A DNA stretch of 64,000 nucleotides from assembly GCA_041309005.1 (NCBI GenBank), contig JBFZAN010000075.1, positions 1,621 to 65,620 of the forward strand, written 5' to 3'. Position 1 is the first letter of the stretch. The number at the start of each line of letters is the position of its first letter. Source of the stretch: Candidatus Omnitrophota bacterium. GTDB lineage: Bacteria; Omnitrophota; Gorgyraeia; Gygaellales; Profunditerraquicolaceae. The notes under the pieces were generated by a model. The model was not told the DNA's origin and made no database searches. It was given only the letters and a program-made list of their open reading frames with translations. The translations under genes and the position numbers were made by a program. Below are positions 1 through 64,000 of the stretch, piece by piece.

Positions 1-749
1 GCGATATAGCCGCGGTGGTGGATGATATTGAAATTCTGATAGATAGGCACCAGGCAAAATACATTTTCTTTACCGATTCGGTTTTTAATGATACGGCAGG
101 GAATTACCTTTTACTCCTTGATGAAATGGAAAAAAGAAAGATCAGTATTCCCTGGACGGCATTTTTTAAGCCGCAAGGGTTAGACGGCAGGGCCATTGAG
201 TTAATGAAGAAAACCGGGTTAAAAGCTGCCGAGATTGGGGCGGATGCACCTACGGATACGACTTTGAAAGGCCTGGGCAAGACTTTCAGCTTTGCGGACG
301 TGATTGCCTGCAATGACCTGTTTGCCGGATACCAGATAGCCACAGCCCACTATTTTATGTTTGGTTGCCCCGCGGAAACTGAGAAGAGCGTGTTGGAGGG
401 AATAGAAAATATTAAAAGCCTGAAAAAAACCGTGTCTTTTATTTTTATGGGAATACGCATACTTCCAGGCACCCCGCTTGCTGATGTAGCGCAAAAAGAG
501 GGGGTCATTACGCCCGGCCAAGATTTGCTTGACCCGGTTTATTATATTGCCCCGGGAATAGACAGGGCTTGGCTCCAAAATGTTTTAACGGAGGCGTTTA
601 AAGGTATGCGCAATTGCGTTTTCCCTCCGGATGCTTTGGATAGCAGCCTCGCATTTTTACATAAATTAGGTTATTCCGGCTCTCTCTGGGATATGCTTAT
701 CCCGGGGAATTTCAAGCGTAAACGAAAGAGTGCAGATGCCAGAAAATAA
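1..749 (+). CDS. Radical SAM superfamily protein, C-terminal part (5-prime truncated by window edge; first in-frame GTG at 15)
   Basis: Reading frame is open to position 1. C-terminal region aligns by eye with the C-terminal half of the B12-radical SAM protein at 8594-10051 (FVDDxF...EM.KR.I...W.AF.KP.GLD...ELMKK.GL). The CxxxCxxC motif would lie upstream of the window. Confidence 0.5.
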   Translation, partial: DIAAVVDDIEILIDRHQAKYIFFTDSVFNDTAGNYLLLLDEMEKRKISIPWTAFFKPQGLDGRAIELMKKTGLKAAEIGADAPTDTTLKGLGKTFSFADVIACNDLFAGYQIATAHYFMFGCPAETEKSVLEGIENIKSLKKTVSFIFMGIRILPGTPLADVAQKEGVITPGQDLLDPVYYIAPGIDRAWLQNVLTEAFKGMRNCVFPPDALDSSLAFLHKLGYSGSLWDMLIPGNFKRKRKSADARK

Positions 750-1926
750 TGTTTTTTCCACAGGACATATTTGGTGCGCGATTCCGGCATTTAATAATAA
801 AGATACAGTACAAGCAGTTGCTTTAGGGTGCCGTCAGTATCTTGAACACGTTATTGTGATTGACGACGGATCTACTGATTGCGATATCAAGGCGCTATTA
901 CGCAATACGGATATAATTGTTTTAAGGCACGATAAAAATCTAGGCAAGGGCCGAGCCCTGCGCACAGCCTTGAGCTTTATCGAAAAAAAGGGGGGCGAAT
1001 TTATGCTGGCCATTGATGCTGACGGCCAGCACTATCCCGAGGGCATATTGGATTTTATTCCGTTGCTGCAAGATGATGTTGCTGCGATTATTGTGGGACG
1101 CCGCAATTTTAATCAGAAACAGGTGCCTTTCAATAGCCGTTTTGGCCGGAAGTTTTCTAATTTGTGGATTAAGCTTGAAACCGGCATAGGCATACATGAT
1201 TCGCAAAGCGGATTTCGCGCCTATCCGGTAAGATATATTTCCAAGATGAAGCTTAATGGTAATTATTACGATTTTGAGGTAGAAATTTTAGCCCGAGCTG
1301 TTTGGGCAGGGCTTAAACTGAAGGAGGTTCCGGTTAACGTATTTTATCCGGAAGCAAGGTTACGCGTTTCCAGCTTCCATCCATTTATTGATAACCTGCG
1401 TATCAGCCTTATGCATGCCCGCCTTATCGGGCGCAGGCTCGTGCCATTGCCTTATCCAAGGGTAGTGCCTTTAGAAAATAAAAATATCCAGATGGATATA
1501 ATCAGCCACCCTATAAAATTACTAAAAAGATTACTCAAAGAAAATTCAACTCCTTTAGACTTAGCTGTTTCTTCCGGCGTGGCTATTTTTTTAGGCGTGT
1601 TGCCGTTAGTTTCGGTCCATATGTTGGTAATTATGTATGTCACTAGCAGGCTGCATTTAAATAAAATAATGGCGTTAGCTATTCAGAATTTGTGTATGCC
1701 GCCGTTTGTGCCGATTGCCTGTATTGAGCTTGGCTTTTTTTTGCGCTACGGAAGGTGGCTTACTGACATCTCCTGGAAGACAACTTTTGGTTCAATCCCC
1801 CAGCGGTTATGGGAATGGTTCCTGGGGTCACTCATACTGGCGCCGATAATGGCGATATCCGTGGCCATTATCGTGTATGTTATAAGCCGGAGGATACAAA
1901 AAAGAACAGTCGGATATGCAAAATAA
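730..1926 (+). CDS. Family 2 glycosyltransferase with C-terminal polytopic membrane (DUF2062-like) domain
   Basis: N-terminal GT-A fold signatures (IPAFNN...VIVIDDGSTD, DADGQ DxD-like motif). C-terminal ~130 aa hydrophobic. Overlaps upstream gene by 20 nt. Confidence 0.7.
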   Translation: MQMPENNVFSTGHIWCAIPAFNNKDTVQAVALGCRQYLEHVIVIDDGSTDCDIKALLRNTDIIVLRHDKNLGKGRALRTALSFIEKKGGEFMLAIDADGQHYPEGILDFIPLLQDDVAAIIVGRRNFNQKQVPFNSRFGRKFSNLWIKLETGIGIHDSQSGFRAYPVRYISKMKLNGNYYDFEVEILARAVWAGLKLKEVPVNVFYPEARLRVSSFHPFIDNLRISLMHARLIGRRLVPLPYPRVVPLENKNIQMDIISHPIKLLKRLLKENSTPLDLAVSSGVAIFLGVLPLVSVHMLVIMYVTSRLHLNKIMALAIQNLCMPPFVPIACIELGFFLRYGRWLTDISWKTTFGSIPQRLWEWFLGSLILAPIMAISVAIIVYVISRRIQKRTVGYAK

Positions 1927-2827
1927 GGTACCGCCAGAGAAAGTATCCGCCCAAAAGAGGGGCAATAGGTTGGGTTTTTGGTTTTTTAAAGCCTGTGTGA
2001 AACTTTTTGGCTTATCCGGGGCGTATGGTTTGTTGTATTTTGTCTGCGCGCATTATTTGCTTTTTGATAAAAAAGCAGTAAAAAACGCGCTGGCGTATAT
2101 ACAAAGAAGATTTCCCGGATGCGGGTCGTTTGCAAGTTTTTTTAAGGTGTACCGCTTATTTGTCAGCCAGGGCAAACAGCTGATTGACCGTTTTGCCATT
2201 ATTTCCGGCAGCGCCATATTTGATATTGAGCTGAAAGGCTATGAACGCTTAAGTTCTTTATTAGCAGACAAAAATAAAGGCTTTGTCCTTTTGACTGCCC
2301 ATGTAGGCAGTTGGCAGGTAGCGTTAACTACTTTGAAAAAACTGCATAAGCCGGTGTATTTGGTAATGCGCCCGGAAGATAATGCCGCGGTAAGGGAATC
2401 TTTAAATATAGATGCCCAGGATGATTTTATCCGGGTCATTTCTCCCGAAGGGTATTTAGGAGGCGTGGTTGAGGCAATGAATGTGCTAAGGGAAGGTTGC
2501 ATTGTTTCAATCATGGGCGATCGTAAATACGGATTTGAGGGGATAGATATTTCTTTTCTAAAAGATAAGGCTTCTTTCCCTTTTGGAGCGTTTAGTATTG
2601 CCGCAAGCAGCAATTGCCCGGTAGTAGTGTTATTGTCCGCAAAATTACCCGGGCGTAAATACATTGTGGATGTATCGCATGTGTTAACCCCTCGTTACGA
2701 TGCAGCGAAGGATAAGAAGGAGCAGCTAAGGAAATATGTCCAGGAATTTGCCGGGGTTTTGGATAAATATATTGAAGAATACCCATACCAGTGCTTTTTA
2801 TTTTATGACGTCTGGAGAGTAGAGTAG
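1916..2827 (+). CDS. LpxL/HtrB-family (Lip_A_acyltrans) lysophospholipid-type acyltransferase
   Basis: N-terminal TM helix. LLTAHVGSWQ resembles the HxxxxE/D catalytic motif (HFGNWE) of lipid A late acyltransferases. ~300 aa. Confidence 0.6.
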   Translation: MQNKVPPEKVSAQKRGNRLGFWFFKACVKLFGLSGAYGLLYFVCAHYLLFDKKAVKNALAYIQRRFPGCGSFASFFKVYRLFVSQGKQLIDRFAIISGSAIFDIELKGYERLSSLLADKNKGFVLLTAHVGSWQVALTTLKKLHKPVYLVMRPEDNAAVRESLNIDAQDDFIRVISPEGYLGGVVEAMNVLREGCIVSIMGDRKYGFEGIDISFLKDKASFPFGAFSIAASSNCPVVVLLSAKLPGRKYIVDVSHVLTPRYDAAKDKKEQLRKYVQEFAGVLDKYIEEYPYQCFLFYDVWRVE

Positions 2828-2838
2828 GAGGAGAGAAA

Positions 2839-3120
2839 ATGGAAAGTAATAGAGAGCAGGGTTTAGCCGAAATTCGTAAGAAGCTAAAGCAACTTCTGGT
2901 TACCAGCCTGTCGCTTGAAGACATTAAGCCGGAGAATATCAAAGACGACGAAATTCTTTTTGGCGAAGGGCTGGGCCTGGATTCTTTGGATGCCGTTGAA
3001 ATTGTGGTTTTGCTGCAGCGGAATTTCGGCCTGGAAGTAAAAGACATGAATCAAGGAAAAAAGATTTTTTATTCCGTAGATACTCTGGCGAATTATATCT
3101 ACGAAAACCAAAAGGTTTAA
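2839..3120 (+). CDS. Acyl carrier protein
   Basis: 93 aa, acidic, LGLDSLDAVEIV phosphopantetheine attachment motif (DSL). RBS GGAGGAG 8 nt upstream. Confidence 0.8.
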   Translation: MESNREQGLAEIRKKLKQLLVTSLSLEDIKPENIKDDEILFGEGLGLDSLDAVEIVVLLQRNFGLEVKDMNQGKKIFYSVDTLANYIYENQKV

Positions 3121-3129
3121 CATTCGCGC

Positions 3130-4296
3130 TTGATGTATACTCCAGTTGTTATAAGCGGCATGGGCGCTCTATGCGCCGCGGGCAAAAACGTCGAGGAGAT
3201 ATTAGCGTCGTTTAGCGCAGGGCAGCGCGCTTTGCAGCCACCAATGCTTTTTCCTACCGCGCTGGATTATCCTGTATTTGAAGTAAAAGGATTCTCTTGT
3301 CCAACGGGCGTTATGCGTACGCTGGCGTTGGCATTTGCGGCAGCTGCTGAAAGCTTGCGGCACGCCGGTCTCCCGCAGAGTTTGCGCGGCATGCGCACAG
3401 GGGTGTGTCTGGGCACCACTGTAGCAAGCCAGCTTAATGACGAAAATTGGTATACTGAATATAAAACTACCGGTTCTGCGCCGCAGGAACCAGTTGATAT
3501 TTATTTGAAAGGAAATATTGCCGAGGCATTTACGGAAAAATTTAATATCAAGGGGCCGGCGCTGACAGTGGTAAATGCCTGTTCATCCGGAGCCGATGCC
3601 ATAGGCGTTGCTTTAAGTTGGTTACAAACCGATTTATGCGATATCGTGATTGCGGGAGGAGCGGATGAAATGAATCATGTGCCTTACTGCGGCTTTGGGG
3701 CTTTAGGAGTAACGAGTCGGCAACCGTGTATGCCTTTTGACCGTGACCGTAACGGGCTTAATCTCGGGGAAGGCGCCGGGATACTCATCCTTGAGAAAGA
3801 AACGCATGCCCGTAAACGAGGGAATCGTTCGATACTATACGTTACCGGATACGGCGCGGCTGCAGATGCTTATCATCTGACCGCGCCGCGACCAGACGGA
3901 ACTGGCTTAGAGATAGCAATTAGCAAGGCATTGCGGCAGGCGGGTATACAGGAGGCTGATATCGCGTTTATTAACGCGCATGGCACTGCCACGCGCGATA
4001 ACGATAAGGCAGAAGGCAGGCTTTTTAAGCGGATGTTCGGTCCGGATGTAAAGTTTATCTCAACTAAAGGTTTTACCGGCCACGCGCTGGGTGCCACCGG
4101 CGCAATGGAAGCCATATTTACAGCGCTCGGCTTAAGAGAAGGCTGGGTTCCGGCTAATATTGGATTCAGCCAGGTTGATGAAGAGATCGGTATTGCTCCG
4201 GTCAGGGAAAGAACAAATATTACAGGCGAGCATGCGCTCTCAACGTCTTTAGCATTCGGCGGCAACAATGCCGCACTCATTATTGAACGAAAATGA
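3130..4296 (+). CDS. Beta-ketoacyl-ACP synthase (FabF/FabB-like elongating KS)
   Basis: Active-site Cys in VVNACSSGADAIG. His-His pair (INAHGTAT, GHALGATGA). C-terminal FGGNNAALIIE typical of KAS I/II. Confidence 0.85.
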   Translation: MMYTPVVISGMGALCAAGKNVEEILASFSAGQRALQPPMLFPTALDYPVFEVKGFSCPTGVMRTLALAFAAAAESLRHAGLPQSLRGMRTGVCLGTTVASQLNDENWYTEYKTTGSAPQEPVDIYLKGNIAEAFTEKFNIKGPALTVVNACSSGADAIGVALSWLQTDLCDIVIAGGADEMNHVPYCGFGALGVTSRQPCMPFDRDRNGLNLGEGAGILILEKETHARKRGNRSILYVTGYGAAADAYHLTAPRPDGTGLEIAISKALRQAGIQEADIAFINAHGTATRDNDKAEGRLFKRMFGPDVKFISTKGFTGHALGATGAMEAIFTALGLREGWVPANIGFSQVDEEIGIAPVRERTNITGEHALSTSLAFGGNNAALIIERK

Positions 4297-5039
4297 TAAA
4301 TATTAACGGGATAGGCATCATTTGCAATTATGGCAGGGGGATTGACGCGGTTAAGCTCGCATTAGAGAATGGGCACACGCATGATATTTTCACTTCCAGA
4401 GTAAACGACGATATCCTTAAAGATAAAATCTTTTCCAAAGACGCCCGCCGCAGCGACCGGTTTGATCGAATGGCCGTCCTGGCAGCGCTTGACGCCATAT
4501 CTTCTTCCGGAATTAACAGTGAAGTTGAAACGAATAACATCGGCATAATTCTCGCTACCGGCTTTGGCCCGCATGTGACTACATTCCGCTTTTTAGATGA
4601 TATTCTTGCCTACAAAGAGCCTGATGTCTCTCCGATATTATTCTCGCATTCCGTGCATAACGCAGCTGTTTCTTATATTTCTTCGCTTGCCGGAGTACGC
4701 GGGCCGACTTTGACGGTTACCAGGTTTTTTCGCGCGTTTGACGAAGCGCTCTCACTCGCCAATGCATGGCTGGAGCAAAAAAGAGTGCGTTTCGTCCTTG
4801 TGGGAGCTGTTGATGAGCAGAGTAATAGTATGGAATATATTACAAAAACTAAGGCCGGAATTACGCTTGGCGAAGGGAGCGTATTTTTTGTTGTGAGCAA
4901 AGAAAAGTGTGCTAAAATTTATTTGAAGGTGGAGCCGCTCACAAGCCTAAGTGCTGCGGCAACGGCACCTATTCAGAGCGCGTTTAATTCTGCGGCAGCA
5001 ATTATACTAAAAATTTATAATAAAGATACACCCGACTGA
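4293..5039 (+). CDS. Ketosynthase N-terminal-domain-like protein lacking catalytic cysteine (chain-length-factor-like partner)
   Basis: ATGA overlap with the KS gene. Thiolase-fold N-domain-like sequence (GIILATGFGP...AGVRGPTLTV), but the position of the nucleophilic Cys reads TRFFRAF. Only 248 aa. Confidence 0.5.
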   Translation: MININGIGIICNYGRGIDAVKLALENGHTHDIFTSRVNDDILKDKIFSKDARRSDRFDRMAVLAALDAISSSGINSEVETNNIGIILATGFGPHVTTFRFLDDILAYKEPDVSPILFSHSVHNAAVSYISSLAGVRGPTLTVTRFFRAFDEALSLANAWLEQKRVRFVLVGAVDEQSNSMEYITKTKAGITLGEGSVFFVVSKEKCAKIYLKVEPLTSLSAAATAPIQSAFNSAAAIILKIYNKDTPD

Positions 5040-5050
5040 GGAGGGAAGAG

Positions 5051-5635
5051 ATGAAACAAAAATTGAATGTTTTCGCCTGCCTTACTTTTGCCTGCGCCTT
5101 GTTGATACCCGCACGTGCCTGTTATGCCGGAGAAAAAGGTACCGATAGCCCGGTTAATAAGGCCTATTATACCGCTGTGAATATTTGGGTCGAGGAAGCA
5201 GGACAAATCTTTACTACCAACTTTCATAAAGGAACGATACTTCCAATTAATACAAAAGTTAAGATTGCGGAATATAGCGGGAAGGGTTTTAGTTTTACCG
5301 ATGGAAAAGGAACTAAGTATAAAATAGTTTATATGGCAAAACATTCGAATTTGCCTGTAAAAGAAGTGTTTCAGAGATACTTCTCTGAAAAAGAAATTCC
5401 TCTTGGCAAATTCACTAGAGAAGAACGCAAGAATATTGAGGCAGGGACGATTGCCGTAGGCATGTCCAAGGATGCGGTGATTGCTGCGTATGGATATCCG
5501 CCCAGCCATCAGACGCCTTCTTTAGAGGGCAAGCAGTGGAAATACTGGCAGGATCGGGTGAGAAACTTTCTGGTGCTTTTTGATAAAGATAACAAAGTGG
5601 AAGTTCCTTCGGCTAGAAGGGAAGATATAAAGTAA
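5051..5635 (+). CDS. Secreted protein with BamE/SmpA_OmlA-like C-terminal domain
   Basis: Signal peptide MKQKLNVFACLTFACALLIPARACYAG. C-terminal GMSKDAVIAAYGYPPS...WKYW resembles the BamE fold motif. RBS GAGGAGGG upstream. Confidence 0.4.
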   Translation: MKQKLNVFACLTFACALLIPARACYAGEKGTDSPVNKAYYTAVNIWVEEAGQIFTTNFHKGTILPINTKVKIAEYSGKGFSFTDGKGTKYKIVYMAKHSNLPVKEVFQRYFSEKEIPLGKFTREERKNIEAGTIAVGMSKDAVIAAYGYPPSHQTPSLEGKQWKYWQDRVRNFLVLFDKDNKVEVPSARREDIK

Positions 5636-5884
5636 AGCGTGCGTATTTATTATAGGCCGGAAAGAAGAGGGGACAGTTTTGCTTTCTATCAATTTTAATT
5701 GAGAAGGAGGCGTATAGGCGCAAGGCAATTAATCGTATTGTTTTATCAATATGGTTATGAAGAAAGCCGGTATATGGCAAAACCCCGCATAGACCATCGT
5801 TGGATGCTTGCCTCTTTTTTGTGCGCCATAGGTCCAGCTTTTATATAAACTCATAGAGAAACACGCGTCTTATTAATTATATCA

Positions 5885-6127
5885 ATGACCCGGCGAGAAG
5901 TAGAAGAAATTCTTAAAAGAGAAATCCATATAATTCTTGGCGGCAATATAGAGGTGCGCCTGGATGAAGAACTCCACACTATAGGAATGGACTCTATGGG
6001 TTTTGTTGAACTCCTTGTGTTTATTGAGAAACGTTTTGGTATCCGGCTTATTGATTCAGGGCTTACCAAAGATGATTTTCGCACCGTGCGTTCCCTGGCA
6101 GAGTGCATTAGTAAAAAGACGGCCTAA
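5885..6127 (+). CDS. Acyl carrier protein (second copy)
   Basis: 80 aa, IGMDSMGFVELLVFIEKRFG with DSM Ser motif in the helix-2 position. Confidence 0.7.
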   Translation: MTRREVEEILKREIHIILGGNIEVRLDEELHTIGMDSMGFVELLVFIEKRFGIRLIDSGLTKDDFRTVRSLAECISKKTA

Positions 6128-7450
6128 ATGGTTTCCCTCCCGTATTCGCCCGACAAATATTACCTGGGCGGCCTTGACTGGATAATTCACGCTCTTAATT
6201 ATCTTTCCCGGAAAGCTACCGGCTGCGGCAATTTAAGCCAGGTAATCCTGCGGCTAAGCGTGCCGCTTGACGAAGCTATCCTAAAAGAAAAACTTACCTC
6301 TTTTATGTGCCTTTTTCCTTGCGCTCAAGGATGGGTTAGCCGCGATTATAACCTCGCCCCATATTGGAAATATCCGCGCCACGCAAAGCCGGTAATTGAA
6401 TTACGCTGCAAACGTTGCCAAGACAAGGAAGAAGCGTTTGCGGTTTTATTCAAAGCAGTAAATCTTCCGTTTAAAAGCAAGCAGGAGCATGTGCGTTTTT
6501 GTTGTGTCAGGACCCCGCAGGAGTGTTATTTTTCTCTTGTGTTTGACCATCGGCTTTTTGACGCGCGGGGAGCGGAGGATTTTTTATTCCTATTTAACGA
6601 ATTCTTTTGCGGCCGTTTTACCGTGAATGGAACCGTGCGTCCGGTTCAGGCAGCCGGGCTCTCGCATTGGAAAGAAAAGTTTCTTGCCGGCAAGCGGATT
6701 AACCGCCTGTTCATCGGGCTTTCCCACGGTGCAAGTGTCCGGCATATTCCCTTACCGGATAAGGCGCAAGGCGGGCATTTTCAATTCCGCGTCCTGACTT
6801 TCGGCAAGGACCAATCGCAGGCCATTACTGATAACGCGTATAATACTGCCGGTTATCTGATGCTTGCTCCGTATCTGTTGGCCGTAAGCTTATTGAGCGT
6901 ACGCGAGTGTTTCAAAGATTATCTGCAAGATGGTTCTGATTTCTTAGTGCCGCTAAATACTGACATCCGCAAGCGCCACAGCGGATTAAAACAATTATTT
7001 TTTAATCATCTATCATTCTTACTCCTGAGAATAAAAGATAAAGATATCCGTGCGAACAAAGAGTTCATATCCGAAGTCACCCGCGCCGTGTACAGTGAGA
7101 TGTCCAGCGGCTCAACATATGACCTTGAACAGGCAAGCCTCCTGCTGCGCATTGCGCCGCTCGTGATCCTTCAAGGCATTATCGGGTCTTTCATGCGTAA
7201 GCAGGCTGTTTCATTTGCCTTTTCTTATGTTAATAATAGTTCCGGTATCCGCGATTTTTGCGGCAGCCCTTTAGAAGAAATGATCCACACGCCACGCATG
7301 GCGCTTATGTCCGGTATCGGAGTGTTCTTCACGCAGTTTGCGGGCAATATTTCGGTGACACTGTCGTTTTTGAAAGGCCTGATTAAAGAGAAGGATGCCG
7401 AGCAGTTTATGGCACAATTGGAAGAAAGATTATTAACACGCTACACGTAG
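6128..7450 (+). CDS. Hypothetical protein, possible HxxxD-type acyltransferase (condensation/WS-DGAT-like superfamily)
   Basis: Starts immediately after the ACP stop. FDHRLFDARG resembles the HHxxxDG catalytic motif. No other recognisable motifs. Confidence 0.3.
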   Translation: MVSLPYSPDKYYLGGLDWIIHALNYLSRKATGCGNLSQVILRLSVPLDEAILKEKLTSFMCLFPCAQGWVSRDYNLAPYWKYPRHAKPVIELRCKRCQDKEEAFAVLFKAVNLPFKSKQEHVRFCCVRTPQECYFSLVFDHRLFDARGAEDFLFLFNEFFCGRFTVNGTVRPVQAAGLSHWKEKFLAGKRINRLFIGLSHGASVRHIPLPDKAQGGHFQFRVLTFGKDQSQAITDNAYNTAGYLMLAPYLLAVSLLSVRECFKDYLQDGSDFLVPLNTDIRKRHSGLKQLFFNHLSFLLLRIKDKDIRANKEFISEVTRAVYSEMSSGSTYDLEQASLLLRIAPLVILQGIIGSFMRKQAVSFAFSYVNNSSGIRDFCGSPLEEMIHTPRMALMSGIGVFFTQFAGNISVTLSFLKGLIKEKDAEQFMAQLEERLLTRYT

Positions 7451-7457
7451 AAGGATA

Positions 7458-8597
7458 ATGAATTATACCGTCATTGCAGGCGCTGGCCTTGCAGGAGTAT
7501 GTGCCGCGGTTAGTTGCGCGCGTCAAGGCAAGCGGGTAGTGCTGATTGAAAAAAACAGTTTCCCCGGAGGCATAGCCGTAATATTACAGCATCGGGTGTT
7601 GTGCGGCTTATATCCGAATACGCTTGAGCGTCCCAGTAAGTTTTTAAATAAAGGGATTACGCCGGAATTATGCCGCCTGCTTGCGCCTGGACAGAAGCCA
7701 TTGCGTATGGGCAGGGTATGGGTGCTTCCCTTTGACCCTGCGCGCCTGGCTTTGATATTGGCTGTTTTTTTAAAGCGCGAAAGAAATATTGAGGTATTGT
7801 ATGACACCGAGTTTAAGTCATGCGTATGTGAGAATAACAATATAACTGCTGTCATGCTTAAGCGCCGCAGCCGCAGGTTTACGCTGCGGCCGCGTATGGT
7901 TATCGATGCCGGCACCGGAAGTGTCGTGCAGAAGGCAGGAGCTGCTGTGCGCTTAGAGTCAAATGAGAAACGCCAGTTTGCCGGATACACTATGCTCGTA
8001 GGCGGAGTCCTGTTTAACGAGGAGCTTGCTATACGCGTTCCTTATTGTTTACGACAGGCTGTCGGGAAGGGGTTGTTTGAGCGCCATGCGCAGTTTACCC
8101 TCGTGTATCCCGGAATGAAAAAATCTGAATTATATATAAAATACGCTTTACCTGTGGATACGGATGTTTCTGCAGCAAAGCGAGTGGCAGGCACTCTTTT
8201 AAGGTTTCTTATGCAAAACATTGTTGATTTTAAACGCAGCCGCGTTCTCTGGCAGGCGAAACAGGCATGTAACCGGGATTGCGCGCGGCTTTCGGGTGCG
8301 TATGTGATGAAGGCGCGCGATGTGCTTTCAGGCAGGAAATTCAGCGATGCCGTTATAAACGGCGCATGGCCCGTGGAATCCTGGAATATGGCGGGCGGTT
8401 TGCAATACTCTTATGTCGCAAACGGCTATTATCAGGTTCCACCTGGAGCGTTAAGGGCGAAGCGCATAAAGAATCTGTTCGCATGCGGGCGCTCTACGGC
8501 AGCGGACGGTGTCGCCGCAGCCACTCTGCGCGCTGGCGGCATGTGCATGGCAACAGGCGAAGCCGCAGGCCGCGCGGCAGCAGAGCAGGGAACATGA
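7458..8597 (+). CDS. FAD-dependent oxidoreductase
   Basis: N-terminal Rossmann dinucleotide motif VIAGAGLAGVCAA...VVLIEK. C-terminal GRSTAADGVAAATLRAGG typical of FAD oxidoreductases. Confidence 0.65.
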   Translation: MNYTVIAGAGLAGVCAAVSCARQGKRVVLIEKNSFPGGIAVILQHRVLCGLYPNTLERPSKFLNKGITPELCRLLAPGQKPLRMGRVWVLPFDPARLALILAVFLKRERNIEVLYDTEFKSCVCENNNITAVMLKRRSRRFTLRPRMVIDAGTGSVVQKAGAAVRLESNEKRQFAGYTMLVGGVLFNEELAIRVPYCLRQAVGKGLFERHAQFTLVYPGMKKSELYIKYALPVDTDVSAAKRVAGTLLRFLMQNIVDFKRSRVLWQAKQACNRDCARLSGAYVMKARDVLSGRKFSDAVINGAWPVESWNMAGGLQYSYVANGYYQVPPGALRAKRIKNLFACGRSTAADGVAAATLRAGGMCMATGEAAGRAAAEQGT

Positions 8598-10051
8598 AAA
8601 TCTTACTGGTAAAGCCATTTTCGGAGTTGTTGGTAGCAAAGCGCCTAGAAGAAGGGTTCTTGCGTCTTGAGCCGCTGGGCTTAGAAATTGTGGCTGGAGG
8701 CGTACCGCAGGAGGATGATGTCCGCATTCTTGATTTGGGTTTATACAAAGATCCGGTGCGCAAGTTTGAAGAAACTGTGCGCGGGTATCTGCCCGATATA
8801 GTCGGTTTTTCCGCCTATAGCTCTATGGTCGGAACAGTGAAACAGCTCAGCTGCAGTGCGAAAAAAATAGATTCGGGTATTAAAATAGTTGTCGGGGGCA
8901 TTCATGCGACAGTCGTTCCCGCTGATTTCAATGATCCGTTTATAGATATTGTAGTTCGCGGAGAAGGTGGCACCGCTATGCGCGAGATTATCCGAAGGCA
9001 TAAGAATAACGAGCCGTTATATTTCAGTGACATTGCTTTTGCTCCGGCCGCACCTGATTTTACCGTTAAAGCCGCGTCTGCTCCGCCGTCTTATCCGGAC
9101 GTCCGCGATATACCGCGGCCAAGGCGTGATCTGGTTGAAAGAACCCGCTATTTTTGTGTGTGGACAAGGAGCGATACTAACCGGTTGGACCATCTTTTTC
9201 CGCAGGTAGCAAGTATGCGCACTTCGATTGGCTGCGCGTATTCCTGCTCGTTTTGCGTGATACATTACCTGATGAACGGTAAATATCTTAAACGCGACCC
9301 GGAAGATGTGGTTGATGAGATTGCCGGTATCCGCGAAGACTATATCTATTTTGTGGATGATGAGATGTTTTTGGATGCCGCGCGCGTGCGGCGTATTGCG
9401 GAGATGCTGAAAGAAAAAGGCATCCGCAAACATTATATCAGTTGGGCGCGCAGTGATACGATTGTTCGTTATCCGGAAGTCTTTAAACTGTGGAAGGAAA
9501 TAGGGCTTGATGTGGTGTATGTTGGCCTTGAGTCAGTTGATGAATCTCGCCTCGCCGAGTACGCTAAACGCACCAGCATTGATACGAACCGCCGGGCAGT
9601 TAACATTTTAAAGGATTTTGGTATTATGCTGCACGCAGCTTTTATCGTGCACCCTGATTTTGAGGCAGATGATTTCTGCCGGCTTGAGGCTGAGATCAAG
9701 CGCATAAGCCCTGCGGAAATTACTTTTACCGTGCTTTCTCCGTCTCCGGGTACGAAATTCTGGAACGATAATAGAAATAGATTTATCTGCGACCCCTACC
9801 GGTTTTATGACTGCATGCACACGATTCTACCCGCGCGGTTACCTTTGCGGCGCTTCTACCAGCATTTTGGAAAGCTGACCAGCCTTGCGCTGCGCGCAAA
9901 TCCCTTGCGTATGCAGCGTATCCGCGTGCCGTTGCCTGATTTTTTGAGGGCGGTTTTTTGCGGGACCAGGTATATTTTTTCGCTCTACTCAATTTATAAA
10001 GACTACAAAGGCTTGCTAAAAGACGAGCTTATTTACGGAAAACACGCCTAA
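8594..10051 (+). CDS. B12-binding domain radical SAM protein
   Basis: Start corrected to the ATG at 8594 (ATGA overlap with upstream stop); the track ORF 8279.. is a spurious 5-prime extension. N-terminal cobalamin-binding domain (MKILLVKP...LGLEIVAGGV...DVRILD). CxxxCxxC cluster SIGCAYSCSFCV. Confidence 0.8.
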   Translation: MKILLVKPFSELLVAKRLEEGFLRLEPLGLEIVAGGVPQEDDVRILDLGLYKDPVRKFEETVRGYLPDIVGFSAYSSMVGTVKQLSCSAKKIDSGIKIVVGGIHATVVPADFNDPFIDIVVRGEGGTAMREIIRRHKNNEPLYFSDIAFAPAAPDFTVKAASAPPSYPDVRDIPRPRRDLVERTRYFCVWTRSDTNRLDHLFPQVASMRTSIGCAYSCSFCVIHYLMNGKYLKRDPEDVVDEIAGIREDYIYFVDDEMFLDAARVRRIAEMLKEKGIRKHYISWARSDTIVRYPEVFKLWKEIGLDVVYVGLESVDESRLAEYAKRTSIDTNRRAVNILKDFGIMLHAAFIVHPDFEADDFCRLEAEIKRISPAEITFTVLSPSPGTKFWNDNRNRFICDPYRFYDCMHTILPARLPLRRFYQHFGKLTSLALRANPLRMQRIRVPLPDFLRAVFCGTRYIFSLYSIYKDYKGLLKDELIYGKHA

Positions 10052-10055
10052 GTTT

Positions 10056-11480
10056 ATGAACATCGTCAAATCATTGATTGCCGAGAATTCCGGTTATGAC
10101 GGTACAGCCGTTATTGAAGGCGATTCTATTATTACCTATCAGGAATTGTTTAGGCGGGTTACGGCCGCTGCAGATGAATTTTGTTCGAGGGGATTGCGCG
10201 AGAAGGCGTGCGTTGCTTTAATGCTGCGCGGAGGCATTGAATATATTATTGTCAATCTTGGGTTACTTTCCGCAGGCGCCGTGGTTATGCCGATACCGGA
10301 AAATTCTCCCGATGAAGAGGTAAAAGAAATTATCGCCATAACGCGGCCCGATGCGGTCATTATTTCAAGGGCACTTCCCGGAGTTGACGCTGAGCCGATA
10401 CTGGAAGGCGCGTTTCATAAAACTCTGCGTATTTTTTATCCCAGTCGCGCCAATAATCGGAGGCGGCAGTTTTTGAAGGACCAAGATGGCGCATTTATTC
10501 GTTTTTCATCGGGAACAACCGGTGCATGCAAAGGGGTCGTATTGTCTCACCGGGCAATTTTCGAGCGTACTGACGCCGCGGACCGTGCCTTACAAATACG
10601 CCGCAGCGACCGCATTTTATGGGTCTTATCCATGAGCTTTCACTTCGTAGTGACGATACTGTTGTTTTTGCGCCGGGGGGCAACGATTATCGCGTGCGAA
10701 GAAAATTTTCCCGATTCTGTGGCAGCGGCAGTTGGCCGGACAAAGCCGACTTTTATATACGCAGCGCCGTTTCATTACGATTCGCTCGCCAGTATGAAAG
10801 TTGTTACAAAGGAGGCTCTTGGCGGAGTGCGCCTTGCTATATCAACTGCCGTGGCGTTATCGCCTATTACGGCTAAGCGCTTCTATGATGTATTCGGGAT
10901 ACTGCCGTCTCAGGCCTATGGAATTATTGAAGTCGGGCTTGTGGCTGTGAATACCTCGCAAGACTTTTCCAAGGCGCTTTCCGTTGGCAAAGTATTGCCC
11001 GATTACCAGCTTAAATTCGCTAATATCAGAAATGATGGCGCTGGCCGGATCCTCCTGAAGGGCAAGGGCATATTTGATGCCTACCTTTATCCGCTGCGAA
11101 AAGCAGGCAAAATCTTCAGAAACGGCTGGTTTAATACCGGAGATATCGGCCGAATTGACCAAGACGGATACTTATATATTACCGGCCGTACAAAAAATAT
11201 CATAAATTTCTGCGGAATGAAGGTTTTTCCCGAGGAGGTCGAGGCTGTCTTGAATCGATATCCGCAGGTGAAAGAGTCGCGGGTGTATGGCGTAGGGCAC
11301 GCAGAATACGGGCAGCTTGTTTATGCCGATATTGTTCCTGAAGTAAAAACGATTAATATTGGATCGTTGCGCTTATTTTGTTACCGGGAGCTGGCTAAAT
11401 ATAAAGTCCCTAAATATTTTCAGGTAGTTTCCTCTTTACCAAAAACCAAGAGCGGAAAGATAAAACGTATTGTAGTTTAA
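10056..11480 (+). CDS. AMP-dependent synthetase/ligase (fatty acyl-AMP/ACP ligase type)
   Basis: AMP-binding motif FSSGTTGACKGVVLSH. Core motifs YGIIEVG, TGDIGRIDQDGYLYITGRTKN, and C-terminal Lys in PKTKSGKIKR. Confidence 0.8.
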   Translation: MNIVKSLIAENSGYDGTAVIEGDSIITYQELFRRVTAAADEFCSRGLREKACVALMLRGGIEYIIVNLGLLSAGAVVMPIPENSPDEEVKEIIAITRPDAVIISRALPGVDAEPILEGAFHKTLRIFYPSRANNRRRQFLKDQDGAFIRFSSGTTGACKGVVLSHRAIFERTDAADRALQIRRSDRILWVLSMSFHFVVTILLFLRRGATIIACEENFPDSVAAAVGRTKPTFIYAAPFHYDSLASMKVVTKEALGGVRLAISTAVALSPITAKRFYDVFGILPSQAYGIIEVGLVAVNTSQDFSKALSVGKVLPDYQLKFANIRNDGAGRILLKGKGIFDAYLYPLRKAGKIFRNGWFNTGDIGRIDQDGYLYITGRTKNIINFCGMKVFPEEVEAVLNRYPQVKESRVYGVGHAEYGQLVYADIVPEVKTINIGSLRLFCYRELAKYKVPKYFQVVSSLPKTKSGKIKRIVV

Positions 11481-11677
11481 GCGCGCTCTATTATCGGCAT
11501 GCCTAAAGAAAATTCCTTATATAAAAATAGGAAAACTTGTTAAATCTGATTTAAGAGAGCTTTATGACGATAAACAATCGGGTAACAACCAGGCTCGAAG
11601 TTAGCCTTGCAATAAAAGATAAATTGTTGTAACATATTGATATATCTACGGGAAAAAGAATCAATTTTGCAGAATCC

Positions 11678-11822
11678 CTGCCTCTCCGATTATTCCCTAT
11701 AATTGAACAGAGGCGGTCTTTAGCATATCCGATAACCCGAGACCTGCCTCTTCGATTATTCCCTATTATTGAATAGAGGCGGTCTTCAGCATATCAGATT
11801 ACCCGAGACCCGCTTCTGCGCT
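11678..11822. repeat. Tandem array of ~66-nt two-hairpin units (2 full + 1 degenerate), same family as 49535-49752
   Basis: Unit consensus c(t/a)gcctctccgat-loop-ttgaa(t/c)agag(g/a)cggtct-loop-cgagac. Unit boundaries 11678, 11744, 11810. Confidence 0.8.
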
Positions 11823-11864
11823 ATGTTTTTCAGGTGAACCCCGCTTGAGGAAAAAAGTTCTTGT

Positions 11865-13196
11865 ATGAAAGATTATTTCAACGTTTTCCTATACCGCTTC
11901 AGGACGGCAGATCCGGTACGGTTGGTAGTTGCGGGATATATGTCCTATATCTTTATAGGGTTTATCCTGTTGTGCCTTCCGTTTATGCACAAAAATTTCG
12001 TCCATCCCCTGGATAATCTTTTTATCGCCACTTCCGCAGTTTCTACAACCGGGCTAACAACGGTCACGGTGAGCAACGATTATAATTTCTGGGGACAGTT
12101 AGTCATTCTTGTCCTTATCCAGTTGGGCGGTATCGGGTACATGACTTTTAGTTCCTTTGTAATTTTATCTACCAAGAAATATCTTGATGACCACACAAAG
12201 AATATCGCTCATGTTGTATTCAGTATCCCCAAAAACTTCAAAATTGAGAAGTTTATTCTAAGTGTCATCGGATTTTCGGCCGTGGTTGAAATGCTGGGAG
12301 CAATAGGGTTATTTTTTGTATTTTGGCAGGCAGGAGTGGAGAATCCTTTTTGGAAGGCTATATTCCACAGTGTTTCGGCTTTTTGCACTGCCGGATTCAG
12401 CCTGTTTCCTAACAGCTTTGAAGGGTTTTCAAATAATTTCAGCCTTAATGCCATTATTTCTGTGTTGAGCATACTGGGCGCAATGGGATTTATTGTTTGC
12501 GTTGATGTTGTGCGGCTCATCCAGGGTAAAGAAAAGCACGTTACGTTGACTACAAAGGTCATTCTTTCAATAACATTTTGGCTCCTTTTGATCGGATCAG
12601 TGTTGATGTTCCTGACTGAAATCTACGGAGGCGGGGTTGCATCACAAAACAGAATAATGTATTCATTCTTTCAAGCTATGACGGCCCTTACAACAGTGGG
12701 ATTCAATACCATCACGGTCAGCACAATGTCTAAATCAGCTATTATGCTTATATGTATATTGATGATTATAGGTGCTTCGCCGGCAGGTACCGGTGGTGGG
12801 TTGAAGACTACCACATTTTCAGCAATCTGGGGATTAATGAAAAGCGCCATCAAGGGCAATAAAAGCGTGCGCATATTAGGAGCCACAGTACCGGATGACC
12901 GGGTTAGAACAGCTGTGGCAACTTTGAGTTTTTATATATCGACCTTGCTGGTCGGAACGTATCTGCTCACTTTGACGGAGAATGGCTCGTTTATCGATAT
13001 CTTTTTCGAAGCAGCTTCTGCTTTGGGAACTGTCGGCTTGAGCATGGGCATTACTGTGGCGTTGTCAGTATTGGGAAAACTTGTAATAATCATATTGATG
13101 TATATAGGTCGTGTCGGGCCTTTGACATTCGGCATGGCATTTTATGTGAAGCCTGAGCTTATATTTGATGACGAAAAAACTGATTTGGCGGTATAA
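11865..13196 (+). CDS. trkH: TrkH/KtrB-family potassium uptake membrane protein
   Basis: Repeated M1PM2 selectivity-filter-like motifs (TTGLTTVT, TAGFS, GASPAGTGGGLKTTTF, GTVGLSMG). Polytopic. Confidence 0.8.
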   Translation: MKDYFNVFLYRFRTADPVRLVVAGYMSYIFIGFILLCLPFMHKNFVHPLDNLFIATSAVSTTGLTTVTVSNDYNFWGQLVILVLIQLGGIGYMTFSSFVILSTKKYLDDHTKNIAHVVFSIPKNFKIEKFILSVIGFSAVVEMLGAIGLFFVFWQAGVENPFWKAIFHSVSAFCTAGFSLFPNSFEGFSNNFSLNAIISVLSILGAMGFIVCVDVVRLIQGKEKHVTLTTKVILSITFWLLLIGSVLMFLTEIYGGGVASQNRIMYSFFQAMTALTTVGFNTITVSTMSKSAIMLICILMIIGASPAGTGGGLKTTTFSAIWGLMKSAIKGNKSVRILGATVPDDRVRTAVATLSFYISTLLVGTYLLTLTENGSFIDIFFEAASALGTVGLSMGITVALSVLGKLVIIILMYIGRVGPLTFGMAFYVKPELIFDDEKTDLAV

Positions 13197-13286
13197 TGTA
13201 TGTATAAGCGCTCCCATACTACGCCTGCGGTAGAGTTTTATAAGCAGGCTTGTTTCAATAGTAGGGTCCGCTAAAAGCGAAAGGGT

Positions 13287-13874
13287 GTGTTAATGAAGAA
13301 TAAGGCGGTTTATATTATTGCAGGGCCGAACGGCTCAGGCAAGACCACTTTCGCTAGGTTATTCTTACCTGATTATGTGAATTGCCCTAATTTTGTAAAC
13401 GCTGACCTTATAGCGCAAGGATTGGCTCCATTTGAACCTCGAGCCGCCGCGATTAAAGCCGGCAAGCTTGTATTACAGCAAATCCATGAATATGCCAGGC
13501 GCGGTGTTGATTTTGCTTTCGAGACAACTTTATCGGGTAAATCATACGCAAATTTACTCATCGGGCTGGAAGAGAAAGGTTACGCGCTTCATCTCTTTTT
13601 TCTTTGGATTCCCAGCCCTGAACTGGCAATAGCCCGCATAAAAGACAGAGTTGCAGAAGGCGGACACAATGTCCCTGCTGAAGATGTGCGCAGGCGGTTT
13701 ACTCGCGGTATCCGTAATTTTTTAACCCTATATGAGCCATTATTTGATTCGTGGATGCTCTTTGATAATTCGAAAGCAAAGCCTGTATTGGTCGCGAAAA
13801 GACGAAATGGCCATCAAGAGGTGTTAAATAGCGAATTATTTGCGTTGGTTCAGAAAAGTCGAGGTACTAAATGA
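13287..13874 (+). CDS. Zeta-toxin-like / COG4185-type P-loop kinase
   Basis: Walker A GPNGSGKTT at N-terminus. ETTLSG and HLFFLWIPSPELAIARI motifs typical of the zeta toxin / predicted ABC-type kinase family. ~195 aa. Confidence 0.6.
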   Translation: MLMKNKAVYIIAGPNGSGKTTFARLFLPDYVNCPNFVNADLIAQGLAPFEPRAAAIKAGKLVLQQIHEYARRGVDFAFETTLSGKSYANLLIGLEEKGYALHLFFLWIPSPELAIARIKDRVAEGGHNVPAEDVRRRFTRGIRNFLTLYEPLFDSWMLFDNSKAKPVLVAKRRNGHQEVLNSELFALVQKSRGTK

Positions 13875-14023
13875 AAAAAAGGATGTCTTTGCAGGATAAA
13901 GCCGAAGCGGCATTAAAAAAAGCCGTGCGTGGCGTCGTTGAGCGGCATAAAAAAACAGGCCGACCGCTTGCGGTATGGGCGAATGGCAAGACCGTCCGCA
14001 TTTCGCCCAAAACGGTGAAATAG
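13871..14023 (+). CDS. Small basic protein (50 aa) translationally coupled to the zeta-like kinase; possible antitoxin-like partner
   Basis: ATGA overlap with the upstream stop. ORF MKKRMSLQDKAEAALKKAVRGVVERHKKTGRPLAVWANGKTVRISPKTVK. Below the ORF-track cutoff; found by reading the sequence. Confidence 0.3.
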   Translation: MKKRMSLQDKAEAALKKAVRGVVERHKKTGRPLAVWANGKTVRISPKTVK

Positions 14024-14069
14024 CAGCACTAAATGGCATTAATGCTATGAAAGAAACGCATAATCTAAG

Positions 14070-14831
14070 ATGAAACAATGGTACGAATCACTATTTGAGA
14101 ATTACTCCCGCAAATACGACGAGGAATGTTTTGTCCAAGGGACTATCGGGGAATGCGATTTCATCGAGCAAGAGATACATCGCGATAAAACCCTTAAGAT
14201 CGTCGATATCGGCTGCGGCACCGGCCGTCATGCGATTGAACTGACAAAGAGGGGATATAATGTGATCGGCGTTGACCTTTCCGAGAATCAGATCAAAAGA
14301 GCAAGGGAAAAGGCGCAAGAGGCAGGGGTGACCATCGACTTCCAAACACAAGATGCCCGCAATCTTCCGTTTGACGGTGAATTCGATCTGGCTATTATGC
14401 TATGCGAAGGCGGGTTTTCTCTTATGGAAACAGATGAGATGAAATTCGCGATCCTCAATAGCGCGGCCAGGGCTTTGAACGGTCAGGGGAAGCTTATTTT
14501 CACCACATTAAACGGATTGTTCCCGCTGTTTCATTCTGTCAGTGACTTCTATAAGTCGGCCGGGAAAGAAGGCCAGTCCCAGTGTAAGGAGTGCTCCTTT
14601 GATCTAATGACCTTCCGCGATCATAACACTGTTGTTTTTGAGGACGATTCCGGCAATAAAAGGGAGCTTAAGTGTAACGAGCGTTATTACGTGCCCAGCG
14701 AGATAACGTGGCTTTTGAAGACGCTTGGGTTCAAAAAGATCGATATCTTCGGCGCAAAACTTGGGGCGTACTCAAGAAACGATAAGCTGACTACGGAAGA
14801 TTTCGAAATGCTTGTTATTTCTCAAAAGTAG
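14070..14831 (+). CDS. Class I SAM-dependent methyltransferase
   Basis: Motif I VDIGCGTGRHAIEL. Post-I acidic residue (GVDLSE). Motif II/III region DLAIMLCEGGF. Confidence 0.75.
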   Translation: MKQWYESLFENYSRKYDEECFVQGTIGECDFIEQEIHRDKTLKIVDIGCGTGRHAIELTKRGYNVIGVDLSENQIKRAREKAQEAGVTIDFQTQDARNLPFDGEFDLAIMLCEGGFSLMETDEMKFAILNSAARALNGQGKLIFTTLNGLFPLFHSVSDFYKSAGKEGQSQCKECSFDLMTFRDHNTVVFEDDSGNKRELKCNERYYVPSEITWLLKTLGFKKIDIFGAKLGAYSRNDKLTTEDFEMLVISQK

Positions 14832-14863
14832 AGAGTATTTTCCTATTATTAAAAGGAGCCCCT

Positions 14864-15544
14864 ATGGCCAAAGCTTTTTTGAAACGGGACGTACCTGTGA
14901 AAAAACTTATATTCGCGTCGTCGCTGGTTCTCCTTGCATGCGCGTTCGCCTTTGCCCAGGACGGCCTTTCCGGCGTAGGCTTCACTGAAGAGGCGCTTTC
15001 TCCCGCTACGGACTTCAAAAGCTATGCCGGGCTCTATATCTATGGCATCGACGTGCGTGGGATGGTGGTGAAGATAACGGATACCGACGGCGATACCTAT
15101 GAAAGGTCCGCTCCCGATGATATCCTGTCCAACATCGCCCTCGACCTCGGCAAGGCTTTTTCCGCGGAGATTGGAAACGTGCTGCCGGTAGTGGAGCAGG
15201 AAGAGGAGATAGATGGGGCTAAGGAGTTAAAAGGGAAAAATGCCCTTATCCTGGACATCAAGCTCTCTTACGATCGCGCCACCGAAGACGTGGGCACTCT
15301 GACGCATGTGCTCCTTCGCAAAGAGCAGTCCGTTTCAGGCAAAGGCCTCACCATTGAATGCGTGTTCCGCGACGCCGATTCGAATAAGCCGGTGCTCAAG
15401 CTCACCCAGACGCAAGCCTTTGACGTCGAGAACAACGACCAGCCGTTCGCCGGAGAAAAAGACCAGGAAGCGCTCGGGAAGTTGATCGAGCTCTGGTCTT
15501 CGCGCGCCGCCCGCATCCTCGCTTCCAAGCGCGAAGCCCAATAG
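14864..15544 (+). CDS. Hypothetical secreted protein
   Basis: Signal peptide KKLIFASSLVLLACAFAFAQDG. Acidic. No recognisable domain. Confidence 0.4.
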   Translation: MAKAFLKRDVPVKKLIFASSLVLLACAFAFAQDGLSGVGFTEEALSPATDFKSYAGLYIYGIDVRGMVVKITDTDGDTYERSAPDDILSNIALDLGKAFSAEIGNVLPVVEQEEEIDGAKELKGKNALILDIKLSYDRATEDVGTLTHVLLRKEQSVSGKGLTIECVFRDADSNKPVLKLTQTQAFDVENNDQPFAGEKDQEALGKLIELWSSRAARILASKREAQ

Positions 15545-15596
15545 GCCTTGAGGCCGGGCAATGCGCCAGGGTTTAACGTTTTAAGAAGCCTCACAC

Positions 15597-18230
15597 ATGG
15601 AAGATCCAATAAAAAAGTTCCCGATTGAAGAAATATTGCGTGACGACGAAAAGCTCTGCCGCGGCTTGTTCGAGAACATGCTTAACGGCATGGCGTACTG
15701 CCGCATGGTTTTTGAGAATGACCGGCCGCGGGATTTTATTTATCTTGATGTCAACGCGGCCTTTGAGGCCCTGACCGGGCTTAAAGGCGTGGTGGGTAAG
15801 AAAGTGTCCGAGGTCATTCCGGGCATCCGCGAGGCGGATCCGGGGCTCTTGGAGATCTACGGCAGGGTGGCGCGGACCGGAAAGCCGGAAAAGTTCGAGG
15901 CCTACGTGCACGCGCTAAAGATGTGGTTTGCGGTTTCGGTCTATAGCCCCAAGAAAGACCATTTCGTGGCGGTCTTCGACGTGATCACCGACCAGAAGAA
16001 GGCGCAGCATGCGTTGCGCGCGAGCGAGGAGTTTTTCCGCAATACGTTCGAGCAGGCGGCGGTCGGCATGTCTATCCTTTCGCCCGACGGCAGCTGGGTG
16101 CGCGTCAACCAGAAGCTTTGCGATATGCTCGGTTATTCCCGCGACGAGCTGTTAAAGCTTAGCTTCCGGGATGTGACGTACCCGCAGGACCTTCCAGGCG
16201 ACCTGGAGCGCGTCCGTCAGATGGTGTCCGGTGAAAGGAGCAGCGATTCATGGGAGAAGCGCTATATTCGTAAGGACGGCCGGGTTTTCTGGGTGCGCAT
16301 CACGACCACCCTTTTTTCTTCGCAGGACGGCCTGACGAAATATTTTATCACCGCCGCTCAGGACATTTCAGAACGAAAGTACGCGCAAGAAGAGGCCCTT
16401 AAAAGCCATGCCCAGCTTTCTAACGCTCTTAAGATCGCGCAGCTTGGCCCGTGGGAATACGACGCCGCGAGCGACTTATTTACCTTTAACGACGCCTTTT
16501 ACGCGATATTCCGCACCACCGCCGATAAAGTCGGGGGGTATACGATGTCCCCCGCCGAATACGCGAAGCGCTTTGTGCACCCTGAAGATGCGTCCATAGT
16601 TGCCCGGGAAATGCGCCAGGCCATGGAAACTGCTGACCCTTATTTTAGCCGCCAGTTGGATCACCGCATTATCTATGCCAACGGAGAGGTTGGGTATATT
16701 ACGGTGCGCTATTTTGTCATTAAGGATAGTTCCGGAAAGACCATCAGGACCTACGGCGTAAACCAGGACATCACCGAGCGCAAGCTGGCCGAGGAAAGGA
16801 TCAAAGCTCTGGCAAAATTTCCGTCAGAGAATCCCAATCCCGTCTTGCGCGTTACCAGGGAAGGCAAGGTCATATACAGCAATAGGGCGGGCCTGGACAT
16901 ACTGGATAAATGGAACACCGAACTTGAAGGAGTCGTACCTGAGCGATGGCAACGGATAATCACCGGCGCGTTTAGCGAGCCCTCAAAAGAAGAAGACGAG
17001 GATGTTGGCGGCAGGATTTTCGCGTTTATAGTCCAGCCTGTGCCCGAGGGGGGCTATGCGAATTTATACGGCAGGGATATCACCGAACGTAAGAGTACGC
17101 AGGACGCCTTAAAAGAATCGGAAGAAAGATTCAGGGCGATATTCGATTATGCCAACGACGGCATCCTGGTTGCCGATGAATCCACCAGGAAGTTTGTCCT
17201 CGCCAACGCCACCATGTGCCGCATGCTGGGTTACAGCGAGGAAGAATTGCTGAGGATGGGGGTCAATGGCCTTCATCCCGAGCAAGACCTCCCCGCGGTC
17301 ATAGAGCAATTTGAAAGGCAGCGAAGAAGGGAGCAGGTCCTGGCCAAGGATACGCCGATGAAGAGAAAAGACGGCAGCGTTTTCTACGCCGATATCAGCG
17401 CCACGCCCTTCGTCATGAACGGCAAAAAGTGCCTCATGGGTATTTTCAGGGATATTACCGAGCGCAAAAAAGCCGAGGAAGAGCTGATGGCGGCTTACGA
17501 AGAGCTGAAAAAAACCCAGGCCCAGCTGATACAGAGCAACAAGATGTCGGCGCTCGGCCAGCTTGCGAGCGGCGTCGCCCACGAGCTCAATAATCCCTTG
17601 ACCGGCGTGCTTAATAACGTGCAGTTGATCAAGCTTGAGGCCGCCTCAAAACAGGCCTTTAGTCTCGATGACTTTAAAGAGCTTCTGGACATAGTTGAGA
17701 ATTCCGCCCTGCGCTGCAAAAAGATAGCCCAGTCGCTCCTTGACTTTACCCATATGTCGAAGGGCTCGCTTAGCCTCCTGTCCCTGAACGACATCTTCAC
17801 TAAAACGCTTGGTTTGATCTCCACTGAAATGAAACTGCGCAATATCGTGTTCCACGAGCAGCTGCAGCCTGACCTGCCTCAGGTCAGTGGGGACGCCCAG
17901 TTGCTGCAGCAGGTCATCTACGGTCTGATCATCAATGCCAAGTGGGCGATCGAAAAGAAATCGAAAGAGGGAGGGGACATTACCGTTAAAACGTGGCATG
18001 AGCCCGGCAAAAAATTGGTCGGGATGTCGGTTTCCGATACGGGTATCGGCATACCCGAGGAGAACCTCCCCAAGATATTTACTCCTTATTTTACCACTAA
18101 GGACGTCGGGGAAGGTACGGGCCTCGGCTTGGCGTTATTTTATAATATTATCAAAAACCATAACGGCGCCATGGCCGTCGAAAGCAAGCCCGGCTTCGGC
18201 GCCACGTTCACCGTCACCCTCCCCTGTTAA
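15597..18230 (+). CDS. Multi-PAS sensor histidine kinase (orphan, no adjacent response regulator)
   Basis: At least four PAS/PAC-like segments. HisKA H-box SALGQLASGVAHELNNPL. HATPase_c N/G1/G2 boxes (SDTGIGIP, GTGLGLA). Confidence 0.8.
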   Translation: MEDPIKKFPIEEILRDDEKLCRGLFENMLNGMAYCRMVFENDRPRDFIYLDVNAAFEALTGLKGVVGKKVSEVIPGIREADPGLLEIYGRVARTGKPEKFEAYVHALKMWFAVSVYSPKKDHFVAVFDVITDQKKAQHALRASEEFFRNTFEQAAVGMSILSPDGSWVRVNQKLCDMLGYSRDELLKLSFRDVTYPQDLPGDLERVRQMVSGERSSDSWEKRYIRKDGRVFWVRITTTLFSSQDGLTKYFITAAQDISERKYAQEEALKSHAQLSNALKIAQLGPWEYDAASDLFTFNDAFYAIFRTTADKVGGYTMSPAEYAKRFVHPEDASIVAREMRQAMETADPYFSRQLDHRIIYANGEVGYITVRYFVIKDSSGKTIRTYGVNQDITERKLAEERIKALAKFPSENPNPVLRVTREGKVIYSNRAGLDILDKWNTELEGVVPERWQRIITGAFSEPSKEEDEDVGGRIFAFIVQPVPEGGYANLYGRDITERKSTQDALKESEERFRAIFDYANDGILVADESTRKFVLANATMCRMLGYSEEELLRMGVNGLHPEQDLPAVIEQFERQRRREQVLAKDTPMKRKDGSVFYADISATPFVMNGKKCLMGIFRDITERKKAEEELMAAYEELKKTQAQLIQSNKMSALGQLASGVAHELNNPLTGVLNNVQLIKLEAASKQAFSLDDFKELLDIVENSALRCKKIAQSLLDFTHMSKGSLSLLSLNDIFTKTLGLISTEMKLRNIVFHEQLQPDLPQVSGDAQLLQQVIYGLIINAKWAIEKKSKEGGDITVKTWHEPGKKLVGMSVSDTGIGIPEENLPKIFTPYFTTKDVGEGTGLGLALFYNIIKNHNGAMAVESKPGFGATFTVTLPC

Positions 18231-18238
18231 TGGGGCAA

Positions 18239-18259
18239 TAATGGGGTCAGACCCCATTA
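18239..18259. repeat. Perfect 21-nt palindrome TAATGGGGTCAGACCCCATTA (copy 1 of 4), preceded by a partial copy taatggggca
   Basis: Read directly. Lies between the HK stop (18230) and the znuA start (18266). Confidence 0.9.
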
Positions 18260-18265
18260 ATCAGT

Positions 18266-19141
18266 ATGCAAATAAAACGCGTAACATTCATCACAACTAT
18301 TCTTCTTGCCGTCTCCTTATGCTGCGGCCTTGCGCGCGCCGAGGTGAAGGTCGTCACTTCATTCTACCCCATGTATATCATGGCAAAGAACGTTGCCAGG
18401 GACGTGCCCGGGGTTACGGTCCGCAACCTCACTCCGCCTTTTACCGGGTGTTTGCACGATTACACGCTCACCACCGAAGACATGAAAAAGCTCGCCGATG
18501 CCCGGGTGTTCGTGGCCAACGGCGCCGGCATGGAATCGTTCCTGGATAAGGTCATAGCTCAGTACCCGCGCCTGGTGGTCGTGCGGCTGTCCGAAGGCAT
18601 ACCCTTGGTCAAAGGAGAGGGCGATACCGGGGATAACCCCCATGTCTGGGTAAGCGTATCCAACGCGATCATCGAGGTCCGCAACCTCGGCATGGCGCTT
18701 GAAAAATTCGACCCCGCGCATAAGGAATTGTATCAAAAGAACGTTTCCGCCTATGTCGCGAAACTGCAAGTTCTGCGCGATACGATGCACGCCGAGCTCG
18801 CCGCCTACAAAGGCAGGGAGATCATTACGTTCCACGAAGCATTCCCCTATTTCGCGGAGGAGTTCGGCCTCCTGATCGCCGCGGTGGTGGAGCGGGAGCC
18901 GGGAAGCCAGCCAAACGCCAAAGAGCTCGCGGACACCATAAAGCTTATCAGGAAGTCAAATATTTCCGCGTTATTTACCGAGCCGCAGTATCCCGCTTCG
19001 GCGGCGCGGGTCATCGCCGATGAAACGGGCGCCGGGGTATACGTGCTTGACCCCGCGGTTACCGGCCCCGACGACTACGACGCCTATATCCATATAATGG
19101 AGAATAACTTACGCGTCTTAAAAGAAGCCCTGGCGCGATAA
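18266..19141 (+). CDS. znuA: Metal (Zn/Mn) ABC transporter substrate-binding protein, ZnuA/TroA family
   Basis: Signal peptide. Cluster 9 SBP features (HDYTLT, PHVWVS, ITFHEAFPYF). Acidic His-rich region absent. Confidence 0.7.
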   Translation: MQIKRVTFITTILLAVSLCCGLARAEVKVVTSFYPMYIMAKNVARDVPGVTVRNLTPPFTGCLHDYTLTTEDMKKLADARVFVANGAGMESFLDKVIAQYPRLVVVRLSEGIPLVKGEGDTGDNPHVWVSVSNAIIEVRNLGMALEKFDPAHKELYQKNVSAYVAKLQVLRDTMHAELAAYKGREIITFHEAFPYFAEEFGLLIAAVVEREPGSQPNAKELADTIKLIRKSNISALFTEPQYPASAARVIADETGAGVYVLDPAVTGPDDYDAYIHIMENNLRVLKEALAR

Positions 19142-19159
19142 TCAAGAAGGAGCGTTATT

Positions 19160-19926
<767 letters not shown>

Positions 19927-19927
<1 letters not shown>

Positions 19928-20790
19928 TGGATGTGATGGGAGCGTGGTATAAGTTAGTGGACTTGTTGCCTTTTAGCTGGACGCATTACGCGTTCATGAA
20001 GAACGCGCTCCTGGCCGTGTTGTTGGTCACGCCGCTCTTTGCCATCCTGGGGACCGTGGTGGTCAGCAACCGCATGGTTTTCTTTACCGACGTGCTTGGC
20101 CATTCTGCCCTCTCCGGCATCGCCATAGGCGTGCTCCTGGGTTTTCGCGACCCGACGCTGCCCATGATCATGCTCGCGGTGGTGATAGGCGTTTCCATAA
20201 ATTTGTTAAAGAATGCCACTAAAGCCTCCATGGATACGGTCCTGGGAGTGCTCTTCGCGTTCATCGTTGCGTTAGGTATCGTTATCTTGAGCAGGCAGGG
20301 GGGCTTCGTAAAATATACGACCTATCTTATCGGCGATATACTCGCGGTCACCCCAGGCCAGATCGCCTGGTTTTGCGTGATCGCGCTGGCGGTGCTTGCC
20401 TACTGGTATGCGGCCGCCAACGCCGTGATACTCTCCAGCGTCAACTCCTCGCTTGCGCGCAGCCGCAGGGTCAAGACCTTACTCATTGAAACGAGTTTCA
20501 CGGTGCTGCTTGCTATAGTGGTGATGGTCTCTATACGCCTGATAGGAGTGCTGATCATCAATTCGCTCTTGGTGTTGCCTGCGGCCGCAAGCCGCAACAT
20601 AGCCCGAAATATGTCTTCTTACACCGCCTGGGCAGTGCTTATCAGCGTAGCTTCAGGCATTGCCGGGCTGATCCTGTCGTATTACTGGGGCACCGCCTCC
20701 GGCGCCACCATCGTCCTTGTAGCCGCGGTTTTCTACGCTCTCTGCGCGTTGCTCAAAATGGGGTCAGACCCCATTTTTAATCGAACGTAA
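19927..20790 (+). CDS. znuB: Metal ABC transporter permease (ZnuB/TroC family)
   Basis: Polytopic. 1-nt TAATG overlap with znuC. The C-terminal tail reads through palindrome copy 2; the true stop may be the same. Confidence 0.7.
20755..20777. repeat. Perfect 23-nt palindrome AAAATGGGGTCAGACCCCATTTT (copy 2). Flanking T/A runs make it a plausible bidirectional rho-independent terminator between convergent znuB and the flippase gene
   Basis: 9-bp GC-rich stem with 1-nt loop followed by TTTTT on the plus strand. The mirrored A-run gives a T-run on the minus strand. Confidence 0.6.
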
Positions 20791-22063
20791 GCCTTCTTAC
20801 CGTAAAATAGGTGATGGTGAATATCGACGCCTCGATGATGATCGTGGCGATCGCCGCGCCGAGGTAGGAAAAGGACTGGATCAAAAGGAATATCAGGGGC
20901 ATCCCCACTATTGCCGCGACCACGTGTATCCTGGAATAGATATGCGTCTTGCCGCAGACAAGCAAAAACTGCACCCGGAACGCGTTGGCGTGCACGAAAA
21001 AAACCGCGATCAGCAAAAGCCTCAAGGTCAGCGCCGCCTCGGGATAATCCCTGCCGCAGATAACCTTTACCACCGAATGCGAGAAGATAAATATAACGGG
21101 CAGCGCGATCAGCGAAATGCTGACCACGATCTGCTGGATGCGCTGCATCATCCGTACGGCGGTGGCCTTATTTTTGTGGAAGATCTGGCTTAAGCGCGGG
21201 AAGACCGCCTGCGAAAAAGAAGTCAGGGGGAACGTCTGGCAGGCATTGGCTATCTTTTCCGCCATGGAATAAAATCCCGTGATGGTGTTATTGGTAAGCA
21301 GCCCCATGGTGAATATGCGGGTGGTGGTATAGGCGTTTATCGCCGCGATCGAAATAAAGATGTCCCAGCCGGCCTTTAACTGCTGGCGCAGGCTTTTGTA
21401 GCCCTGGAACTTGAACGCGATGCGGAACCTCCTGAATACGATATATTGCGCGAGGACCCCGGTAACGATGAACACCGCGGAGTTTATCGATGGCACCATC
21501 AGGTAATCCCCGGGCTGCCGTACGAAGTAAAAAATACACGCCGCGAAGACCGCCCCGCCCAGGATGTTCAAGCCCGTAATGTACTTCATTTTCTCCGTGC
21601 CCTGGAAAAACCAGACGGGAAAGAGCGTATTGCCTATCACCGAGCCGAAGCTTAAGAAATAGACCAGCCAGTCATGCCTGAACTTGGGGATGAAAAACAC
21701 GATCAGGCACAATATCGCAAAGCTCAACGCGGCGAGGGCGAGTTTCACCGTCATCACCGAGGAGAACGCCTGGGCGACCTTATGGTGCTCGTCCTGGCAC
21801 AGCGAGATCTCTTTGGTGGCGGTGATGCTGAAGCCGTAATCGGTCACGATCATGAAGTACTGCACGAACGCCTGCGCGAACGCGATCAGCCCGAATTTTT
21901 CCGCGCCGATGACCCTGAACAGGTAGGGTACGATGACGATCGGCAGCAAATACGTCACCGCCTGCAGCGACGCCAGGGAGGCGGCATTGCCGATGACCAC
22001 CTTGCGGTCGTGCGGGTGCGCCATGTGGTATGTCTTTTTTATCAGTTTCGGCAGCGAATGCAT
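20777..22063 (-). CDS. Wzx-like oligosaccharide/polysaccharide flippase (MOP superfamily)
   Basis: 428 aa, ~12 TM. N-terminal NAASLASLQAVTYLLPIVIVPYL...FGLIAFAQAF typical of polysaccharide biosynthesis/export proteins. Confidence 0.6.
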   Translation of the reverse strand: MHSLPKLIKKTYHMAHPHDRKVVIGNAASLASLQAVTYLLPIVIVPYLFRVIGAEKFGLIAFAQAFVQYFMIVTDYGFSITATKEISLCQDEHHKVAQAFSSVMTVKLALAALSFAILCLIVFFIPKFRHDWLVYFLSFGSVIGNTLFPVWFFQGTEKMKYITGLNILGGAVFAACIFYFVRQPGDYLMVPSINSAVFIVTGVLAQYIVFRRFRIAFKFQGYKSLRQQLKAGWDIFISIAAINAYTTTRIFTMGLLTNNTITGFYSMAEKIANACQTFPLTSFSQAVFPRLSQIFHKNKATAVRMMQRIQQIVVSISLIALPVIFIFSHSVVKVICGRDYPEAALTLRLLLIAVFFVHANAFRVQFLLVCGKTHIYSRIHVVAAIVGMPLIFLLIQSFSYLGAAIATIIIEASIFTITYFTVRRLTFD

Positions 22064-22136
22064 ATGGGTACTCTACACTGTATTTACCGCTAAGTCAAGG
22101 ATTGCGGTCAGGCCGGGATAATGATATAATCTGGTT

Positions 22137-23354
22137 ATGCGCATATTCCCGAGTAGTTTCCTTTGGGGCTCAGCCACGTCCGCCTACCAGGTTGAGGGCG
22201 ATAACATCCACAGCGACTGGTGGCAGTGGGAGAAGGCCGCGGGCAAAGAGCAGTCCGGCTCTGCCTGCCGCCACTACCAATTATACGAACAGGATTTTGA
22301 CCTGGCAAAAAGCCTCGAACATAATACCCACCGCCTCTCCATAGAGTGGGGGCGCATCGAGCCGCAGGAAGGGCGTTTCTCGCAGGAAGAGCTCACGCAT
22401 TATATAAACGTCATCCTCGCGCTTAAGGCGCGCGATATCGAACCCGTCGTTACCCTGCATCATTTTACCAATCCTGCCTGGCTCGCCCGGCAGGGAGGGT
22501 GGGAGCGCGGGCAGTCCGTTAAGTATTTCCTGCGCTATTGCGATTTCCTGGTGCGCGGCCTGGCAGAGCATGTCCGCTACTGGATCACCATAAACGAGCC
22601 CACGATATACGTATCCCACGCGTATCTTTTCGGCGCCTGGCCTCCGCAGGCAAAATCGTTCTTAAGGGCAAGGGCAGTCCAGGGCAATCTTGCCGCGGCT
22701 CACGTTAAAGCGTACCGCCTCATACATCAGATTTACGCGAGGCTCAAGCTGCAAAAGCCTTTTGTGGGCTTTTCCCAATACACGCAGGCATTCGTTCCCT
22801 GCTCGCAGGACCTAAGGGACCGCGTTGCCGCTCGCCTTCGCCACAAGTGGTTCAATCTCGGCCTTCTTGACTGTTTCGCGCGCCATAAAGCAATGGATTT
22901 CATCGGCGTCAATTATTACTCGCGCCAGCTGGTGGACACAAGAAGCTGGTGGCCCGTCCATTTGGCGGCTGATGTCTGCCGGGATAACCATCTTCCGGTG
23001 AAGAAGAATTCCCTGGGATGGGATATTTACCCGAAAGGGCTATCGGCAATACTGCTGGGGCTTAAGCAATATAACCTTCCCGTGATCATTACCGAGAACG
23101 GCATCTGCACGCAGGATGACGATCAGCGCTGGCAATATATTTACAGCCATTTAAGGGAAATTCAGCGCGCCATTGAAGGCGGCGTTGATGTCAGGGGCTA
23201 TCTCTACTGGTCGCTCATCGATAACTTTGAGTGGGACAAGGGCTTTGGCCCCAGGTTCGGGCTGGTGGATGTGGATTACAAGACCTATGCGCGCTCCGTC
23301 AGGGGCAGCGCCCGCAAATTCGCGCAGGTCTGCAAAACCGGGGTGTTGGAATGA
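22137..23354 (+). CDS. Glycoside hydrolase family 1 (beta-glucosidase)
   Basis: N-terminal FLWGSATSAYQVEG. Acid/base TINEP. Nucleophile ITENG. Confidence 0.85.
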   Translation: MRIFPSSFLWGSATSAYQVEGDNIHSDWWQWEKAAGKEQSGSACRHYQLYEQDFDLAKSLEHNTHRLSIEWGRIEPQEGRFSQEELTHYINVILALKARDIEPVVTLHHFTNPAWLARQGGWERGQSVKYFLRYCDFLVRGLAEHVRYWITINEPTIYVSHAYLFGAWPPQAKSFLRARAVQGNLAAAHVKAYRLIHQIYARLKLQKPFVGFSQYTQAFVPCSQDLRDRVAARLRHKWFNLGLLDCFARHKAMDFIGVNYYSRQLVDTRSWWPVHLAADVCRDNHLPVKKNSLGWDIYPKGLSAILLGLKQYNLPVIITENGICTQDDDQRWQYIYSHLREIQRAIEGGVDVRGYLYWSLIDNFEWDKGFGPRFGLVDVDYKTYARSVRGSARKFAQVCKTGVLE

Positions 23355-24580
23355 AACCGTTACTATGCGCGGTCTTGGCCGTCTTATTCTTCGCTCCGGC
23401 TTTATGGGCCGCCCCGCGCTGGGAAAAACAGGGCGAATTCTATTATTTGACGAAAACCACAAGGGACAATTTCAGCGCTGCCGGCGCGGGAACGAATAAG
23501 TTTACCGATAAATATCTCTCGCGCGACGGAATAGATTTCCTGGTAAGGGGAACTGGCGCCTGGCAGGATTACGGAAGGCTTGACCTCGAAGGCAATAAGA
23601 TGTTTTCCCTGCCCATACCTCAAGGCGTAAAGGTAGATGAGCTGCATTTGCTCGCGGGGGGGAATTTCGGCAATAGTTACGAGCATGATAAGTACCTGCG
23701 CTTGTACGGGGACAACTATTTTTACTCGGTCGTCACTGTCATCTTTTCCTTTCAGGACGGCGCCTATGCGCCTCTTTCCGTGCCGGTCTTCTGGGACTGG
23801 TTCCACCTGCCGCCGGGAGAATGGTCGAAGGACGGGGCATTGATCAAGTCCATCGGCAGTAACCCCGTGCGTAAAGACTGCGCCATCTTCCATATAAAAT
23901 TCGCCAACCCCAGGCCTGCGCAGCCGCTCAAAGATATTCTGATTACCGACAGCTGGTTAAGCGACCGTCCCTATTCCGATATCTTCGCGTTAACCATTAA
24001 GTCGCCTGATGCGCTGGAGGCCTTACCCAGGGAGAATCAGCGATTCAAGGCTGTCGCCCGGGATGCGGCAAAAGAGACCGCTGACACCGCTGCCGAATGG
24101 GCGTTCGATACCGGCCTTGACGGCTGGGTTGCCGCTGGCTCGGCGAACTGGGATTCCGAAGCTGACTGGCAAAAGGAACGTTACGGCAGGCAGGGCGTGG
24201 TCTCCATACCCGGCTGTAACTGGGCAGGGGACAAATACGGCTGGATAGAGAAAAAAGTGAAGCTTCCCGATTGGGGCGCTATCAGCCTGCAATTCTTTCG
24301 CCACAGCGCGCAATATAGCGAACAGGATAAGGCCTGGAGTGACGGCCTGCTAAAAGTGATCGTGAAGGGCGCGTCAGCTCCGGAGACCGTGTACGAGAAA
24401 CTCTACAGCGGTGAGTGGAGCGCCGAAACCGCCGACCTTTCGAAGTACAAAGGCCAGGCCGTGCTTATCAGGTTCGAGAACCACGGCGCCGGCAGCGTGC
24501 GCCTTGGCCCGTCTTCTTCGCCTGCCTGCGATGCCGAAGACGCCCTCATCGATGACATCCGCCTGCGTCCCGGAAAATAA
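23351..24580 (+). CDS. Hypothetical secreted protein translationally coupled (ATGA) to the GH1 gene
   Basis: Start corrected to ATG 23351 (MKPLLCAVLAVLFFAPALWAAP signal peptide). No recognisable domain; Trp/Tyr-rich. Confidence 0.4.
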   Translation: MKPLLCAVLAVLFFAPALWAAPRWEKQGEFYYLTKTTRDNFSAAGAGTNKFTDKYLSRDGIDFLVRGTGAWQDYGRLDLEGNKMFSLPIPQGVKVDELHLLAGGNFGNSYEHDKYLRLYGDNYFYSVVTVIFSFQDGAYAPLSVPVFWDWFHLPPGEWSKDGALIKSIGSNPVRKDCAIFHIKFANPRPAQPLKDILITDSWLSDRPYSDIFALTIKSPDALEALPRENQRFKAVARDAAKETADTAAEWAFDTGLDGWVAAGSANWDSEADWQKERYGRQGVVSIPGCNWAGDKYGWIEKKVKLPDWGAISLQFFRHSAQYSEQDKAWSDGLLKVIVKGASAPETVYEKLYSGEWSAETADLSKYKGQAVLIRFENHGAGSVRLGPSSSPACDAEDALIDDIRLRPGK

Positions 24581-24698
24581 TCCTATCCCCGTTTTGTAAT
24601 TGTGGTATAATACAGATACGCGTATCTAACCACGCAGTACAACGCTTCGTTCGTAACCGCGGCAAACTTTTATCTCCCGGAATCTTTCTTAAGGCGAA

Positions 24699-25376
24699 TT
24701 GGAAAAAATGCGTATTTTACTGGTTGAAGATGAAGAAAGGATAGCTTCGTTTATCGCGCGGGGCCTTAAAGAGTCCCATTACTCGGTAGACGTGGCAAGT
24801 GACGGGGAAAAAGGCCTCTACATGGCCGAGGTCAACGACTACGACTTGCTTATCCTCGACATCATGCTTCCCAAGAAAGACGGGATCTCCGTCTGCAGGG
24901 AATTGCGCGGCAAAGAGAGCCGCCTGCCCATTCTCATGCTTTCCGCCAAGGATACGACTGAAGATAAGGTAAGGGGGCTTAATTTCGGCGCGGACGATTA
25001 CCTGGCAAAGCCTTTCGCCTTCAAGGAGCTGCTTGCCAGGGTCCAGGCGCTGCTTCGCAGGCCCGCCCGCGATAAAGGCTCTGTCCTCGCCGCCGGCGAC
25101 CTCCAGCTGAACCAGCTCACCCACCGCGTCAGCCGCGCCGGCAAAGAGATCGAGCTCACCAGCAAGGAATACGCCCTGCTTGAGTATATAATGCTTCATC
25201 AGGGAGAGGTCATCACCCGCACCATGATCTCCGAGCATGTCTGGCATGAGAATTTCGATTCCTTTACTAATGTGATAGACGTGCACATGTTCAACCTGCG
25301 CAATAAAATAGACAAGGGTTCAAAAAAACCGCTCATCCGTTCGGTCCGGGGCAGCGGCTACGTGCTTAAAGGATAG
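24699..25376 (+). CDS. OmpR-family response regulator
   Basis: Receiver domain (LLVEDEE, DLLILDIMLPKKDG). Winged-helix trans_reg_C (LTSKEYALLEYIM...VRGSGY). Confidence 0.85.
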   Translation: MEKMRILLVEDEERIASFIARGLKESHYSVDVASDGEKGLYMAEVNDYDLLILDIMLPKKDGISVCRELRGKESRLPILMLSAKDTTEDKVRGLNFGADDYLAKPFAFKELLARVQALLRRPARDKGSVLAAGDLQLNQLTHRVSRAGKEIELTSKEYALLEYIMLHQGEVITRTMISEHVWHENFDSFTNVIDVHMFNLRNKIDKGSKKPLIRSVRGSGYVLKG

Positions 25377-25378
25377 CC

Positions 25379-26860
25379 ATGAGATTCAATTCCATTCGTT
25401 TTAAGATCACCGTATTTTATACCGCGATCCTCGGGATGATCCTGGTGCTCTATACCGCGGTGCTGTATTATAACCTCAATTACGCGCTTTACCGCGAGTT
25501 CGACAATAACCTCATGGTCAAGGCGCAGGAGGTCAGCAACGCCGTCAATTCTTACCTGGATTCCCTCGGCTATAACCAGCGGGCCTTCGAGTTCGCCATT
25601 AACCGGGTGATCAGGCAGGAGGGCGAGCACCCTGCCCAGGAGAAGGTAGTGGAGCTTGAGCGGGCCTGGCTCGCCAAGCGCGAAAAGCTCGACCTGAAGA
25701 ACGCCTATATCGACCTTGCCAGCATCAGCCGCGGCCAGGCCATCGTGAATTCCCACAATATGGACCCCGCGCTGCTAACGCATTTCCTGAAAGACGTTTC
25801 CCTGCTCCCGAAAAAAGCCCTTTCCTATAAGAACGTCGATCTTGGCGCGCACCGTCTGCGCATGGTCAACATCCCCTTTTATTTCAAGAACAAAAGGATG
25901 TATTTGATCCAGGTTGGCGCTTCCCGCAAGCCAGTGTTTACCATCCTTTCCGGAAGGCTGATATTCGCTTCGCTCGCCATACCCTTTATCCTGCTTATCG
26001 CCAGCTTCCTGGGGGGCGTGATCACCAACCGGATCCTGAAGCCGGTGATGGAAGTGGCCGAGGCCGCCGGCAATATCACCCATAAGGACTTAAGCGTCAG
26101 GGTCAAGGCTTCCCATGTCGATGAAGAGTTGAAATACCTGGTGGATGCCTTTAACGAGATGATCTCGCGGTTGGATAAATCGTTCCGCTATATCGCGGAA
26201 TTCAGCTCCAACGTCGCCCATGAGCTGCGCACGCCCCTTACCGTCATCAGGGGAGAGTCCGAGGTCACGCTGATGCAGGAGCGCGACAGCGCCGAGTACC
26301 AGCGGGCGCTCAAGGTGAATATGGAGGAGACCGACGGCATGCTCAAGATAGTCGAGGACCTCCTGCTCTTGAGCAGGCTTGAATACCAGCCGCAGGCGTT
26401 CCATTTCGAAACGTTCGATTTCTCCGCGTTTATGCGGGAGGTCTTTCAACAGGCCGGGAAAATGGCGTCGCAGAAAAACATTTCCATGGAGCTCGTCAGC
26501 CTCGATAAGCCGCTGCGCATTTCAGCGGACGCCTCGCATGTACGGAGGCTGTTCTTTAATCTCCTGCATAACGCCGTCAAATTCACCCCCTCAGGCGGCA
26601 GCATCATCGTTAAAGTGCAGGAGGAATCGCGCAAGCTCAAAGTCGCGGTCGCGGATACCGGCCCCGGCATCAGGCCGCAGGACCAGGATAAGATATTCGA
26701 CCGCTTCTTCCGCGCGGACAGGAGCAGCTCGCCCGGCGAAGACGGCAGCGGTCTGGGCTTAAGCATCGCCCAGTCCATAGCCAGGATACACCGCGGCAAT
26801 ATCTCCGTCAAAAGCCAGCCCCATAAAGGCGCTACCTTCACCGTTACCCTTCCCCTTTAG
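25379..26860 (+). CDS. Sensor histidine kinase (two TM, HAMP, HisKA, HATPase_c)
   Basis: H-box FSSNVAHELRTPLT. N-box LLHNAVKFT. G-boxes DTGPGI, GSGLGLSIA. Confidence 0.85.
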   Translation: MRFNSIRFKITVFYTAILGMILVLYTAVLYYNLNYALYREFDNNLMVKAQEVSNAVNSYLDSLGYNQRAFEFAINRVIRQEGEHPAQEKVVELERAWLAKREKLDLKNAYIDLASISRGQAIVNSHNMDPALLTHFLKDVSLLPKKALSYKNVDLGAHRLRMVNIPFYFKNKRMYLIQVGASRKPVFTILSGRLIFASLAIPFILLIASFLGGVITNRILKPVMEVAEAAGNITHKDLSVRVKASHVDEELKYLVDAFNEMISRLDKSFRYIAEFSSNVAHELRTPLTVIRGESEVTLMQERDSAEYQRALKVNMEETDGMLKIVEDLLLLSRLEYQPQAFHFETFDFSAFMREVFQQAGKMASQKNISMELVSLDKPLRISADASHVRRLFFNLLHNAVKFTPSGGSIIVKVQEESRKLKVAVADTGPGIRPQDQDKIFDRFFRADRSSSPGEDGSGLGLSIAQSIARIHRGNISVKSQPHKGATFTVTLPL

Positions 26861-26937
26861 ATTAATAAAATTAATTCTAAATTAATCATCCCTTAACGTT
26901 GCCTGTGCTATATTCTGTCATAAGGAGGCAGGATAAA

Positions 26938-27135
26938 ATGGTACACCATGTAAATGAAGACAGGTATGAGATCGTTATCAGGAAGGTCGGCAGGGATGAC
27001 CCCGTGGAGGTCAACGTCATGGACGACCGCGCCACGCAGGAGATCCTCAGGACCATCGGCGTATTGAATTTACGCAGTGCTTTTGGCGAGTTAAATGAAG
27101 GAAGCCCCCGAAAGAGGCTTACTCCAGCTGCGTAA
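26938..27135 (+). CDS. Small hypothetical protein (65 aa)
   Basis: ATG with RBS AAGGAGG 9 nt upstream. No similarity recognised. Confidence 0.25.
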   Translation: MVHHVNEDRYEIVIRKVGRDDPVEVNVMDDRATQEILRTIGVLNLRSAFGELNEGSPRKRLTPAA

Positions 27136-27237
27136 AACGTTAAGGCGGGCTCGCGCTTTCCCCCCGGAAGGCGGCCCGCCTTAATTCTTTTTCCCTCCGA
27201 AAGACCCTTTGCGTAAAATCCGCTTTTGTATTAAGAT

Positions 27238-27909
27238 ATGGTCATGGATATCGAAGCCGCCAGGATCATCAGGTCAAAGCGAAGGACCATCAGCCTCGAA
27301 ATAACCCGCGACGCAACACTGGTCATCAGGGCGCCTTTTCGCGCGAGCGAGCGTTATATCCTTGGGCTCCTGGAGAAAAGGCGTTCCTGGATCCATAAGA
27401 AACTCGCCCAGCAACGGGCCCGCGTCGTGCCTTCCAAACAATTCGTCAACGAAGAAGAGTTTTTGTATCTGGGAGTCAACTACCGGTTGCGTATCGCGCC
27501 CGGACATCCGGCTTCCCTCACCCTTGATGGCGCGTTTCTGCTGAATTCCGCCCGCGCGTCCAAAGCGCGGGAAGAATTCATCCGCTGGTACGCCGAACGC
27601 GCCGGGGAAATAGTCCCTGAACGCGCGAGCTTCTACGGCAAAGCAAGCGGCCTTTCGTACAGCCGCGTCAATATTACCAATGCCCGCCGCAGGTGGGGCT
27701 CCTGCAGCAGCAACGACGGCCTTAATTTCAGCTGGCGGCTGGTAATGGCGCCGATAGAGGTGATCGATTACGTGGTGGCACACGAGGTCGCGCACCTTGC
27801 CGTGAGGAGCCATTCCCGCCGCTTCTGGGGCAAGGTAGCGCAGCTCTTTCCCGGATACAGGGAGTGCGGCAGGTGGCTTAAGGAAAACGGCCATTTGCTC
27901 TCGCTGTAA
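27238..27909 (+). CDS. YgjP-like M48-family metallohydrolase (DUF45)
   Basis: WGSCSS...NFSWRL and HExxH zinc motif VAHEVAHL characteristic of the YgjP/DUF45 family. Confidence 0.7.
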   Translation: MVMDIEAARIIRSKRRTISLEITRDATLVIRAPFRASERYILGLLEKRRSWIHKKLAQQRARVVPSKQFVNEEEFLYLGVNYRLRIAPGHPASLTLDGAFLLNSARASKAREEFIRWYAERAGEIVPERASFYGKASGLSYSRVNITNARRRWGSCSSNDGLNFSWRLVMAPIEVIDYVVAHEVAHLAVRSHSRRFWGKVAQLFPGYRECGRWLKENGHLLSL

Positions 27910-27931
27910 TACGTGTTATAATCTATGTACG

Positions 27932-29113
27932 ATGAAAAAAAGGGCTGTCTTCATCCTTATCCCGGCGGTACTTCTCTTGTCCGTTGCCTGCGCAGCCGCC
28001 TATGTGTTCTATACTCCGCGGGGCTCCGCGTTCCTCGTGAAAAAGGCCCTTGCCAAATACCTTCCCGCGCAAACATTTACTATAGGTAAAAGCGAAGGCA
28101 GCTTCGCGCGGACACTGGTTTTAAGCGACCTTGAATTTCACGGTCTTTCCGGCCTGCCCGCCGGCAGCGTCCTTAAAGTCCAGTCTTTAAAAGTGCATAT
28201 CGCGTCGTTTGAGCCTGCCGGGCGTATGGCCAGGATAGATAACGGCCGCCTTCAACTGCCGGATTCAGAATTGATACTCTTTCGCGGCCGGCTCCAGAAC
28301 AACGCGCTGGACGCCAATATTTTCTCAAACGGCCTGCGCCTGGAACAGCTAAGCGGCTTTGTCCCCGGAAACGCCGGTTTAAAACAGCTCTCGGGCGCGA
28401 TAAGCGGCATCGATATCTATGTGAAGGGCGCGTTATCGAAGCCGCAGGTAAGCGGCAAATGCCGGGTCGAGAGGTTTCTTCGCGGCGGATTTACATTGGC
28501 TGACAGCCTTATCTTCTTCGATATACGCCTGGAAGGCTTGGGTGCAAGCCCCAAAGTTTTCGGGACGGTCTCAACCGACAGCGGTACGGTCTCGGGGCCG
28601 AGAACCGCGGTGATCGCCCTTAGTAACAGCAAGGTATCGTTTTCCGGGGACCCTTCTAAGCCCGAACTTGATCTGCGGGGAGTTTCGGCCGTGGAATCCG
28701 TCAAAATTAATATCGCCGTGAAAGGGACGCTCGATAAGCCCGAGTTGATACTTGCGTCAGACCCGCCCCTGCCCCGGGAGCGGCTGGCAGTGATGCTCTT
28801 GACCAATAAAAGCTGGAAAGCCACCCAGGCGGCCCTGGGAAGCGGGCAGTTGTCTCCGGACGTAGCCAGAGATTTCATAGGGTATTTCTTGTTCCCCGCT
28901 TCAGGCAACTCCCTCGCCAAACGCCTTGGCCTGACGGACATCTCGTTTACCTTTGACCGGCAGCAGAAAGGGGTCGGCGTCAACAAGGCAATAACCGGCA
29001 ACCTTTCGGTGGAGGCTGAAAAAGAATTATTGCCGCAGGCAGCTTCCGGCCAGTCCGGGCCCCCGCAGAGGCCGTCCGACAATGTATTGTTGAAGTTCAA
29101 AAAGAAGTTCTGA
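27932..29113 (+). CDS. Hypothetical secreted protein
   Basis: Signal peptide KKRAVFILIPAVLLLSVACAAA. Gly/Ser-rich beta-strand-like repeats. No recognisable motif. Confidence 0.35.
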   Translation: MKKRAVFILIPAVLLLSVACAAAYVFYTPRGSAFLVKKALAKYLPAQTFTIGKSEGSFARTLVLSDLEFHGLSGLPAGSVLKVQSLKVHIASFEPAGRMARIDNGRLQLPDSELILFRGRLQNNALDANIFSNGLRLEQLSGFVPGNAGLKQLSGAISGIDIYVKGALSKPQVSGKCRVERFLRGGFTLADSLIFFDIRLEGLGASPKVFGTVSTDSGTVSGPRTAVIALSNSKVSFSGDPSKPELDLRGVSAVESVKINIAVKGTLDKPELILASDPPLPRERLAVMLLTNKSWKATQAALGSGQLSPDVARDFIGYFLFPASGNSLAKRLGLTDISFTFDRQQKGVGVNKAITGNLSVEAEKELLPQAASGQSGPPQRPSDNVLLKFKKKF

Positions 29114-29212
29114 CCGTTTTTTTTCATTCTTAAGCCTCAAGGAATGCTGTTGCGCGAGCCCCCATTATTTGGTACAATGTGGGATAATTATTCATTAAAA
29201 CGAGGAGGAGAG

Positions 29213-30064
29213 ATGTTCACAAGAGCGATGGGAATTATAGGGGCGTTGTTGTGCGCGCAGCTTGCGTTCGCGGGCCAGGAAAATAAAAGCATCCAGATAA
29301 AAGGTTCCGATACCATGGTCAACCTTGGCCAGGCCTGGGCCGAGGCCTTCAATAAGAAGAACCCCGGCGTCAACGTCGCGGTCACCGGCGGCGGTTCGGG
29401 CACCGGAATAGCCGCGCTCATCTCCGGCACCGCGGACATCGCGGAATGCTCAAGGACCATGAAAGACAAGGAGATCCAGCGGGCCCAGGAGAACAAGATA
29501 GAACCCAAGGAGTTCATCGTGGCGCTGGACGGCCTGGCTGTCGTGGTCAATCCGGCCAATCCCGTTTCGCAGCTTACCGTGGACCAGCTGGCCGATATTT
29601 TCACCGGCAGGTTCACCAACTGGAAGGACGTCGGCGGCAAAAGTATCCCTATCGTGATCCTCTCGCGTGAAGTCAACTCCGGCACGCACGTCTATTTCAA
29701 GGAGCACGTCCTGCGCAAGGGCAATGAAAAAGGCAGCGAGGAATTTTCTCCTTCGGCGCTGCTTATGCCTTCAAGCCAGGCGATCGCCGATGAAGTTTCC
29801 CAGAACCCCAATGCCATAGGCTACTACGGCATGGGATACGTCAGCCCCGGCCAGAAAGCCATTGCCGTCGCCAAAGATAAAGACTCCGCGTATGTAAACC
29901 CGACCATAGAGAACGTCAAGAACGGCTCCTATCCTGTCTCGCGGCCGCTGCTGTTATATACCAATTGCGAGCCCGGAGGCGTGATAAAGGAATTCATCGA
30001 TTTCGTGTTGTCGCCCGAGGGCCAGGAGATTGTCAAGAAGATCGATTTTGTTCCGGTAAAATAA
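29213..30064 (+). CDS. pstS: Phosphate ABC transporter substrate-binding protein
   Basis: Start corrected to ATG 29213 (RBS GAGGAGGAG). GSDTMVNLGQAWAEAF and TGGGSGTGIAA typical of PstS. Confidence 0.8.
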   Translation: MFTRAMGIIGALLCAQLAFAGQENKSIQIKGSDTMVNLGQAWAEAFNKKNPGVNVAVTGGGSGTGIAALISGTADIAECSRTMKDKEIQRAQENKIEPKEFIVALDGLAVVVNPANPVSQLTVDQLADIFTGRFTNWKDVGGKSIPIVILSREVNSGTHVYFKEHVLRKGNEKGSEEFSPSALLMPSSQAIADEVSQNPNAIGYYGMGYVSPGQKAIAVAKDKDSAYVNPTIENVKNGSYPVSRPLLLYTNCEPGGVIKEFIDFVLSPEGQEIVKKIDFVPVK

Positions 30065-30936
30065 TGAGCCTGCGCAGCGTAAAAGAGTTTGCCATAGAAA
30101 AGTTCATTTTCCTGAGCGGGATCGCCTCCATCGTGTTCGTGGTCCTCATATTCGGCTTCCTGCTTAAGGAAGGTTTTTCTTTTTTTAAAGAAATAGGGCT
30201 GGGCAGTTTCTTGGGAGGGAGGTTCTGGTACCCCATTTCCGACCCGCCGAGATTCGGCATATTGCCCCTGATATTGGGTTCGCTTTTCGTTACCGCGGGG
30301 GCGGTCGCGTTCTCCGTGCCTTTAAGCATTGCCGCCGCGTTCTACATTTCCGAAGTCGCGCCCCATAAGATCAAGGACGTGTTAAAGGCAGGCATTGAAA
30401 TGCTCGCCGCGATCCCCTCGGTAGTGCTGGGTTTTATCGGCATGGTGACGCTGGTGCCCTGGGTGAAAAAGATATTCGGCCTTCCCACCGGGCTGACCGC
30501 GCTTACCGGCTCCATCATGCTCGGCCTCATGGCAATGCCTACCATCATCAGCATCTCCGAGGACGCCATCAACGCGGTGCCGAAGTCGTATAAGGAAGGC
30601 GCGCTCGCCCTGGGGGCGACGCGCTGGCAGGCGATGTACCGCGTCGTCATATTCGCGGCGCTCCCCGGCATCATCGCCGCCTCGATGCTGGGGATAGGCA
30701 GGGTAATAGGGGAGACCATGGCGGTGATGATGATCACCGGCAACGCCGCCGTCATACCGCATACCTTCCTTCAGCCGGTGCGCACCCTCACCGCGACCAT
30801 CGCCGCGGAGATGGGGGAGACCGTGCACGGGAGCCTGCATTATTATTCCTTATTCGCCATAGGCATGGTGCTGTTTGCGATAAGCTTCATCATCAATATT
30901 ACCGCCGATATGTTTCTGCACAGGAACAGGAAATAA
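30064..30936 (+). CDS. pstC: Phosphate ABC transporter permease
   Basis: Start corrected to ATG 30064. ABC TM1 EAA-like loop (SEDAINAVPKSYKEGALALGATRWQ). Confidence 0.8.
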   Translation: MSLRSVKEFAIEKFIFLSGIASIVFVVLIFGFLLKEGFSFFKEIGLGSFLGGRFWYPISDPPRFGILPLILGSLFVTAGAVAFSVPLSIAAAFYISEVAPHKIKDVLKAGIEMLAAIPSVVLGFIGMVTLVPWVKKIFGLPTGLTALTGSIMLGLMAMPTIISISEDAINAVPKSYKEGALALGATRWQAMYRVVIFAALPGIIAASMLGIGRVIGETMAVMMITGNAAVIPHTFLQPVRTLTATIAAEMGETVHGSLHYYSLFAIGMVLFAISFIINITADMFLHRNRK

Positions 30937-31781
30937 TGAAGACCACGACTAAAGAACGTATCGCCTTCGGGGCGCTGTTTTTCTGCACCGTGATCATCGT
31001 GCTGCCGGTGTTGTTCGTGCTGTTCGTCGTGGTCAAGAACGGCTGGCGCGCGATCAACTGGCAGTTCTTGAGCGCCATGCCTTCTAACGGCATGCGGGCG
31101 GGCGGGATTTATCCCGCGATCATGGGGACCGTGTATCTGGTTTCGCTCTCGATCTTGTTTTCCCTGCCCGTAGGGCTGTGCGCGGCCATATACCTTAATG
31201 AATACGCCAGGGAAAACTCTCTCACGCGCCTTATCCGCCTGGCGATCGTCAACCTGGCGGGCGTTTCCTCCGTGGTCTACGGCCTCTTCGGCCTGGCGCT
31301 CTTCGTGACGTTTTTGAAGTTCGGCGTTTCCATCCTTTCGGGCGCGCTGACGCTGGCCATCATGAACCTTCCCGTGATCATTACCGCTTCCACCGAAGCG
31401 CTGGCAAGCGTGCCGTATTCGTTCAGGGAAGTGAGCCTTTCTCTGGGGGCGAGCCGCTGGCAGACTATCAGGTACGCGGTACTGCCGTTCGCCATCCCCG
31501 GCATCCTTACCGGCGCGATCTTAAGCCTCGCCAGGGCCGCGGGGGAGACCGCGCCTATCCTGTTTACCGTGGCGGCGTTCTATTTGCCTAACCTGCCTCA
31601 TTCGGTGTTCGACCAGGCAATGGCGCTGCCGTACCATTTGTATATCATTTCCACGCAGATACCCAATATTTCCCAGGAAACGCGTTACGGCACCGCGCTG
31701 GTCCTGGTCGGGATAGTCTTCAGCATGAATATCGTCGCCGTGGTCATACGCGCCAAATTCAGGAAGAGGAAGAAATGGTAG
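30936..31781 (+). CDS. pstA: Phosphate ABC transporter permease
   Basis: ASTEALASVPYSFREVSLSLGASRWQ EAA loop. Follows pstC with ATGA overlap. Confidence 0.8.
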   Translation: MKTTTKERIAFGALFFCTVIIVLPVLFVLFVVVKNGWRAINWQFLSAMPSNGMRAGGIYPAIMGTVYLVSLSILFSLPVGLCAAIYLNEYARENSLTRLIRLAIVNLAGVSSVVYGLFGLALFVTFLKFGVSILSGALTLAIMNLPVIITASTEALASVPYSFREVSLSLGASRWQTIRYAVLPFAIPGILTGAILSLARAAGETAPILFTVAAFYLPNLPHSVFDQAMALPYHLYIISTQIPNISQETRYGTALVLVGIVFSMNIVAVVIRAKFRKRKKW

Positions 31782-32530
31782 GAGCCGCCAAGATAAAAGC
31801 GATCAACCTGAATATCTGGTTCGGCAGGATACATTCCGTCAAAGAGGTCAGCATTGAAATTGCCGAAAACGAGATCCTGGGGATCATCGGCCCCGCCAAC
31901 AGCGGCAAGACTTCTTTCCTGAGGGAACTTAACAGGCTCAACGACCTGGAAGCCGGGTTCAGGGCCGCGGGCACGGTCCTGTTGGGCGGCAGGAATATCC
32001 GCTCCATAAAGCAGGAGATCTTAAGGAAAAGGGTGGGCATGATCTTCGCGCTGCCCCAGGTATTGCCCCTGTCGATATATGACAATGTCGCCTACGGCCC
32101 GCGCATGCACAATATCAGGTCAAAACGCGTCCTGGACGGCCTCGTGGAAGAGTCGCTGAAAGCGTCGTTTCTCTGGGAAGAGGTAAAAGACAGGCTCACC
32201 GAAAGCGCGATGAAGCTCTCCGGCGGCCAGCAGCAGCGCCTCTGTATTTCCCGCACGCTCGCGGTAAAGCCGGAAGTCATCCTCTTCGACGAACCATGCT
32301 CCGGCCTTGACCCGATCTCAACCGCGAAAGTGGAAGAGTCGATGTTGAAGCTTAAGGAGAAACACACGCTGGTCCTGGTCACCAATAACACCAAGCAGGC
32401 CGCGCGCGTAAGCGGCAGGACCGCCTTCTTTTTGATGGGGGAGCTCATCGAAATAGACAAGACCGAGAAGATATTTACCGCCCCCGCCGATAAGCGCACG
32501 GAAGATTACATACTCGGGAAATTCGGCTGA
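31775..32530 (+). CDS. pstB: Phosphate import ATP-binding protein
   Basis: Walker [23 protein letters not shown]. Walker [13 protein letters not shown]. PstB-type C-terminus ([12 protein letters not shown]). Confidence 0.85.
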
Positions 32531-32535
32531 TACCT

Positions 32536-33291
32536 ATGGCGCAGATAATAACCAGGAACCTTAACCTCTGGTATTCTGATTTTCAGGCCTTAAAAGGCGT
32601 GACCGCCGGCATCGAAGAGCGCAGGATCACCGCGATCATCGGCCCTTCCGGCTGCGGGAAGTCAACGCTCTTAAGGGTCTTTAACCGCATGAACGACCTC
32701 ATAGAAGGGGTGCGCGTGGAGGGAGAGGTCCTGGTGGACAATGAGTCTATTTTCGGGGGGACTTTCGATAAATTAGTGTATTTACGCAAGAAGGTGGGCA
32801 TGGTGTTCCAGAGGCCCAACCCTTTTCCGCTTTCCGTGTACGATAACATTATTTTCGGCTTGCGGGTGCACCACCTCGCCAGGAAGGGCGATTTCGACGA
32901 TATCGTGCGCAGGAGCCTTGAATCGGTGCTTTTGTGGGACGACCTGAAGGACAGGCTGCACAAGAACGCGCTCTCGCTGTCGCTTGAGCAGAAGCAGAGG
33001 CTGTGCATCGCAAGGACCATCGCGGTGCAGCCGGAGATAGTGCTGATGGATGAGCCCTGCTCGGCGCTCGACCCCCAGGCAACCGCTCAAATAGAAGAAT
33101 TGATGCGCGGGCTCAAGAAAAGCTATACTATAGTAATAGTGACCCACAACATGCAGCAGGCGGCGCGCGTCTCTGAAGATACCGGCTTTATGCTGCTGGG
33201 CGAGCTGGTAGAATTCGGCAAGACCCAGGATATTTTTACCACGCCCAAAGACAAGCGCACGGAAGAGTATATTACGGGGAGGTATGGGTAA
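32536..33291 (+). CDS. pstB: Phosphate import ATP-binding protein, second tandem paralog
   Basis: Walker [36 protein letters not shown]-terminal [12 protein letters not shown]. Confidence 0.85.
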
Positions 33292-33432
33292 AATTTCGCT
33301 AGATAAAAACAGTAGGTGCTCAATAAGGGGGTCGCTCCGGCTCGTAAGCCGCATTGAAATTTCCTCCGCTTCGCTGCGAAAATTTCAACGCACTCGCCGG
33401 AGTCTCCCTAAATAAAAATGTGAGGTGGTCGA

Positions 33433-34113
33433 ATGGAGAGGCATTTAGACGAAGAGTTGAAGGAGCTGCATAAGGATATTTTGCGGATGGCGGTGATGGC
33501 GCAGGAGGCGATCTTTAAATCGGTCGAGTCTCTGAAAGAGCGCGACAGAGCAAGCGCCCTTGAAGTGATCAACACGGACGATAAGATAGACGAGTTGGAG
33601 CTTCAAATAGACGAAAAGTGCATTGACCTCATCGCCCGCTACCAGCCCATGGCAAAGGACTTGCGTTTCATCACCACCGGCATGAAGATAAACTCCGAGC
33701 TTGAGCGTATCGCCGACCTCGCCGTGGATATCTCCCAGAGGGTGCTTGAGCTGGTGGATAAGCCGCTCTTAAAGCCCCTGATTGACATACCTAAATTATC
33801 GGTCGTTGCCCAGAACATGGTGCGCGATTCCATTGACGCCTTCGTAAACCGCGACGTGGAGCTCGCCAAGAAAGTGGTGCTTTCGGATTCCGAAGCGGAC
33901 AAGCTGCGTAACCTGGTGCAGGACGAACTGATCAACGACTACATGGCAAAGGACCCTAAGTCCGCGGACCGGGCGGTCCAGCTGCTTTTGATCTCCCGCC
34001 ACCTGGAGCGTATCTGCGACCATACCACCAATATCGCCGAAGACGTCGTATATATGGTCGAAGGCAAGGTGGTTAAACATCATCCTGAAGAACTGGGTGG
34101 CTTCCCAAAGTAG
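33433..34113 (+). CDS. phoU: Phosphate signalling complex protein PhoU
   Basis: Two PhoU repeats (ARYQPMAKDLRFI...ELERIAD and ISRHLERICDHTTNIAE). Confidence 0.8.
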   Translation: MERHLDEELKELHKDILRMAVMAQEAIFKSVESLKERDRASALEVINTDDKIDELELQIDEKCIDLIARYQPMAKDLRFITTGMKINSELERIADLAVDISQRVLELVDKPLLKPLIDIPKLSVVAQNMVRDSIDAFVNRDVELAKKVVLSDSEADKLRNLVQDELINDYMAKDPKSADRAVQLLLISRHLERICDHTTNIAEDVVYMVEGKVVKHHPEELGGFPK

Positions 34114-34211
34114 AAAAAAGTCAGAAAAAAGAGTGATAAGCCTATGTACGTATTGCTGATAAAATCGTATAATATTTGTTAATCTTGTAATTTATAATCA
34201 GAGGAGCACGT

Positions 34212-35267
34212 ATGTTTCGTAACCTGTCTATCCCGGTCGAGCTGTTGCTTGAGTACATGATACCCTCGGGTATTTTTATCGCTACCCTGATAGCCGGTCT
34301 TATCTTACGCAAGGTTATCTTTACCCGGGTCGCCAAATGGGCGGAACATACGAAAGGCCAGGTCGATGATATCATCCTTGAGGCGATAAAAAGCCCGTTC
34401 GTGATCTGGTTCGTGATACTCGGCATCTATTTCGCGCTGGAATCCTCGAAGCTGCCCCAGAACGTTGTCGCGATCGCCAACAAGCTTTTGCTGGTGCTGG
34501 GCGTTTTCTCCATCACGCTGGTCCTGGCCAACATTTCCAGCAGGTTGATAAAAGTGTATTCCTCCAGGGTTGAGTCTGCGCTGCCGGTCACCTCCCTTAC
34601 CCAGAACATAAGCCGCATCATCGTCTTCTCGATAGGCATCCTTATCATCCTGAACAGCTTAGGGATATCCATTACGCCCATCCTGGCAACGCTTGGCGTG
34701 GGGGGGCTTGCGGTCGCCCTGGCGCTGCAGGACACCCTTTCGAACCTCTTCTCCGGCTTTCACATTACCATCGCCAGGCAGATCAGGATCGGCGATTACG
34801 TGAAACTGGACACCGGCGAAGAAGGCTATGTCACCGACATCAACTGGCGCACTACCAAGATCCGCATGCTGCCCAATAACGTCGTGCTGGTGCCCAATGA
34901 AAAGCTGACCAAGGCCATCGTCACCAATTATTATCTGCCTGACAAGGAAATGGCCGTGCTGGTGGATATCGGAGTGCATTATAACAGCGACCTTAAAAAA
35001 GTGGAAAAAGTGACCTGCGACGTGGCAAAGCAGGTGATGAAAGAGGTGCAGGGAGGCGTGGCAGAATTCGATCCCTTCATCCGCTACCACACCTTCGCCG
35101 ACTTCAGCGTCAATTTCACGGTCATCCTTAGGGCGAAAGAATTCGTGGACCAGTACCTCATCAAGCACGAATTCGTCAAGCGCCTGCACGAGCGCTACGC
35201 GAAAGAAGGCATCAATATACCGTATCCGATACGGGCGATCAATTACGAACAGGAAAAAGCGGCATAA
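34212..35267 (+). CDS. Mechanosensitive ion channel, MscS family
   Basis: TM3-like GLAVALALQDTLSNLFSG followed by the beta domain (IGDYVKLDTGEEGYVTDINWRTTKI). Confidence 0.75.
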   Translation: MFRNLSIPVELLLEYMIPSGIFIATLIAGLILRKVIFTRVAKWAEHTKGQVDDIILEAIKSPFVIWFVILGIYFALESSKLPQNVVAIANKLLLVLGVFSITLVLANISSRLIKVYSSRVESALPVTSLTQNISRIIVFSIGILIILNSLGISITPILATLGVGGLAVALALQDTLSNLFSGFHITIARQIRIGDYVKLDTGEEGYVTDINWRTTKIRMLPNNVVLVPNEKLTKAIVTNYYLPDKEMAVLVDIGVHYNSDLKKVEKVTCDVAKQVMKEVQGGVAEFDPFIRYHTFADFSVNFTVILRAKEFVDQYLIKHEFVKRLHERYAKEGINIPYPIRAINYEQEKAA

Positions 35268-35283
35268 CAATAAAGGAATCCGT

Positions 35284-36762
35284 ATGTGGACTAAGCAAGA
35301 CCTGCAAAAGTTGATCCAGGACAAAATGGGCGATTATCTGTTTATCGTCGTCTCTAACAGGGAGCCGTATGTCCACGTGTTCAAGAAGGGCCAGGTCATC
35401 TGCCAGCGGGGCGCGGGAGGCGTGATCACCGCCTTAGACCCGGTGATGCAGGCCTGTCACGGCACCTGGGTCGCCTATGGCAGCGGCGATGCGGACCGCA
35501 AAGTCAGCGACAGCCATGGCAAGATAAAGGTCCCTCCGCAGGACCCCGCCTATACCTTAAAAAGGGTCTGGCTCACCAAGGAAGAAGAGAACGGTTATTA
35601 TTACGGCTACTCCAACGAAGCATTATGGCCGTTATGCCACATGGCGTTCCAGAGGCCCACGTTCAGGACGCAGGACTGGAAAACGTACGTGGAGGTAAAT
35701 AAAAAATTCGCCAGGGCGGTTATTGAAGAGGTGGGCGATAAAAAAGCGTTCATCTGGATACAGGATTATCACCTCTGTCTCCTGCCGGCGTATTTAAAGG
35801 AAATGGCGCCCAACCAGCTGATCGTGGCCCACTTCTGGCATATACCCTGGCCGAATTACGAGACTTTCAGGATATGCCCCCAGAAAAAAGAGATCCTTGA
35901 GGGGCTGCTTTCAAACGACCTTTTGGGCTTCCATATACGGTATCACTGCGACAACTTCATTGATTCCATAGACCGCGAGATAGAAAGCAAGATAGACCGG
36001 GAGCGTTTTTCGGTGGTCCGCGCCGGCCATGAGACCCTGGTAAGGCCGTATCCTATCAGCGTTGATTTCGAGAGCATCAATGAGGCTTCTTCCTCTCCTG
36101 CCGTGAGCGAAGCGCAACAGTCGCTTGAGATGGAATTCGGCCTCTCGGGATTAAGGGTATTGCTTGGCCTTGACCGCATTGACTATACCAAAGGTATTCC
36201 CGAAAGGCTCCTGGCGGTTGAGCGGCTGTTTGAGAAGCACCCGGAGTTAAAAGAAAAGGTCGTGTTCCTGCAAATGGGAGAGATAAGCCGGCTGCACATA
36301 CCCAAATATAAGGCGCTTAACGACGAGATCAACGCCCTGGTAGAGAACATCAACTGGAAGTATTCTACCGACGGATGGAAGCCGGTCATTCTGGTCCGCA
36401 GGCATATGTCTTTTACGGAAATCCTGGCTTTTTACCGTTTGGGCGAGGCTTGCATCGTAAGTTCATTGCATGACGGCATGAACCTGGTAGCCAAGGAATT
36501 CCTTTCCAGCCGCTGCGACGAAAAAGGCATGCTTGTCTTAAGCCAGTTCACCGGCGCTTCAAGGGAGCTGACTGACGCGGTCCTGGTCAACCCCTATGAC
36601 CGGGAGGAATTCAGCGAGGGCATATATACCGCGCTTACCTTGCCTGAAGAAGAGCGCTCAAAGCGCATGGCGAAGATGAGGGAGATCGTTAAGAACCAAA
36701 ACATTTTCCGCTGGGCCGGCAAGGTTATTTCTGAACTTTTGAAATTCGAATTCAAAGAGTAG
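35284..36762 (+). CDS. otsA: Alpha,alpha-trehalose-phosphate synthase (GT20)
   Basis: GT20 motifs VVSNREP, GGV.TAL, WIQDYHL, LLGFH. Confidence 0.8.
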   Translation: MWTKQDLQKLIQDKMGDYLFIVVSNREPYVHVFKKGQVICQRGAGGVITALDPVMQACHGTWVAYGSGDADRKVSDSHGKIKVPPQDPAYTLKRVWLTKEEENGYYYGYSNEALWPLCHMAFQRPTFRTQDWKTYVEVNKKFARAVIEEVGDKKAFIWIQDYHLCLLPAYLKEMAPNQLIVAHFWHIPWPNYETFRICPQKKEILEGLLSNDLLGFHIRYHCDNFIDSIDREIESKIDRERFSVVRAGHETLVRPYPISVDFESINEASSSPAVSEAQQSLEMEFGLSGLRVLLGLDRIDYTKGIPERLLAVERLFEKHPELKEKVVFLQMGEISRLHIPKYKALNDEINALVENINWKYSTDGWKPVILVRRHMSFTEILAFYRLGEACIVSSLHDGMNLVAKEFLSSRCDEKGMLVLSQFTGASRELTDAVLVNPYDREEFSEGIYTALTLPEEERSKRMAKMREIVKNQNIFRWAGKVISELLKFEFKE

Positions 36763-36780
36763 GCTCATCCGGGATATGCC

Positions 36781-37581
36781 ATGAAATACCTATTTGATTT
36801 TCCTGACCAGATCGCCAGGCTTGCGAAGAAGGATCGTATCTTCCTGTTCCTTGATTATGACGGGACGCTCGCCCCTATCGCGGATAGGCCTGAAAAAGCG
36901 CTGATGGCGCCAAAGACAAGGGCGGTATTGTCCCGGATAAGCCTGGACCCGAGGTTCAAGCTCGCGATCATCACCGGCAGGTCCCTGAAGGATATTAAGA
37001 AGCTCGTCGCCATAAAGGATATCATTTACGCGGGCAATCACGGCCTTGAGATAGAGGGGCCAAAGCTCCGTTTTAAGCCCGTGGTCGCTGCCGGCTACAG
37101 GGAGCTTATCGGCAGGATAAAAGAAGACCTGCGCGGCAAAACCGCAGGGATCAAAGGCGTCTTCATAGAAGACAAGGGCCTGTCCTTGAGTTTTCATTAC
37201 CGCCTGGTGGACAAAAAAGAGGTAGCGAAGGCCAAGACGATCTTTCACGAAGCGGTGATCGTGCACCTGGTAAGAAACAAGATTAAGATAAAGACAGGCA
37301 AGATGGTGCTGGAAGTAAGCCCTCCGGTGGCCTGGGACAAGGGCAAGATCGTCCTCTGGCTTTTAGCGAGGCAGCTTTTTAAACGGTCCGGGAAAGAAGC
37401 GTTTCCCGTCTATATTGGAGACGATGTGACGGATGAAGACGCGTTCAAGGCCTTAAGGCACAGAGGTTTGACTGTTTTTGTGGGTGAGCCGAAGGAATCG
37501 GGCGCTTTGTATTATGTGAAGGACTGCCGGGAAGTGGTGAAATTCCTGGAGATGATTTCTCAACCTGTACAGGAAAGATGA
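36781..37581 (+). CDS. otsB: Trehalose-6-phosphate phosphatase (HAD)
   Basis: HAD motif I LFLDYDGTL. Motif III/IV YIGDDVTDEDAF. Confidence 0.75.
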   Translation: MKYLFDFPDQIARLAKKDRIFLFLDYDGTLAPIADRPEKALMAPKTRAVLSRISLDPRFKLAIITGRSLKDIKKLVAIKDIIYAGNHGLEIEGPKLRFKPVVAAGYRELIGRIKEDLRGKTAGIKGVFIEDKGLSLSFHYRLVDKKEVAKAKTIFHEAVIVHLVRNKIKIKTGKMVLEVSPPVAWDKGKIVLWLLARQLFKRSGKEAFPVYIGDDVTDEDAFKALRHRGLTVFVGEPKESGALYYVKDCREVVKFLEMISQPVQER

Positions 37582-38240
37582 CGAAGGCGAAAGAACCGTT
37601 CAGGTTTTATACGAGGCTTAACTTATCGGAATTGACAGGCCTGCGGGCTGCGACCCTGGCCCAGCTCCTGGACCTTATCAGGACCGTGCCGGGCTCATCC
37701 ATTTACCACCATACCCATAGGTTCCTGCAGCAGCACCAGTTCCTATCGCCCGAGCCTCCCAATGATTTCGCCTACTGGGTCAGCGAGGCGCTGGGAGAGG
37801 ATGAGCTCGCAGAGAGGCTGGTCAGCATCGATACCATGCAGTATCCGGCCATACGGGGCTTAAGAGACAAGATCGCCCGGACCATAGAAGATTACCTCAA
37901 CAACAATCCTTTGTCTAAATTGCGCTTTGCGCGCTCCGGAGAAGAATTCCATTTCATCAAATCGATAAGCTTTGTCCTGCCGACCAATTACGTCGCGGAT
38001 GACCTGCGCAGTTTCGCCGAGATCATGAAGAAGGTGACCATAGAATCGATATATTTCCATATTTTTGAAGCGCGCTTAAGGCTTGAGAAACAAACGAACG
38101 ATTTTTCAAACTGGATAGAGACGTCGCTGGGGGACAAGCAGTTGGCGGATGAGATCTCAAGCCTCGACCCCTATACGCGGACTCTCGACGGCTTGAGGAG
38201 AACGATCATAAAGAAAGCCGAAAGAAGGATCGCGGTTTAA
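37578..38240 (+). CDS. Hypothetical protein with internal duplication, embedded in the trehalose cluster
   Basis: Two related halves (FAYWVSEALGEDELAERLVSIDTMQYPAIRGLRDKIARTIEDYL / FSNWIETSLGDKQLADEISSLDPYTRTLDGLRRTIIKKAER). ATGA coupling to otsB. Confidence 0.35.
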   Translation: MTKAKEPFRFYTRLNLSELTGLRAATLAQLLDLIRTVPGSSIYHHTHRFLQQHQFLSPEPPNDFAYWVSEALGEDELAERLVSIDTMQYPAIRGLRDKIARTIEDYLNNNPLSKLRFARSGEEFHFIKSISFVLPTNYVADDLRSFAEIMKKVTIESIYFHIFEARLRLEKQTNDFSNWIETSLGDKQLADEISSLDPYTRTLDGLRRTIIKKAERRIAV

Positions 38241-38241
38241 T

Positions 38242-39453
38242 ATGGCGAAGATAGAAGAATATATTCCGATAGTGGGGCAGTCAACCATCGACGATTTGCG
38301 CCTCCTGGCCGACAGGCTCAAAGGCAAAATCGTCCAGCATATCAACTCCACTGCCGTCGGAGGAGGGGTAGCCGAGATATTGAACTGCATGGTGCCTTTG
38401 CTTAAAGAAATGGGCATCGATACCAGGTGGGACCTGATCAAAGGAGGGGAGCAGTTCTTTGACGTGACCAAGAAGTTCCATAACGCCCTGCACGGAAGGC
38501 CCGAGGCGATCGCGGAGCGCGATTTCGAGGTCTTTATGGAGACAAGCCGCAAGAACATAGAAGAGGTAGCCATTACCGGCGACATAGTCTACGTGCATGA
38601 CCCCCAGCCTATCGCTTTGATAGAGAAGAAAAGCGATAATAAATGGCTCTGGCGCTGCCATATCGACGTATCGAACCCCAGCCAGAAGGTCTGGAACTTC
38701 CTGCTCGAGTACATCGTGAAATACGATTCCGCGGTGTTCTCTTCGCCTAACTTCGCGCAAAAACTGCCCATACGCCAATTCCTGATCTCGCCTTCCATCG
38801 ACCCTTTGAGCGACAAGAACAAGGAGCTTCCCGAGGAGGCTATCGACACGGTGTTAAGGAAATACGATATCCTCAAGGACAAGCCCATCATCACCCAGAT
38901 ATCCCGCTTTGACCGCCTCAAGGACCCTGTCGGCGTGATCGAGGCGTTCCTGCAGGTCAAGAAATACATAGACTGCCAGTTGATCCTGGCAGGCGGCACG
39001 GCGACCGATGACCCCGAGGGCGCGATGGTGCTTGAGGAAGTCAGGGAAAAGGCGAAGAAAGACAAGGATATCCATATCCTGTTGCTGCCCCAGAACGATA
39101 TCGAAGTCAACGCCCTGCAGAGGGCATCGACGGTGATCGTCCAGAAATCGCTTAAAGAAGGCTTTGGCCTGACCGTTTCCGAAGCGCTCTGGAAAGCCAA
39201 GCCCGTAGTCGCCTCGAATGTCGGCGGCATCCCTTTGCAGATAAAACATAAATTCTCCGGGCTCCTTTGCCATTCGATAGAGGGTGCCTCCTTCTCCATA
39301 AAACAACTGCTTAACAGCCCGGAATACGCCAGGAAACTGGGCGAGAACGGCCGGGAGCACGTCAAGAACAATTTCCTCCTTACGCGCCACCTGAAGGAGT
39401 ACATGCTGCTGTTCCTTTCCTTGTACAACACAGGCGACGTGGTCAGCTTATAA
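38242..39453 (+). CDS. GT4-family glycosyltransferase, possibly TreT-type trehalose glycosyltransferring synthase
   Basis: N-terminal INSTAVGGGVAEIL and C-terminal EGFGLTVSEALWKAKPVV (GT-B retaining fold). Size and context with otsAB. Confidence 0.5.
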   Translation: MAKIEEYIPIVGQSTIDDLRLLADRLKGKIVQHINSTAVGGGVAEILNCMVPLLKEMGIDTRWDLIKGGEQFFDVTKKFHNALHGRPEAIAERDFEVFMETSRKNIEEVAITGDIVYVHDPQPIALIEKKSDNKWLWRCHIDVSNPSQKVWNFLLEYIVKYDSAVFSSPNFAQKLPIRQFLISPSIDPLSDKNKELPEEAIDTVLRKYDILKDKPIITQISRFDRLKDPVGVIEAFLQVKKYIDCQLILAGGTATDDPEGAMVLEEVREKAKKDKDIHILLLPQNDIEVNALQRASTVIVQKSLKEGFGLTVSEALWKAKPVVASNVGGIPLQIKHKFSGLLCHSIEGASFSIKQLLNSPEYARKLGENGREHVKNNFLLTRHLKEYMLLFLSLYNTGDVVSL

Positions 39454-39478
39454 CGCGCCCGATACATACTGATTTTTC

Positions 39479-39511
39479 TTGACAAATAAAATTATATGAT
39501 TTATCATATAA
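39479..39511 (+). promoter_or_regulatory. Sigma70-like promoter (TTGACA-N17-TATCAT) overlapped by a perfect 9-2-9 inverted repeat, TTATATGAT-tt-ATCATATAA
   Basis: TTGACA at 39479-39484 and TATCAT at 39502-39507. Inverted repeat spans 39492-39511. ~40 nt upstream of the AbrB-like gene. Confidence 0.55.
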
Positions 39512-39547
39512 TTCATACATTTCATACAGGATTAAAGGAGGCTTCCC

Positions 39548-39790
39548 ATGCAGGCTATTTTTAAAGGCAAGGCGTACGGTTCGGTGACTATCGGGGAAAG
39601 GGGCCAGCTGGTGGTGCCGGCCGAGCTGCGCAAGGTATTGCGCATAAAGGCCGGCGACCAGGTAATGGTCTTCGCGCTTCCCGACAAAAAAGTGATCAGC
39701 CTTATGCCGGCAAAAGATTTCAGCCAGTTCCTGGAAAGGGCGGAGAAAGTTATTTCCAAATTAGAAACCAAAGTGCCTAAAAGAGGGTAA
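39548..39790 (+). CDS. AbrB/MazE/SpoVT-family DNA-binding protein
   Basis: Swapped-hairpin motif GERGQLVVPAELRKVLRIKAGDQVMV. RBS AAAGGAGG. Confidence 0.65.
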   Translation: MQAIFKGKAYGSVTIGERGQLVVPAELRKVLRIKAGDQVMVFALPDKKVISLMPAKDFSQFLERAEKVISKLETKVPKRG

Positions 39791-39800
39791 CTGTCTTGGT

Positions 39801-41078
39801 ATGTCGTACTTCGTAAGGTCTTTCATAACGGCGGTACTTATAAGCATGTTCCCGCTTTACGCGCGCGCTGAAGAAGCCCTTACCTGGCAGGCCTGCGTCG
39901 CGGAGGCCGCGAAGAACCATCCTGACCTGATCTCGGCGAAGGAGAGCGTGAAGCAATCCGAGGCGCAGAAAAAGATCTCCGCGAGCCGGCTCCTGCCCCA
40001 GGTAGACGCCACACTCGGCGCTTCCACCTCGACCAGTATCAGCCGCAAGGCCGGAAGCGAGACCAGCGACAGCTATTCATACGGCGTAAGCGGCTCCCAG
40101 CTTTTGTTCGACGGCAATAAGACGGTAAACCAGGTGAAGGCCGCGGGGGAAGGCGTCAAGGCGGCTTCCTATAATTACAATTTCACGTCTTCCGAAGTAA
40201 GGTTCCGGCTGCGCTCGGCGTTTATCAGCCTCTTAAGGGCGCAGGAGCTGCTTAATATTACGCAGGAGATCTACAATATCAGAAGAGGCAACCTTGAGCT
40301 GATCACGCTTCGCTATCAGTCGGGCATGGAGCACGAGGGCGCGCTCCTGACCGCCCAGGCGAACCTCGCGCAGGCGTCTTTCGAGATCTCGCAGGCTAAT
40401 CGCGGCCTTGAAGTCGCCCGGAGGCAGCTTATTAAGGAAATGGGCAGGAAGGCATTTGCGCCCATCAAGGTGAGTGGAGATTTTGCGCTCGTGAACACTG
40501 TGAAAGAAAAGCCCGATTTTGACGCGATCGTCAACGCTAATCCGTCTTTACTAAGTCTCGCCGCTAAGATCAACCAGGCGAACTTCAGCCTCAGGTCCGC
40601 ATACGATAATTTTTTTCCTTCGCTTTCGGCCCAGTCAGGCGCCGGCAGGAGCGATACGCATTGGCCGCCCAAAAACGACCAGTGGGACGTAGGGCTTTCT
40701 TTGTCGTTGCCTATTTTTGAGGGGGGCTTGCGGTTCGCGCAGGTATCGCAGGCCGGGTCCGTCCTGGACCAGGCAAAGGCCAACGAGCGCAGCGGCCGCG
40801 ACGCGCTGGTCGTGGCGCTGGAAGGGGCGTGGGCGGGCTTACAGGACGCCGAAGAGGCGCTTGACGTCCAGCAGAAGTTCCTGGATGCCGCTCAGATGAG
40901 GGCCAGGATAGCCGAAGCCCAGTATTCCACGGGCTTCATTTCATACGATAACTGGACCATCATCGAAGACGATCTGGTGAGGAACAAAAAAACTTTTTTA
41001 GATACCCGGGCAAACGCGTTGCTTGCCGAAGCTAACTGGATTCAGGCGAAAGGAGAGACGCTGGAATATGCGCAATAA
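39801..41078 (+). CDS. TolC-family outer membrane efflux protein
   Basis: Signal peptide. Two OEP repeats. Size 425 aa. Followed by adaptor + MacB. Confidence 0.75.
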   Translation: MSYFVRSFITAVLISMFPLYARAEEALTWQACVAEAAKNHPDLISAKESVKQSEAQKKISASRLLPQVDATLGASTSTSISRKAGSETSDSYSYGVSGSQLLFDGNKTVNQVKAAGEGVKAASYNYNFTSSEVRFRLRSAFISLLRAQELLNITQEIYNIRRGNLELITLRYQSGMEHEGALLTAQANLAQASFEISQANRGLEVARRQLIKEMGRKAFAPIKVSGDFALVNTVKEKPDFDAIVNANPSLLSLAAKINQANFSLRSAYDNFFPSLSAQSGAGRSDTHWPPKNDQWDVGLSLSLPIFEGGLRFAQVSQAGSVLDQAKANERSGRDALVVALEGAWAGLQDAEEALDVQQKFLDAAQMRARIAEAQYSTGFISYDNWTIIEDDLVRNKKTFLDTRANALLAEANWIQAKGETLEYAQ

Positions 41079-42024
41079 AAAACTGAAGCTTATCTTTGCG
41101 CTTTTGGTGGTAGGGGCGGTATCCGCGTTCGTGGCGATAAAGCTCAAAGGCAGGGGCCCTGAGACCGAGGTCACAAAAGAGATAAATCCCGTGGTAGGTT
41201 CTATCCGGGTTTTTATTTCTACCACCGGAGTGGTCCTGCCTAAGAACCGCCTTGAGGTAAAGCCGCCGGTAAACGGCCGCATCGAAAGTATCCTTGTGAA
41301 AGAAGGCGAAAAGGTAACACAGGGCCAGATACTGGCGTGGATGAGCTCCACGGAAAGGGCAGCGCTCCTGGATGCCGCGCAGGGGCAGGGAGAAGAAAAG
41401 CTCAAGTACTGGAAAGAAGTATATAAGCCCATAGCCCTGCTTTCGCCTATTGGCGGAGAAGTGATCGTGGCGACCACCCAGCCGGGACAGACCGTTACCA
41501 CCGGCGACGCGGTGGTGGTGCTTTCAGACCACCTGATCGTCCGGGCGCAGGTCGATGAGACCGATATCGGCAAGATCGCGCAAGACATGAAAGCGGTCAT
41601 CACGCTTGACGCGTATCCTGATACCAGGATCAAGGCCGTAGTCGAGCATATCTATTACGAGTCGCAAACGGTCAATAACGTCACTATTTATCAGGTTGAC
41701 CTCATTCCGAAGGAAGTGCCGGTTTTTTTCCGTTCCGGCATGAACGCGTCGGTAGATTTTATGGTGGAAGATAAAAAAGATATCCTTACCATCCCGGTCG
41801 AGGCCGTGTATAAGAACGGGCAAAGTTACGTGTTGCTGAAGCAGCCCAACGCTAAAGAGCCGCTCAAGGCGCGCGTGCAGCTGGGTATCAGCGATGATAA
41901 AAATGTCGAGGTCATTTCAGGGGTGAGCGAAACAGACCTTATCATAGTAAAATCGAAGAAGTATTCCGTGCCGACGGGCGGCGCCGGCGGGAATAACCCG
42001 TTTTCTCCTTTCAGAAGAAGATAA
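41068..42024 (+). CDS. macA: Periplasmic adaptor subunit (HlyD/MacA family)
   Basis: Start corrected to ATG 41068 (N-terminal TM anchor MRNKKLKLIFALLVVGAV). Biotinyl/lipoyl-like hairpin and beta-barrel segments. Confidence 0.7.
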   Translation: MRNKKLKLIFALLVVGAVSAFVAIKLKGRGPETEVTKEINPVVGSIRVFISTTGVVLPKNRLEVKPPVNGRIESILVKEGEKVTQGQILAWMSSTERAALLDAAQGQGEEKLKYWKEVYKPIALLSPIGGEVIVATTQPGQTVTTGDAVVVLSDHLIVRAQVDETDIGKIAQDMKAVITLDAYPDTRIKAVVEHIYYESQTVNNVTIYQVDLIPKEVPVFFRSGMNASVDFMVEDKKDILTIPVEAVYKNGQSYVLLKQPNAKEPLKARVQLGISDDKNVEVISGVSETDLIIVKSKKYSVPTGGAGGNNPFSPFRRR

Positions 42025-43994
42025 TGATAGAGCTGAAGCATATCTACAAAACGTATCAGATGGGCTCGGAAAAGGTCAGGGCCCTTGTGGACGTCTCCCT
42101 GAAGATAGCGCCCGGAGAGTTCGTGGCGATCATGGGGCCGTCGGGTTCGGGCAAATCCACGCTTATGCACGTGCTGGGGCTCCTTGACAGGCCTGATTCC
42201 GGAGAGTATTACCTGGGGCAGAAAAAACTCAACGTCCTCTTAGACTCCGAACTGGCAGCCATACGCAACCGCCTGGTCGGGTTCGTGTTCCAGCAGTTCC
42301 ATCTCCTGCCCAGGATGACCGCGCTCGAAAACGCGGAACTGCCTTTGATCTACTCGGGAAAGCGCCATTTGAAGGGTCAGGCAAAGCTCAGGATCCAGGA
42401 AGTCGGCTTGGCGGACAGGATGAACCACAGGCCGGGTGAGCTTTCCGGAGGCCAGCAGCAGCGGGTGGCTATCGCCCGGTCCCTGGTCAACGACCCTCTG
42501 ATCATTTTCGCGGATGAACCCACCGGTAACCTCGATTCCAAAAGCAAGGAAGAGATCATCTCCATACTCAAAGGGCTGAATGAAAAAGGCAAAACCATCA
42601 TCATGGTGACCCATGAAAACGAAATGGCTGTGCACGCCGGGCGAGTGATCAGTATCTTTGACGGCAAGATCATTTCCGATGTAAAACAAGGGACGGCGCC
42701 GAAACCCTCCAAAGAGAGCCAGGCCGACGAGATCATAGAGACGGTGTTGTCGAAGCAGGAAAGAAAGGCCAGGGAAACGCAGTTGCTGGAATACCTCCAG
42801 CAGGCCGCCCAGGCAATGGTGTCCCACAAGATGCGTTCTTTCCTTTCTATCCTCGGCATATTGATAGGCGTTGCCGCGGTCATTGCCATGCTCGCCGTAG
42901 GCACGGGCGCGAAAGAGTCTATCGAGAAACAGCTGGCTTCTTTGGGCTCCAACCTCATCGTGGTCAGGCCCGGCTCTTCCAGGATCCACGGGGTGTCTTC
43001 CGGCGCGGGAGCGGTGACGCGTTTTACTTTCCAGGACGTGGCGGCGATAGAAAAACTAAGCGACGAAGTCAAGATGGTGAGCCCTTCGGTCAGCGGCAAG
43101 GGCCAGGTCGTGTTTGAAAATAATAACTGGAGCACCCAGGTAGAAGGCGTGGGCGTCGATTTCGCCGCTATCCGGGCTGCGCAACCCGTGGTGGGGAGGT
43201 TCTTTACCGATGAAGAGGTGATGAGAAGGGACAAGGTCGCGCTTTTGGGCATGACAGTGGTAAAAGAGCTTTTCGGGGATTCAAACCCCGTCGGCCAGAC
43301 CATCAAGATAAACCTTATTAATTTCAGGGTCATCGGGATACTCCCCGTAAAGGGCGCGACGGGTTTTCGCGACCAGGATGACACAGTGATCATTCCCGTC
43401 ACGACCGCGATGTACCGGGTGTTCGGGAAGGACTATATCGACCAGCTGTACGTGGAAGCCACCAGCCCCAGGACAATAGACGCGGCGCAGGACGCCATTA
43501 CCAAGATCATCATCAAGCTGCACCGGCTGGTTACCAAAGACGAAAAAGACTCTTTTCAGATCAGGAACATGTCGGACATCAAGGCGACGCTTGAAGCCAC
43601 CACCAAAACGATGTCCATGCTCCTGGGAGCGATTGCCGCGATATCGCTTTTGGTCGGCGGCATAGGCATCATGAACATTATGCTCGTGTCGGTAACCGAA
43701 CGCACCCGCGAGATCGGCCTGCGCAAGGCCATCGGCGCGAATAACAAGGATATCATGTCACAGTTCCTTATTGAGTCCGTATTGATGTCGTTTCTCGGAG
43801 GTATCTCGGGGATCTTGCTCGGCGCCGGCATATCCCTGCTTATCACTCTCTTTGCCGGCTGGACGGTAAGGGTCTCAATGTCTTCAGTGGTCCTGGCAAC
43901 GACGTTTTCTTTAGTGGTAGGAATAGTGTTCGGCCTCTGGCCGGCCAGTAAAGCCTCAAAGCTCGACCCCATAGAAGCGCTGCGCTACGAATAA
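42024..43994 (+). CDS. macB: MacB-type ABC transporter (fused ATPase + FtsX-like permease)
   Basis: Walker [23 protein letters not shown]. Walker B IFADEPTGNLD. C-terminal 4-TM FtsX permease with large periplasmic domain. Confidence 0.85.
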   Translation: MIELKHIYKTYQMGSEKVRALVDVSLKIAPGEFVAIMGPSGSGKSTLMHVLGLLDRPDSGEYYLGQKKLNVLLDSELAAIRNRLVGFVFQQFHLLPRMTALENAELPLIYSGKRHLKGQAKLRIQEVGLADRMNHRPGELSGGQQQRVAIARSLVNDPLIIFADEPTGNLDSKSKEEIISILKGLNEKGKTIIMVTHENEMAVHAGRVISIFDGKIISDVKQGTAPKPSKESQADEIIETVLSKQERKARETQLLEYLQQAAQAMVSHKMRSFLSILGILIGVAAVIAMLAVGTGAKESIEKQLASLGSNLIVVRPGSSRIHGVSSGAGAVTRFTFQDVAAIEKLSDEVKMVSPSVSGKGQVVFENNNWSTQVEGVGVDFAAIRAAQPVVGRFFTDEEVMRRDKVALLGMTVVKELFGDSNPVGQTIKINLINFRVIGILPVKGATGFRDQDDTVIIPVTTAMYRVFGKDYIDQLYVEATSPRTIDAAQDAITKIIIKLHRLVTKDEKDSFQIRNMSDIKATLEATTKTMSMLLGAIAAISLLVGGIGIMNIMLVSVTERTREIGLRKAIGANNKDIMSQFLIESVLMSFLGGISGILLGAGISLLITLFAGWTVRVSMSSVVLATTFSLVVGIVFGLWPASKASKLDPIEALRYE

Positions 43995-44106
43995 CCCCGC
44001 TTTTCCCCCGGTAGAAAAAAGTCAATAAAAAGTAGAATCAGCTAATTTACAAATTCTTTGAATCGGGCTATAAATAATACTATACCTGTATACCAACGGA
44101 GGTGTT

Positions 44107-44454
44107 ATGCGCGCAGGAACAAAGTTCTTATTCGTGTCTTTATTAGGCGTTTCATTGGCGTTTACTGCGTATGCGCAAGCCGCCTCCGACCACGTCGACG
44201 TTAAAACCATTGAAGGCAGGATAGTGGCGCTGGACTGGGTCGCTTCGGTCATCGTCGTGCGGTGGTTCGGCTCGCCGGGGGAGGGGTATGGCCCTGATGA
44301 GGTCACCATACATGTCAACGACGATACCAGGATCACCAAAGGGGCCCAGGATATCTCTCTCGCCGACATTAACGTGGATGACCGGGTGTCGGTGAGCTTT
44401 TACAGGGATTCTTTCGCCGGTTTACAGGCGATTCGGATAGTGGTCGACATTTAA
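44107..44454 (+). CDS. Hypothetical secreted protein
   Basis: Signal peptide MRAGTKFLFVSLLGVSLAFTAYA. No recognisable domain. Confidence 0.35.
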   Translation: MRAGTKFLFVSLLGVSLAFTAYAQAASDHVDVKTIEGRIVALDWVASVIVVRWFGSPGEGYGPDEVTIHVNDDTRITKGAQDISLADINVDDRVSVSFYRDSFAGLQAIRIVVDI

Positions 44455-44455
44455 C

Positions 44456-45193
44456 GTGCCAAAAGGAGGCGGTATGAAAAAGGTCTTCATGTCTATAATC
44501 GTGGTCCTGCTCATCCTGGTCGTCGTGGCGGTCTTTGCCAGGGATATGTTTGCCAGGGCTTTCTTCACCAATGCGCTCAGGAAAATAACGGGCCTCGAAG
44601 TAAAGACGTCGGCTATGCGCATAGGCCTCTCTAAGTCCTTTGTGGCGATAGAAGGGCTTGAGGTTTCCAATCCCGCCGGCTTCCCCGATAAACTGATGAT
44701 ACAAGCGCCCGAGATCTACGTCGCCTATGACCTGGGCGCGTTCTTCAAGCAGAAGGTGCACCTTTCCGAAATAAGGATAGACATTGCCCAGCTTGCCGTT
44801 ATCCAGGATAAAAGCATGAAGCTCAACGTTAATTCCCTGGCGCTCCTTTTGCCCAAGCCAAGCGGCCAAAAGCCCCCTGAAGTCAAGATAGATACGCTTA
44901 AGCTTAAAATCGGCAAGGTGGTGTATAAGAACTACGGCCTGGGCCCCGAGCCGAAAGCGGTGGAATTTAACCCGAATATAGACGAAACGTTTACCGATGT
45001 CACCGACCCTTCGAAGATTACCTCCGAGATACTGGTGAAGGTGCTTTCAAGGCTGGGTATCTCTGACCTCGCGTCGTTCGGTACGAAAACCTTCAAAGAG
45101 GAAGTCGCGAAGATAGAAGGGCAGGCCAAGACCGCCGCCGGGGAGGCCGTGAACAAGGCAAAAGAAGGGCTGCAGAACATTTTTAAACCTTAG
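44456..45193 (+). CDS. Hypothetical membrane-anchored protein
   Basis: N-terminal TM helix (VFMSIIVVLLILVVVAVFA). No recognisable domain. Confidence 0.35.
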   Translation: MPKGGGMKKVFMSIIVVLLILVVVAVFARDMFARAFFTNALRKITGLEVKTSAMRIGLSKSFVAIEGLEVSNPAGFPDKLMIQAPEIYVAYDLGAFFKQKVHLSEIRIDIAQLAVIQDKSMKLNVNSLALLLPKPSGQKPPEVKIDTLKLKIGKVVYKNYGLGPEPKAVEFNPNIDETFTDVTDPSKITSEILVKVLSRLGISDLASFGTKTFKEEVAKIEGQAKTAAGEAVNKAKEGLQNIFKP

Positions 45194-45202
45194 GAGGCGG
45201 GT

Positions 45203-45571
45203 ATGAGAAGTCTGGCGTTGTTGCTAATTGTTACGTTGTTAGTGCTGTTCGGCTGCGCGCAGGAAAAAACCGCTCCCGAAGAAAAAAGCGGCGGGCAGAT
45301 GAAGGCTGAAGCCCCCATGCAGGCGCCTGCGCCCGAGAGCATCCCCGAGCAAATGGAGCCCGCGCAAATGGAAGCCGCGCGGCAGGAAACGGCTCGAAGC
45401 ATAGCGCCTCGAATGGGGCCCCCAATGGCCGAAGAAGAAATGCCCGCTATGGAGAAAACAGTGCCGGCAGAGCCCGCGTCAATGGAGGGATGGAGCCTGT
45501 CCGTGTTTGACCCCGGTACCGGGATGACCCAGTACTATTCTTCAAACGGGGAAATGCTGGGAAGCAAATAA
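45203..45571 (+). CDS. Hypothetical lipoprotein (Ala/Pro/Glu/Met-rich)
   Basis: Lipobox LFGC at the end of the signal peptide. Low-complexity PE/AM-rich mature region. Confidence 0.35.
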   Translation: MRSLALLLIVTLLVLFGCAQEKTAPEEKSGGQMKAEAPMQAPAPESIPEQMEPAQMEAARQETARSIAPRMGPPMAEEEMPAMEKTVPAEPASMEGWSLSVFDPGTGMTQYYSSNGEMLGSK

Positions 45572-45585
45572 AAAAGGAGGAAAGG

Positions 45586-45933
45586 ATGAAGAAGTTGTTA
45601 ACGCTTTTAGCGGCCGTCGCTATCGGTGTAAGCTTGACGGTCATAGGCTGCGGCCCCCAAAAGGCAGCTTCCAGTAAAGAGGCCATTGACGCTTCAAAGG
45701 CAATGCAGACGGTACAGGCCAAGACTGATTACCTCGTGCAGCAGGCAAAGGCATTTTACAACTCCAAGGATTTCCAGCAGGCGGTCGATGTCGCTCAGTA
45801 CGTGCTCGCCTACGTGGACAAGGACTCGCAGGAAGCCAAGACCCTGCTCGATAAGGCAAAAGAGCAGCTGGCCGAGATGGCGAAAAAGCAGATGGATACA
45901 TTGAAGAGCAAGATGCCCGCATTGGGCAAATAA
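45586..45933 (+). CDS. Hypothetical lipoprotein
   Basis: Signal peptide with VIGC lipobox. Helical KAxxxQ-rich. RBS AAGGAGGAAAGG. Confidence 0.35.
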   Translation: MKKLLTLLAAVAIGVSLTVIGCGPQKAASSKEAIDASKAMQTVQAKTDYLVQQAKAFYNSKDFQQAVDVAQYVLAYVDKDSQEAKTLLDKAKEQLAEMAKKQMDTLKSKMPALGK

Positions 45934-45963
45934 GCGCCGCAAACCGCGCGAGAGGAGGCAGCA

Positions 45964-46131
45964 ATGGGTGGCTTGATAGGGTTAGTAGTGCTGGTGCTGG
46001 ATATTGTCGCCGTGGTCGACCTTTTTAAAAGCGGCCAGGATACGGGGAAGAAGGTGCTCTGGCTGGTCCTGATACTGCTATTGCCCGTAATCGGTATGAT
46101 ACTCTACTTTTTAATAGGAAAGAAGAACTGA
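45964..46131 (+). CDS. PLD-nuclease-N-like small membrane protein (55 aa)
   Basis: Not in ORF track. MGGLIGLVVLVLDIVAVVDLFKSGQDTGKKVLWLVLILLLPVIGMILYFLIGKKN matches the PLDc_N / cardiolipin synthase N-terminal small-protein family. RBS GAGGAGG upstream. Confidence 0.45.
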   Translation: MGGLIGLVVLVLDIVAVVDLFKSGQDTGKKVLWLVLILLLPVIGMILYFLIGKKN

Positions 46132-46132
46132 T

Positions 46133-46585
46133 ATGCTGATAAAAGACATAATGACGCCTCACCCTGTCACGGTCCGTCCTGAAACAGGCGTGCAGGAAGT
46201 GGCGAGACTGCTTGTGGAGAGAAACATTAGCGCCCTCCCGGTAGTCGACGGCAGCGGGAAGCTTGTGGGTATCGTGCGCGAGGAGGGCGTGATCTTCCAG
46301 GATAAAAAAGCGCACCTTCCCACGTTTATCAATCTTTCCATAGGCTTCCTCACCCTGGGGGCGAAGAAATTCGAAGACGAGATAAAGAAGATCACTGCCA
46401 GCCGCGCGCAGGACATCATGGAGAAAAAGGTGCTTACCGTGGACGCGCGCGTCACGTTAGAGGACGCCGCTACCATGATGATCGAAAAGGGTTCTTATTA
46501 TCTGCCGGTGGTCGAGAACGGTGCGTTGATAGGCGTGATCACTAAGAAGGATATTGTCCGGGCGATTGCCGCGGGCAAACGATGA
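46133..46585 (+). CDS. CBS domain pair protein
   Basis: Two CBS motifs (IMTPHPVTV...ALPVVD, VLTVDARVTL...YLPVVE). Confidence 0.75.
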   Translation: MLIKDIMTPHPVTVRPETGVQEVARLLVERNISALPVVDGSGKLVGIVREEGVIFQDKKAHLPTFINLSIGFLTLGAKKFEDEIKKITASRAQDIMEKKVLTVDARVTLEDAATMMIEKGSYYLPVVENGALIGVITKKDIVRAIAAGKR

Positions 46586-46587
46586 GC

Positions 46588-47736
46588 TTATGTTTCCCGC
46601 CAGGATAGGGTAGTTTCCCCGCCTTCGCTTCCGATGGTCCTCGTGGCCAATGACGGGTCATAATAGACTTTAGCTTGGCCGCTAAGCGTGATATTATTGC
46701 CTGTATAGGCGCCGTAATACGTGCCTTGTCCGGAGATCGAAAGGTTGGTTGAGGGCGCGTAGATGACGCCGTAGAAATCACCCTGCCCGGAAAGGGTAAT
46801 GGTACTGGTATTGTTTTCGGTGCCGTAGATGGTCAGGCTGTTCACATCATGACTCGCGTTGGATACGCCCTGGCCACCGATTGAGACCGCCCCGTCTACG
46901 TACACGGTAAGCGAGCCACCGCTTAGAATGTTCAATTTTGCCTGTCCTGAAATCGCCAGAGAGGAAGCGCCGGTCAGGTAAAGCACCACGTCGCCGCTTA
47001 TATTAAGCTTGGATTGGCCGGATAAACTTATCGAAGAATATTTGTAATTGCCCGCGGATATCGTGGATGTGCTCTGTCCCCCTACGCTAAGCGTCCCCAG
47101 GCTGCTTAAACTTGCCAATTCAGGCGGTACGCTGATGGCGGGAGGGGGCTCCCCAGGCGCGTTTTCCGTTACGTCCCCGTTGACGATCCCCGACTGGGCG
47201 CTCATGTTCACGTCGCCGTTGGAGGTGATATCGCCGTTATATACTTTTGACTGGCCGCTCATGTTCACGTCGCCGGTAGAGTAGAGCGCGTTTGCCAGGC
47301 TGAAGGCTGAACCGAAAGTGACTATTAATTTCACCTGCCTCATCCCCGCGTAGTTCGCCATCGCGGGCACGTACCCCGTGGATACAATGATCGCGTCGCC
47401 TGACTCCGGAGGTACGGGGTTACGACAGGCTACCTGCATCTGCCCCGTCGCCAGGGAAAACAACGCGTAGCCGCTGGGGTAACCGTGCGCTGAATCCGTC
47501 CTCCAGCTTGAGCTTTGCTCCAGTTCATGCCTTGCCCACTGTATGCCTGAATCAGCCAGGTACAGAGCCTGTTCCGAATTCAGATTACGGGCGTTGCCTT
47601 CGAAATTACTCGAAAGTAATGCCGTCAGCGACCAGCCTAATATCGCCAGCATCATCATGGCGAAGATAACGATCAATAAGGCTAATCCGCGTTCTTTCTT
47701 TTTACCGGCCATATAGTCCTCCCTTATCCACTTCAA
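46588..47736 (-). CDS. PilX-N-terminal-like anchored protein with beta-helical SGQ-x-K repeats (putative pilus/surface-associated)
   Basis: N-terminal KKKERGLALLIVIFAMMMLAILGWSL resembles the PilX_N hydrophobic anchor. Mature part consists of ~15-20-aa repeats (SGQAKLNILGDV..., ISGQG...). Matching nucleotide repeats at 47180-47290. Confidence 0.4.
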   Translation of the reverse strand: MKWIREDYMAGKKKERGLALLIVIFAMMMLAILGWSLTALLSSNFEGNARNLNSEQALYLADSGIQWARHELEQSSSWRTDSAHGYPSGYALFSLATGQMQVACRNPVPPESGDAIIVSTGYVPAMANYAGMRQVKLIVTFGSAFSLANALYSTGDVNMSGQSKVYNGDITSNGDVNMSAQSGIVNGDVTENAPGEPPPAISVPPELASLSSLGTLSVGGQSTSTISAGNYKYSSISLSGQSKLNISGDVVLYLTGASSLAISGQAKLNILSGGSLTVYVDGAVSIGGQGVSNASHDVNSLTIYGTENNTSTITLSGQGDFYGVIYAPSTNLSISGQGTYYGAYTGNNITLSGQAKVYYDPSLATRTIGSEGGETTLSWRET

Positions 47737-47839
47737 TTATAACCTTTTTTCCGCTGTTTTTCAAGGAAGATTGTCAACGCCTCGCTATGCCGAGAAATAC
47801 GCTTGAACTGTGGCGCGCTTAGGATATAATAGGTACAGC

Positions 47840-48667
47840 ATGGATACCTATACCGCAAAGACCAGGGACTGGCTCAACGAGCGTTTTAAGCAGTGTAATG
47901 CCGAAGGCATATATTACGCCCACCAGCCCATATACGGGATGCGCCGGGGCTTTAGCGAGATCCGTCCGGTGAAGCGCTACATTATCACCCACCAGATCAT
48001 GGAGGCGCTTTCGCACATCAAGTTCGATTCGTTCTTTGACGCGGGCGGCGCGGAAGGGTATAAGTCATGGATCGTGGAGAAATTATTCAAGGTAAAGGCG
48101 GTAAGCTCTGACCTTTCTGATGAGGGCTGCAGGAGGGCTAGGGAGATATTCGGGGTCACCGCGCTCTCCGCGGACGTCCACGCGCTCCCTTTTAAGGACA
48201 ACGCCTTCGACGTGGTCCTGTGCAGCGAGACTTTGGAGCATGTGGTGGACTTTAACCGGGCGATAGAAGAGCTTATAAGGGTCGCGCGCAAGGCGCTCAT
48301 CATCACGGTGCCGCATGAGCCCCAGTCGGTCATCGAGACGGTCAAGAAGCGCCAGGTCCCCGACGGCCACATCCACGCCTTCGACGTCTGCAGCTTTGAT
48401 TTTCTAAAAGGAAAGCACCAGGTGATGACAAGAAAAATGATCAGCCCGCATTTGAAAAAACTCTTTCTTCACCATTTCGGCACCCGCGGCGCGGACCTCC
48501 AGATACGCTTGCACAAGGCGTTCTGCCGCTTCGGTGAGGCCTACGAAAGCGTCCTCTGCGTCGTCCTGAAAGACAAGCACTGCTGGTCGCCGAAGCCGAA
48601 GAAAAAGATTGCCCCGTACACGATCGTCAACTTCACGGTCCCTTTCTATTACCTGAAGAAGCGGTAG
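47840..48667 (+). CDS. Class I SAM-dependent methyltransferase
   Basis: Start at ATG 47840. Motif I-like DAGGAEG. DVVLCSETLEHV motif II region. Confidence 0.6.
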   Translation: MDTYTAKTRDWLNERFKQCNAEGIYYAHQPIYGMRRGFSEIRPVKRYIITHQIMEALSHIKFDSFFDAGGAEGYKSWIVEKLFKVKAVSSDLSDEGCRRAREIFGVTALSADVHALPFKDNAFDVVLCSETLEHVVDFNRAIEELIRVARKALIITVPHEPQSVIETVKKRQVPDGHIHAFDVCSFDFLKGKHQVMTRKMISPHLKKLFLHHFGTRGADLQIRLHKAFCRFGEAYESVLCVVLKDKHCWSPKPKKKIAPYTIVNFTVPFYYLKKR

Positions 48668-48818
48668 CCTTTAGCAAGCCGGCGAAAAAATCAGTTTACA
48701 GCAGGCAATCAAAAGCTATAATAGTTTAGTGAAATATCGCGCCCATCGCCCGTAGATTCGCTTGGGCTTCGCCTCGCAAATCTAAGCGCTGGGGATTAGG
48801 CGAAGACAATTAATAGAC

Positions 48819-48892
48819 GCGCCCATAGCTCAATTGGATAGAGCACTTGCCTACGGAGCAAGTTGTTGTTGGTTCGATTCCAACTGGGCGCA
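48819..48892 (+). tRNA. tRNA-Arg (anticodon ACG)
   Basis: Manual fold: acceptor GCGCCCA/TGGGCGC. D-arm GCTC-AATTGGATA-GAGC. Anticodon stem CTTGC/GCAAG with loop CTACGGA (U33, ACG, G37). Variable TTGTT. T-arm GTTGG-TTCGATT-CCAAC. Discriminator A. No encoded CCA. Confidence 0.85.
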
Positions 48893-48968
48893 TTACCTTA
48901 TATGTATCCGCCCGTCCTGAGCGAAGCGAGGGGCTGGGCGCATTACCTTATATGTATCCGCCCGTCCT
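48884..48968. repeat. Perfect 35-bp direct repeat (CTGGGCGCATTACCTTATATGTATCCGCCCGTCCT) x2, 50-bp period; first copy begins inside the 3-prime end of tRNA-Arg
   Basis: Copies at 48884-48918 and 48934-48968, separated by gagcgaagcgagggg. Second copy ends 6 nt before the tadA start. Confidence 0.9.
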
Positions 48969-48974
48969 CCACCG

Positions 48975-49439
48975 ATGTCCAAAATAGATTCCCTCTACAT
49001 GTCCGAGGCTTTAAAAGAGGCAAAAAAAGCCTTTGACAAAGACGAAGTGCCCGTGGGCTGCGTGATCGTGCACGGCAATAAGATCATCGCGCGGGCGCAC
49101 AATGAAGTCGAGCAGTTAAAAGACCCCACCGCGCACGCTGAAATGCTCGCCATCACTTCCGCGACGCACTATCTCAATTCAAAGTGGTTGAATGAGGCTT
49201 CTTTATATGTTACAATTGAACCTTGTAGCATGTGCGCGGGCGCGATGGTGTTGGCGCGGATAAAGGCCGTGGTCTACGGCGCCGACGACCCCAAGACAGG
49301 CGCCTGCGGTTCGGTGGTAGATCTGCTTCGCCATAAGAAGCTCAATCATCGCGCGCAGGTCAGAAAAGGGGTACTGCGGGACGCATGCGCGGCGCTGCTG
49401 AAAGAATTCTTCAAGAAAAAAAGAGCCGAAAGAAATTAA
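48975..49439 (+). CDS. tadA: tRNA-specific adenosine deaminase
   Basis: CDA-fold zinc motifs HAEMLAI and PCSMCAGAM. 154 aa. Confidence 0.85.
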   Translation: MSKIDSLYMSEALKEAKKAFDKDEVPVGCVIVHGNKIIARAHNEVEQLKDPTAHAEMLAITSATHYLNSKWLNEASLYVTIEPCSMCAGAMVLARIKAVVYGADDPKTGACGSVVDLLRHKKLNHRAQVRKGVLRDACAALLKEFFKKKRAERN

Positions 49440-49456
49440 AAGCGGTGATGATATTT

Positions 49457-49545
49457 GGAGAGGTGGCTGAGCGGTCGAAAGCAATTCACTGCTAATGAAT
49501 TGGCCTGGGAAACCGGGCCCCTGGGTTCAAATCCCAGCCTCTCCG
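49457..49545 (+). tRNA. tRNA-Ser (anticodon GCU), long variable arm
   Basis: Manual fold: acceptor GGAGAGG/CCTCTCC. Anticodon stem ATTCA/TGAAT with loop CTGCTAA (U33, GCT, A37). Long variable arm TTGGCCTGGGAAACCGGGCCCC. T-arm TGGG-TTCAAAT-CCCA. Discriminator G. Confidence 0.8.
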
Positions 49546-49752
49546 ATAATATTGCTCGTTGAGTAGAGGCGCTCTGCATCTCCCTAGGAGTCCGAGAGCA
49601 GCCTCTCCGATAATTTCAGATTGTTGAATAGAGACGGTCTGCGTCGCACCTGGTAGCCAGAGACCAGCCTCTCCGATTACTTTGCTCGTTGAATAGAGAC
49701 GGCCTGCGTCTCCTCAGGAGTCAGAGGCCAGCCTCTGCGCCATTGTTGACGC
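49535..49752. repeat. Tandem array of 64-66-nt two-hairpin units (3 full + 1 degenerate) whose first unit is the 3-prime end of tRNA-Ser; same family as 11678-11822
   Basis: Units start at 49535, 49599, 49665, 49729, each beginning CAGCCTCTCCGAT (= tRNA-Ser 3-prime 13 nt). Hairpin 2 shows compensatory changes (gctct/agagc, ggtct/agacc, ggcct/aggcc). Confidence 0.85.
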
Positions 49753-49811
49753 TCAGGCGAACCCTGACAGGCGTTATAAGCCAGGGGCGCCATGAGTTGA
49801 AGTGAAGAAGC

Positions 49812-50651
49812 ATGAACAAAGAAATAAGCACAACTAAAATAGCAATTTTCAGGAAACGAGAGATCAGAAAGGCCATTCATAACAATGAATGGTGGTTTGC
49901 GGTCGTTGATGTAGTTGCGGCATTAACAGATTCTGTCCAGCCGGATGGCTATATCAAAGATATGCGTAGGCGTGATCCGGAGCTTTCCAAAGGGTGGGGG
50001 CAAATTGCCACCCCCCTTTCAGTAAAGACGCCGGGTGGCATCCAAAAGCTCAATTGTGCTAATACGGAAGGTATCTTTCGTATTATCCAGTCTATTCCAT
50101 CCCCAAAGGCTGAGCCGTTCAAGCGGTGGTTGGCTCGGGTCGGTTACGAGCGGATTCAGGAGATTGAGAACCCGGAGCTTGCCACAAAGAGAACGAGAGC
50201 TTTATATAAGGCAAAAGGGTATAGCGATGAATGGATCGAAAAACGGATGCGAGGGATCGCTATCCGTGAGGAGTTGACTGGCCAGTGGCAGAAGCGCGGC
50301 ATAAGGGAGCAAAAGGAATACGAAATATTAACTGCTGAAATTTCAAAAGCAACGTTCGGCATGACGCCTTCTGCTTACAAAAAGCACAAGGGTTTGAAAC
50401 GCGAGAATTTGCGGGATCATATGACTGATCTGGAGCTTATCTTTTCGATGCTTGGCGAGGCATCAACGAAAGAGATAGCCGTCAATAAAAACGTTCAGGG
50501 GTTTGTAGAAAATAAAAAAGCCGCGTTTGAGGGCGGCGCTGTGGCGGGCAACGCGAGAAATGAATTGGAACGCAAAAGCGGCAAGAAAGTTATCAGCAAA
50601 GAAAATTATAAAAAGTTGCCGCAGAGTGAGAAATTTTTAAGGGGTAAATAA
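49812..50651 (+). CDS. Bro-N domain protein (phage antirepressor/DinD-like)
   Basis: N-terminal IAIFRKREIRKAIHNNEWWFAVVDVVAALTDS matches the Bro-N consensus (F..IR.....EPWF.A.DVA.AL). C-terminal KilA-C/DinD-like region. Confidence 0.6.
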   Translation: MNKEISTTKIAIFRKREIRKAIHNNEWWFAVVDVVAALTDSVQPDGYIKDMRRRDPELSKGWGQIATPLSVKTPGGIQKLNCANTEGIFRIIQSIPSPKAEPFKRWLARVGYERIQEIENPELATKRTRALYKAKGYSDEWIEKRMRGIAIREELTGQWQKRGIREQKEYEILTAEISKATFGMTPSAYKKHKGLKRENLRDHMTDLELIFSMLGEASTKEIAVNKNVQGFVENKKAAFEGGAVAGNARNELERKSGKKVISKENYKKLPQSEKFLRGK

Positions 50652-50869
50652 TAGGATAAAAGATGGCACTATTACGAACAGTCATTTCCACAAGTAGTCG
50701 GATCTCTTTGAGATGCGGGGTTCGTCTGGCGTCCACGACTACCCGATAATCTTGCTCATTCTAACACTGCAGGCGGTTTGCATAAATCGAAAGGAGGTCA
50801 TACGGCGCAGATAGCAGTTCCCACAGGCAGCAACTTCTACTTTAACGGTATCAACAAGGAGACAATCAG

Positions 50870-51352
50870 ATGAAGAGGATTCTTTCCCTCGTTATGGCTT
50901 TATTATTCTTTGGATGCTCTGCAGCGGCAGCTCAGACCGGGCACACCTTGAAAGTGATGGAAGCGATAGACACGATGATGTCTAAAGCGAAGAAATTAGG
51001 CGCGCCTGCAAAAGAAGGCGAAAATCTTATATTCGGCTTCACGGTAATGAATGGAAATAACTCCCTGGTAGATATGATCAAGGAAAAATTCAATTGCACC
51101 GCCACGTTTTTCGTCGCGAAAGACGACGGGTTCGTGCGCATAAGCACCAATGTTGTTAAAAATGACGGCAGCAGGGCGGTAGGAACAGTGTTAGACCCCG
51201 AGGGCCCGGTTATCGTAAAGATACGAAACGGCAAGGCATTTTATGGAGTGGTTGATATTCTGGGCAGGAAATATGATACCGGTTATGAACCTATAAAGGA
51301 CTCCAGCGGCAAGGTTATCGGCATTTATTATGTCGGTTTTCTGCTGGAATAG
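50870..51352 (+). CDS. Secreted protein, possible single Cache/PDC-like sensor fold
   Basis: Signal peptide MKRILSLVMALLFFGCSAAAA. Alternating beta-strand pattern (RISTNVVKNDGSRAVGTVLD...FYGVVDILG...VIGIYYVGF). Confidence 0.3.
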   Translation: MKRILSLVMALLFFGCSAAAAQTGHTLKVMEAIDTMMSKAKKLGAPAKEGENLIFGFTVMNGNNSLVDMIKEKFNCTATFFVAKDDGFVRISTNVVKNDGSRAVGTVLDPEGPVIVKIRNGKAFYGVVDILGRKYDTGYEPIKDSSGKVIGIYYVGFLLE

Positions 51353-51386
51353 CGTCAGGCGTTTACCGCAGTCAGGATAATAGAAG

Positions 51387-52985
51387 ATGTCGTATGTTGT
51401 GTTTGCCTTAAAATGGCGGCCAAAGAATTTCGATGAGCTTGTCGGCCAGGACCATATCGTCTCGACCCTCAAGAACGCCATCCAGAAGAACAGGCTCGCC
51501 CACGCGTACCTGTTCGCCGGTCCGAGAGGCGTAGGCAAGACCTCTACCGCAAGGATATTAGCCAAGGCCCTCAATTGTAAGGACGGCCCTACGGCTTCTC
51601 CCTGCGGCAGGTGCCCTTCCTGCGAGCAGATCACCAAGGGCCAGAGCCTTGACGTCATCGAGATCGACGGCGCCTCCAACCGCGGGATAGACGAGATCAG
51701 GGCGCTTCGGGAAAGCGTCAAGTTCGCCCCCACTCAGGGGAAGTTCAAAGTCTATATCATCGACGAGGTCCACCAGATCACCTCCGAAGGTTTTAACGCC
51801 CTGCTGAAGACCCTGGAAGAGCCGCCGCCGTTCGTGAAGTTCATCTTTGCCACCACCCATCCCCACAAAGTGATCCCCACCATACTCTCCCGCTGCCAGC
51901 GGCTGGATTTCAGGAGAGTCACCGTCATGGAGATCATCGGCCAGCTCGAAAAGATCGTCGCCGCGGAGAAGATAAAAGTGGACAAAGACGTGCTCTTCGC
52001 CGTTGCCAAGGCAAGCGACGGCTCTCTCCGGGACGCTGAATCCGTGCTCGACCAGCTTATCTCTTTCTCCAAGGATACGGTTTCTCTCGCTGACATCACG
52101 TCCATGCTGGGGCTCGTCGAGCAGGACACGCTCTTCGCCCTTACCGATACGGTCATAAAAAAAGACCCCGCGCGCGCGCTTGCGCTCTTAAGCGGCATCA
52201 TCGATGAAGGCAAAGACCTGGCGAATTTCCTTTCCGGCTTGATAGAGCATTTTCGTAATCTCATGGTCGCCAAGGTCGCCCAGGCGGATTCCGAATTGAT
52301 AGACCTGCCAAAGGAGATGTGCGAAAGGCTCCTGGCGCAGGCAGGCTCTTTAAGCCTCGAGGAGATATTCAACGCCTTCAACGTTCTGGTCAATACCCAG
52401 GAAATGGCAAAGAGGCTTGATTCCATGCGCATCCCGTTTGAAGTAAGCCTGGTGAGGCTGACGCAAAAAAAGAAGGAGCAGCAGCCTGCCGCGCCCCAGC
52501 CTCCGCCGCCTCAAAATTACCGGCCGCCGCAGGCGCCGCCTAAAAAAGATACTTTTGTAAAGCCGGCTCCGGCAGCGACGCCCCCTAAGCCTTCGCAGGA
52601 TAAGCCCCGGGCGCCCCAGGCGCTCAAGGAAGAGAGCCCGGTTTCTCTTGATATCGTAAAAGAATCCTGGCAGCATTTCGTGAGCAACCTCGGCAGCGTC
52701 AAGATATCGATAGCTTCGTATCTTAACGAAGGAGCTCCGGTGCAGGTCGAAGGCAACACCCTGACCGTTTCCTTCCCCAAGAATTGCCTGTTGCATAAAG
52801 AGGCCCTTGAGGGCAGGGAGAACAGGTCTATCATCGAAAAGAATATCTCGGAACTGTTCAATACCGGTTTGCGGGTGAACTTCATCCTGTCGGATGAAGT
52901 GCAAAAACAGGAAAGCCCCGCGGGTAATCCCTTTGTGAGGTCGGCGCTGGATATGTTCAAAGGAAGGATAATCAAAGAAGAGTAG
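51387..52985 (+). CDS. dnaX: DNA polymerase III subunit gamma/tau
   Basis: KWRPKNFDELVGQDHI. Walker A GPRGVGKTS. Zn module CGRCPSCEQI. SRC motif. Pro-rich linker. Confidence 0.9.
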   Translation: MSYVVFALKWRPKNFDELVGQDHIVSTLKNAIQKNRLAHAYLFAGPRGVGKTSTARILAKALNCKDGPTASPCGRCPSCEQITKGQSLDVIEIDGASNRGIDEIRALRESVKFAPTQGKFKVYIIDEVHQITSEGFNALLKTLEEPPPFVKFIFATTHPHKVIPTILSRCQRLDFRRVTVMEIIGQLEKIVAAEKIKVDKDVLFAVAKASDGSLRDAESVLDQLISFSKDTVSLADITSMLGLVEQDTLFALTDTVIKKDPARALALLSGIIDEGKDLANFLSGLIEHFRNLMVAKVAQADSELIDLPKEMCERLLAQAGSLSLEEIFNAFNVLVNTQEMAKRLDSMRIPFEVSLVRLTQKKKEQQPAAPQPPPPQNYRPPQAPPKKDTFVKPAPAATPPKPSQDKPRAPQALKEESPVSLDIVKESWQHFVSNLGSVKISIASYLNEGAPVQVEGNTLTVSFPKNCLLHKEALEGRENRSIIEKNISELFNTGLRVNFILSDEVQKQESPAGNPFVRSALDMFKGRIIKEE

Positions 52986-52987
52986 CC

Positions 52988-53587
52988 ATGGCAGTCCACA
53001 CTGAATCCATAGAGAAATTGATAGAGCGCCTGGTCAGGTTGCCGGGCATCGGCAGGCGCAGCGCCGAACGCATCGTGGCGTATATCCTCGACGCTACTGC
53101 CGATGAAACGAAAAAGCTTTCGGAAGCGATCATAAAAGTAAAAGAAAACGTGCGCTTCTGCCGCGTCTGCCATAACTTAAGCGAGCACGATGAGTGCGCC
53201 ATCTGCAGGGACCCGAAGCGCGACAAGGGCCTTTTGTGCGTGGTAGAGAGGCCGGGCGATGCGACCCTGATAGAAAGGACCGGCACCTTTAACGGGGTCT
53301 ACCATGTGCTCATGGGCGCGATCGCGCCCCTTGAGGGCAGGGGCCCCACGGACCTTAAGATAGACAGCCTGCTTGCCAGGATCAGGCAGGAGCATATCAA
53401 GGAAGTGATCCTCGCTACTGATTCGGACATTGAGGGCGAGACTACGGCGTTATATCTTGCCAAGCTGATCAAGCCCCTGGGCGTGCGCCTGAGCAGGATA
53501 GGCATAGGCCTTCCGGTAGGCTCAAATCTGGAATACGCCGACTCCGCGACCCTTTCCATGGCACTCGAGTCTCGCCGCGACATCTGA
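52988..53587 (+). CDS. recR: Recombination protein RecR
   Basis: HhH (RLPGIGRRSAERIV). C4 zinc finger CRVCHNLSEHDECAIC. Toprim (LCVVERPGD...ILATDSDIEGE). Confidence 0.9.
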   Translation: MAVHTESIEKLIERLVRLPGIGRRSAERIVAYILDATADETKKLSEAIIKVKENVRFCRVCHNLSEHDECAICRDPKRDKGLLCVVERPGDATLIERTGTFNGVYHVLMGAIAPLEGRGPTDLKIDSLLARIRQEHIKEVILATDSDIEGETTALYLAKLIKPLGVRLSRIGIGLPVGSNLEYADSATLSMALESRRDI

Positions 53588-53599
53588 CAAAACACAAGC

Positions 53600-55522
53600 A
53601 TGATCTCTATTTCCAATCTTTCTAAAAGCTACGGCAAGAAGGTCCTCTTTGACGGCGTCTCCTTAAGCATCAATAAAGGGGAGAAGATAGGCCTCATCGG
53701 CCCCAACGGCACGGGCAAGAGCACCCTTTTTTCCATGATCCTCGGCGAAGTTGAGCCCTCCGGCGGGAGCGTGCAGGTGCTCAAGAATATTCACATAGGC
53801 TACCTGCCGCAGGAATCGCATTTTACCTCCTCGCGCACCGTGCTCAATGAGCTCACCGAAGGGGACGAGCGGATCGTGCGGCTGAAAAAAGAAAAAGAAG
53901 CGCTTGAGGCGGCTAACGAAGCCGGCTCGATGCGTTACGGCGAGGTCCTGCACGATCTTGAGGTGCTGGGATTTTTCGAGCTGGAACACAAGGCAGAAAA
54001 GATCCTCATGGGCCTTGGTTTTAAGGAAAAGGACTTTAACCGCCCTATCGCCCAGATGAGCGGAGGCTGGCAGATGCGCACGCTGCTGGGCAAACTCCTT
54101 ACCTGCCATTACGACCTCCTGCTTCTGGATGAGCCGACCAATTACCTCGACTTGAATGCCGCGCTCTGGCTCAAGGACTACCTGGGGGGCTTTAAAGGCA
54201 CCTTTATCATGATATCCCACGATAAGGCCTTCCTGAACGAAGTGACCAACTATACTTTGGTCCTGGAGAACGGCTCGGTCTTCAAGGTGCAGGGTAACTA
54301 CGGCCATTACGAGCAGGTCAAGTTCGAGCGCCGCACCCATTTGCTGAAGCAGTTCAAGGAACAGGAAAAAAAGCGCGAACAGTTGAAGGAATTCATCGCG
54401 CGCTTCCACGCCCAGCCCAATAAGGCGGCGTCCGTGCGCGCCAAGCGCACGCAGCTTGAAAAGATGCAAGAGGTGGAGGTGCCGCCCGATCCCCGCGAAA
54501 GCATCGGCGATTTTCATTTTCCCCAGGCGCAAAGGAGCGGCTACCGGGTGATGAAGCTCGAAAAGATCTCCAAATCCTACGGCGACATCCAGGTGTATAC
54601 GGACCTTGATTTTGAAGTCACCCAGGGGGAAAAGGCTGTCCTGGCCGGAGAAAACGGCGCGGGGAAATCCACCCTGCTTAAGATCATGGCGGGGGTGATA
54701 GATATCGACGCGGGAAGCCGCGTCGCCGGCCACAATGTGGACGCGGGTTATTTTTCCCAGACGCGCATGGATGTCCTTAACCCCGAGAACACGGTGCTTG
54801 AGGAAGCGTATTCCGCCGCGCCCGGCTTTATGGCGGAATCGGTCGTGCGCACCATCCTCGGCGCGTTCCTGTTTACCGGCGATGACGCGCATAAGAAAGT
54901 CAAGGTGCTCTCGGGCGGGGAGAAGAGCAGGCTTATCCTGGCTAAATTATTGATCAAGCCCCCGAACTTTTTGCTTTTGGATGAGCCGACCACCCACCTG
55001 GACGTGGACGCGGTGGACGCGCTGATCAGGGCGCTTCTGGATTACGAAGGCACGCTCGTCTTCATCAGCCACGATATCCACTTCGTGCGCTCGGTCGCCA
55101 ATAAGGTATTCGAGGTAAAAGGCGGGCAGATAAGGAAGTTCGCCGGTAATTTCGACTATTATCTTGAGAAAAGGGACGAAGGCGGCGCTGGCGATGAAGC
55201 CGGGGATGCCTCGAAGGCCCCGCAGAAAACAAAGGCGCAGCAGGAAAGGGAGAATCTAAAGCTTCAGGAGAAACGGCGCAGAGAGGAAGAGAAGAAGCGT
55301 AAGGCTTCTAATGACGCGCTGCATTCAAAAATTAACAAGCTGGCGCAGGAAAAGGAAAACCTCAATATAGAAAGTTACGCGAAGGCCCGCGCCCTTTCCG
55401 ACAGCCGCATCTATAGCGACGAAAACAGGGCCAGGGAATATGGCAGAAGGTTGCAGGATATCAATAAAAGGCTCGCTGAAATAGAATCGCAGATCCAAGG
55501 GCTCCAGGACCGGATCGTATGA
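53600..55522 (+). CDS. ABC-F family ATPase (two NBDs, C-terminal coiled coil; Uup/EttA-like)
   Basis: Two Walker A sites (GPNGTGKST, GENGAGKST). Two signature/Walker B sets (MSGGWQMR...LLLDEPTNYLD, LSGGEKSRL...LLLDEPTTHLD). No TMD. KR-rich helical tail. Confidence 0.85.
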   Translation: MISISNLSKSYGKKVLFDGVSLSINKGEKIGLIGPNGTGKSTLFSMILGEVEPSGGSVQVLKNIHIGYLPQESHFTSSRTVLNELTEGDERIVRLKKEKEALEAANEAGSMRYGEVLHDLEVLGFFELEHKAEKILMGLGFKEKDFNRPIAQMSGGWQMRTLLGKLLTCHYDLLLLDEPTNYLDLNAALWLKDYLGGFKGTFIMISHDKAFLNEVTNYTLVLENGSVFKVQGNYGHYEQVKFERRTHLLKQFKEQEKKREQLKEFIARFHAQPNKAASVRAKRTQLEKMQEVEVPPDPRESIGDFHFPQAQRSGYRVMKLEKISKSYGDIQVYTDLDFEVTQGEKAVLAGENGAGKSTLLKIMAGVIDIDAGSRVAGHNVDAGYFSQTRMDVLNPENTVLEEAYSAAPGFMAESVVRTILGAFLFTGDDAHKKVKVLSGGEKSRLILAKLLIKPPNFLLLDEPTTHLDVDAVDALIRALLDYEGTLVFISHDIHFVRSVANKVFEVKGGQIRKFAGNFDYYLEKRDEGGAGDEAGDASKAPQKTKAQQERENLKLQEKRRREEEKKRKASNDALHSKINKLAQEKENLNIESYAKARALSDSRIYSDENRAREYGRRLQDINKRLAEIESQIQGLQDRIV

Positions 55523-55530
55523 GCCCGCTT

Positions 55531-55917
55531 TTACAGGTATTTTACGATCGTATCAAGCACTCTCTGGGCGGCTTCCTTGTCGCCGACCGCCCCTACCCGC
55601 ACGTCTATCCTTGAGCGCGCCGCGGCAATGCGGCGGATGTCCACCCAGATGGTCTTGCCGTCGGTGTAACTGCTTATGACCTGCGCGACTTCTTTCTTGA
55701 TCGTCTCTTTCGTCGCCGTCAGGCCAAGCGATTTAATGCCCGCCCTGGTAGCTTCAAGCGTCCTGTCAAAAGAGTAACTTACTTCCGTGCTCAATTTTCC
55801 GGAGAGCCAGACCGCTGTTCCCGCTCCGCCCGCGGCGCCCGCCAGTAACGCCACGCATCCGCACAGATAGGTTGAAAGCAGCGTTACGAACGCTAACGCC
55901 AATAATTTCCTTGCCAC
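55531..55917 (-). CDS. DUF3568-like lipoprotein (paralog A)
   Basis: Start reassigned to GTG at 55917 (SD AAGGAGG 7 nt upstream on the minus strand; track used TTG at 55950). Signal peptide with LCGC lipobox-like end. 129 aa. ~45-50% identical to the 59122-59511 product. Confidence 0.5.
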   Translation of the reverse strand: MARKLLALAFVTLLSTYLCGCVALLAGAAGGAGTAVWLSGKLSTEVSYSFDRTLEATRAGIKSLGLTATKETIKKEVAQVISSYTDGKTIWVDIRRIAAARSRIDVRVGAVGDKEAAQRVLDTIVKYL

Positions 55918-55950
55918 GCCAACCTCCTTTTGTTTTTTATTATACCACAA

Positions 55951-55971
55951 AAATGGGGTCTGACCCCATTT
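55951..55971. repeat. Perfect 21-nt palindrome AAATGGGGTCTGACCCCATTT (copy 3, opposite orientation of central base), likely rho-independent terminator for minus-strand yceI
   Basis: Located 29 nt after the yceI stop in the minus direction. T-run (tttttgt) follows the stem on the minus strand. Confidence 0.6.
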
Positions 55972-55999
55972 CCTCTAAAACAGGAGATACTCTTCGGCA

Positions 56000-56581
56000 T
56001 CATTCTTTGAGCGAGCCTTCTAATTCCAGGATCAACGCTACTTCATTGCCGATCAGCGCCTGGCCGGTGTCCAGCTTTTTGTTGAAAGCCACGCCGAAAT
56101 CGCTGCGATTGATGACGGCCTCAGCCAGGATAGATGCTTTCGTTTGCCCTTGAGGGTCCTTGTTAACCGCGCGCACGCGTATTGTGAAGGCGACAGGCTT
56201 TGTTCTTCCCTTGATCGTCATGTTCCCGGCGAGAGTATTGTTTTCGGCTTCGGTGCCCGCGAAGGAAGCCTCGGGGAATTTATCCACGTCCAGAAAAAGT
56301 TCCGAGCGCAGGCTTGCGTCCCGCGAGGCATTATAGGTGTTGATGCTGTGCACCTGCAGCCTGCCGCTTAACGACGTGACCCGCGTGGCGTCGTCGTTGA
56401 GGCTGAAGCTGCCGGAGAAATCTTCAAATGACCCGATAGTGTAGCCGCCGGGGTGCGTCACTTTGAATATGACGGTTGAATTACGGGGGCCTATTTCGAA
56501 AGTCTCTGCCCCTGCGGCGCAGGCAGAAAAAAAGAAAACAGCGCCCATGAGTACGGCTATGCGGCTGGTTTTACTTATCAT
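56000..56581 (-). CDS. YceI-family periplasmic protein
   Basis: Signal peptide. Beta-barrel lipocalin-like pattern with RSELFLDVDKFPEASF...TIKGRTKPV typical of YceI. Confidence 0.65.
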   Translation of the reverse strand: MISKTSRIAVLMGAVFFFSACAAGAETFEIGPRNSTVIFKVTHPGGYTIGSFEDFSGSFSLNDDATRVTSLSGRLQVHSINTYNASRDASLRSELFLDVDKFPEASFAGTEAENNTLAGNMTIKGRTKPVAFTIRVRAVNKDPQGQTKASILAEAVINRSDFGVAFNKKLDTGQALIGNEVALILELEGSLKE

Positions 56582-59102
56582 ATTTCAGCTCCGACCGGGC
56601 AATAAATTCTTTTCCGGTCTCATCCACGGCCCTGATTAATACCACCCAATCCCTGTCCGCTTTCAGCTGTTTCGCGTCTATGCGGGCGACCAGTTCATTG
56701 TCGGCATTCTGCCTGTAAAAGCCGATGATCGTTTTGAATTTCCTCGGCCTTTGGCCTCTGCCCATTTCTACCGTAAAATAATCGAGCCGGGCAACTCGCA
56801 CTGTAGCAAACACATCCACCGAATCCGGCTTATTTGTTTTCGCGTCCCTGTTGACCGTAAGGGCGGTGATCCTTACGTTTTTAGTTTCCCGGGGGTCTGC
56901 CCTTAGCGCTCTCGCCGCGTTCAACTTGCCCGCGCCGGTCTTTGCGTCCCATTCTTCATCGCCCATTTTTGTCGCGCTGGAAAGAAGGATGTCTTCTGCC
57001 ATGCCCGGGCCCAGCGAAGGGTCTTTAGCCAGAAGCAAAGAGGCGGTGGCGCTTACCATGGGAGCTGCAAAAGAGGTGCCCGAGGCTTTGGTGTAGAGGC
57101 GTTTTTTGTCCGCGGCCGGCCCTTCCCAGGGCGCGTCCTTGGAATGGAGTGAATAAATTTGCTCTCCCGGCGCAAGTAACGCGTTGTTCGGCCCCCAGTT
57201 GGAAATAGTGCTTCTGGTGCCGTCGTAATTGAGCGCTCCCACCGCCAGCGCCTGTCCGTCCGAAGCGGGGCCGTAGAAAGAAATATTCTCTCCGTCGTTG
57301 CCGCTGGCAACTACCACCAGCGCCCCGAGTGAACGCGCCCGGTTGATGGCTAATTGTTCTAATTTTGACACCCCGCGTCCCCCCAGGCTTATATTGATGA
57401 CCCTGGCGCCGTATTTGAGGGCGTATCCTATCGCCCGGAAGATATCAAGGCTGTCGGTATTGCCGAATTTATCCGCGACTTTCAAAACCATGATCACCGC
57501 TCCGGGATTGATGCCGGCAATGCCTGTTCCGTTATTGGTTTTCGCGGCGATGATCCCCGAGACCAGCGTCCCGTGGCCTTTGTAGTCGGTAAGGTCGTTA
57601 TCGTCGTCGACAAAATTCCACCCGTGCGCGTCGTCGACATAGCCGTTGTTGTCGTCGTCAATGGAGTTATTCGGCACTTCCCCGGGGTTCATCCAGACAA
57701 ATTGCGGCCCGTCAGGGTGCGCAAGGTCAAGCCCGGAGTCTATTACCGCGACCAGTACGTTCTTTTCGCTCCCCGAATACACGTTCCATGCCGAATCAAA
57801 GTCTGAGCGGGGCAGGAAGCCGATCTCGCGTATCCCGTATTGGTCGCTGATGTCCGGCCCTTTTTTCGCGCTGCCTGTCCGCAACCCGATCCCGCCTAAT
57901 TTCAGCGCGCCGCCGAGAATATTCTTTGCCGCCCCGGCAACCCCGCCTTTTTTCATGGGCGCCTTATAATAAAGCGGGTCATCGGGTTCCTGCACCAGCC
58001 TGTCGAAAATGTCTTCTATCATATACGGCGGGAAGCATCTTAGCGTGGCTTCTTCGAAAGTGTCCTTTTTATAGTTGCCGCGCGAAGCCAGCAGTTTGTC
58101 ATTCAGGACGTAGGAGGTCTGGTAGATATCGCCGTAACCCATGCCCAGCGGTTCGACCATCACGGAATAGGGCTGAAAGCCTTTTAGCCTGATATGCCTT
58201 CGGCACCGGTGGAAAGAAGGCAGGTAATTAGGCGTTTGGTTTCCCAGGAAGCCCTGGAAATTCGCTTGGCTTGAATGTTGCGCCTGTATCAGGTATTTTG
58301 CGGTAAGGTCAGGGTCGTATTTCAGCCGGTCTTTCGTCACGTACCCCATCAGCACGCCGCCTGAATCAAAAATGGAGAAGGAAGGCTTGTTGTCCAGCGC
58401 GCCCCAGGCAATGACCGGCCCGCCGATGCCGTACATCTCGCCCGCGCCCCTTCCTTTAAACCAATCCTGCTTCTCCCCGGTATATTGCATGAACCCCTGG
58501 TCCCACTGCCTGCCTGTGCGCAGGAACCCCAGCCTGCCAAAGGGGATGTTTTCGTTCTGCCAGTCTTTTTCCCTTGAAGACAGGATATAATTTATGGCGC
58601 CTGCCTTGGATACAAATCGGGACTCCCCGTATGGCGCCTCTTGCGGCGAAGAAATGATCTCGATGCGTTCGATGCTGTCATTAAGGCCCGCTATGTGCCC
58701 GTCGGCCTGCTCGGCCATTTCCCTGGTGAGGGTAAGGTCATCGCTTATGAATTCTTTTGTTTCCAAAGAGGTTTTGGCGGGCAGTCCCCGCAGGTATCCG
58801 TCAAGGTGCGAAGCGCTTTTTTCGAGATTTTCCTTTGCGCCGAGAAGGTCTTGCGACCGGCAGCGGCTGTCGGATAAGGAAGGCAGGTTGAGGATAAGCT
58901 GGAGCTTGTTCGGGTCGGTAGGAAGTTTTTCAAGTTCGGCGTTGGAAACGCTCCAGTTCACGCTGTCCGTTTCCACGAGCGCGCCTTTGGCATATCCTGC
59001 CGCGGCAGCCGCAAGGAACATCGCCGCCGCGAGCGCGGCCCCGCGAATATGCCTATTCTTTAGCTTCGTAATTATATTTGTCCCCTGTCTTTGAGTAATC
59101 AC
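56571..59102 (-). CDS. S8-family subtilisin-like serine peptidase, secreted
   Basis: Catalytic triad motifs VAVIDSGLD (Asp), HGTLVSGIIAA (His), GTSFAAPMVSATASLLLA (Ser). N-terminal signal peptide. 843 aa. Confidence 0.85.
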   Translation of the reverse strand: MITQRQGTNIITKLKNRHIRGAALAAAMFLAAAAAGYAKGALVETDSVNWSVSNAELEKLPTDPNKLQLILNLPSLSDSRCRSQDLLGAKENLEKSASHLDGYLRGLPAKTSLETKEFISDDLTLTREMAEQADGHIAGLNDSIERIEIISSPQEAPYGESRFVSKAGAINYILSSREKDWQNENIPFGRLGFLRTGRQWDQGFMQYTGEKQDWFKGRGAGEMYGIGGPVIAWGALDNKPSFSIFDSGGVLMGYVTKDRLKYDPDLTAKYLIQAQHSSQANFQGFLGNQTPNYLPSFHRCRRHIRLKGFQPYSVMVEPLGMGYGDIYQTSYVLNDKLLASRGNYKKDTFEEATLRCFPPYMIEDIFDRLVQEPDDPLYYKAPMKKGGVAGAAKNILGGALKLGGIGLRTGSAKKGPDISDQYGIREIGFLPRSDFDSAWNVYSGSEKNVLVAVIDSGLDLAHPDGPQFVWMNPGEVPNNSIDDDNNGYVDDAHGWNFVDDDNDLTDYKGHGTLVSGIIAAKTNNGTGIAGINPGAVIMVLKVADKFGNTDSLDIFRAIGYALKYGARVINISLGGRGVSKLEQLAINRARSLGALVVVASGNDGENISFYGPASDGQALAVGALNYDGTRSTISNWGPNNALLAPGEQIYSLHSKDAPWEGPAADKKRLYTKASGTSFAAPMVSATASLLLAKDPSLGPGMAEDILLSSATKMGDEEWDAKTGAGKLNAARALRADPRETKNVRITALTVNRDAKTNKPDSVDVFATVRVARLDYFTVEMGRGQRPRKFKTIIGFYRQNADNELVARIDAKQLKADRDWVVLIRAVDETGKEFIARSELKYDK

Positions 59103-59121
59103 CTTTTACGCTCTGGAAGGG

Positions 59122-59511
59122 TTAAATGTTCTCCTGTATCTTTTTCAGGATCTTATTTGCCGCTTCTTTATCCGGGCTCATCGCTCCCACGCGGACTTCC
59201 ACCTTTGTGGAGGTTGCGGTAGTCTTACGGACATCCACCCATATCTCTTTCCCGTCGGTGTACTTGCTCCTTAACTGCGTTACATCCGCGGTCTTTGATT
59301 CTTTGGTCACTTCAAGCTTCATCGACTTTAACGCCGCTTCAGAAGCTTCTACCGTCCTGTCGTATGGGGCGTGGAACTCCTGGGTCAATTTTCCGGACAG
59401 CCACATCGCGGTGCCCGTGCCTGCCGCGGCTCCCGCGAACAAGGCGAAACATCCGTACAGGTTTACCAGCAGGAATCCTGCCATCGCGTACATCGCGAAA
59501 CGTTTGAACAT
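59122..59511 (-). CDS. DUF3568-like lipoprotein (paralog B)
   Basis: Signal peptide ending NLYGC. Conserved core GAAAGTGTAMWLSGKL...YTDGKEIWVDVRK...VEVRVGA shared with paralog A. SD GGAGG upstream. Confidence 0.5.
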   Translation of the reverse strand: MFKRFAMYAMAGFLLVNLYGCFALFAGAAAGTGTAMWLSGKLTQEFHAPYDRTVEASEAALKSMKLEVTKESKTADVTQLRSKYTDGKEIWVDVRKTTATSTKVEVRVGAMSPDKEAANKILKKIQENI

Positions 59512-59585
59512 ATATGCCTCCCTTTCGTAGGTTTTATTCTTTATACCTTGATTACGGGATAATGTAAATCGCCGGAAGCCGCTTT

Positions 59586-60725
59586 TTATTGACTTTTTTC
59601 TATCAGGGGGTCAGGGGTGTTCGAATAGGTTGCTTGCGGTATTGCTTGGATGAGGGCGGGATTCTTAAGCAGGCTTTCGTAATGAAAAATGGCGCAGGCG
59701 CCGGCTCCCGAGCCCCTGCCGGCTTTCAATTGCTGCGCGAATACTTCCGGCAGGCTGCCCAATTTATACGCGCCGATAGCGGGGTATACTTTCCTGAAAT
59801 CGCCGACTTTTTCTTTCCCCTCGGCAATGTATCCTTCAAATTCTTTGAGCGTCTTGGGATAGCTCATGATCGTCACAAAATCCACTAAGCCCCGGTTGAT
59901 CCAGGACGGCCAGTCCTGGAACGCTTCGTTATATGCCCGCGCATATGAAACGCAGCCTGTGGCCCCTATCTTGATATCGGGGCGGCGCGCGCGCGTTATC
60001 GCAACCAGTTCTTTAAGCAGCTCGGTCACCTGCAGCCGTTTCCAATCCTGCCAGGCGGGGTTGTCCTTATTGGCCACTTCGCGGCCGGTAGTTTTTTTAA
60101 AGCGTTCGATGTTCATCCTGGTATAACCGTAATCAGGATGTACGTCCGGATAACGTATGTAATCGAACAGGATGCCGTCTAAGTCCGGATATGCCTGCAG
60201 GATCTCTTCTACGATCTCCGCAAGTTCCTTGCGTACCATCGTATCGGCCGGTTCCAGAAAATACTGGTTATCGACCTTGTAATCTTCCAGTTTGTTCTTT
60301 TCTTTCGTATTTCTCGTGAGGATCTCATTGCCGTATTTCTTGAGGATAGGGGCGTCTTTGTTGCCGCTGAGGCTCAATAAGTTAAGCCAGGCGTATACCT
60401 TGATCCCCCTGCGGTGGGCAGTGGATATAAGAAGGGCAAAAGGGTCCTGTGAAACGCTTTTAACGCATGCTTCATACGGCCCCTGGTCCGCGACTTTGGA
60501 AGGGAACCACGCCTGATTGGCGCGATAGACCTGCATAAAAATGACGTTCACACCCGCCGCCTGGGCAAAATCCGCCAGTTTACAGATGCTCTCCCGGCTG
60601 GAAAGCACTGCCGGATCATCGAACGCCGTTACCAGGAGGCACGTGCGTGGCGGTTCTAAGCACCCGGCAGTTTGCTGGAACGCCGGCAGCGCGCACAAAA
60701 GATAAAAAACAAGCCATTTCTTCAT
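59586..60725 (-). CDS. GHL10-family (YngK-like, glycoside-hydrolase-like family 10) lipoprotein
   Basis: Start taken at the ATG giving signal peptide MKKWLVFYLLCALPAF...GC. Core LLVTAFDD...AGVNVIFMQVYRANQAWFPS resembles GHL10/DUF4015 TIM-barrel proteins. Confidence 0.5.
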   Translation of the reverse strand: MKKWLVFYLLCALPAFQQTAGCLEPPRTCLLVTAFDDPAVLSSRESICKLADFAQAAGVNVIFMQVYRANQAWFPSKVADQGPYEACVKSVSQDPFALLISTAHRRGIKVYAWLNLLSLSGNKDAPILKKYGNEILTRNTKEKNKLEDYKVDNQYFLEPADTMVRKELAEIVEEILQAYPDLDGILFDYIRYPDVHPDYGYTRMNIERFKKTTGREVANKDNPAWQDWKRLQVTELLKELVAITRARRPDIKIGATGCVSYARAYNEAFQDWPSWINRGLVDFVTIMSYPKTLKEFEGYIAEGKEKVGDFRKVYPAIGAYKLGSLPEVFAQQLKAGRGSGAGACAIFHYESLLKNPALIQAIPQATYSNTPDPLIEKSQ

Positions 60726-60837
60726 GTGGCTATTATAAACAAAGAATCGACATTCCACAATATAAACTACAAATGAAGTGGAGAAAAGTCAATAATTTGC
60801 GGCATCAGGTAATAGACAACATACGAATGAAAGGTAA

Positions 60838-60862
60838 AATAATGGGGTCAGACCCCATTATT
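60838..60862. repeat. Perfect 25-nt palindrome AATAATGGGGTCAGACCCCATTATT (copy 4) in the divergent region between the GHL10 gene and sixA
   Basis: Read directly. 31 nt upstream of the sixA ATG (RBS AAGGAG follows). Confidence 0.9.
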
Positions 60863-60892
60863 CCAAACAAGCCCCTCGTGTAAGGAGAAAAT

Positions 60893-61384
60893 ATGAAGCG
60901 CTTATGCCTTATCAGGCACGCTAAATCAAGCAAGGACGATCCTTCCCTGCCGGACAAGGTGCGCCCCCTGAACAAGAGGGGCAAAAAAGAAGCTCCGCTC
61001 ATGGGAAAGCGCCTTAAAAAGCTGGCCATAATGCCGCAGGCGATATACTCAAGCCCCGCGAAGAGGGCCCTTGGCACGGCAAAAATAATCGCCAAAAAGC
61101 TTAAATTCCCTCTTAAGAAGATAAAATTGGTTGATTCCATGTACTATTCCAACATTCCGAAGCTGCTGAAGGTCATCAAGAAGATAGATGACTCCGTTGA
61201 CGTGGCGTTCCTTTTCGGCCACAACCCCGAGTTTACGGGGCTGGCTAATTATCTTACGCCCCGCGCGATAGAAAATGTTCCCACGTGCGGCGTGTTGTGC
61301 GTGGATTACAAGCTGGATTCCTGGAAGAAGGTAAGAAGGAAGAAAGGGAGGGTCGCGTTTTTTGGCTCTCCCGGGTTGAAATAA
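60893..61384 (+). CDS. sixA: Phosphohistidine phosphatase SixA (histidine phosphatase superfamily)
   Basis: RHG motif LCLIRHAKS. Second His region FLFGHNPEF. 163 aa. Confidence 0.65.
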   Translation: MKRLCLIRHAKSSKDDPSLPDKVRPLNKRGKKEAPLMGKRLKKLAIMPQAIYSSPAKRALGTAKIIAKKLKFPLKKIKLVDSMYYSNIPKLLKVIKKIDDSVDVAFLFGHNPEFTGLANYLTPRAIENVPTCGVLCVDYKLDSWKKVRRKKGRVAFFGSPGLK

Positions 61385-61495
61385 ATCTCCCGTCAACAGC
61401 CTTTCCAAAGAAGCTTAAACTTGACTAGCCGGTAAATGATTTGCATTCTTTAAATTAGGCATTATAATATTATGGTTGTCTAAAGGGCGCTCAAA

Positions 61496-62335
61496 ATGAA
61501 AAAATCAATTGAAACATTGACGCCGGCGGTTATCAAGAGGTACCGGGTGAAACCGCAGGAAAAGATTGACCTGAAAAGGCGCGATCCCGGGGACTCGGCC
61601 ATTCCTGACTTAAAGAAAAAGGATGAGAAGCGGCTGATCGAAGGCCTCAATAAGAAATTAGCGAAACTGCAGAACCTGCTGTACGCCGAACATAAACATA
61701 AGGTGCTCATAGTCCTGCAGGGTATGGACACCTCGGGCAAGGACTCTACCATCGCGCACGTGTTCAGGGGCGTGAATCCCCAGGGCGTCAGGGTCGTAAG
61801 CTTCAAGGTCCCCACGCAGCAGGAGCTCGACCACGATTTCCTCTGGCGTATACACCGCCAGGTGCCATCTAAAGGCGAGATGGTGATCTTTAACCGCAGC
61901 CATTATGAAGACGTTGTCGCCGTGCGGGTGCACGGGCTGGTAGAGCCGGCGGTCTGGAAGGCGCGCTACGATGAGATTAACGCCTTCGAGCGCATGCTGG
62001 CGGAAGAAGGGGCCCTGATACTGAAATTCTTCCTGTTCATCGATAAAGACGAGCAGAAAAAAAGGCTGGAAGAAAGGCTCGATGACCCGCAGAAGAACTG
62101 GAAGTTCAGCTCTAACGACTTAAAAGAGCGCGCGCGCTGGCCGCACTATTTGAAGGCCTACGAGGACGCGCTCAATTTGACCAGCACCAAATGGGCGCCA
62201 TGGTTCGTGGTCCCTTCCAACAGGAAATGGTACAGGAACCTGGCGGTTTCCCTTATTATCATTGAAGCGCTTACGCGGCTTAACATGCGCTATCCAAAAG
62301 CGGAAGCGGGCCTAAAGTCCATCCGTATTATTTAA
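61496..62335 (+). CDS. ppk2: Polyphosphate kinase 2 (PPK2 family)
   Basis: Walker A-like QGMDTSGKDST. FNRSHYEDV lid motif. ~280 aa single-domain PPK2. Confidence 0.85.
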   Translation: MKKSIETLTPAVIKRYRVKPQEKIDLKRRDPGDSAIPDLKKKDEKRLIEGLNKKLAKLQNLLYAEHKHKVLIVLQGMDTSGKDSTIAHVFRGVNPQGVRVVSFKVPTQQELDHDFLWRIHRQVPSKGEMVIFNRSHYEDVVAVRVHGLVEPAVWKARYDEINAFERMLAEEGALILKFFLFIDKDEQKKRLEERLDDPQKNWKFSSNDLKERARWPHYLKAYEDALNLTSTKWAPWFVVPSNRKWYRNLAVSLIIIEALTRLNMRYPKAEAGLKSIRII

Positions 62336-62356
62336 CGCGGCTAACCTCACGCACTG

Positions 62357-63910
62357 ATGAAAGGAAAAGAACCCATAAGAGCGGGCGTCATCGACATCGG
62401 GTCGCATTCGATCAAGCTCCTGATCGCCGAAGAATCCGACACGGACATTAAGGTCCTGGAGTCGCTTAAAAACCTTCTGCCGCTGGGCAAGGACACCTTT
62501 TTCAAAGGGCGTATCACCCAGGAGACCATCAACCGCACCGTCGCCATCCTGGAAAAATACCGGGAAAAACTCAAGGAGTATTCTATTTCCAGCGTCAAGG
62601 TGATCGCCACGACCGCCGTCAGGGAATCCGGCAACAAAGACGTCTTCGTGGATACTATCTACCGCAGGACGGGTTTTGCCATCGAAGTGCTTACGGTTGG
62701 GGATGTGATCTACTATATCGACGCCTACCTCTACCAGAAACTGAAGGACAAATACCCTATCCACACCAAGAACCTGCTTATCGCCGAGCTTGGCTCCGGC
62801 AGCCTCGATATTTCGGTGATGGCCCAGGGCTATACGCTGATGAATATCGGCCTTCCTCTCGGGACCATGCGCCTGAAACAGCTGATGAGCAAGCTCGACG
62901 GCAATATCCAGGAGAATTACGAGGCGGTCGAAGAGAACGTGAACAACGAGTTCGCCTTCCTGCGGCGCGACATGCCGCAGATCAACATAGACGATATCAT
63001 CCTTATCGATGAGAGCTATGCCGCCTACCTTTCCAATGTGCTGACCAATACAAAACCCCAGGAGAATTTTTTCAAGCTCGGCGACCAGGACACCGCGGAG
63101 CTTCTGGGCAAGCTCATGGATAAGAGCACCGAAGATATCGCCGCGGATTACAGGATACCCCTTGAGACCGCCGATTCCTTTCCGGGGTACGCGATAATCC
63201 TGAATTCCTTCGTGAAGTTGAGCGAGAACAAGAACATCTACGTCCTTGAGGTCTCGCTTTCCGAAGCGATCATCGCGGACATGATACTGGATTTCGAGGT
63301 CTCGCAGAAGTACAACAAGGCCAACCAGCTGATATCGGTCGCCAACGCCATCTGCAGGAAGTTCAACATGGACATGAATCACGTGCAGCAGGTGGCTGAC
63401 CTTGCGGATATGCTTTTCGATAATTTCAAAGAGACCCTTGGCCTTAAAAAGTCCGATCTCTTGTACCTTTTGCTTGCCGCCTACCTGCACGATCTGGGTA
63501 TGTTCATCTATAACCGCGCGCACCACAAGCACACCGAGTACATAGTTTCCAATCTGAACCTCTTTCGGCTCACGGATGAAGAGATAAAGGTCATTGCCTG
63601 CGTCGGGCGTTACCACCGCAAGGGCAACCCCTCGGACACCCATCTTTTATATTCCTCGCTGCCGAAGGACAAGCAGATACTGGTCCAGAAGTTGAGTTCT
63701 ATTTTGAAGATCGCCAACGCCCTCGACCGTTCCCATAAGAAGAAGGTAAAAAAACTTGAAGCAAAGTTCACCCGCTCCCAGGACATTACCCTGACCGTAT
63801 ACGTCGAAGGCAATTTCATCCTGGAAAAGCTCGACTTCCTTGATAAGAAAGAGATGTTTGAGGAAGTCTCCGGGAATAAAATAAACCTTAAGATCCAATC
63901 CGCCTCATAA
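62357..63910 (+). CDS. ppx: Ppx/GppA-family exopolyphosphatase with C-terminal HD domain
   Basis: N-terminal actin-like ATPase fold IDIGSHSIKLLIAE...ELGSGSLDIS. C-terminal HD region (LAAYLHDLGMFI...HHKHTEY). Confidence 0.8.
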   Translation: MKGKEPIRAGVIDIGSHSIKLLIAEESDTDIKVLESLKNLLPLGKDTFFKGRITQETINRTVAILEKYREKLKEYSISSVKVIATTAVRESGNKDVFVDTIYRRTGFAIEVLTVGDVIYYIDAYLYQKLKDKYPIHTKNLLIAELGSGSLDISVMAQGYTLMNIGLPLGTMRLKQLMSKLDGNIQENYEAVEENVNNEFAFLRRDMPQINIDDIILIDESYAAYLSNVLTNTKPQENFFKLGDQDTAELLGKLMDKSTEDIAADYRIPLETADSFPGYAIILNSFVKLSENKNIYVLEVSLSEAIIADMILDFEVSQKYNKANQLISVANAICRKFNMDMNHVQQVADLADMLFDNFKETLGLKKSDLLYLLLAAYLHDLGMFIYNRAHHKHTEYIVSNLNLFRLTDEEIKVIACVGRYHRKGNPSDTHLLYSSLPKDKQILVQKLSSILKIANALDRSHKKKVKKLEAKFTRSQDITLTVYVEGNFILEKLDFLDKKEMFEEVSGNKINLKIQSAS

Positions 63911-63915
63911 CCGCC

Positions 63916-64000
63916 ATGGACAAGTTTATCCACCGCGACTTAAGCTGGTTTTCTTTTAACGAGCGGGTGCTTGAAGAGGCCAAAGACGCCAATAACCCCC
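63916..64000 (+). CDS. ppk1: Polyphosphate kinase 1, N-terminal fragment (runs off window)
   Basis: MDKFIHRDLSWFSFNERVLEEAKDANNP matches the conserved PPK1 N-terminus (..NRELSWL.FN.RVLEEA.D..NPL). Not in ORF track because it is truncated. Confidence 0.65.
   Translation, partial: MDKFIHRDLSWFSFNERVLEEAKDANNP

Follow-up and report, generated by a model that had tools for sequence, protein, structure and literature searches.

The window analysed here is a 64,000-nucleotide stretch of a Candidatus Omnitrophota contig, and its first 11,480 positions carry twelve open reading frames, all on the + strand, exactly where a first-pass annotation of the DNA had placed them. The frames are tightly spaced and, taken in order, the intergenic junctions are -20, -11, +11, +9, -4, +11, +249, 0, +7, -4 and +4 nt, the 249-nt gap lying at 5636-5884, 5' of the gene for the second carrier protein. 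Profile scans with Pfam and NCBIfam models upheld nearly all of the domain identities previously given to the products, which are as follows.

3-749, + strand: radical SAM protein, C-terminal 248 aa, TIGR04072 (rSAM_ladder_B12; 331 bits, model positions 211-442)
730-1926, + strand: GT2 glycosyltransferase with a C-terminal DUF2062 membrane domain (PF00535, 60.5 bits; PF09835, 45.2 bits)
1916-2827, + strand: LpxL/PatA-family acyltransferase (PF03279, 40.2 bits, cut-off 22.3)
2839-3120, + strand: acyl carrier protein 1 (ACP1), Ser49 in a DSL motif (PF00550; NF006617 (PRK09184), 75.5 bits, cut-off 70)
3130-4296, + strand: FabF-like ketosynthase (KS) with Cys151, His284 and His318 (PF00109, PF02801)
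4293-5039, + strand: short Cys-less KS-like partner of 248 aa, an ApeC-type chain-length factor (CLF; PF00109, N-terminal part only; PF13723)
5051-5635, + strand: variable accessory gene for a 194-aa secreted protein or lipoprotein with a hydrophobic, signal-peptide-like N-terminus
5885-6127, + strand: carrier protein 2 (ACP2), Ser37 in a DSM motif (PF00550, 32.7 bits)
6128-7450, + strand: predicted stand-alone condensation (C) enzyme, 440 aa, catalytic motif FDH141RLFD145ARG (assigned on the invariant HxxxD and the modelled fold)
7458-8597, + strand: FAD-dependent oxidoreductase with a two-dinucleotide-binding-domain flavoprotein fold (PF12831, 206 bits)
8594-10051, + strand: class-B (B12-binding) radical SAM enzyme, methylase-like (PF02310, 69.5 bits; PF04055, 60.5 bits)
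10056-11480, + strand: compact ANL-superfamily (adenylate-forming) acid ligase of 474 aa (PF00501, 172 bits; PF13193, 55 bits)

These genes belong to a widely distributed arrangement. A KS-anchored scan of species-representative genomes returned 525 relatives, spanning Omnitrophota, Nitrospirota, Desulfobacterota, Hydrogenedentota, Verrucomicrobiota and other phyla, and the gene order is common to all 80 of the 80 loci that were sampled from them. Hundreds of anaerobic bacterial species carry the cluster, whose core genes are individually present in 85-100% of relatives.

The first gene is cut by the edge of the window, and the N-terminal B12 domain and CxxxCxxC motif of its product lie upstream. 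A sister assembly (L002) encodes the identical protein at its full length of 457 aa, which scores 640 bits against TIGR04072 (cut-off 360), has a PF02310 domain (76 bits) and carries the motif CVHKCIYC; the gene was found in 63 of 67 in-range relatives. The first-pass annotation had counted two B12-radical SAM enzymes, and this stands within the window for 8594-10051, whereas the B12 domain of the truncated protein is seen only in the sister genome. The truncated gene overlaps that of the GT2-DUF2062 protein by 20 nt; in the sister genome the latter is called from window position 736. The GT2-DUF2062 and LpxL-like genes are present in 60 of 62 and 60 of 61 relatives respectively, and in two loci (L010 and L011) they are fused to encode one protein of 685-717 aa. 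Matches of the LpxL-like protein to the NCBIfam models for lipid A lauroyl-acyltransferase and PIM-acyltransferase are far under cut-off.

ACP1 was found in 54 of 56 relatives, with a median identity of 75%. The adjacent KS is predicted to be catalytically active, given its Cys151, His284 and His318, and matches PRK09185 (289 bits) and AmcF (235 bits), each under cut-off; among PDB sequences ordinary FabF (~205 bits) is as close as any match. A 4-nt overlap joins the start of the CLF gene to the KS stop codon. In the CLF protein Phe stands at the position of the catalytic Cys and the C-terminal half is missing; its PDB match is a weak one, to the 204-aa Ketoacyl_synth_N protein 7f28_A. The product of 5051-5635 had been described as BamE-like, but it has no Pfam or NCBIfam match at E<=0.01, and the gene was found in only 19 of ~51 relatives.

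The remaining genes include a discrete A-T-C (adenylation, carrier, condensation) module, in which the ligase is A, ACP2 is T and the 440-aa protein is C. The top NCBIfam matches of ACP2 are AmcB (55 bits, cut-off 80), DltC and AsbD, all carrier proteins that are loaded by stand-alone adenylating enzymes. Directly abutting ACP2 (0-nt gap) is the gene for the 440-aa HxxxD protein, and a new detail of the present analysis is that this protein is predicted to have the fold of a free-standing NRPS condensation enzyme. Its AF2 model (pLDDT 84, pTM 0.88) retrieves NRPS C, Cy and E domains from the PDB with Foldseek (probability 1.0, TM 0.58-0.71), and the free-standing C-like enzymes AzeD and SgcC5 fall in the same range; moreover, all 24 homologues compared keep H141 and D145. 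The family numbers 332 representatives at E<=1e-30. The FAD oxidoreductase gene comes after the C-enzyme gene in every one of 44 metagenome loci, and the AF2 model of its product (pLDDT 93.5) has as its closest fold the geranylgeranyl-reductase-like Ta0516, with a TM of only 0.34-0.49 and hence no close structural relative. For the radical SAM enzyme that follows, the correct start is the ATG at 8594; the long open reading frame had been listed from a TTG at 8279. It carries the motif C214AYSC218SFC221, matches HpnR best among NCBIfam models (240 bits, far under the cut-off of 650) and TokK, AprD4 and OxsB among PDB sequences, and is accessory, being found in ~25 of 44 loci. The ligase, present in ~40 of 44 loci, has an SSGTTGACK motif; it had been called a fatty-acyl-AMP ligase, but its matches are to the ANL superfamily in general and every NCBIfam match is under cut-off. 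The module as a whole (ACP2, C enzyme, FAD oxidoreductase, optional B12-radical SAM enzyme and ligase) is kept in 44 metagenome loci and 3 long contigs.

Positions 1-11,480 are the 3' part of a larger locus, 12 of at least 27 genes and the last 40% of a ~30-kb lipid-building cluster, which runs on upstream of position 1 for at least 15 genes in L096 (GCA_041309065.1), another assembly from this species. Specifically, in the direction of transcription this assembly has; 1) a KS (KS409), an ACP and a PlsC acyltransferase; 2) a PaaK/FlxY-like ligase (449 bits to FlxY_rubin, cut-off 520); 3) a radical SAM/SPASM protein fused to an ApeP-like dehydratase; 4) LolA (105 bits to LolA2_flexi, cut-off 125), an MMPL exporter and two proteins without assignment; 5) an ApeI-like dehydratase and a 4HBT thioesterase; 6) a second KS (KS376), a DUF4410 protein and a short Cys-less CLF; and, 7) a 419-aa B12-radical SAM protein, the third such enzyme, followed by the TIGR04072 protein. 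The short protein 3' of the upstream KS is homologous to the CLF in the window (hhalign probability 97.4%, E 1e-11). In relatives, an SDR ketoreductase gene lies upstream of the first KS in all 7 loci where this region is visible, and a gene for an amine-oxidase/phytoene-desaturase-like flavoprotein in all 13. The distinctness that had been claimed for the locus, from its apparent lack of dehydratase, ketoreductase and MMPL/LolA genes, is therefore an artefact of the window edge, as shown for the dehydratases, LolA and MMPL by the same species and for the ketoreductase by its relatives. At the other end, the TrkH, zeta-like kinase and methyltransferase genes 3' of the ligase are confined to the same species, and so the ligase gene is the final gene of the cluster. 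In one locus (L176) the ketoreductase, the desaturase-like gene and the first KS come immediately after the tail, which indicates that head and tail of the cluster belong together.

We propose that the locus is the 3' part of a conserved ~30-kb aryl-polyene/flexirubin-type lipid cluster, and consider this the probable explanation overall. Its gene content, domains and folds, catalytic motifs, synteny and distribution are observed, whereas the substrates, the sequence of reactions and the product are deduced. By analogy with the aryl-polyene lipid pathway, a starter acid would be loaded by the upstream FlxY-like ligase, and polyunsaturated acyl chains would be built on ACPs by KS or KS/CLF pairs with the ketoreductase and the ApeI/ApeP-like dehydratases; one such chain may be made by ACP1, the KS and its Cys-less partner in the window. 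The TIGR04072 enzyme may modify an unactivated carbon of a chain, with methylation as the default for its class, although a review notes that B12-radical SAM enzymes also catalyse other chemistry. The GT2-DUF2062 and LpxL-like pair, which the earlier annotation had taken for an installation pair and which is supported as an anchoring pair, could place a sugar on a (lyso)phospholipid-type anchor and then acylate it with an ACP-bound chain. In the tail, the ligase would load a carboxylic acid onto ACP2, where the FAD oxidoreductase (C-C/C=C redox) and the HpnR-like enzyme (C-methylation) could tailor it, and the C enzyme may transfer the product to the growing lipid, at an amine or hydroxyl group, with LolA-like and MMPL proteins exporting the final lipid to the outer membrane. 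The KS/CLF pair, two ACPs, adenylating enzyme and class-B radical SAM enzymes bear out the earlier idea of a private assembly line that also tailors its acyl chain. An aryl head group is not established, since an aryl starter would call for an aromatic amino-acid lyase, and only 1 locus had one.

One alternative is that the tail module is a functionally separate add-on that simply travels with the lipid cluster and would make a small acylated metabolite or modify another envelope component. Discrete A-T-C logic is what small-molecule pathways typically show, for example those using free-standing C enzymes of the VibH or SgcC5 type; in addition, the B12-radical SAM gene is optional and the 249-nt gap precedes ACP2. 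We nonetheless regard this as unlikely, since the module adjoins the KS/CLF genes at virtually all loci whose flanks are long enough, the cluster head directly follows it in L176, and the C-enzyme family is small and seen only in the present context. Slightly less probable still is the proposal of Rattray et al. (2009), in which the cluster would make free polyunsaturated fatty acids or hydrocarbons without oxygen, and not an anchored outer-membrane glycolipid. The phytoene-desaturase-like and FAD oxidoreductase genes, the several KS and dehydratase genes and the polyunsaturated hydrocarbons detected in D. psychrophila would fit this, but the conserved PlsC, GT2-DUF2062, LpxL-like, LolA-like, MMPL and C proteins point to a complex, exported and anchored lipid like the aryl-polyene lipids. 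Bacterial polyunsaturated hydrocarbons are, moreover, now ascribed to the Pfa and Ole pathways, which counts against such a route.

The first-pass annotation had itself read the twelve genes as a compact, self-contained pathway that builds and tailors one acyl chain and puts it on a lipid-A-like acceptor, independently of its neighbours. The window does include a loading enzyme and two carrier proteins, along with the KS/CLF pair, tailoring enzymes and two transferases, and the 249-nt gap could part sub-operons. However, the first gene is truncated and overlaps the next, the upstream genes of the same species are co-directional and similarly tightly spaced, and the whole order is kept across many phyla; without a ketoreductase or dehydratase in the window, the KS/CLF pair could not finish elongation cycles unless upstream or housekeeping enzymes took part. 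Synteny has already largely refuted this reading, which we now find very improbable. We give least credence to the production of true ladderane (concatenated cyclobutane) lipids by the present bacterium, for although the cluster has an 'rSAM_ladder_B12' member and shares an ACP, KS, mutated KS, flavoprotein and B12-radical SAM enzyme with anammox candidate loci, these lipids have been found in anammox Planctomycetota only, D. psychrophila has syntenic loci yet no ladderanes, the literature does not link the clusters of non-anammox phyla to them, the anammox-specific 'Cluster I' contains an amxFabZ and an amxACP of its own, and the KS in the window is no nearer to any solved KS than ordinary FabF.

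The relation to both candidate ladderane and aryl-polyene clusters suggested earlier is supported. The cluster is an ordinary member of a widespread class that antiSMASH calls 'ladderane' after Rattray et al. (2009), so that both the class and its 'ladderane-type' label are already known and there is no new compact pathway here. First described in Kuenenia, Desulfotalea and Geobacter, the class has been reported by antiSMASH in Desulfobacterota, Omnitrophota and other phyla, with its function unassigned in the literature; expression of the Kuenenia genes in a heterologous host produced nothing informative. The literature holds no experimentally characterised syntenic cluster, and no member of the class, with an identified product. 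Since the FlxY, LolA2, AmcF/AmcG/AmcB and HpnR models are all matched under their curated cut-offs, function cannot be transferred from them as from equivalogs. Rattray et al. (2009) reported SAM enzymes, a phenylacetyl-CoA ligase, a glycosyltransferase, a phytoene dehydrogenase and a membrane protein to be syntenic between Kuenenia and D. psychrophila, which is the same unusual combination as found here. In architecture, the cluster is likely to be of the type II PKS/FAS-like, aryl-polyene/flexirubin family, with the addition of up to five radical SAM enzymes. The analogy draws on the published roles of ApeD, ApeJ, ApeL, ApeM and ApeN and on the structure of the aryl-polyene lipid, and extends to ApeJ, whose N-terminal half corresponds to the GT2-DUF2062 protein and whose C-terminal half corresponds to the LpxL-like acyltransferase; as the two genes are fused in L010 and L011, the pair corresponds to a split ApeJ.

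Positions 3-11480 of the window hold twelve co-directional genes on the + strand (ORF listing and translation), whose successive junctions measure -20, -11, +11, +9, -4, +11, +249, 0, +7, -4 and +4 nt.

Genes of the cluster inside the window: coordinates, strand, assignment
3-749, +, radical SAM protein, 5'-truncated (Pfam/NCBIfam)
730-1926, +, GT2 with a DUF2062 membrane domain (Pfam/NCBIfam)
1916-2827, +, LpxL-like acyltransferase (PF03279)
2839-3120, +, carrier protein ACP1 (DSL motif)
3130-4296, +, FabF-like ketosynthase (KS), triad Cys151/His284/His318 intact
4293-5039, +, KS-like partner (CLF), 248 aa, Phe in place of the catalytic Cys, without the C-terminal half
5051-5635, +, 194-aa protein with a signal-like N-terminus, no family match
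5885-6127, +, second carrier protein, ACP2 (DSM motif)
6128-7450, +, 440-aa protein, no Pfam match by sequence
7458-8597, +, FAD oxidoreductase (PF12831)
8594-10051, +, B12-binding radical SAM enzyme (motif CAYSCSFC)
10056-11480, +, AMP-binding ligase (Pfam/NCBIfam), last gene of the cluster

Pfam and NCBIfam searches bear out nearly all of the domain calls made in the first-pass annotation, with two exceptions. The product of 5051-5635, which had been called BamE-like, has no Pfam or NCBIfam match at E<=0.01, the BamE (SmpA/OmlA) profile included. The terminal enzyme, which had been called a fatty-acyl-AMP ligase (FAAL), can be assigned generically to the ANL superfamily and no more narrowly, its NCBIfam matches being generic ANL models that all fall below cut-off, the best PRK06187 (234 bits, cut-off 476). 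Typical FAALs are longer than the 474 amino acids of this ligase. The B12-binding radical SAM gene begins with the ATG of 8594 (MKILLVKPF...), the start called in the sister genome, with a 4-nt overlap with the preceding stop codon; a TTG start given by a mechanical ORF (8279-10051) was rejected, as it lies 315 nt early, within the FAD oxidoreductase gene. Exact look-up of the 398-aa GT2 ORF, in which the start codon differs, returned no match, and that of the 303-aa acyltransferase matched a 1.4-kb contig only. Promoter and terminator scans of 1-13500 gave nothing enriched over shuffles and no clear internal terminator, and the Rfam scan gave no riboswitch, hence no cobalamin riboswitch near the cluster, its sole matches being two tRNAs far downstream.

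These twelve genes are part of a larger cluster, a unit of approximately 30 kb and at least 27 genes through which the window edge cuts. Contigs of three sister assemblies encode a protein with 100% identity to the 440-aa one. The upstream gene list is defined by contig JBFZAI010000018.1 of GCA_041309065.1, from the same species, which was read on both sides (as loci L002 and L096). Position 1 of the window corresponds to position 3874 of L002, whose proteins match all twelve of the window at 99-100% identity. The genes that precede the window there are co-directional and tightly spaced.

Genes upstream of the window in the same species (L096/L002), in order
KS, 409 aa
ACP
PlsC-type acyltransferase
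PaaK-like ligase, 449 bits to the flexirubin FlxY model (FlxY_rubin), cut-off 520
L096 3140-4624, radical SAM/SPASM protein (AhbD/NirJ-like) fused to an ApeP-like dehydratase (PF22817), 494 aa
LolA-like protein, 105 bits to LolA2_flexi, cut-off 125
MMPL-type transporter, 802 aa
two proteins without an assigned family
ApeI-like dehydratase (PF22818)
4HBT thioesterase
KS, 376 aa
DUF4410 lipoprotein
165-aa protein
B12-radical SAM protein, 419 aa
full 457-aa form of the truncated first window gene, TIGR04072 at 640 bits, cut-off 360

The fragment of this last gene that lies in the window scores 331 bits over half the model of TIGR04072, the family described as 'lipid biosynthesis B12-binding/radical SAM protein, rSAM_ladder_B12'; a text search of a library of papers for TIGR04072 gave no mention. 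The full cluster contains three KS genes and two short Cys-less partners. The short protein that follows an upstream KS is homologous to the CLF in the window (profile-profile probability 97.4%, E 1e-11), and therefore the cluster has two KS/CLF pairs and one solo KS, with three carrier proteins. The fusion of a SPASM protein to an ApeP-like dehydratase is kept in 50 of 58 relatives, and to our knowledge there is no characterised example of such a fusion. In loci with more upstream DNA visible, the first KS is preceded by an SDR ketoreductase (7 relatives) and by an amine-oxidase/phytoene-desaturase-like flavoprotein (13 relatives).

The extent of the cluster changes how it should be described. 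The first-pass annotation had presented a compact twelve-gene pathway and had held it to be distinct from ladderane and aryl-polyene clusters because dehydratase, ketoreductase and MMPL/LolA genes are absent from the window. Neither statement survives, as in the same species the cluster runs on upstream of the window, with the dehydratases and the MMPL and LolA genes right beside its edge, and the ketoreductase gene is found upstream in relatives. At the other end, the 3' boundary at 11480 is sound because the genes beyond it (TrkH, a zeta-toxin-like kinase, a methyltransferase and a 226-aa protein) are confined to the same species; on that ground they were rejected as cluster members.

A scan of one genome per GTDB species, using an alignment of the upstream KS as query, returned 525 relatives. 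The best 80 of the 525 loci come from Omnitrophota, Nitrospirota/Thermodesulfovibrionia, Desulfobacterota (including Desulfobacterium sp. N47), Hydrogenedentota, Verrucomicrobiota, Planctomycetales, Spirochaetales and others, and among these 80, mapped by tblastn, the gene order is the same nearly everywhere. Counted over those loci whose flank extends to the gene in question, LolA is present in 59/59, MMPL in 59/61, the ApeI-like dehydratase in 70/74, the thioesterase in 72/75, the 419-aa type of B12-radical SAM protein in 67/71, TIGR04072 in 63/67, GT2 in 60/62, the LpxL-like acyltransferase in 60/61, ACP1 in 54/56, the KS in 47/55 and the CLF in 44/54. The KS of the Omnitrophota genome PPR_0471 is 99% identical. 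This MAG also has a second, paralogous cluster core, from KS to ACP2, on contig JBFZAQ010000041.1, with proteins 40-86% identical to the reference proteins and a GC of 0.51. This is a genuine second copy or else a binned-in contig of a related population. In 20 Nitrospirota loci (L095 4665-7254 and 19 others) a polysaccharide deacetylase gene lies between ACP1 and KS, joined in 5 of them by an inserted HemN-like radical SAM gene.

The cluster tail was sampled separately: three long contigs were examined, the 440-aa protein served as anchor for a metagenome scan, and the counts cover the 44 loci that extend 3 kb or more downstream. The 440-aa protein is followed by the FAD oxidoreductase in 44/44 of these and the AMP-ligase is in the tail of about 40/44. 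The B12-radical SAM enzyme of 8594-10051 has its counterpart in about 25/44 and is accordingly an accessory gene, and many tail loci carry a further B12-radical SAM gene after the ligase. One relative (L176) ties the cluster tail to the cluster head, since its ligase is followed directly by the ketoreductase, a desaturase-like gene and the first KS.

The cluster stands apart in composition from what follows it. Window 1-14850, comprising the cluster with the TrkH, zeta-like kinase and methyltransferase genes, has a GC of 0.46 and a third-codon-position GC (GC3) of 0.44-0.52, and window 14850-64000 has a GC of 0.54 and a GC3 of 0.66-0.77, with a sharp break between the two. A chimeric contig might be suspected, but the same junction is present in the independent sister assembly (L002), which suggests instead a horizontally acquired island of approximately 35 kb. 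The zeta-toxin/AAA_33-type P-loop kinase (195 aa, 13287-13874) had no obvious epsilon-type antitoxin noticed adjacent to it; in the sister genome a 50-aa ORF is called just downstream. Window 15597-64000 looks like ordinary chromosomal content, with a multi-PAS histidine kinase (877 aa), a Polysacc_synt polysaccharide-biosynthesis membrane protein, a GH1 glycosidase, a TamB-like protein, a GT20 trehalose-6-phosphate-synthase-like enzyme, an OEP and MacB-type ABC efflux set, an ABC-F ATPase, an S8 subtilase and the two Rfam tRNAs (48819-48892 and 49457-49545).

That the two radical SAM proteins of the window set are B12-binding class B enzymes, as had been proposed, is confirmed by HMM scan for 8594-10051 (PF02310 69.5 bits, cut-off 32.1; PF04055 60.5 bits; CAYSCSFC) and, for the first gene, via the sister genome only. 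In the enzyme of 8594-10051, as in the hopanoid C-3 methylase HpnR and in TokK, a B12-binding domain at the N-terminus precedes a radical SAM core with CxxxCxxC, and TokK is among its PDB relatives. The characterised family that scores best is HpnR, whose target is a lipid carbon, at 240 bits against a TIGR04367 equivalog cut-off of 650; orthology with HpnR was ruled out on that score, and no hopanoid genes are present. As these closest characterised relatives are C-methylases, methylation is the default reading of its sequence, with cyclisation or other chemistry possible. More broadly, the radical SAM enzymes and flavoproteins could plausibly provide strict anaerobes with a means to functionalise unactivated chain carbons.

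For the 440-aa protein, a profile search of its family against PDB sequences gave marginal matches only, to the DHRxxDG region of E2 acyltransferases, and PF00668 is not detected in it at E<=0.01, though a few homologues carry a match; it was the fold search that placed the family. Its AlphaFold model (pLDDT 84, pTM 0.88) was matched by Foldseek to NRPS condensation, heterocyclisation and epimerisation domains and to free-standing C-like enzymes, with AzeD the top structural match and SgcC5 also found (probability 1.0, TM 0.58-0.71). The protein has the two-lobed, chloramphenicol-acetyltransferase-like (CAT-like) C-domain fold and the conserved HxxxD that mark the NRPS C superfamily, and FDH141RLFD145ARG is invariant across 24 homologues of 33-80% identity. 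Like SgcC5 and AzeD, it keeps the full two-lobed fold in approximately 440 aa with the catalytic His/Asp conserved and, like free-standing NRPS-type C enzymes, its gene adjoins that of its own carrier protein and is accompanied by a stand-alone adenylating enzyme. It differs from them in sequence, with an identity of 10-16% and the motif DHxxxD(A)xG rather than HHxxxDG. With 332 representatives among 1.84 billion at E<=1e-30, this is a small family, met here in this cluster context only.

The gene for this C enzyme begins immediately after the ACP2 stop codon, and the best family matches of ACP2 are AmcB, DltC and AsbD, carrier proteins served by stand-alone adenylating enzymes. Together with the compact ANL ligase at the end of the cluster, these two genes form a discrete adenylation-carrier-condensation (A-T-C) module, in which the ligase would load an acid on ACP2 and the C enzyme would transfer it to an amine or hydroxyl. 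The FAD oxidoreductase model is of high quality (pLDDT 93.5); it has no PDB sequence match, and in the fold search its relatives are at superfamily level only (TM<0.5, the best a geranylgeranyl-reductase-like protein), so that no specific reaction can be assigned. Its role would most simply be C-C/C=C redox on a tethered acyl group.

How the whole might work, including substrates, order of steps and product, we infer by analogy with the aryl-polyene (APE) lipids. Two or three specialised acyl chains would be built on the ACPs of the cluster, joined to a glyco-phospholipid-type anchor by the PlsC enzyme and by the GT2/LpxL-like pair in the window, and the product would then be exported. A more ambitious proposal, tentative and in our estimate rather unlikely to hold as a whole, is that the cluster makes a new class of outer-membrane glycolipid in strict anaerobes, an oxygen-independent counterpart of APE whose polyene or acyl chains are methylated or cyclised by cobalamin-dependent radical SAM enzymes on their carriers, in which the A-T-C module adds a radical-SAM-tailored acyl group, and which is possibly of the stock from which anammox ladderane chemistry came.

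The interest lies in the chemistry of the whole class more than in this locus; the copy in the window adds little beyond another member and would not surprise a specialist. Few uncharacterised lipid clusters of anaerobic bacteria are spread as widely as this class (525 matches among GTDB species representatives); it is a non-anammox relative of loci suspected of making ladderanes, and a tractable member could reveal new radical lipid chemistry. What our analysis adds is the corrected extent (~30 kb, at least 27 genes), the split ApeJ and the discrete A-T-C module.

Among known systems, the gene set matches loci that were reported as syntenic in Kuenenia stuttgartiensis and Desulfotalea psychrophila, with further examples in Geobacter and Pelobacter (Rattray et al., 2009), the paper on which the antiSMASH 'ladderane' class was built. 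Those loci join several FabF paralogues whose active sites are altered to radical SAM enzymes, an oxidoreductase, a phytoene dehydrogenase, a phenylacetyl-CoA-ligase-like enzyme, a glycosyltransferase and a membrane protein. Surveys have since placed such clusters in Desulfobacterota, Omnitrophota, Verrucomicrobiota and other phyla, expressed and of unknown function. The present cluster shares with them the TIGR04072 B12-radical SAM enzyme, several FabF paralogues (Cys-less ones among them), the set of a phenylacetyl-CoA-ligase-like enzyme, a glycosyltransferase and a membrane protein (the ligase, GT2 and MMPL of the same species), a phytoene-desaturase-like flavoprotein, in the 13 relatives that show it, and carriage by anaerobes of many phyla. 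Moreover, the Nitrospirota relatives share the polysaccharide-deacetylase (Kuste3351 in Kuenenia) and HemN-like genes with the Kuenenia locus. The carrier differs, being an Omnitrophota bacterium. The locus thus shows the defining features tested for a ladderane-type cluster, to which it is assigned on TIGR04072, gene content and the published Omnitrophota and Desulfobacterota reports, and it adds one more member, carried by an Omnitrophota MAG, to a kind of cluster that is known and widespread but uncharacterised. To call it a ladderane producer would be unwarranted. In the literature ladderanes are confined to anammox bacteria, and D. psychrophila, a carrier of syntenic loci, lacks them; Kuenenia candidates expressed heterologously gave no product, and according to a 2026 review the biosynthesis of ladderanes has yet to be resolved. 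'Cluster I' (KustE3603-3608), which is specific to anammox bacteria, forms a locus of its own with six genes: amxACP, amxFabZ, amxFabF2, amxFabFmut, a phytoene-dehydrogenase homologue and a B12-radical SAM enzyme.

A narrower resemblance is to cispentacin/coronafacic-acid-type sets (AmcB, AmcF, AmcG, AmcH), which also have an ACP loaded by a stand-alone adenylating enzyme and a KS with a very short Cys-less partner. The NCBIfam scores all lie below the equivalog cut-offs (AmcF 235/325, AmcB 55/80, AmcG 30.6/80), and the context of export, anchoring and radical SAM enzymes is unlike that of cispentacin biosynthesis. Against PDB sequences the KS in the window shows no special affinity for any solved KS/CLF system.

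In architecture the cluster is of the aryl-polyene-lipid system type, and the locus needs to be studied as a whole ~30-kb unit. It has counterparts for most components of the APE lipid system, as judged against the clusters of E. coli CFT073 and Xenorhabdus doucetiae and the flexirubin cluster. Specifically, these are: 1) for the ApeH/FlxY-type loader, the upstream PaaK/FlxY-like ligase, below the cut-off of the FlxY model; 2) for ApeE/ApeF, the ACPs (at least two); 3) for ApeO/ApeC and ApeR, the KS/CLF pairs and solo KS; 4) for ApeQ, an SDR ketoreductase, as seen in 7 relatives; 5) for ApeI/ApeP, the ApeI-like and ApeP-like dehydratases (L096); 6) for ApeK, the 4HBT thioesterase; 7) for ApeD, the PlsC-type acyltransferase (L096); 8) for ApeJ, the GT2-DUF2062 protein and LpxL-like acyltransferase (PF03279), split in the window and fused in L010 and L011; and, 9) for ApeL/ApeM, the LolA-like and MMPL export proteins (L096), the LolA2 model again scoring below cut-off. 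Both the APE-family core (a KS/CLF pair and ACPs in the window, PF22818 and PF22817 in L096) and the anchoring and export functions (GT2-DUF2062 and PF03279 in the window, PlsC, LolA and MMPL in L096) are represented. Evidence on an aryl starter comprises the loader's sub-cut-off FlxY_rubin score and, in one relative, an aromatic amino-acid ammonia-lyase gene (L061 53-1528; PF00221, 523 bits) that immediately precedes the ketoreductase and could supply such a starter there; confined to that locus, it was rejected as a general cluster feature. The product of the Xenorhabdus system is a glycerol-phosphate-GalNAc lipid on which ApeD places a conjugated C26:5 acyl chain and ApeJ an aryl polyene, before export to the outer membrane. 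Unlike APE clusters, the conserved set has no ApeB-type methyltransferase and its carriers are strict anaerobes rather than Proteobacteria/Bacteroidota; its additions to the APE set are one SPASM protein, as many as four B12-radical SAM enzymes, two flavoproteins, and the discrete A-T-C module with its free-standing C enzyme.

Follow-up and report, generated by a model that had tools for sequence, protein, structure and literature searches.

Tandem repeats carrying tRNA-Ser 3' ends in a Candidatus Omnitrophota genome: a probable counterpart of the E. coli tRNA-linked repeats (TLRs)

The window considered here, that is, the whole 64-kb stretch of DNA that was analysed, holds two tandem arrays of a single repeat family, both on the + strand and 38 kb apart (Table 1). 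Array A is intergenic, with an AMP-ligase gene (10056-11480) on its left and trkH on its right. Array B starts inside a tRNA-Ser(GCU) gene, its core copy 0 being the last 12 nt of that gene (49534-49545, CCAGCCTCTCCG). TRF finds a period of 66 in array A (11677-11817, 2.1 copies, 89% matches, score 226) and of 65 in array B (49534-49736, 3.1 copies, score 242), in agreement with an earlier note on this DNA that described two arrays of one family and placed two full 66-nt units between the AMP-ligase gene and trkH. The core motif GCCTCTCCGATWAT, allowing up to two mismatches, occurs six times in the window against 1.04 expected, and the block TTGAATAGAGRCGGTCT, allowing up to three, occurs five times against 0.23 expected; for neither did any shuffle give as high a count. 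Both arrays lie 22-70 nt upstream of a same-strand gene.

Table 1. Positions of the two arrays, their units, and the adjoining features in the window.
Feature	Positions	Strand	Description
Head of locus A	11672-11688	+	GAATCCCTGCCTCTCCG, 17-nt tRNA-Ser 3' fragment, from T-loop to discriminator
Array A, including tail	11677-11842	+	two full units
Unit A1	11677-11742	+	66 nt; core CCTGCCTCTCCG, then hairpin 1, then hairpin 2
Unit A2	11743-11808	+	66 nt, 91% identity to A1; core CCTGCCTCTTCG
Tail of locus A	11809-11842	+	decayed old tRNA end CCCGCTTCTGCG + CTA (from CCA), then decayed arm start TGTTTTTCAGGTGAACCCC
trkH/ktrB	11865-13196	+	Pfam TrkH, E=1.6e-52; array A in its upstream/leader region
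tRNA-Ser(GCU)	49456-49546	+	ARAGORN; Rfam 60.5 bits
Array B, including displaced end and arm	49534-49766	+	three units
Unit B1	49546-49609	+	TLR register: 52-nt interior, then core GCAGCCTCTCCG (49598-49609)
Unit B2	49610-49675	+	54-nt interior, then core CCAGCCTCTCCG (49664-49675)
Unit B3	49676-49742	+	52-nt interior, then displaced old tRNA 3' end CCAGCCTCTGCG + CCA (49728-49742)
Integrative-element arm	49743-49811	+	TTGTTGACGCTCAGGCGAACCCTG (24 nt, 49743-49766), then structured Bro-N leader
Bro-N/DinD-like gene	49812-50651	+	Pfam Bro-N; at the tRNA-proximal end of the element scar

An assembly artefact, which the earlier note had named as a finding that would undo its description, is not the source of the arrays, because both loci recur in other assemblies and MAGs. 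Three further assemblies of the species, an NCBI MAG and two from Logan, have locus B in the same form, base for base. Locus A is found in at least six same-species MAGs, with two or three units depending on the MAG. The three-unit allele is present in the MAG contigs L001 and L195, where the additional unit matches A1 at every position, and two other MAGs (L002 and L003) have a C-to-T change in hairpin 2 of this locus. The tandem copy number is 2-3 at locus A and 3 at locus B. Four Logan contigs end within the repeat.

Each unit, 64-66 nt long, consists of a hairpin-forming interior of 52-54 nt and of 12 nt, CCWGCCTCTCCG, that copy the 3' end of tRNA-Ser. In array A, the arms of hairpin 1 (GCCTCT/AGAGGC) are located at 11680-85/11709-14 and 11746-51/11775-80, and those of hairpin 2 (GGTCT/AGACC) at 11715-19/11740-44 and 11781-85/11806-10, the latter enclosing a loop of 20 nt. 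The two hairpins per unit and their arms are those of the earlier note, but the loop of hairpin 1 measures 23 nt instead of the 22 given there. That note also likened the start of each unit to the 3' end of tRNA-Ser(GCU) at 12 of 13 positions: when CTGCCTCTCCGAT of the A units is compared with CAGCCTCTCCGAT of the tRNA, this figure is right for A1 and falls to 11/13 for A2. The B cores match the tRNA-Ser(GCU) 3' end at 11-12 of 12 positions, and the CCA is absent from them.

Between the arrays, conservation is unevenly distributed over the unit. The core plus AU is identical at 13-15 of 16 positions and the central block TTGAAYAGAGRCGGYCT at 12-13 of 15, against 4-7 of 12 in the loop of hairpin 1 and 5-9 of 20 in the loop of hairpin 2. 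Overall, the loops have diverged to 25-58% identity from A to B, whereas the stems and the central block are kept. Within the arrays, the B units are only 74-80% alike, so array B is old, while the 91% identity of A1 and A2 makes array A a young one whose copy number is still polymorphic. Since every part of a unit repeats within its array at these levels, there are no unique spacers, and the arrays do not have the makeup of a CRISPR; Cas-family Pfam matches are absent among the annotated flanking genes. Open reading frames of at least 20 aa overlap the arrays, but none repeats from one unit to the next, and the 52-54-nt segments between cores have stops in all frames and no conserved ORF.

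The tRNA-Ser(GCU) gene that opens array B now ends in ..CCG|AT and does not encode CCA. About a dozen related Omnitrophota tRNA-Ser(GCU) genes also lack an encoded CCA, so its absence is evidently tolerated. The gene order tRNA-Arg(ACG)-tadA-tRNA-Ser(GCU) is kept in most of about 50 Omnitrophota loci, and the best TadA relatives (56-76% identity) come nearly all from Candidatus Omnitrophota MAGs. In many related loci, dnaX follows tRNA-Ser within about 20-150 nt; in the window, array B, the Bro-N/DinD-like gene, and a Cache-domain ORF intervene between tRNA-Ser and dnaX-recR. In none of about 45 Omnitrophota tRNA-Ser(GCU) loci does the tRNA 3' end recur in the next 700 nt, and none has a comparable tandem repeat downstream of the gene.

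The last piece of array B (49728-49766) reads CCAGCCTCTGCG-CCA-TTGTTGACGCTCAGGCGAACCCTG. The related loci L110 and L126 match it with 95% identity over 39 nt and 89% over 54 nt, respectively, and in both of these the matching sequence is a true tRNA-Ser(GCU) 3' end, with its encoded CCA and direct flank. Because this terminal piece corresponds to a former tRNA 3' end followed by an element arm, the three units of array B (192 bp) are wedged exactly between the discriminator base and the former CCA end of tRNA-Ser(GCU). The degenerate terminal unit of the earlier note must be reinterpreted in the same way: in both arrays, it is an old tRNA 3' end (..CTCTGCGCCA with CCA) joined to the element end TTGTTGACGCTCAGGCGAACCC.

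The sequence beyond the CCA is found behind other tRNA genes as well. A ..CCGCCA|TTGTTGAYGCTCAGGYGAACCC junction follows tRNA-Ser(GCU) in L178, tRNA-Asp(GUC) in L176 and L177, and a tRNA-like remnant in L179, and all of these junctions run into a Bro-N gene with 92-94% identity to that of the window. The arm also lies directly after the CCA of tRNA-Ser(GCU) in L110 and L126. In IMG/VR, the same 24 nt come after the CCA of Ser(GGA), Ser(CGA), Arg(UCU), and Glu(UUC) tRNAs in five of seven contigs, the other two being cut inside the preceding tRNA-like sequence. The arm junction is thereby seen after six different tRNA species. In the two contigs that were checked for it (L188 and L192), the gene beside the arm, on the minus strand, encodes a large serine recombinase with Resolvase, Recombinase, and Zn_ribbon_recom domains. 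Relatives of the Bro-N protein fall into more than 100 clusters at 79-94% identity, and in five of the five whose context was examined, Bro-N comes right after a tRNA CCA or, in L179, after the tRNA-like ..CCGCCA end. Because the arm follows the CCA of such varied tRNAs and is adjoined by a recombinase gene, it is the tRNA-proximal end of integrative elements of one family, whose insertion site is the CCA end of tRNA genes. In the window itself, recombinase Pfam domains are absent from the 34 annotated ORFs (around both arrays and in the left 15 kb). A true att-bounded islet is seen in a relative, where 1 kb of DNA (L140:4573-5637) is bounded by 20-nt tRNA-Ser direct repeats at 4573-4592 and 5618-5637.

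Two simple derivations of the units were tried and rejected. The units are not decayed duplicates of the tRNA end plus the Bro-N leader: local alignments were no better than those of shuffles (lowest p about 0.10), and by this measure the interior has no likeness to the element arm or to the Bro-N leader. Nor are they internally deleted forms of a mini-tRNA-Ser, as no significant similarity to the tRNA body was found on either strand.

At locus A no tRNA was called, and the earlier note was correct that no intact tRNA is present; however, the array is headed by a 17-nt fragment of a tRNA-Ser 3' end, GAATCCCTGCCTCTCCG, at 11672-11688. The last 12 nt of this fragment are core copy 1. It matches the tRNA-Ser 3' ends of eight other Omnitrophota loci at 17/17 positions and has one mismatch to the resident tRNA-Ser(GCU). 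It also matches, again at 17/17, the att-like direct repeat at L140:5618-5637, and it has the same start base as the 20-nt repeat of L140. At its other end, the tail of locus A can be aligned both to the corresponding piece of array B and to the places in L126 and L110 where a tRNA-CCA|TTGTTGACGCTCAGGCGAACCC junction occurs. The displaced cores in the A and B tails have in common a derived C-to-G change (TCTGCGC), and therefore A and B descend from one ancestral composite, which comprised a core, an interior, a mutated core with CCA, and then the element arm. Because the tRNA fragment, the element-end scar, and the C-to-G change are all present, locus A is an orphan copy or relic of a whole tRNA junction, and not a lone unit that moved. 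The propagation of the motif independently of an intact tRNA, as claimed in the earlier note, is thus not shown by this locus.

No array stands upstream of trkH in relatives at 86-93% identity, whose upstream regions are unrelated, and the 14.2 kb that precede locus A in L195 hold no tRNA. Locus A could have arrived as the attR end of a later island integrated in the T-loop of a tRNA-Ser, or by segmental transfer. An island made up of the 38 kb between A and B, with a copy of the tRNA end at either side, was considered and rejected: integration at the 3' end would put the fragment downstream of the intact tRNA, whereas here, both having one orientation, the fragment precedes the tRNA.

We consider it probable, with some reserve, that the two arrays are tRNA-linked repeats of the same kind as the E. 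coli TLRs (such as the 178-bp repeats of tyrT) and that they were born at the scar of a mobile element. The following model can be proposed. First, recombination at the integration hot spot would have left an interior with a copy of the tRNA 3' end on either side. These direct repeats of 12-16 nt would then have allowed unequal crossing-over or replication slippage, by which the unit would have multiplied separately in A and B. Tandem duplication, rather than a succession of integrations, is what the regular period and the similarity within each array argue for. Locus A would later have been separated from its tRNA, either by the integration of an island into the T-loop, A being an attR-type end, or by transfer of the segment. 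Finally, the trailer would be processed, passively or as a means of regulation, by the enzymes that mature tRNA 3' ends, giving hairpin RNAs of about 65 nt, as has been proposed for the E. coli TLRs. Each unit copies the context of tRNA 3'-end processing (a helix, then CCTCTCCG, then AUWAU), and since this context is repeated, the units may be cut to hairpin RNAs; judging from these motifs, trailer processing would be the most likely activity of the units.

Such processing presupposes transcription. No promoter-like or terminator-like consensus sites were found on the + strand in or beside either array, and the idea that the arrays serve as promoters or intrinsic terminators was discarded for this reason. 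In particular, there is no terminator-like site on the + strand between tRNA-Ser(GCU) and Bro-N, nor upstream of trkH. Because the arrays are on the coding strand and no such site interrupts them, transcription of both is probable; B would form the 3' trailer of pre-tRNA-Ser and continue into Bro-N, and A would form the leader of trkH.

The + strand of both arrays folds better than shuffled sequence (z = -5.1 for A and -3.5 for B) and better than the - strand, while the z-scores of single units are mixed, from -3.4 to -0.4. The minimum-energy folds also differ from unit to unit: A2 forms two hairpins, A1 and B2 form hairpin 1, B1 forms a long hairpin, and B3 forms neither. Hairpin 2 is 100% paired in six distinct units (five full units and one strain variant), with two compensatory pairs (G-C to C-G and U-A to C-G) plus one change from C-G to U.G. 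This level of pairing was reached by 16 of 500 shuffles, and all slid controls were far lower. Only five distinct full units, six with the variant, stand behind the covariation, and 16 of 500 is not a strong result; intrastrand template switching can also give a palindrome changes that look compensatory, with no selection involved. Two partners are open to the AGAGGC arm: the GCCUCU within its unit, with which it forms hairpin 1, and, equally well, the GCCUCU of the next core. In the second case, hairpin 2 becomes an 11-bp helix with one bulge (AGAGGC-GGUCU..AGACC-w-GCCUCU), the outer helix having a C.A mismatch in B2 and B3. The pairing data fit the own-unit and the next-core folds alike. The long fold is topologically like the minihelix formed by the acceptor and T-arm of a tRNA, a resemblance only.

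These folding data bear on a reading that overlaps the preferred one and adds to it the claim of a selected function. The unit would be a functional RNA. Enzymes such as RNase P, RNase Z, or one of the RNase E type would free its minihelix-like hairpins from the trailer of pre-tRNA-Ser and from the trkH leader, and these would act as sRNA, as decoy, or as cis-regulator of Bro-N and trkH. Several observations are what this reading would lead one to expect: the stems and TTGAAYAGAGRCGGYCT persist from A to B next to the diverged loops, hairpin 2 carries its two compensatory pairs together with a U.G that pairs only in + strand RNA, array B has not been lost in spite of its age and of the direct repeats flanking its units, and both arrays stand just upstream of same-strand genes. 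There is also the precedent of the E. coli RrA/B/F RNAs, processed sRNAs that bind Hfq and CsrA (PMC8144298). The family, however, comprises only two loci with five to six units; no homologue was found in relatives, so that there is no evidence of conservation beyond one species; and no Rfam family covers either array at the gathering threshold or even at E<=10. The mixed per-unit z-scores, the differing minimum-energy folds, and the C.A mismatch of B2 and B3 also count against it. Stems that are kept next to diverged loops, and an array B that is old, speak for some constraint, while the tiny sample and the lack of a homologue elsewhere advise caution, and a selected RNA is in our view rather unlikely.

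A more specific proposal, which we regard as speculative and improbable, is that the units are lineage-specific mimics of a tRNA minihelix, built on the acceptor end of tRNA-Ser, excised from the pre-tRNA trailer by RNase P or RNase Z, and kept by selection. If this were true, they might serve to tie tRNA processing to the expression of trkH and of Bro-N, which the element carries. An alternative role would be that of a remodelled tRNA 3' flank, a form of integration immunity: having lost its encoded CCA and received another sequence in place of the B' arm, the gene, as we propose, would cease to be an attB for the serine-recombinase elements of this phylum, which target tRNA CCA ends.

The search for further copies bears on another question, whether the unit is itself a non-autonomous mobile element, similar to a MITE, BOX, or REP, that targets tRNA-Ser-like sequences and would have many more copies in the genome. 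Two loci 38 kb apart, one of which has no tRNA, could suggest this, as could the modular succession of head, n units, and tail, which is reminiscent of the pneumococcal BOX A-Bn-C. Yet a covariance model built from the six units (R1) and run on the window and 66 loci (531 kb of related loci) finds the two arrays only. The pattern GCCTCTYCGATN{10,16}TTGARYAGAGRCG has no match in 185,579 species genomes and none in IMG/VR, and a two-core scan of metagenome contigs with GCCTCTCCGATN{40,70}GCCTCTYCGAT returns 82 loci, all of them unrelated coding or simple repeats. Searching 1.16 Mb of fetched loci with the unit interiors by blastn-short yields same-species assemblies only. With no third locus in the window, in the related loci, or in the three public collections, the family is, on present data, confined to loci A and B. 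The earlier note had held that confinement to two loci, with no structural covariation across more copies, would refute its proposal; the confinement is what the searches show, but hairpin 2 does have its two compensatory pairs. A mobile unit also fits poorly with locus A, where the same flanking pieces as in B are present (the tRNA fragment, the end with the old CCA, and the element arm), which a transposed unit would have left behind, and neither terminal inverted repeats nor a target-site duplication could be recognised in the sequence. We find this origin highly improbable.

Even less credence is given to the view that the arrays are recombination sites, with reiterated att cores and protein-binding arms, which a site-specific recombinase would use, or would create by accreting miniature att-flanked elements in tandem, in the manner of CIMEs or ssrA islands. 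The integration hot spot is demonstrated, the arm follows tRNA CCA ends with a serine recombinase beside it in L188 and L192, the islet of L140 has its tRNA-Ser direct repeats, and a 20-bp repeat series bounds tandem islands at Dehalococcoides ssrA (PMC3146451), but a 65-bp segment would, from the stiffness of DNA, be too short to circularise and integrate; serine recombinases leave a 2-bp crossover and not 12-nt repeats; the units are without the GCCA|TTG junction that marks the element site; no recombinase is encoded among the 34 Pfam-annotated ORFs of the window; and the 52-54-nt segments between cores hold no gene, so that they are not att-bounded islands.

The preferred reading, that of tRNA-linked repeats born at an element scar, can be set against three groups of known systems. 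BOX, REP, and MITE families resemble the arrays in being short, hairpin-forming, intergenic, and modular, with a middle module that is tandemly reiterated. These families occur as tens to hundreds of scattered copies and are not known to carry a tRNA 3' end, whereas only two loci are known here, both with tRNA-junction flanks. A second likeness is to the ssrA islands of Dehalococcoides, with their serine recombinase DsiB, where a series of 20-bp direct repeats bounds tandem islands (PMC3146451). Copies of a stable-RNA 3' end lie downstream of the gene in both cases, the old 3' end is displaced, and a serine recombinase gene abuts attL in related elements (PMC3146451; L188 and L192 here). The repeats of ssrA islands, and of ICE/CIME accretion in general, bound gene islands of kilobases, whereas the copies described here are 65 nt apart and enclose a hairpin interior with no genes.

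The closest likeness is to the TLRs of E. coli. These have been known since 1978, reportedly from the work of Egan and Landy in that year and of Rudd in 1999, and neither how they arose nor what they do has yet been explained. Ten loci carry a total of 22 such repeats, between one and five at each; every repeat closes with 18-19 bp that match the 3' end of the preceding tRNA or rRNA exactly, and a function is known for RrA/B/F only (PMC8144298). In a control with the same tools, the tyrV trailer of MG1655 was recovered as 3.1 copies of 178 bp, and the last 19 nt of tRNA-Tyr were found at 19/19 at four positions, starting from AATCC in the T-loop; an annotated RttR sRNA lies inside the tyrV downstream region. 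Array B follows its tRNA gene directly and on the same strand, just as a TLR does, while array A has the 17-nt fragment only. In both systems the repeats are non-coding and tandem, with one to five units that each end in a copy of the upstream tRNA 3' end, here of only 12 nt, and the repeated tail that begins in the T-loop in E. coli (AATCC..) has its equivalent in the head of locus A.

If the preferred reading holds, the arrays would be an independent case of the TLR type from a distant and uncultured phylum, showing that trailers of this type exist outside enterobacteria. Through the surviving old CCA end and the element arm, the birth of such repeats would be linked to a tRNA integration hot spot, where recombination came first and unequal crossing-over afterwards. 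With loops heavily diverged and stems kept, the two arrays also form a small test set for selection on the hairpins. Should processed unit RNAs be seen in metatranscriptomes, a general role for TLR-type trailers would be supported; otherwise, the arrays would be a tidy genomic scar.

The differences from E. coli are of several kinds. The Omnitrophota units measure 64-66 nt, compared with about 100-180 nt, and their core has 12 nt without CCA, compared with 18-19 nt with CCA. The host is a Candidatus Omnitrophota MAG and not an enterobacterium. There is no sequence or Rfam relationship between the two systems, the Rfam family RtT being the one that we take to represent the E. coli TLRs, and the arrays described here are therefore an analogue or variant of TLRs and not a homologous member. 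Array A is orphaned from its tRNA, and the origin of the repeats can be read from an array lying between the discriminator and an older CCA end fused to an element arm. The feature is probably of the TLR kind and not a new kind of element, and it is set apart by its unrelated sequence, its shorter unit, its orphan locus, and its readable origin.

A conserved 24-nt sequence, TTGTTGACGCTCAGGCGAACCCTG, begins at the base directly 3' of the tRNA CCA in the window, in the related locus L110 and in the IMG/VR contigs L188-L194. The tRNAs whose CCA precedes it are Ser(GGA/CGA/GCU), Arg(UCU), Glu(UUC) and Asp(GUC). The next gene after TTGTTGACGCTCAGGCGAACCCTG in L188 and L192 encodes, on the minus strand, a large serine recombinase, and the L188 open reading frame extends across the tRNA. 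Together, TTGTTGACGCTCAGGCGAACCCTG and the recombinase look like an Omnitrophota integrative-element family that targets tRNA CCA ends.

The Bro-N/DinD-like gene that follows this element arm in the window also appears to be a mobile cassette associated with tRNA ends. More than 100 protein clusters share 79-94% identity with its product, the maximum for TadA being 76%. The gene lies directly 3' of a tRNA CCA in the relatives L126 and L176-L178, and in L179 it is directly preceded, instead of by a tRNA, by a tRNA-like ..CCGCCA end, which makes five of the five contexts examined. The leader 5' of the gene is conserved and can fold into a long hairpin (GCTCAGGCG..CCCTGGC..GCCAGGG..CGCC.TGAGC).

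Coordinates of the features discussed
Locus	Positions	Feature
Window	1-11480	lipid or polyketide-like gene cluster
Window	48819-49546	tadA enclosed by tRNA-Arg(ACG) and tRNA-Ser(GCU)
Window	49743-49766	TTGTTGACGCTCAGGCGAACCCTG
Window	49812-50651	Bro-N/DinD-like gene
L110	5312-5335	TTGTTGACGCTCAGGCGAACCCTG
L188	1147-1170	TTGTTGACGCTCAGGCGAACCCTG
L132	3808-3942	tandem repeat, 46 nt x 2.9
L140	4573-5637	low-GC islet, ~1 kb
L181/L182	~1880-1915 and ~3350-3385	ATAATTCAGACCGTTTCCGCGGAATTCCGGGGAAG, 35 nt, on both sides of trkH

The substrate of TadA is tRNA-Arg(ACG), and the order tRNA-Arg(ACG)-tadA-tRNA-Ser(GCU) is kept in most of about 50 Omnitrophota loci (L092-L144).

The lipid or polyketide-like cluster, which stops at array A, the hairpin-unit repeat upstream of trkH, has a GC content of 44-50%, versus 50-57% in the window to the right of ~14 kb. 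The cluster encodes a GT2-DUF2062 protein, a lipid A-type acyltransferase, two ACPs, ketosynthase pairs, an FAD oxidoreductase, B12-binding radical SAM enzymes and an AMP-ligase, and ~2.5 kb more of it is present on the left in locus L195. Since the surroundings of trkH differ wholly from one close relative to another, it is suggested that this gene moves as a cassette. The trkH of the relative L181/L182 is 88% identical to that of the window; there, the gene has ATAATTCAGACCGTTTCCGCGGAATTCCGGGGAAG on both sides.

By eye, a hairpin is seen within the first 40 nt downstream of tRNA-Ser(GCU) in several Omnitrophota (L099, L101, L123, L125 and L128), and the final nucleotides of the tRNA belong to its 5' arm, as in CCGCCATTTTTGC-TTC-GCAAAAATGGC. 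In L132, another Omnitrophota MAG, the tandem repeat lies ~40 nt downstream of tRNA-Arg(ACG), and every unit carries ATTCCTGC(C), an exact match to the 3' portion of this tRNA's T-loop/T-stem; it is a possible second tRNA-linked repeat of the phylum, unrelated to the first. The L140 islet lies downstream of tRNA-Ser(GCU), with 20 nt of the tRNA 3' end, GAATCCCTGCCTCTCCGCCA, at either edge as a direct repeat free of mismatches. It is a textbook att-flanked insertion, at a hot spot shared with the tRNA-Ser(GCU) of the window.

Follow-up and report, generated by a model that had tools for sequence, protein, structure and literature searches.

How does the 3′ end of a tRNA gene come to be repeated, at regular intervals and with a hairpin in each repeat, in the DNA behind that gene? 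The question arises in a 64,000-nt stretch of a Candidatus Omnitrophota genome (the window), where a tRNA-Ser(GCU) gene that does not encode its CCA is followed by three units of 64–66 nt, each closing with a copy of the tRNA's last 11–13 nt. Our analysis of the window and of related loci and contigs (which carry numbers such as L038) leads us to consider it probable that the repeats are an amplified tRNA-Ser attachment site (attB) of elements that a large serine recombinase (LSR) mobilises, and that the fourth copy is occupied by a recombinase-less mini-element with a Bro-N gene. Read in this way, the array represents a known type of hotspot in an unusual form and not a new class of RNA.

The repeats themselves are readily delimited. 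The 13-mer CAGCCTCTCCGAT occurs exactly at 49535, within the tRNA, and again at 49599 and 49665, whereas the copy at 49729 is degenerate (CAGCCTCTGCGCC; 10/13 matches, or 10/11 over CAGCCTCTCCG, the last 11 nt of the tRNA at 49535–49545, which form boundary copy 0). An earlier note on this DNA had described three further 13-nt copies at 64–66-nt spacing directly after tRNA-Ser(GCU). The placement of the tRNA by ARAGORN and Rfam, the spacing (64, 66 and 64 nt) and two of the copies bear this out, and only the third copy falls short of the description. By TRF the array spans 49534–49736 (period 65, 3.1 copies, 78% matches, score 242), and a unit-specific pattern is found five times in the window against the 0.00 occurrences expected by chance from shuffles. 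Contigs of one NCBI MAG and the Logan assemblies of two runs all show the identical locus, so that the array is not an assembly artefact. The features of this array (array 1), of a second one and of their flanks are collected in Table 1.

Table 1. Arrays 1 and 2 with their flanking features, in window coordinates; half-sites and the mini-element are assigned from sequence.
Feature	Position	Strand	Remarks
tRNA-Ser(GCU)	49457..49545	+	ARAGORN and Rfam tRNA, 60.5 bits (placed 49456/7-49545/6)
Unit U1	49546..49609	+	AU-rich trailer-type linker, hairpin AGAGGC-GCTCT...AGAGC-A-GCCTCT, CCG (boundary copy 1)
Unit U2	49610..49675	+	H2 stem GGTCT/AGACC; closes with boundary copy 2
Unit U3	49676..49739	+	H2 stem GGCCT/AGGCC; closes with boundary copy 3, CAGCCTCTGCG
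Putative P′ half-site, CCA-TTGTTGACGCTCAGGCGAACCC	49740..49765	+	left end of proposed mini-element; inverted repeat of 50718-50738
Bro-N leader	49740..49811	+	conserved long hairpin; minus strand holds recombinase C-terminal relic ..QGSPERQQW
Bro-N / DinD-like gene	49812..50651	+	Pfam Bro-N 7e-13; cargo of proposed mini-element
Putative P arm (3′ part of E2)	50693..50745	+	right end of proposed mini-element; half-site GGGTTCGTCTGGCGTCCACGA at 50718-50738, then CTACCCG
Fourth, diverged unit interior, probably the displaced native tRNA-Ser trailer	50746..50810	+	alignment to U1
Orphan 17-nt tRNA-Ser 3′ fragment (GAATCCCTGCCTCTCCG)	11672..11688	+	T loop to discriminator; heads array 2
Array 2 units V1 (11689-11754) and V2 (11755-11820)	11689..11820	+	same family as U1-U3
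Degenerate P′-type leader (CTATGTTTTTCAGGTGAACCCC...)	11821..11864	+	homolog of the E2-CCA-P′ leader that precedes ktrB in L035
ktrB	11865-13196		downstream of array 2 and of the degenerate P′-type leader
Decayed E2 (P-arm) relic	13205..13286	+	downstream of ktrB

The second array, which the earlier note did not contain, belongs to the same unit family and lies at 11672–11820, upstream of ktrB (TRF: 11677–11817, period 66, 89% matches). No tRNA gene adjoins it, and the orphan fragment at its head is identical at 17/17 positions to the 3′ end of tRNA-Ser(CGA) of L034. Its copy number varies within the species: among five MAGs compared over the array loci (99.9% identical, one 1.4-kb piece 99.4%), GCA_041309085.1 has three units and the other four have two, the extra unit being a perfect 66-nt duplicate of V1. 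Units thus multiply by tandem duplication, for which unequal exchange or slippage between adjacent copies would suffice, and both of its marks are found here, namely copies that lie head to tail and copy numbers that differ between close relatives. Four Logan assemblies break at one common point inside the array, a break explained by the copy-number and SNP variation that we observe. Unit identity is 76–89% within arrays, interior identity between array 1 and array 2 is 48–67%, and U2 is about equally close to V1/V2 and to U1/U3. Because the units of the two arrays are homologous at different loci, the arrays were not both made purely in situ, and simple in-situ duplication does not account for this homology.

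Two arrays of short, hairpin-forming intergenic units within 64 kb, together with several assemblies that break inside them, might suggest dispersed selfish repeats of the REP/BIME, BOX or MITE kind that adjoin the tRNA by chance, and a BIME-like mosaic of REP palindromes had indeed been proposed earlier. The units depart from such repeats in being strictly in phase with a tRNA end, since both arrays begin at the 3′ end or 3′ fragment of a tRNA-Ser. All of them are direct, with neither the alternating orientation of REP/BIME palindromes nor terminal inverted repeats read in the unit interior, and they occur at the two tRNA-Ser-end junctions only, with no solitary copy. The search for the marks of REP/BIME elements (dispersed copies, alternating palindromes, a RAYT) returned just the five direct units in 64 kb, and a covariance model of these five, run with filters off, found nothing further, whether in the window or among 10 related loci. 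We give this explanation almost no weight.

The DNA beyond the last copy of array 1 points to integration. As had been stated earlier, a Bro-N gene lies immediately downstream of the array and no integrase is present, a tblastn search of the 64-kb window with the LSR of the P′-bearing elements (see below) having found no recombinase gene. The sequence that follows the last copy, CCA-TTGTTGACG..., we take to be the P′ half-site of an LSR att site, and the arm of the repeat element E2 beyond Bro-N to be the P half-site; boundary copy 3 (CAGCCTCTGCG) is the putative B side of the attL junction. P and the reverse complement of P′ agree at 18/22 positions in the window (p 0.0002, gapped alignment with shuffles) and at 12–18/22 positions over five sites (p 0.0002–0.002); a gapless inverted-repeat finder missed this symmetry because of a 1-nt indel, and the gapped alignment recovered it. 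In L039 both arms show a correlated change, GATGC with GCATC, which looks as expected for LSR half-sites. The P arm is known only from recombinase-less copies. Its position downstream of Bro-N, inverted with respect to P′, suggests that 49740–50745 is a 1,006-bp mini-element without a recombinase; a counterpart at tRNA-Asp in L039 measures 1,485 bp (3929–5413).

The comparison with relatives places the junctions precisely. In L038, tRNA-Ser(GCU) continues straight into CCATTGTTGACG / CCATTGTTGACGCTCAGGCGAACCC, the leader and Bro-N, and, compared with this arrangement, the window has exactly three units more. In L039 it is tRNA-Asp that continues directly into the Bro-N leader and gene, and in L041 E2 takes the place of the tRNA before the leader. 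Bro-N homologs that are 92–94% identical stand in unrelated neighbourhoods, all with the same 70-nt leader. At the tRNA-Ser, Asp, Arg and Glu sites and at the attP-like sites alike the junction falls after ..CCG, with no long shared core. E2..CCCG is joined to CCA-P′ in L034, L035 and L041, and E2..CCG to other sequence in the window (attR, at 50745|50746), L039 and L034; we read tRNA|CCA-P′ as attL and E2..CCCG|CCA-P′ as an attP-like junction where cassettes follow one another in tandem. Two features of LSR att sites are found here: sharp junctions with a fixed element start beside unrelated host sequences, and two imperfectly inverted half-sites around a short crossover.

The right flank of the mini-element explains what the units are made of. 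Alignment of U1 with the 65 nt that lie right of attR extends through the entire unit (z 5.7, p 0.0003), and in this fourth, decayed copy the H2 inner stem is lost. The match indicates that the unit interior is the native tRNA-Ser trailer and that the units are duplicates of the attB region. The following course of events would account for the locus. The 3′ end of tRNA-Ser(GCU) would serve as the chromosomal attB of a family of LSR-moved integrative elements, and a 64–66-bp stretch of it would have been amplified head to tail into four copies, each comprising ~53 nt of tRNA trailer and the last 11–12 nt of the tRNA. The mini-element, having lost its recombinase and retaining only the Bro-N/DinD-like gene, would afterwards have integrated in the fourth copy, its left end supplying CCA and the P′ half-site and its right end the inverted P half-site, so that the rest of the fourth unit would now lie to its right. 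As the window holds no LSR gene, we infer the mobility of the mini-element from relatives, and an LSR would have acted on it in trans. Tandem duplication of an att site does not account for an identical C>G change in both occupied boundary copies.

The link to an LSR comes from the 20-mer that follows CCA at the last copy of array 1, TTGTTGACGCTCAGGCGAAC. It is found in nine IMG/VR contigs and stands directly after a tRNA CCA (Ser, Arg or Glu) in seven of them, as it also follows a tRNA CCA in L038 and L039; over the different contigs it follows the CCA of tRNA-Ser(GGA), Ser(CGA), Arg(UCU), Glu(UUC) and Asp(GUC). The same seven IMG/VR contigs have P′ within the 3′ end of a minus-strand LSR gene of 579 aa with Resolvase, Recombinase and Zn_ribbon_recom domains (homologs in the other contigs are 80–95% identical). 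The gene is intact in 6/7 and in two collinear pieces in L055; these seven relatives carry it beside the site, and the window, L038, L039 and L041 keep a short relic only. One consideration counts against the att-site reading: as a rule LSRs are reported to target sites other than tRNA genes, the 3′ ends of which are the usual sites of tyrosine integrases (PMC8092301), and a family of LSRs that uses tRNA 3′ ends would run against this rule.

Some features of the recombinase genes deserve mention in their own right. The LSR gene at L051:1033–2772 (minus strand) has homologs in L052–L055, L058 and L059, and in L051 and these homologs the reading frame crosses its own P′ site into the antisense of the host tRNA, so that integration changes the C-terminus of the protein. 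The relic in the window reads ..QGSPERQQWRRG on the minus strand (49677–49880). A second conserved leader type, CCAT.TTTTTGGTGAAC..CGACGAGGAGG..TCCACACTAATTGTGGACGCGAACCCTA, follows tRNA-Ser or E2 ends at L034:98–170, L034:792–870 and L041:3101–3175; it has no Rfam match and, in L034, coincides in part with what is left (72 aa) of a serine-recombinase C-terminus.

With an attL junction adjoining the array, each unit might itself be the scar of a separate integration, successive elements having been almost wholly deleted with the att core left behind. The locus is a proven integration hotspot, L031 bears a different LSR at the same tRNA, and in L041 a 128-nt insert separates tRNA-Ser(GGA) from an orphan CTCTCCG|CCA copy, all of which would suit such a history. 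The junctions do not, for their P and B sides share only CCG and not 11–13 nt. No P or P′ motifs were found inside the unit interiors, which match the native trailer right of attR instead; one unit has been duplicated perfectly in tandem within the species; and three independent deletions would not leave an identical 52–54-nt remnant. We regard serial scars as improbable. The earlier suggestion of reiterated integration at the tRNA 3′ end is thereby divided: the site appears to be used, the last copy being the probable attL of the Bro-N element, and the reiteration is better ascribed to duplication. The L041 insert (2972–3110) contains a terminator-like hairpin and also a long one that is near-perfect (z −6.8); it has the topology of the window array with a different insert.

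If the units are amplified attB copies, their hairpins call for comment. The inner stems of U1–U3 read gctct/agagc, ggtct/agacc and ggcct/aggcc, all five inner-stem pairs are Watson–Crick in 5/5 window units (U1–U3, V1, V2), and two pairs are changed on both sides (G-C>C-G and U-A>C-G). The earlier note took each unit for a pair of hairpins, the second kept paired by double substitutions. Its stems are as described, and the covariation consists of the two pairs just named, with weak statistics from only five sequences (25/500 shuffles reach the observed value). The two-hairpin arrangement is only one possible fold: AGAGRC pairs with a GCCTCT either upstream or downstream, and the downstream alternative, an 11-bp hairpin with a 1-nt bulge, is the MFE fold of U1 (−24.9 kcal/mol, z −2.8), V1 and V2. 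The 5′ arm of this hairpin, AGAGG, equals tRNA positions 3–7 and its 3′ arm G65–U70, so that the 3′ arm in each unit would be a copy of the tRNA's acceptor strand. As to the strand of the hairpin, two G.U cases point to plus and two A.C cases to minus, and hence no strand can be called. A population SNP, C>T in two MAGs, converts a stem C-G into a U.G wobble. Neutral duplication does not predict compensatory stem changes, which counts against an account by tandem duplication pure and simple. The double substitutions may reflect selection, either on RNA (the trailer hairpin being a mimic of the acceptor stem) or on the structure of the DNA; they may equally stem from templated repair, which inside DNA palindromes can also give double changes. 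Our preferred guess is a 3′-trailer structure of the tRNA transcript retained by selection.

These same hairpins could mean, as the earlier note had also considered, that the units are a functional structured RNA, a series of minihelix-like mimics of the acceptor stem transcribed with the tRNA, which could be processing, stabilising or insulating modules between tRNA and Bro-N; such a role could be compatible with an origin by duplication. The compensatory changes in the 5-bp inner stem and the derivation of both hairpin arms from the tRNA speak for this, as do stems that are kept despite the low interior identity between arrays, a copy of the same architecture after tRNA-Arg(ACG), in which CGCCC + GUCCU pair with GGGGC-U-GGGCG, and genes that all lie on one strand, which makes co-transcription plausible. 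Yet the arrays have no Rfam match even at E≤10, the units have no match outside the species in pattern scans or in the 10 related loci, their folding z-scores are only −1.2 to −2.8, and the wobble and mismatch evidence picks no strand, while templated repair of a DNA palindrome offers another source of the double changes. We think a dedicated RNA function unlikely, though deserving of some weight. Over window positions 1–55500 nearly all large reading frames are on the plus strand, and for this reason the co-orientation of array and gene says little.

Searches beyond the window gave the units no wider distribution. Exact-pattern scans for the unit family in 185,579 species genomes, JGI metagenomes and IMG/VR returned no real match, the hits being chance matches, coding repeats and one CRISPR array. 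Rfam had no match to E2 either, and tRNA covariance models (RF00005 and others) matched neither the units nor E2. The nearest tadA homologs are only ~75–78% identical; in each of the three tadA relatives that we examined, tRNA-Arg, tadA and tRNA-Ser are retained and the 3′ end of tRNA-Ser is unchanged. In this comparison with related genomes, which had been suggested earlier, the array is absent at tRNA-Ser in all three, and the downstream DNA differs in each. We found no account of such arrays in bacteria in the literature, and no paper naming these accessions.

Other identities were considered and dropped. Alignment of the units as copies of the 3′ two-thirds of the tRNA was not significant against shuffles (p 0.04–0.9), and no promoter or terminator consensus sites lie inside the arrays. 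GTTRRRY-like heptamers occur in U1–U3, but reading the sequences gave no paired RYYYAAC box as in an integron attC, and the associated recombinase is a serine recombinase instead of an IntI tyrosine recombinase. A CRISPR array was rejected as the whole unit is conserved between copies, and an IS200/IS605-type hairpin element and a tRNA-primed retro-element were set aside given the serine recombinase and the inverted half-sites.

The proposed att sites resemble those of phiC31 and Bxb1 in having two inverted half-sites of ~20 bp around a short crossover, P and B sides almost without identity beyond a few bases and, in relatives, a Resolvase + Recombinase + zinc-ribbon gene beside the site. Unlike the usual LSR sites, the targets are tRNA genes of several kinds (Ser, Arg, Glu, Asp), each at its 3′ end, and P′ starts with CCA, so that the tRNA gains an encoded CCA. 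P′ also lies within the 3′ end of the recombinase frame, again a departure from known LSR sites. ICESt1/CIME exemplifies cis-mobilisable elements (CIMEs) and the accretion, in tandem, of integrative elements at tRNA sites; the short att-flanked elements without their own recombinase (49740–50745 in the window, 3929–5413 in L039) are CIME-like, and the head-to-tail cassettes joined by attP-like junctions in L034 and L035 recall such accretion. Unlike CIMEs, the cassettes here hold a single gene in 1–1.5 kb with serine-recombinase half-sites, and the 65-bp units are not elements. Partial copies of a tRNA gene are also arrayed in tandem in the trnF pseudogene repeats of Brassicaceae plastids, in which, as here, part of a tRNA with its flank is duplicated head to tail and copy number varies among close relatives. 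In contrast to these, the present array is bacterial, includes only the last 11–12 nt of the tRNA, sits on a putative recombinase docking site and keeps a hairpin in each unit. The junctions thus appear to behave like serine-integrase att sites, the cassettes like cis-mobilisable elements and the array like a tandem duplication of the slippage type.

If the amplified-attB reading is right, its bearing is threefold. Several different tRNA genes appear to be used at their 3′ ends by one family of serine recombinases, sites of a kind normally credited to tyrosine integrases, and the P′ half-site of this family begins with CCA and lies, unusually, within the 3′ end of its own recombinase frame. 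Recombinase-less cassettes of 1–1.5 kb would explain near-identical DinD-like, KtrB and zeta-toxin genes in unrelated Omnitrophota neighbourhoods. Finally, an attB amplified in tandem whose copies keep their hairpin is itself unusual and would be a natural test case for the features that a recombinase reads, and a warning to annotators that repeats of a tRNA end can be duplicates of attB DNA and need be neither integration scars nor new RNA. A bolder variant, in our judgement decidedly unlikely, is that the units are selected as working copies of the acceptor end, whether minihelix mimics or spare docking sites, within an undescribed cassette-shuttling system. As mimics, they would be RNA hairpins processed together with the tRNA; as spare sites, they would let serine-recombinase cassettes land beside the tRNA gene and not in it. 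One recombinase family would then read the T-arm and acceptor end of many tRNAs and donate CCA, and single-gene cassettes (DinD-like, KtrB, zeta toxin) would be shuttled between Omnitrophota genomes.

Several further observations concern the surroundings of these loci. The last 9 nt of tRNA-Arg(ACG) with 26 nt of its trailer (48884–48918) are repeated at 100% identity at 48934–48968, 50 nt downstream and just before tadA; this copy, the hairpin of which follows the design of the tRNA-Ser units (its CGCCC being tRNA positions 2–6), is absent from L027, L031 and L033. Homing-endonuclease genes lie 5′ of tRNA-Ser(GCU) in two relatives: a GIY-YIG gene in L038 (417–800), upstream of which the 5′ part of the tRNA is present as an interrupted duplicate, and a LAGLIDADG gene between tadA and the tRNA in L027 (5470–6260). 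The Bro-N leader hairpin (z −2.5 in the window) is conserved at L038:845–915, L039:3929–4000 and L041:3930–4000, with z about −4.5 in these three; in L038 and L039 the ribosome-binding region AAAUGAGG forms an outer helix with CCAUUGUU, a stretch that takes in the tRNA's CCA, so that translation of Bro-N might depend on cleavage at the tRNA 3′ end. Homologs of ktrB, 88–92% identical, stand in different contexts, one with E2 on both sides. In L036/L037, where ktrB is 88% identical to the window's, a 35-nt sequence, AATAATTCAGACCGTTTCCGCGGAATTCCGGGGAAG, is present on both flanks of the gene and seems to represent a further family of repeats that border cassettes; in L036 there is, in addition, a c-di-AMP riboswitch upstream of kdpA (6771–6926).
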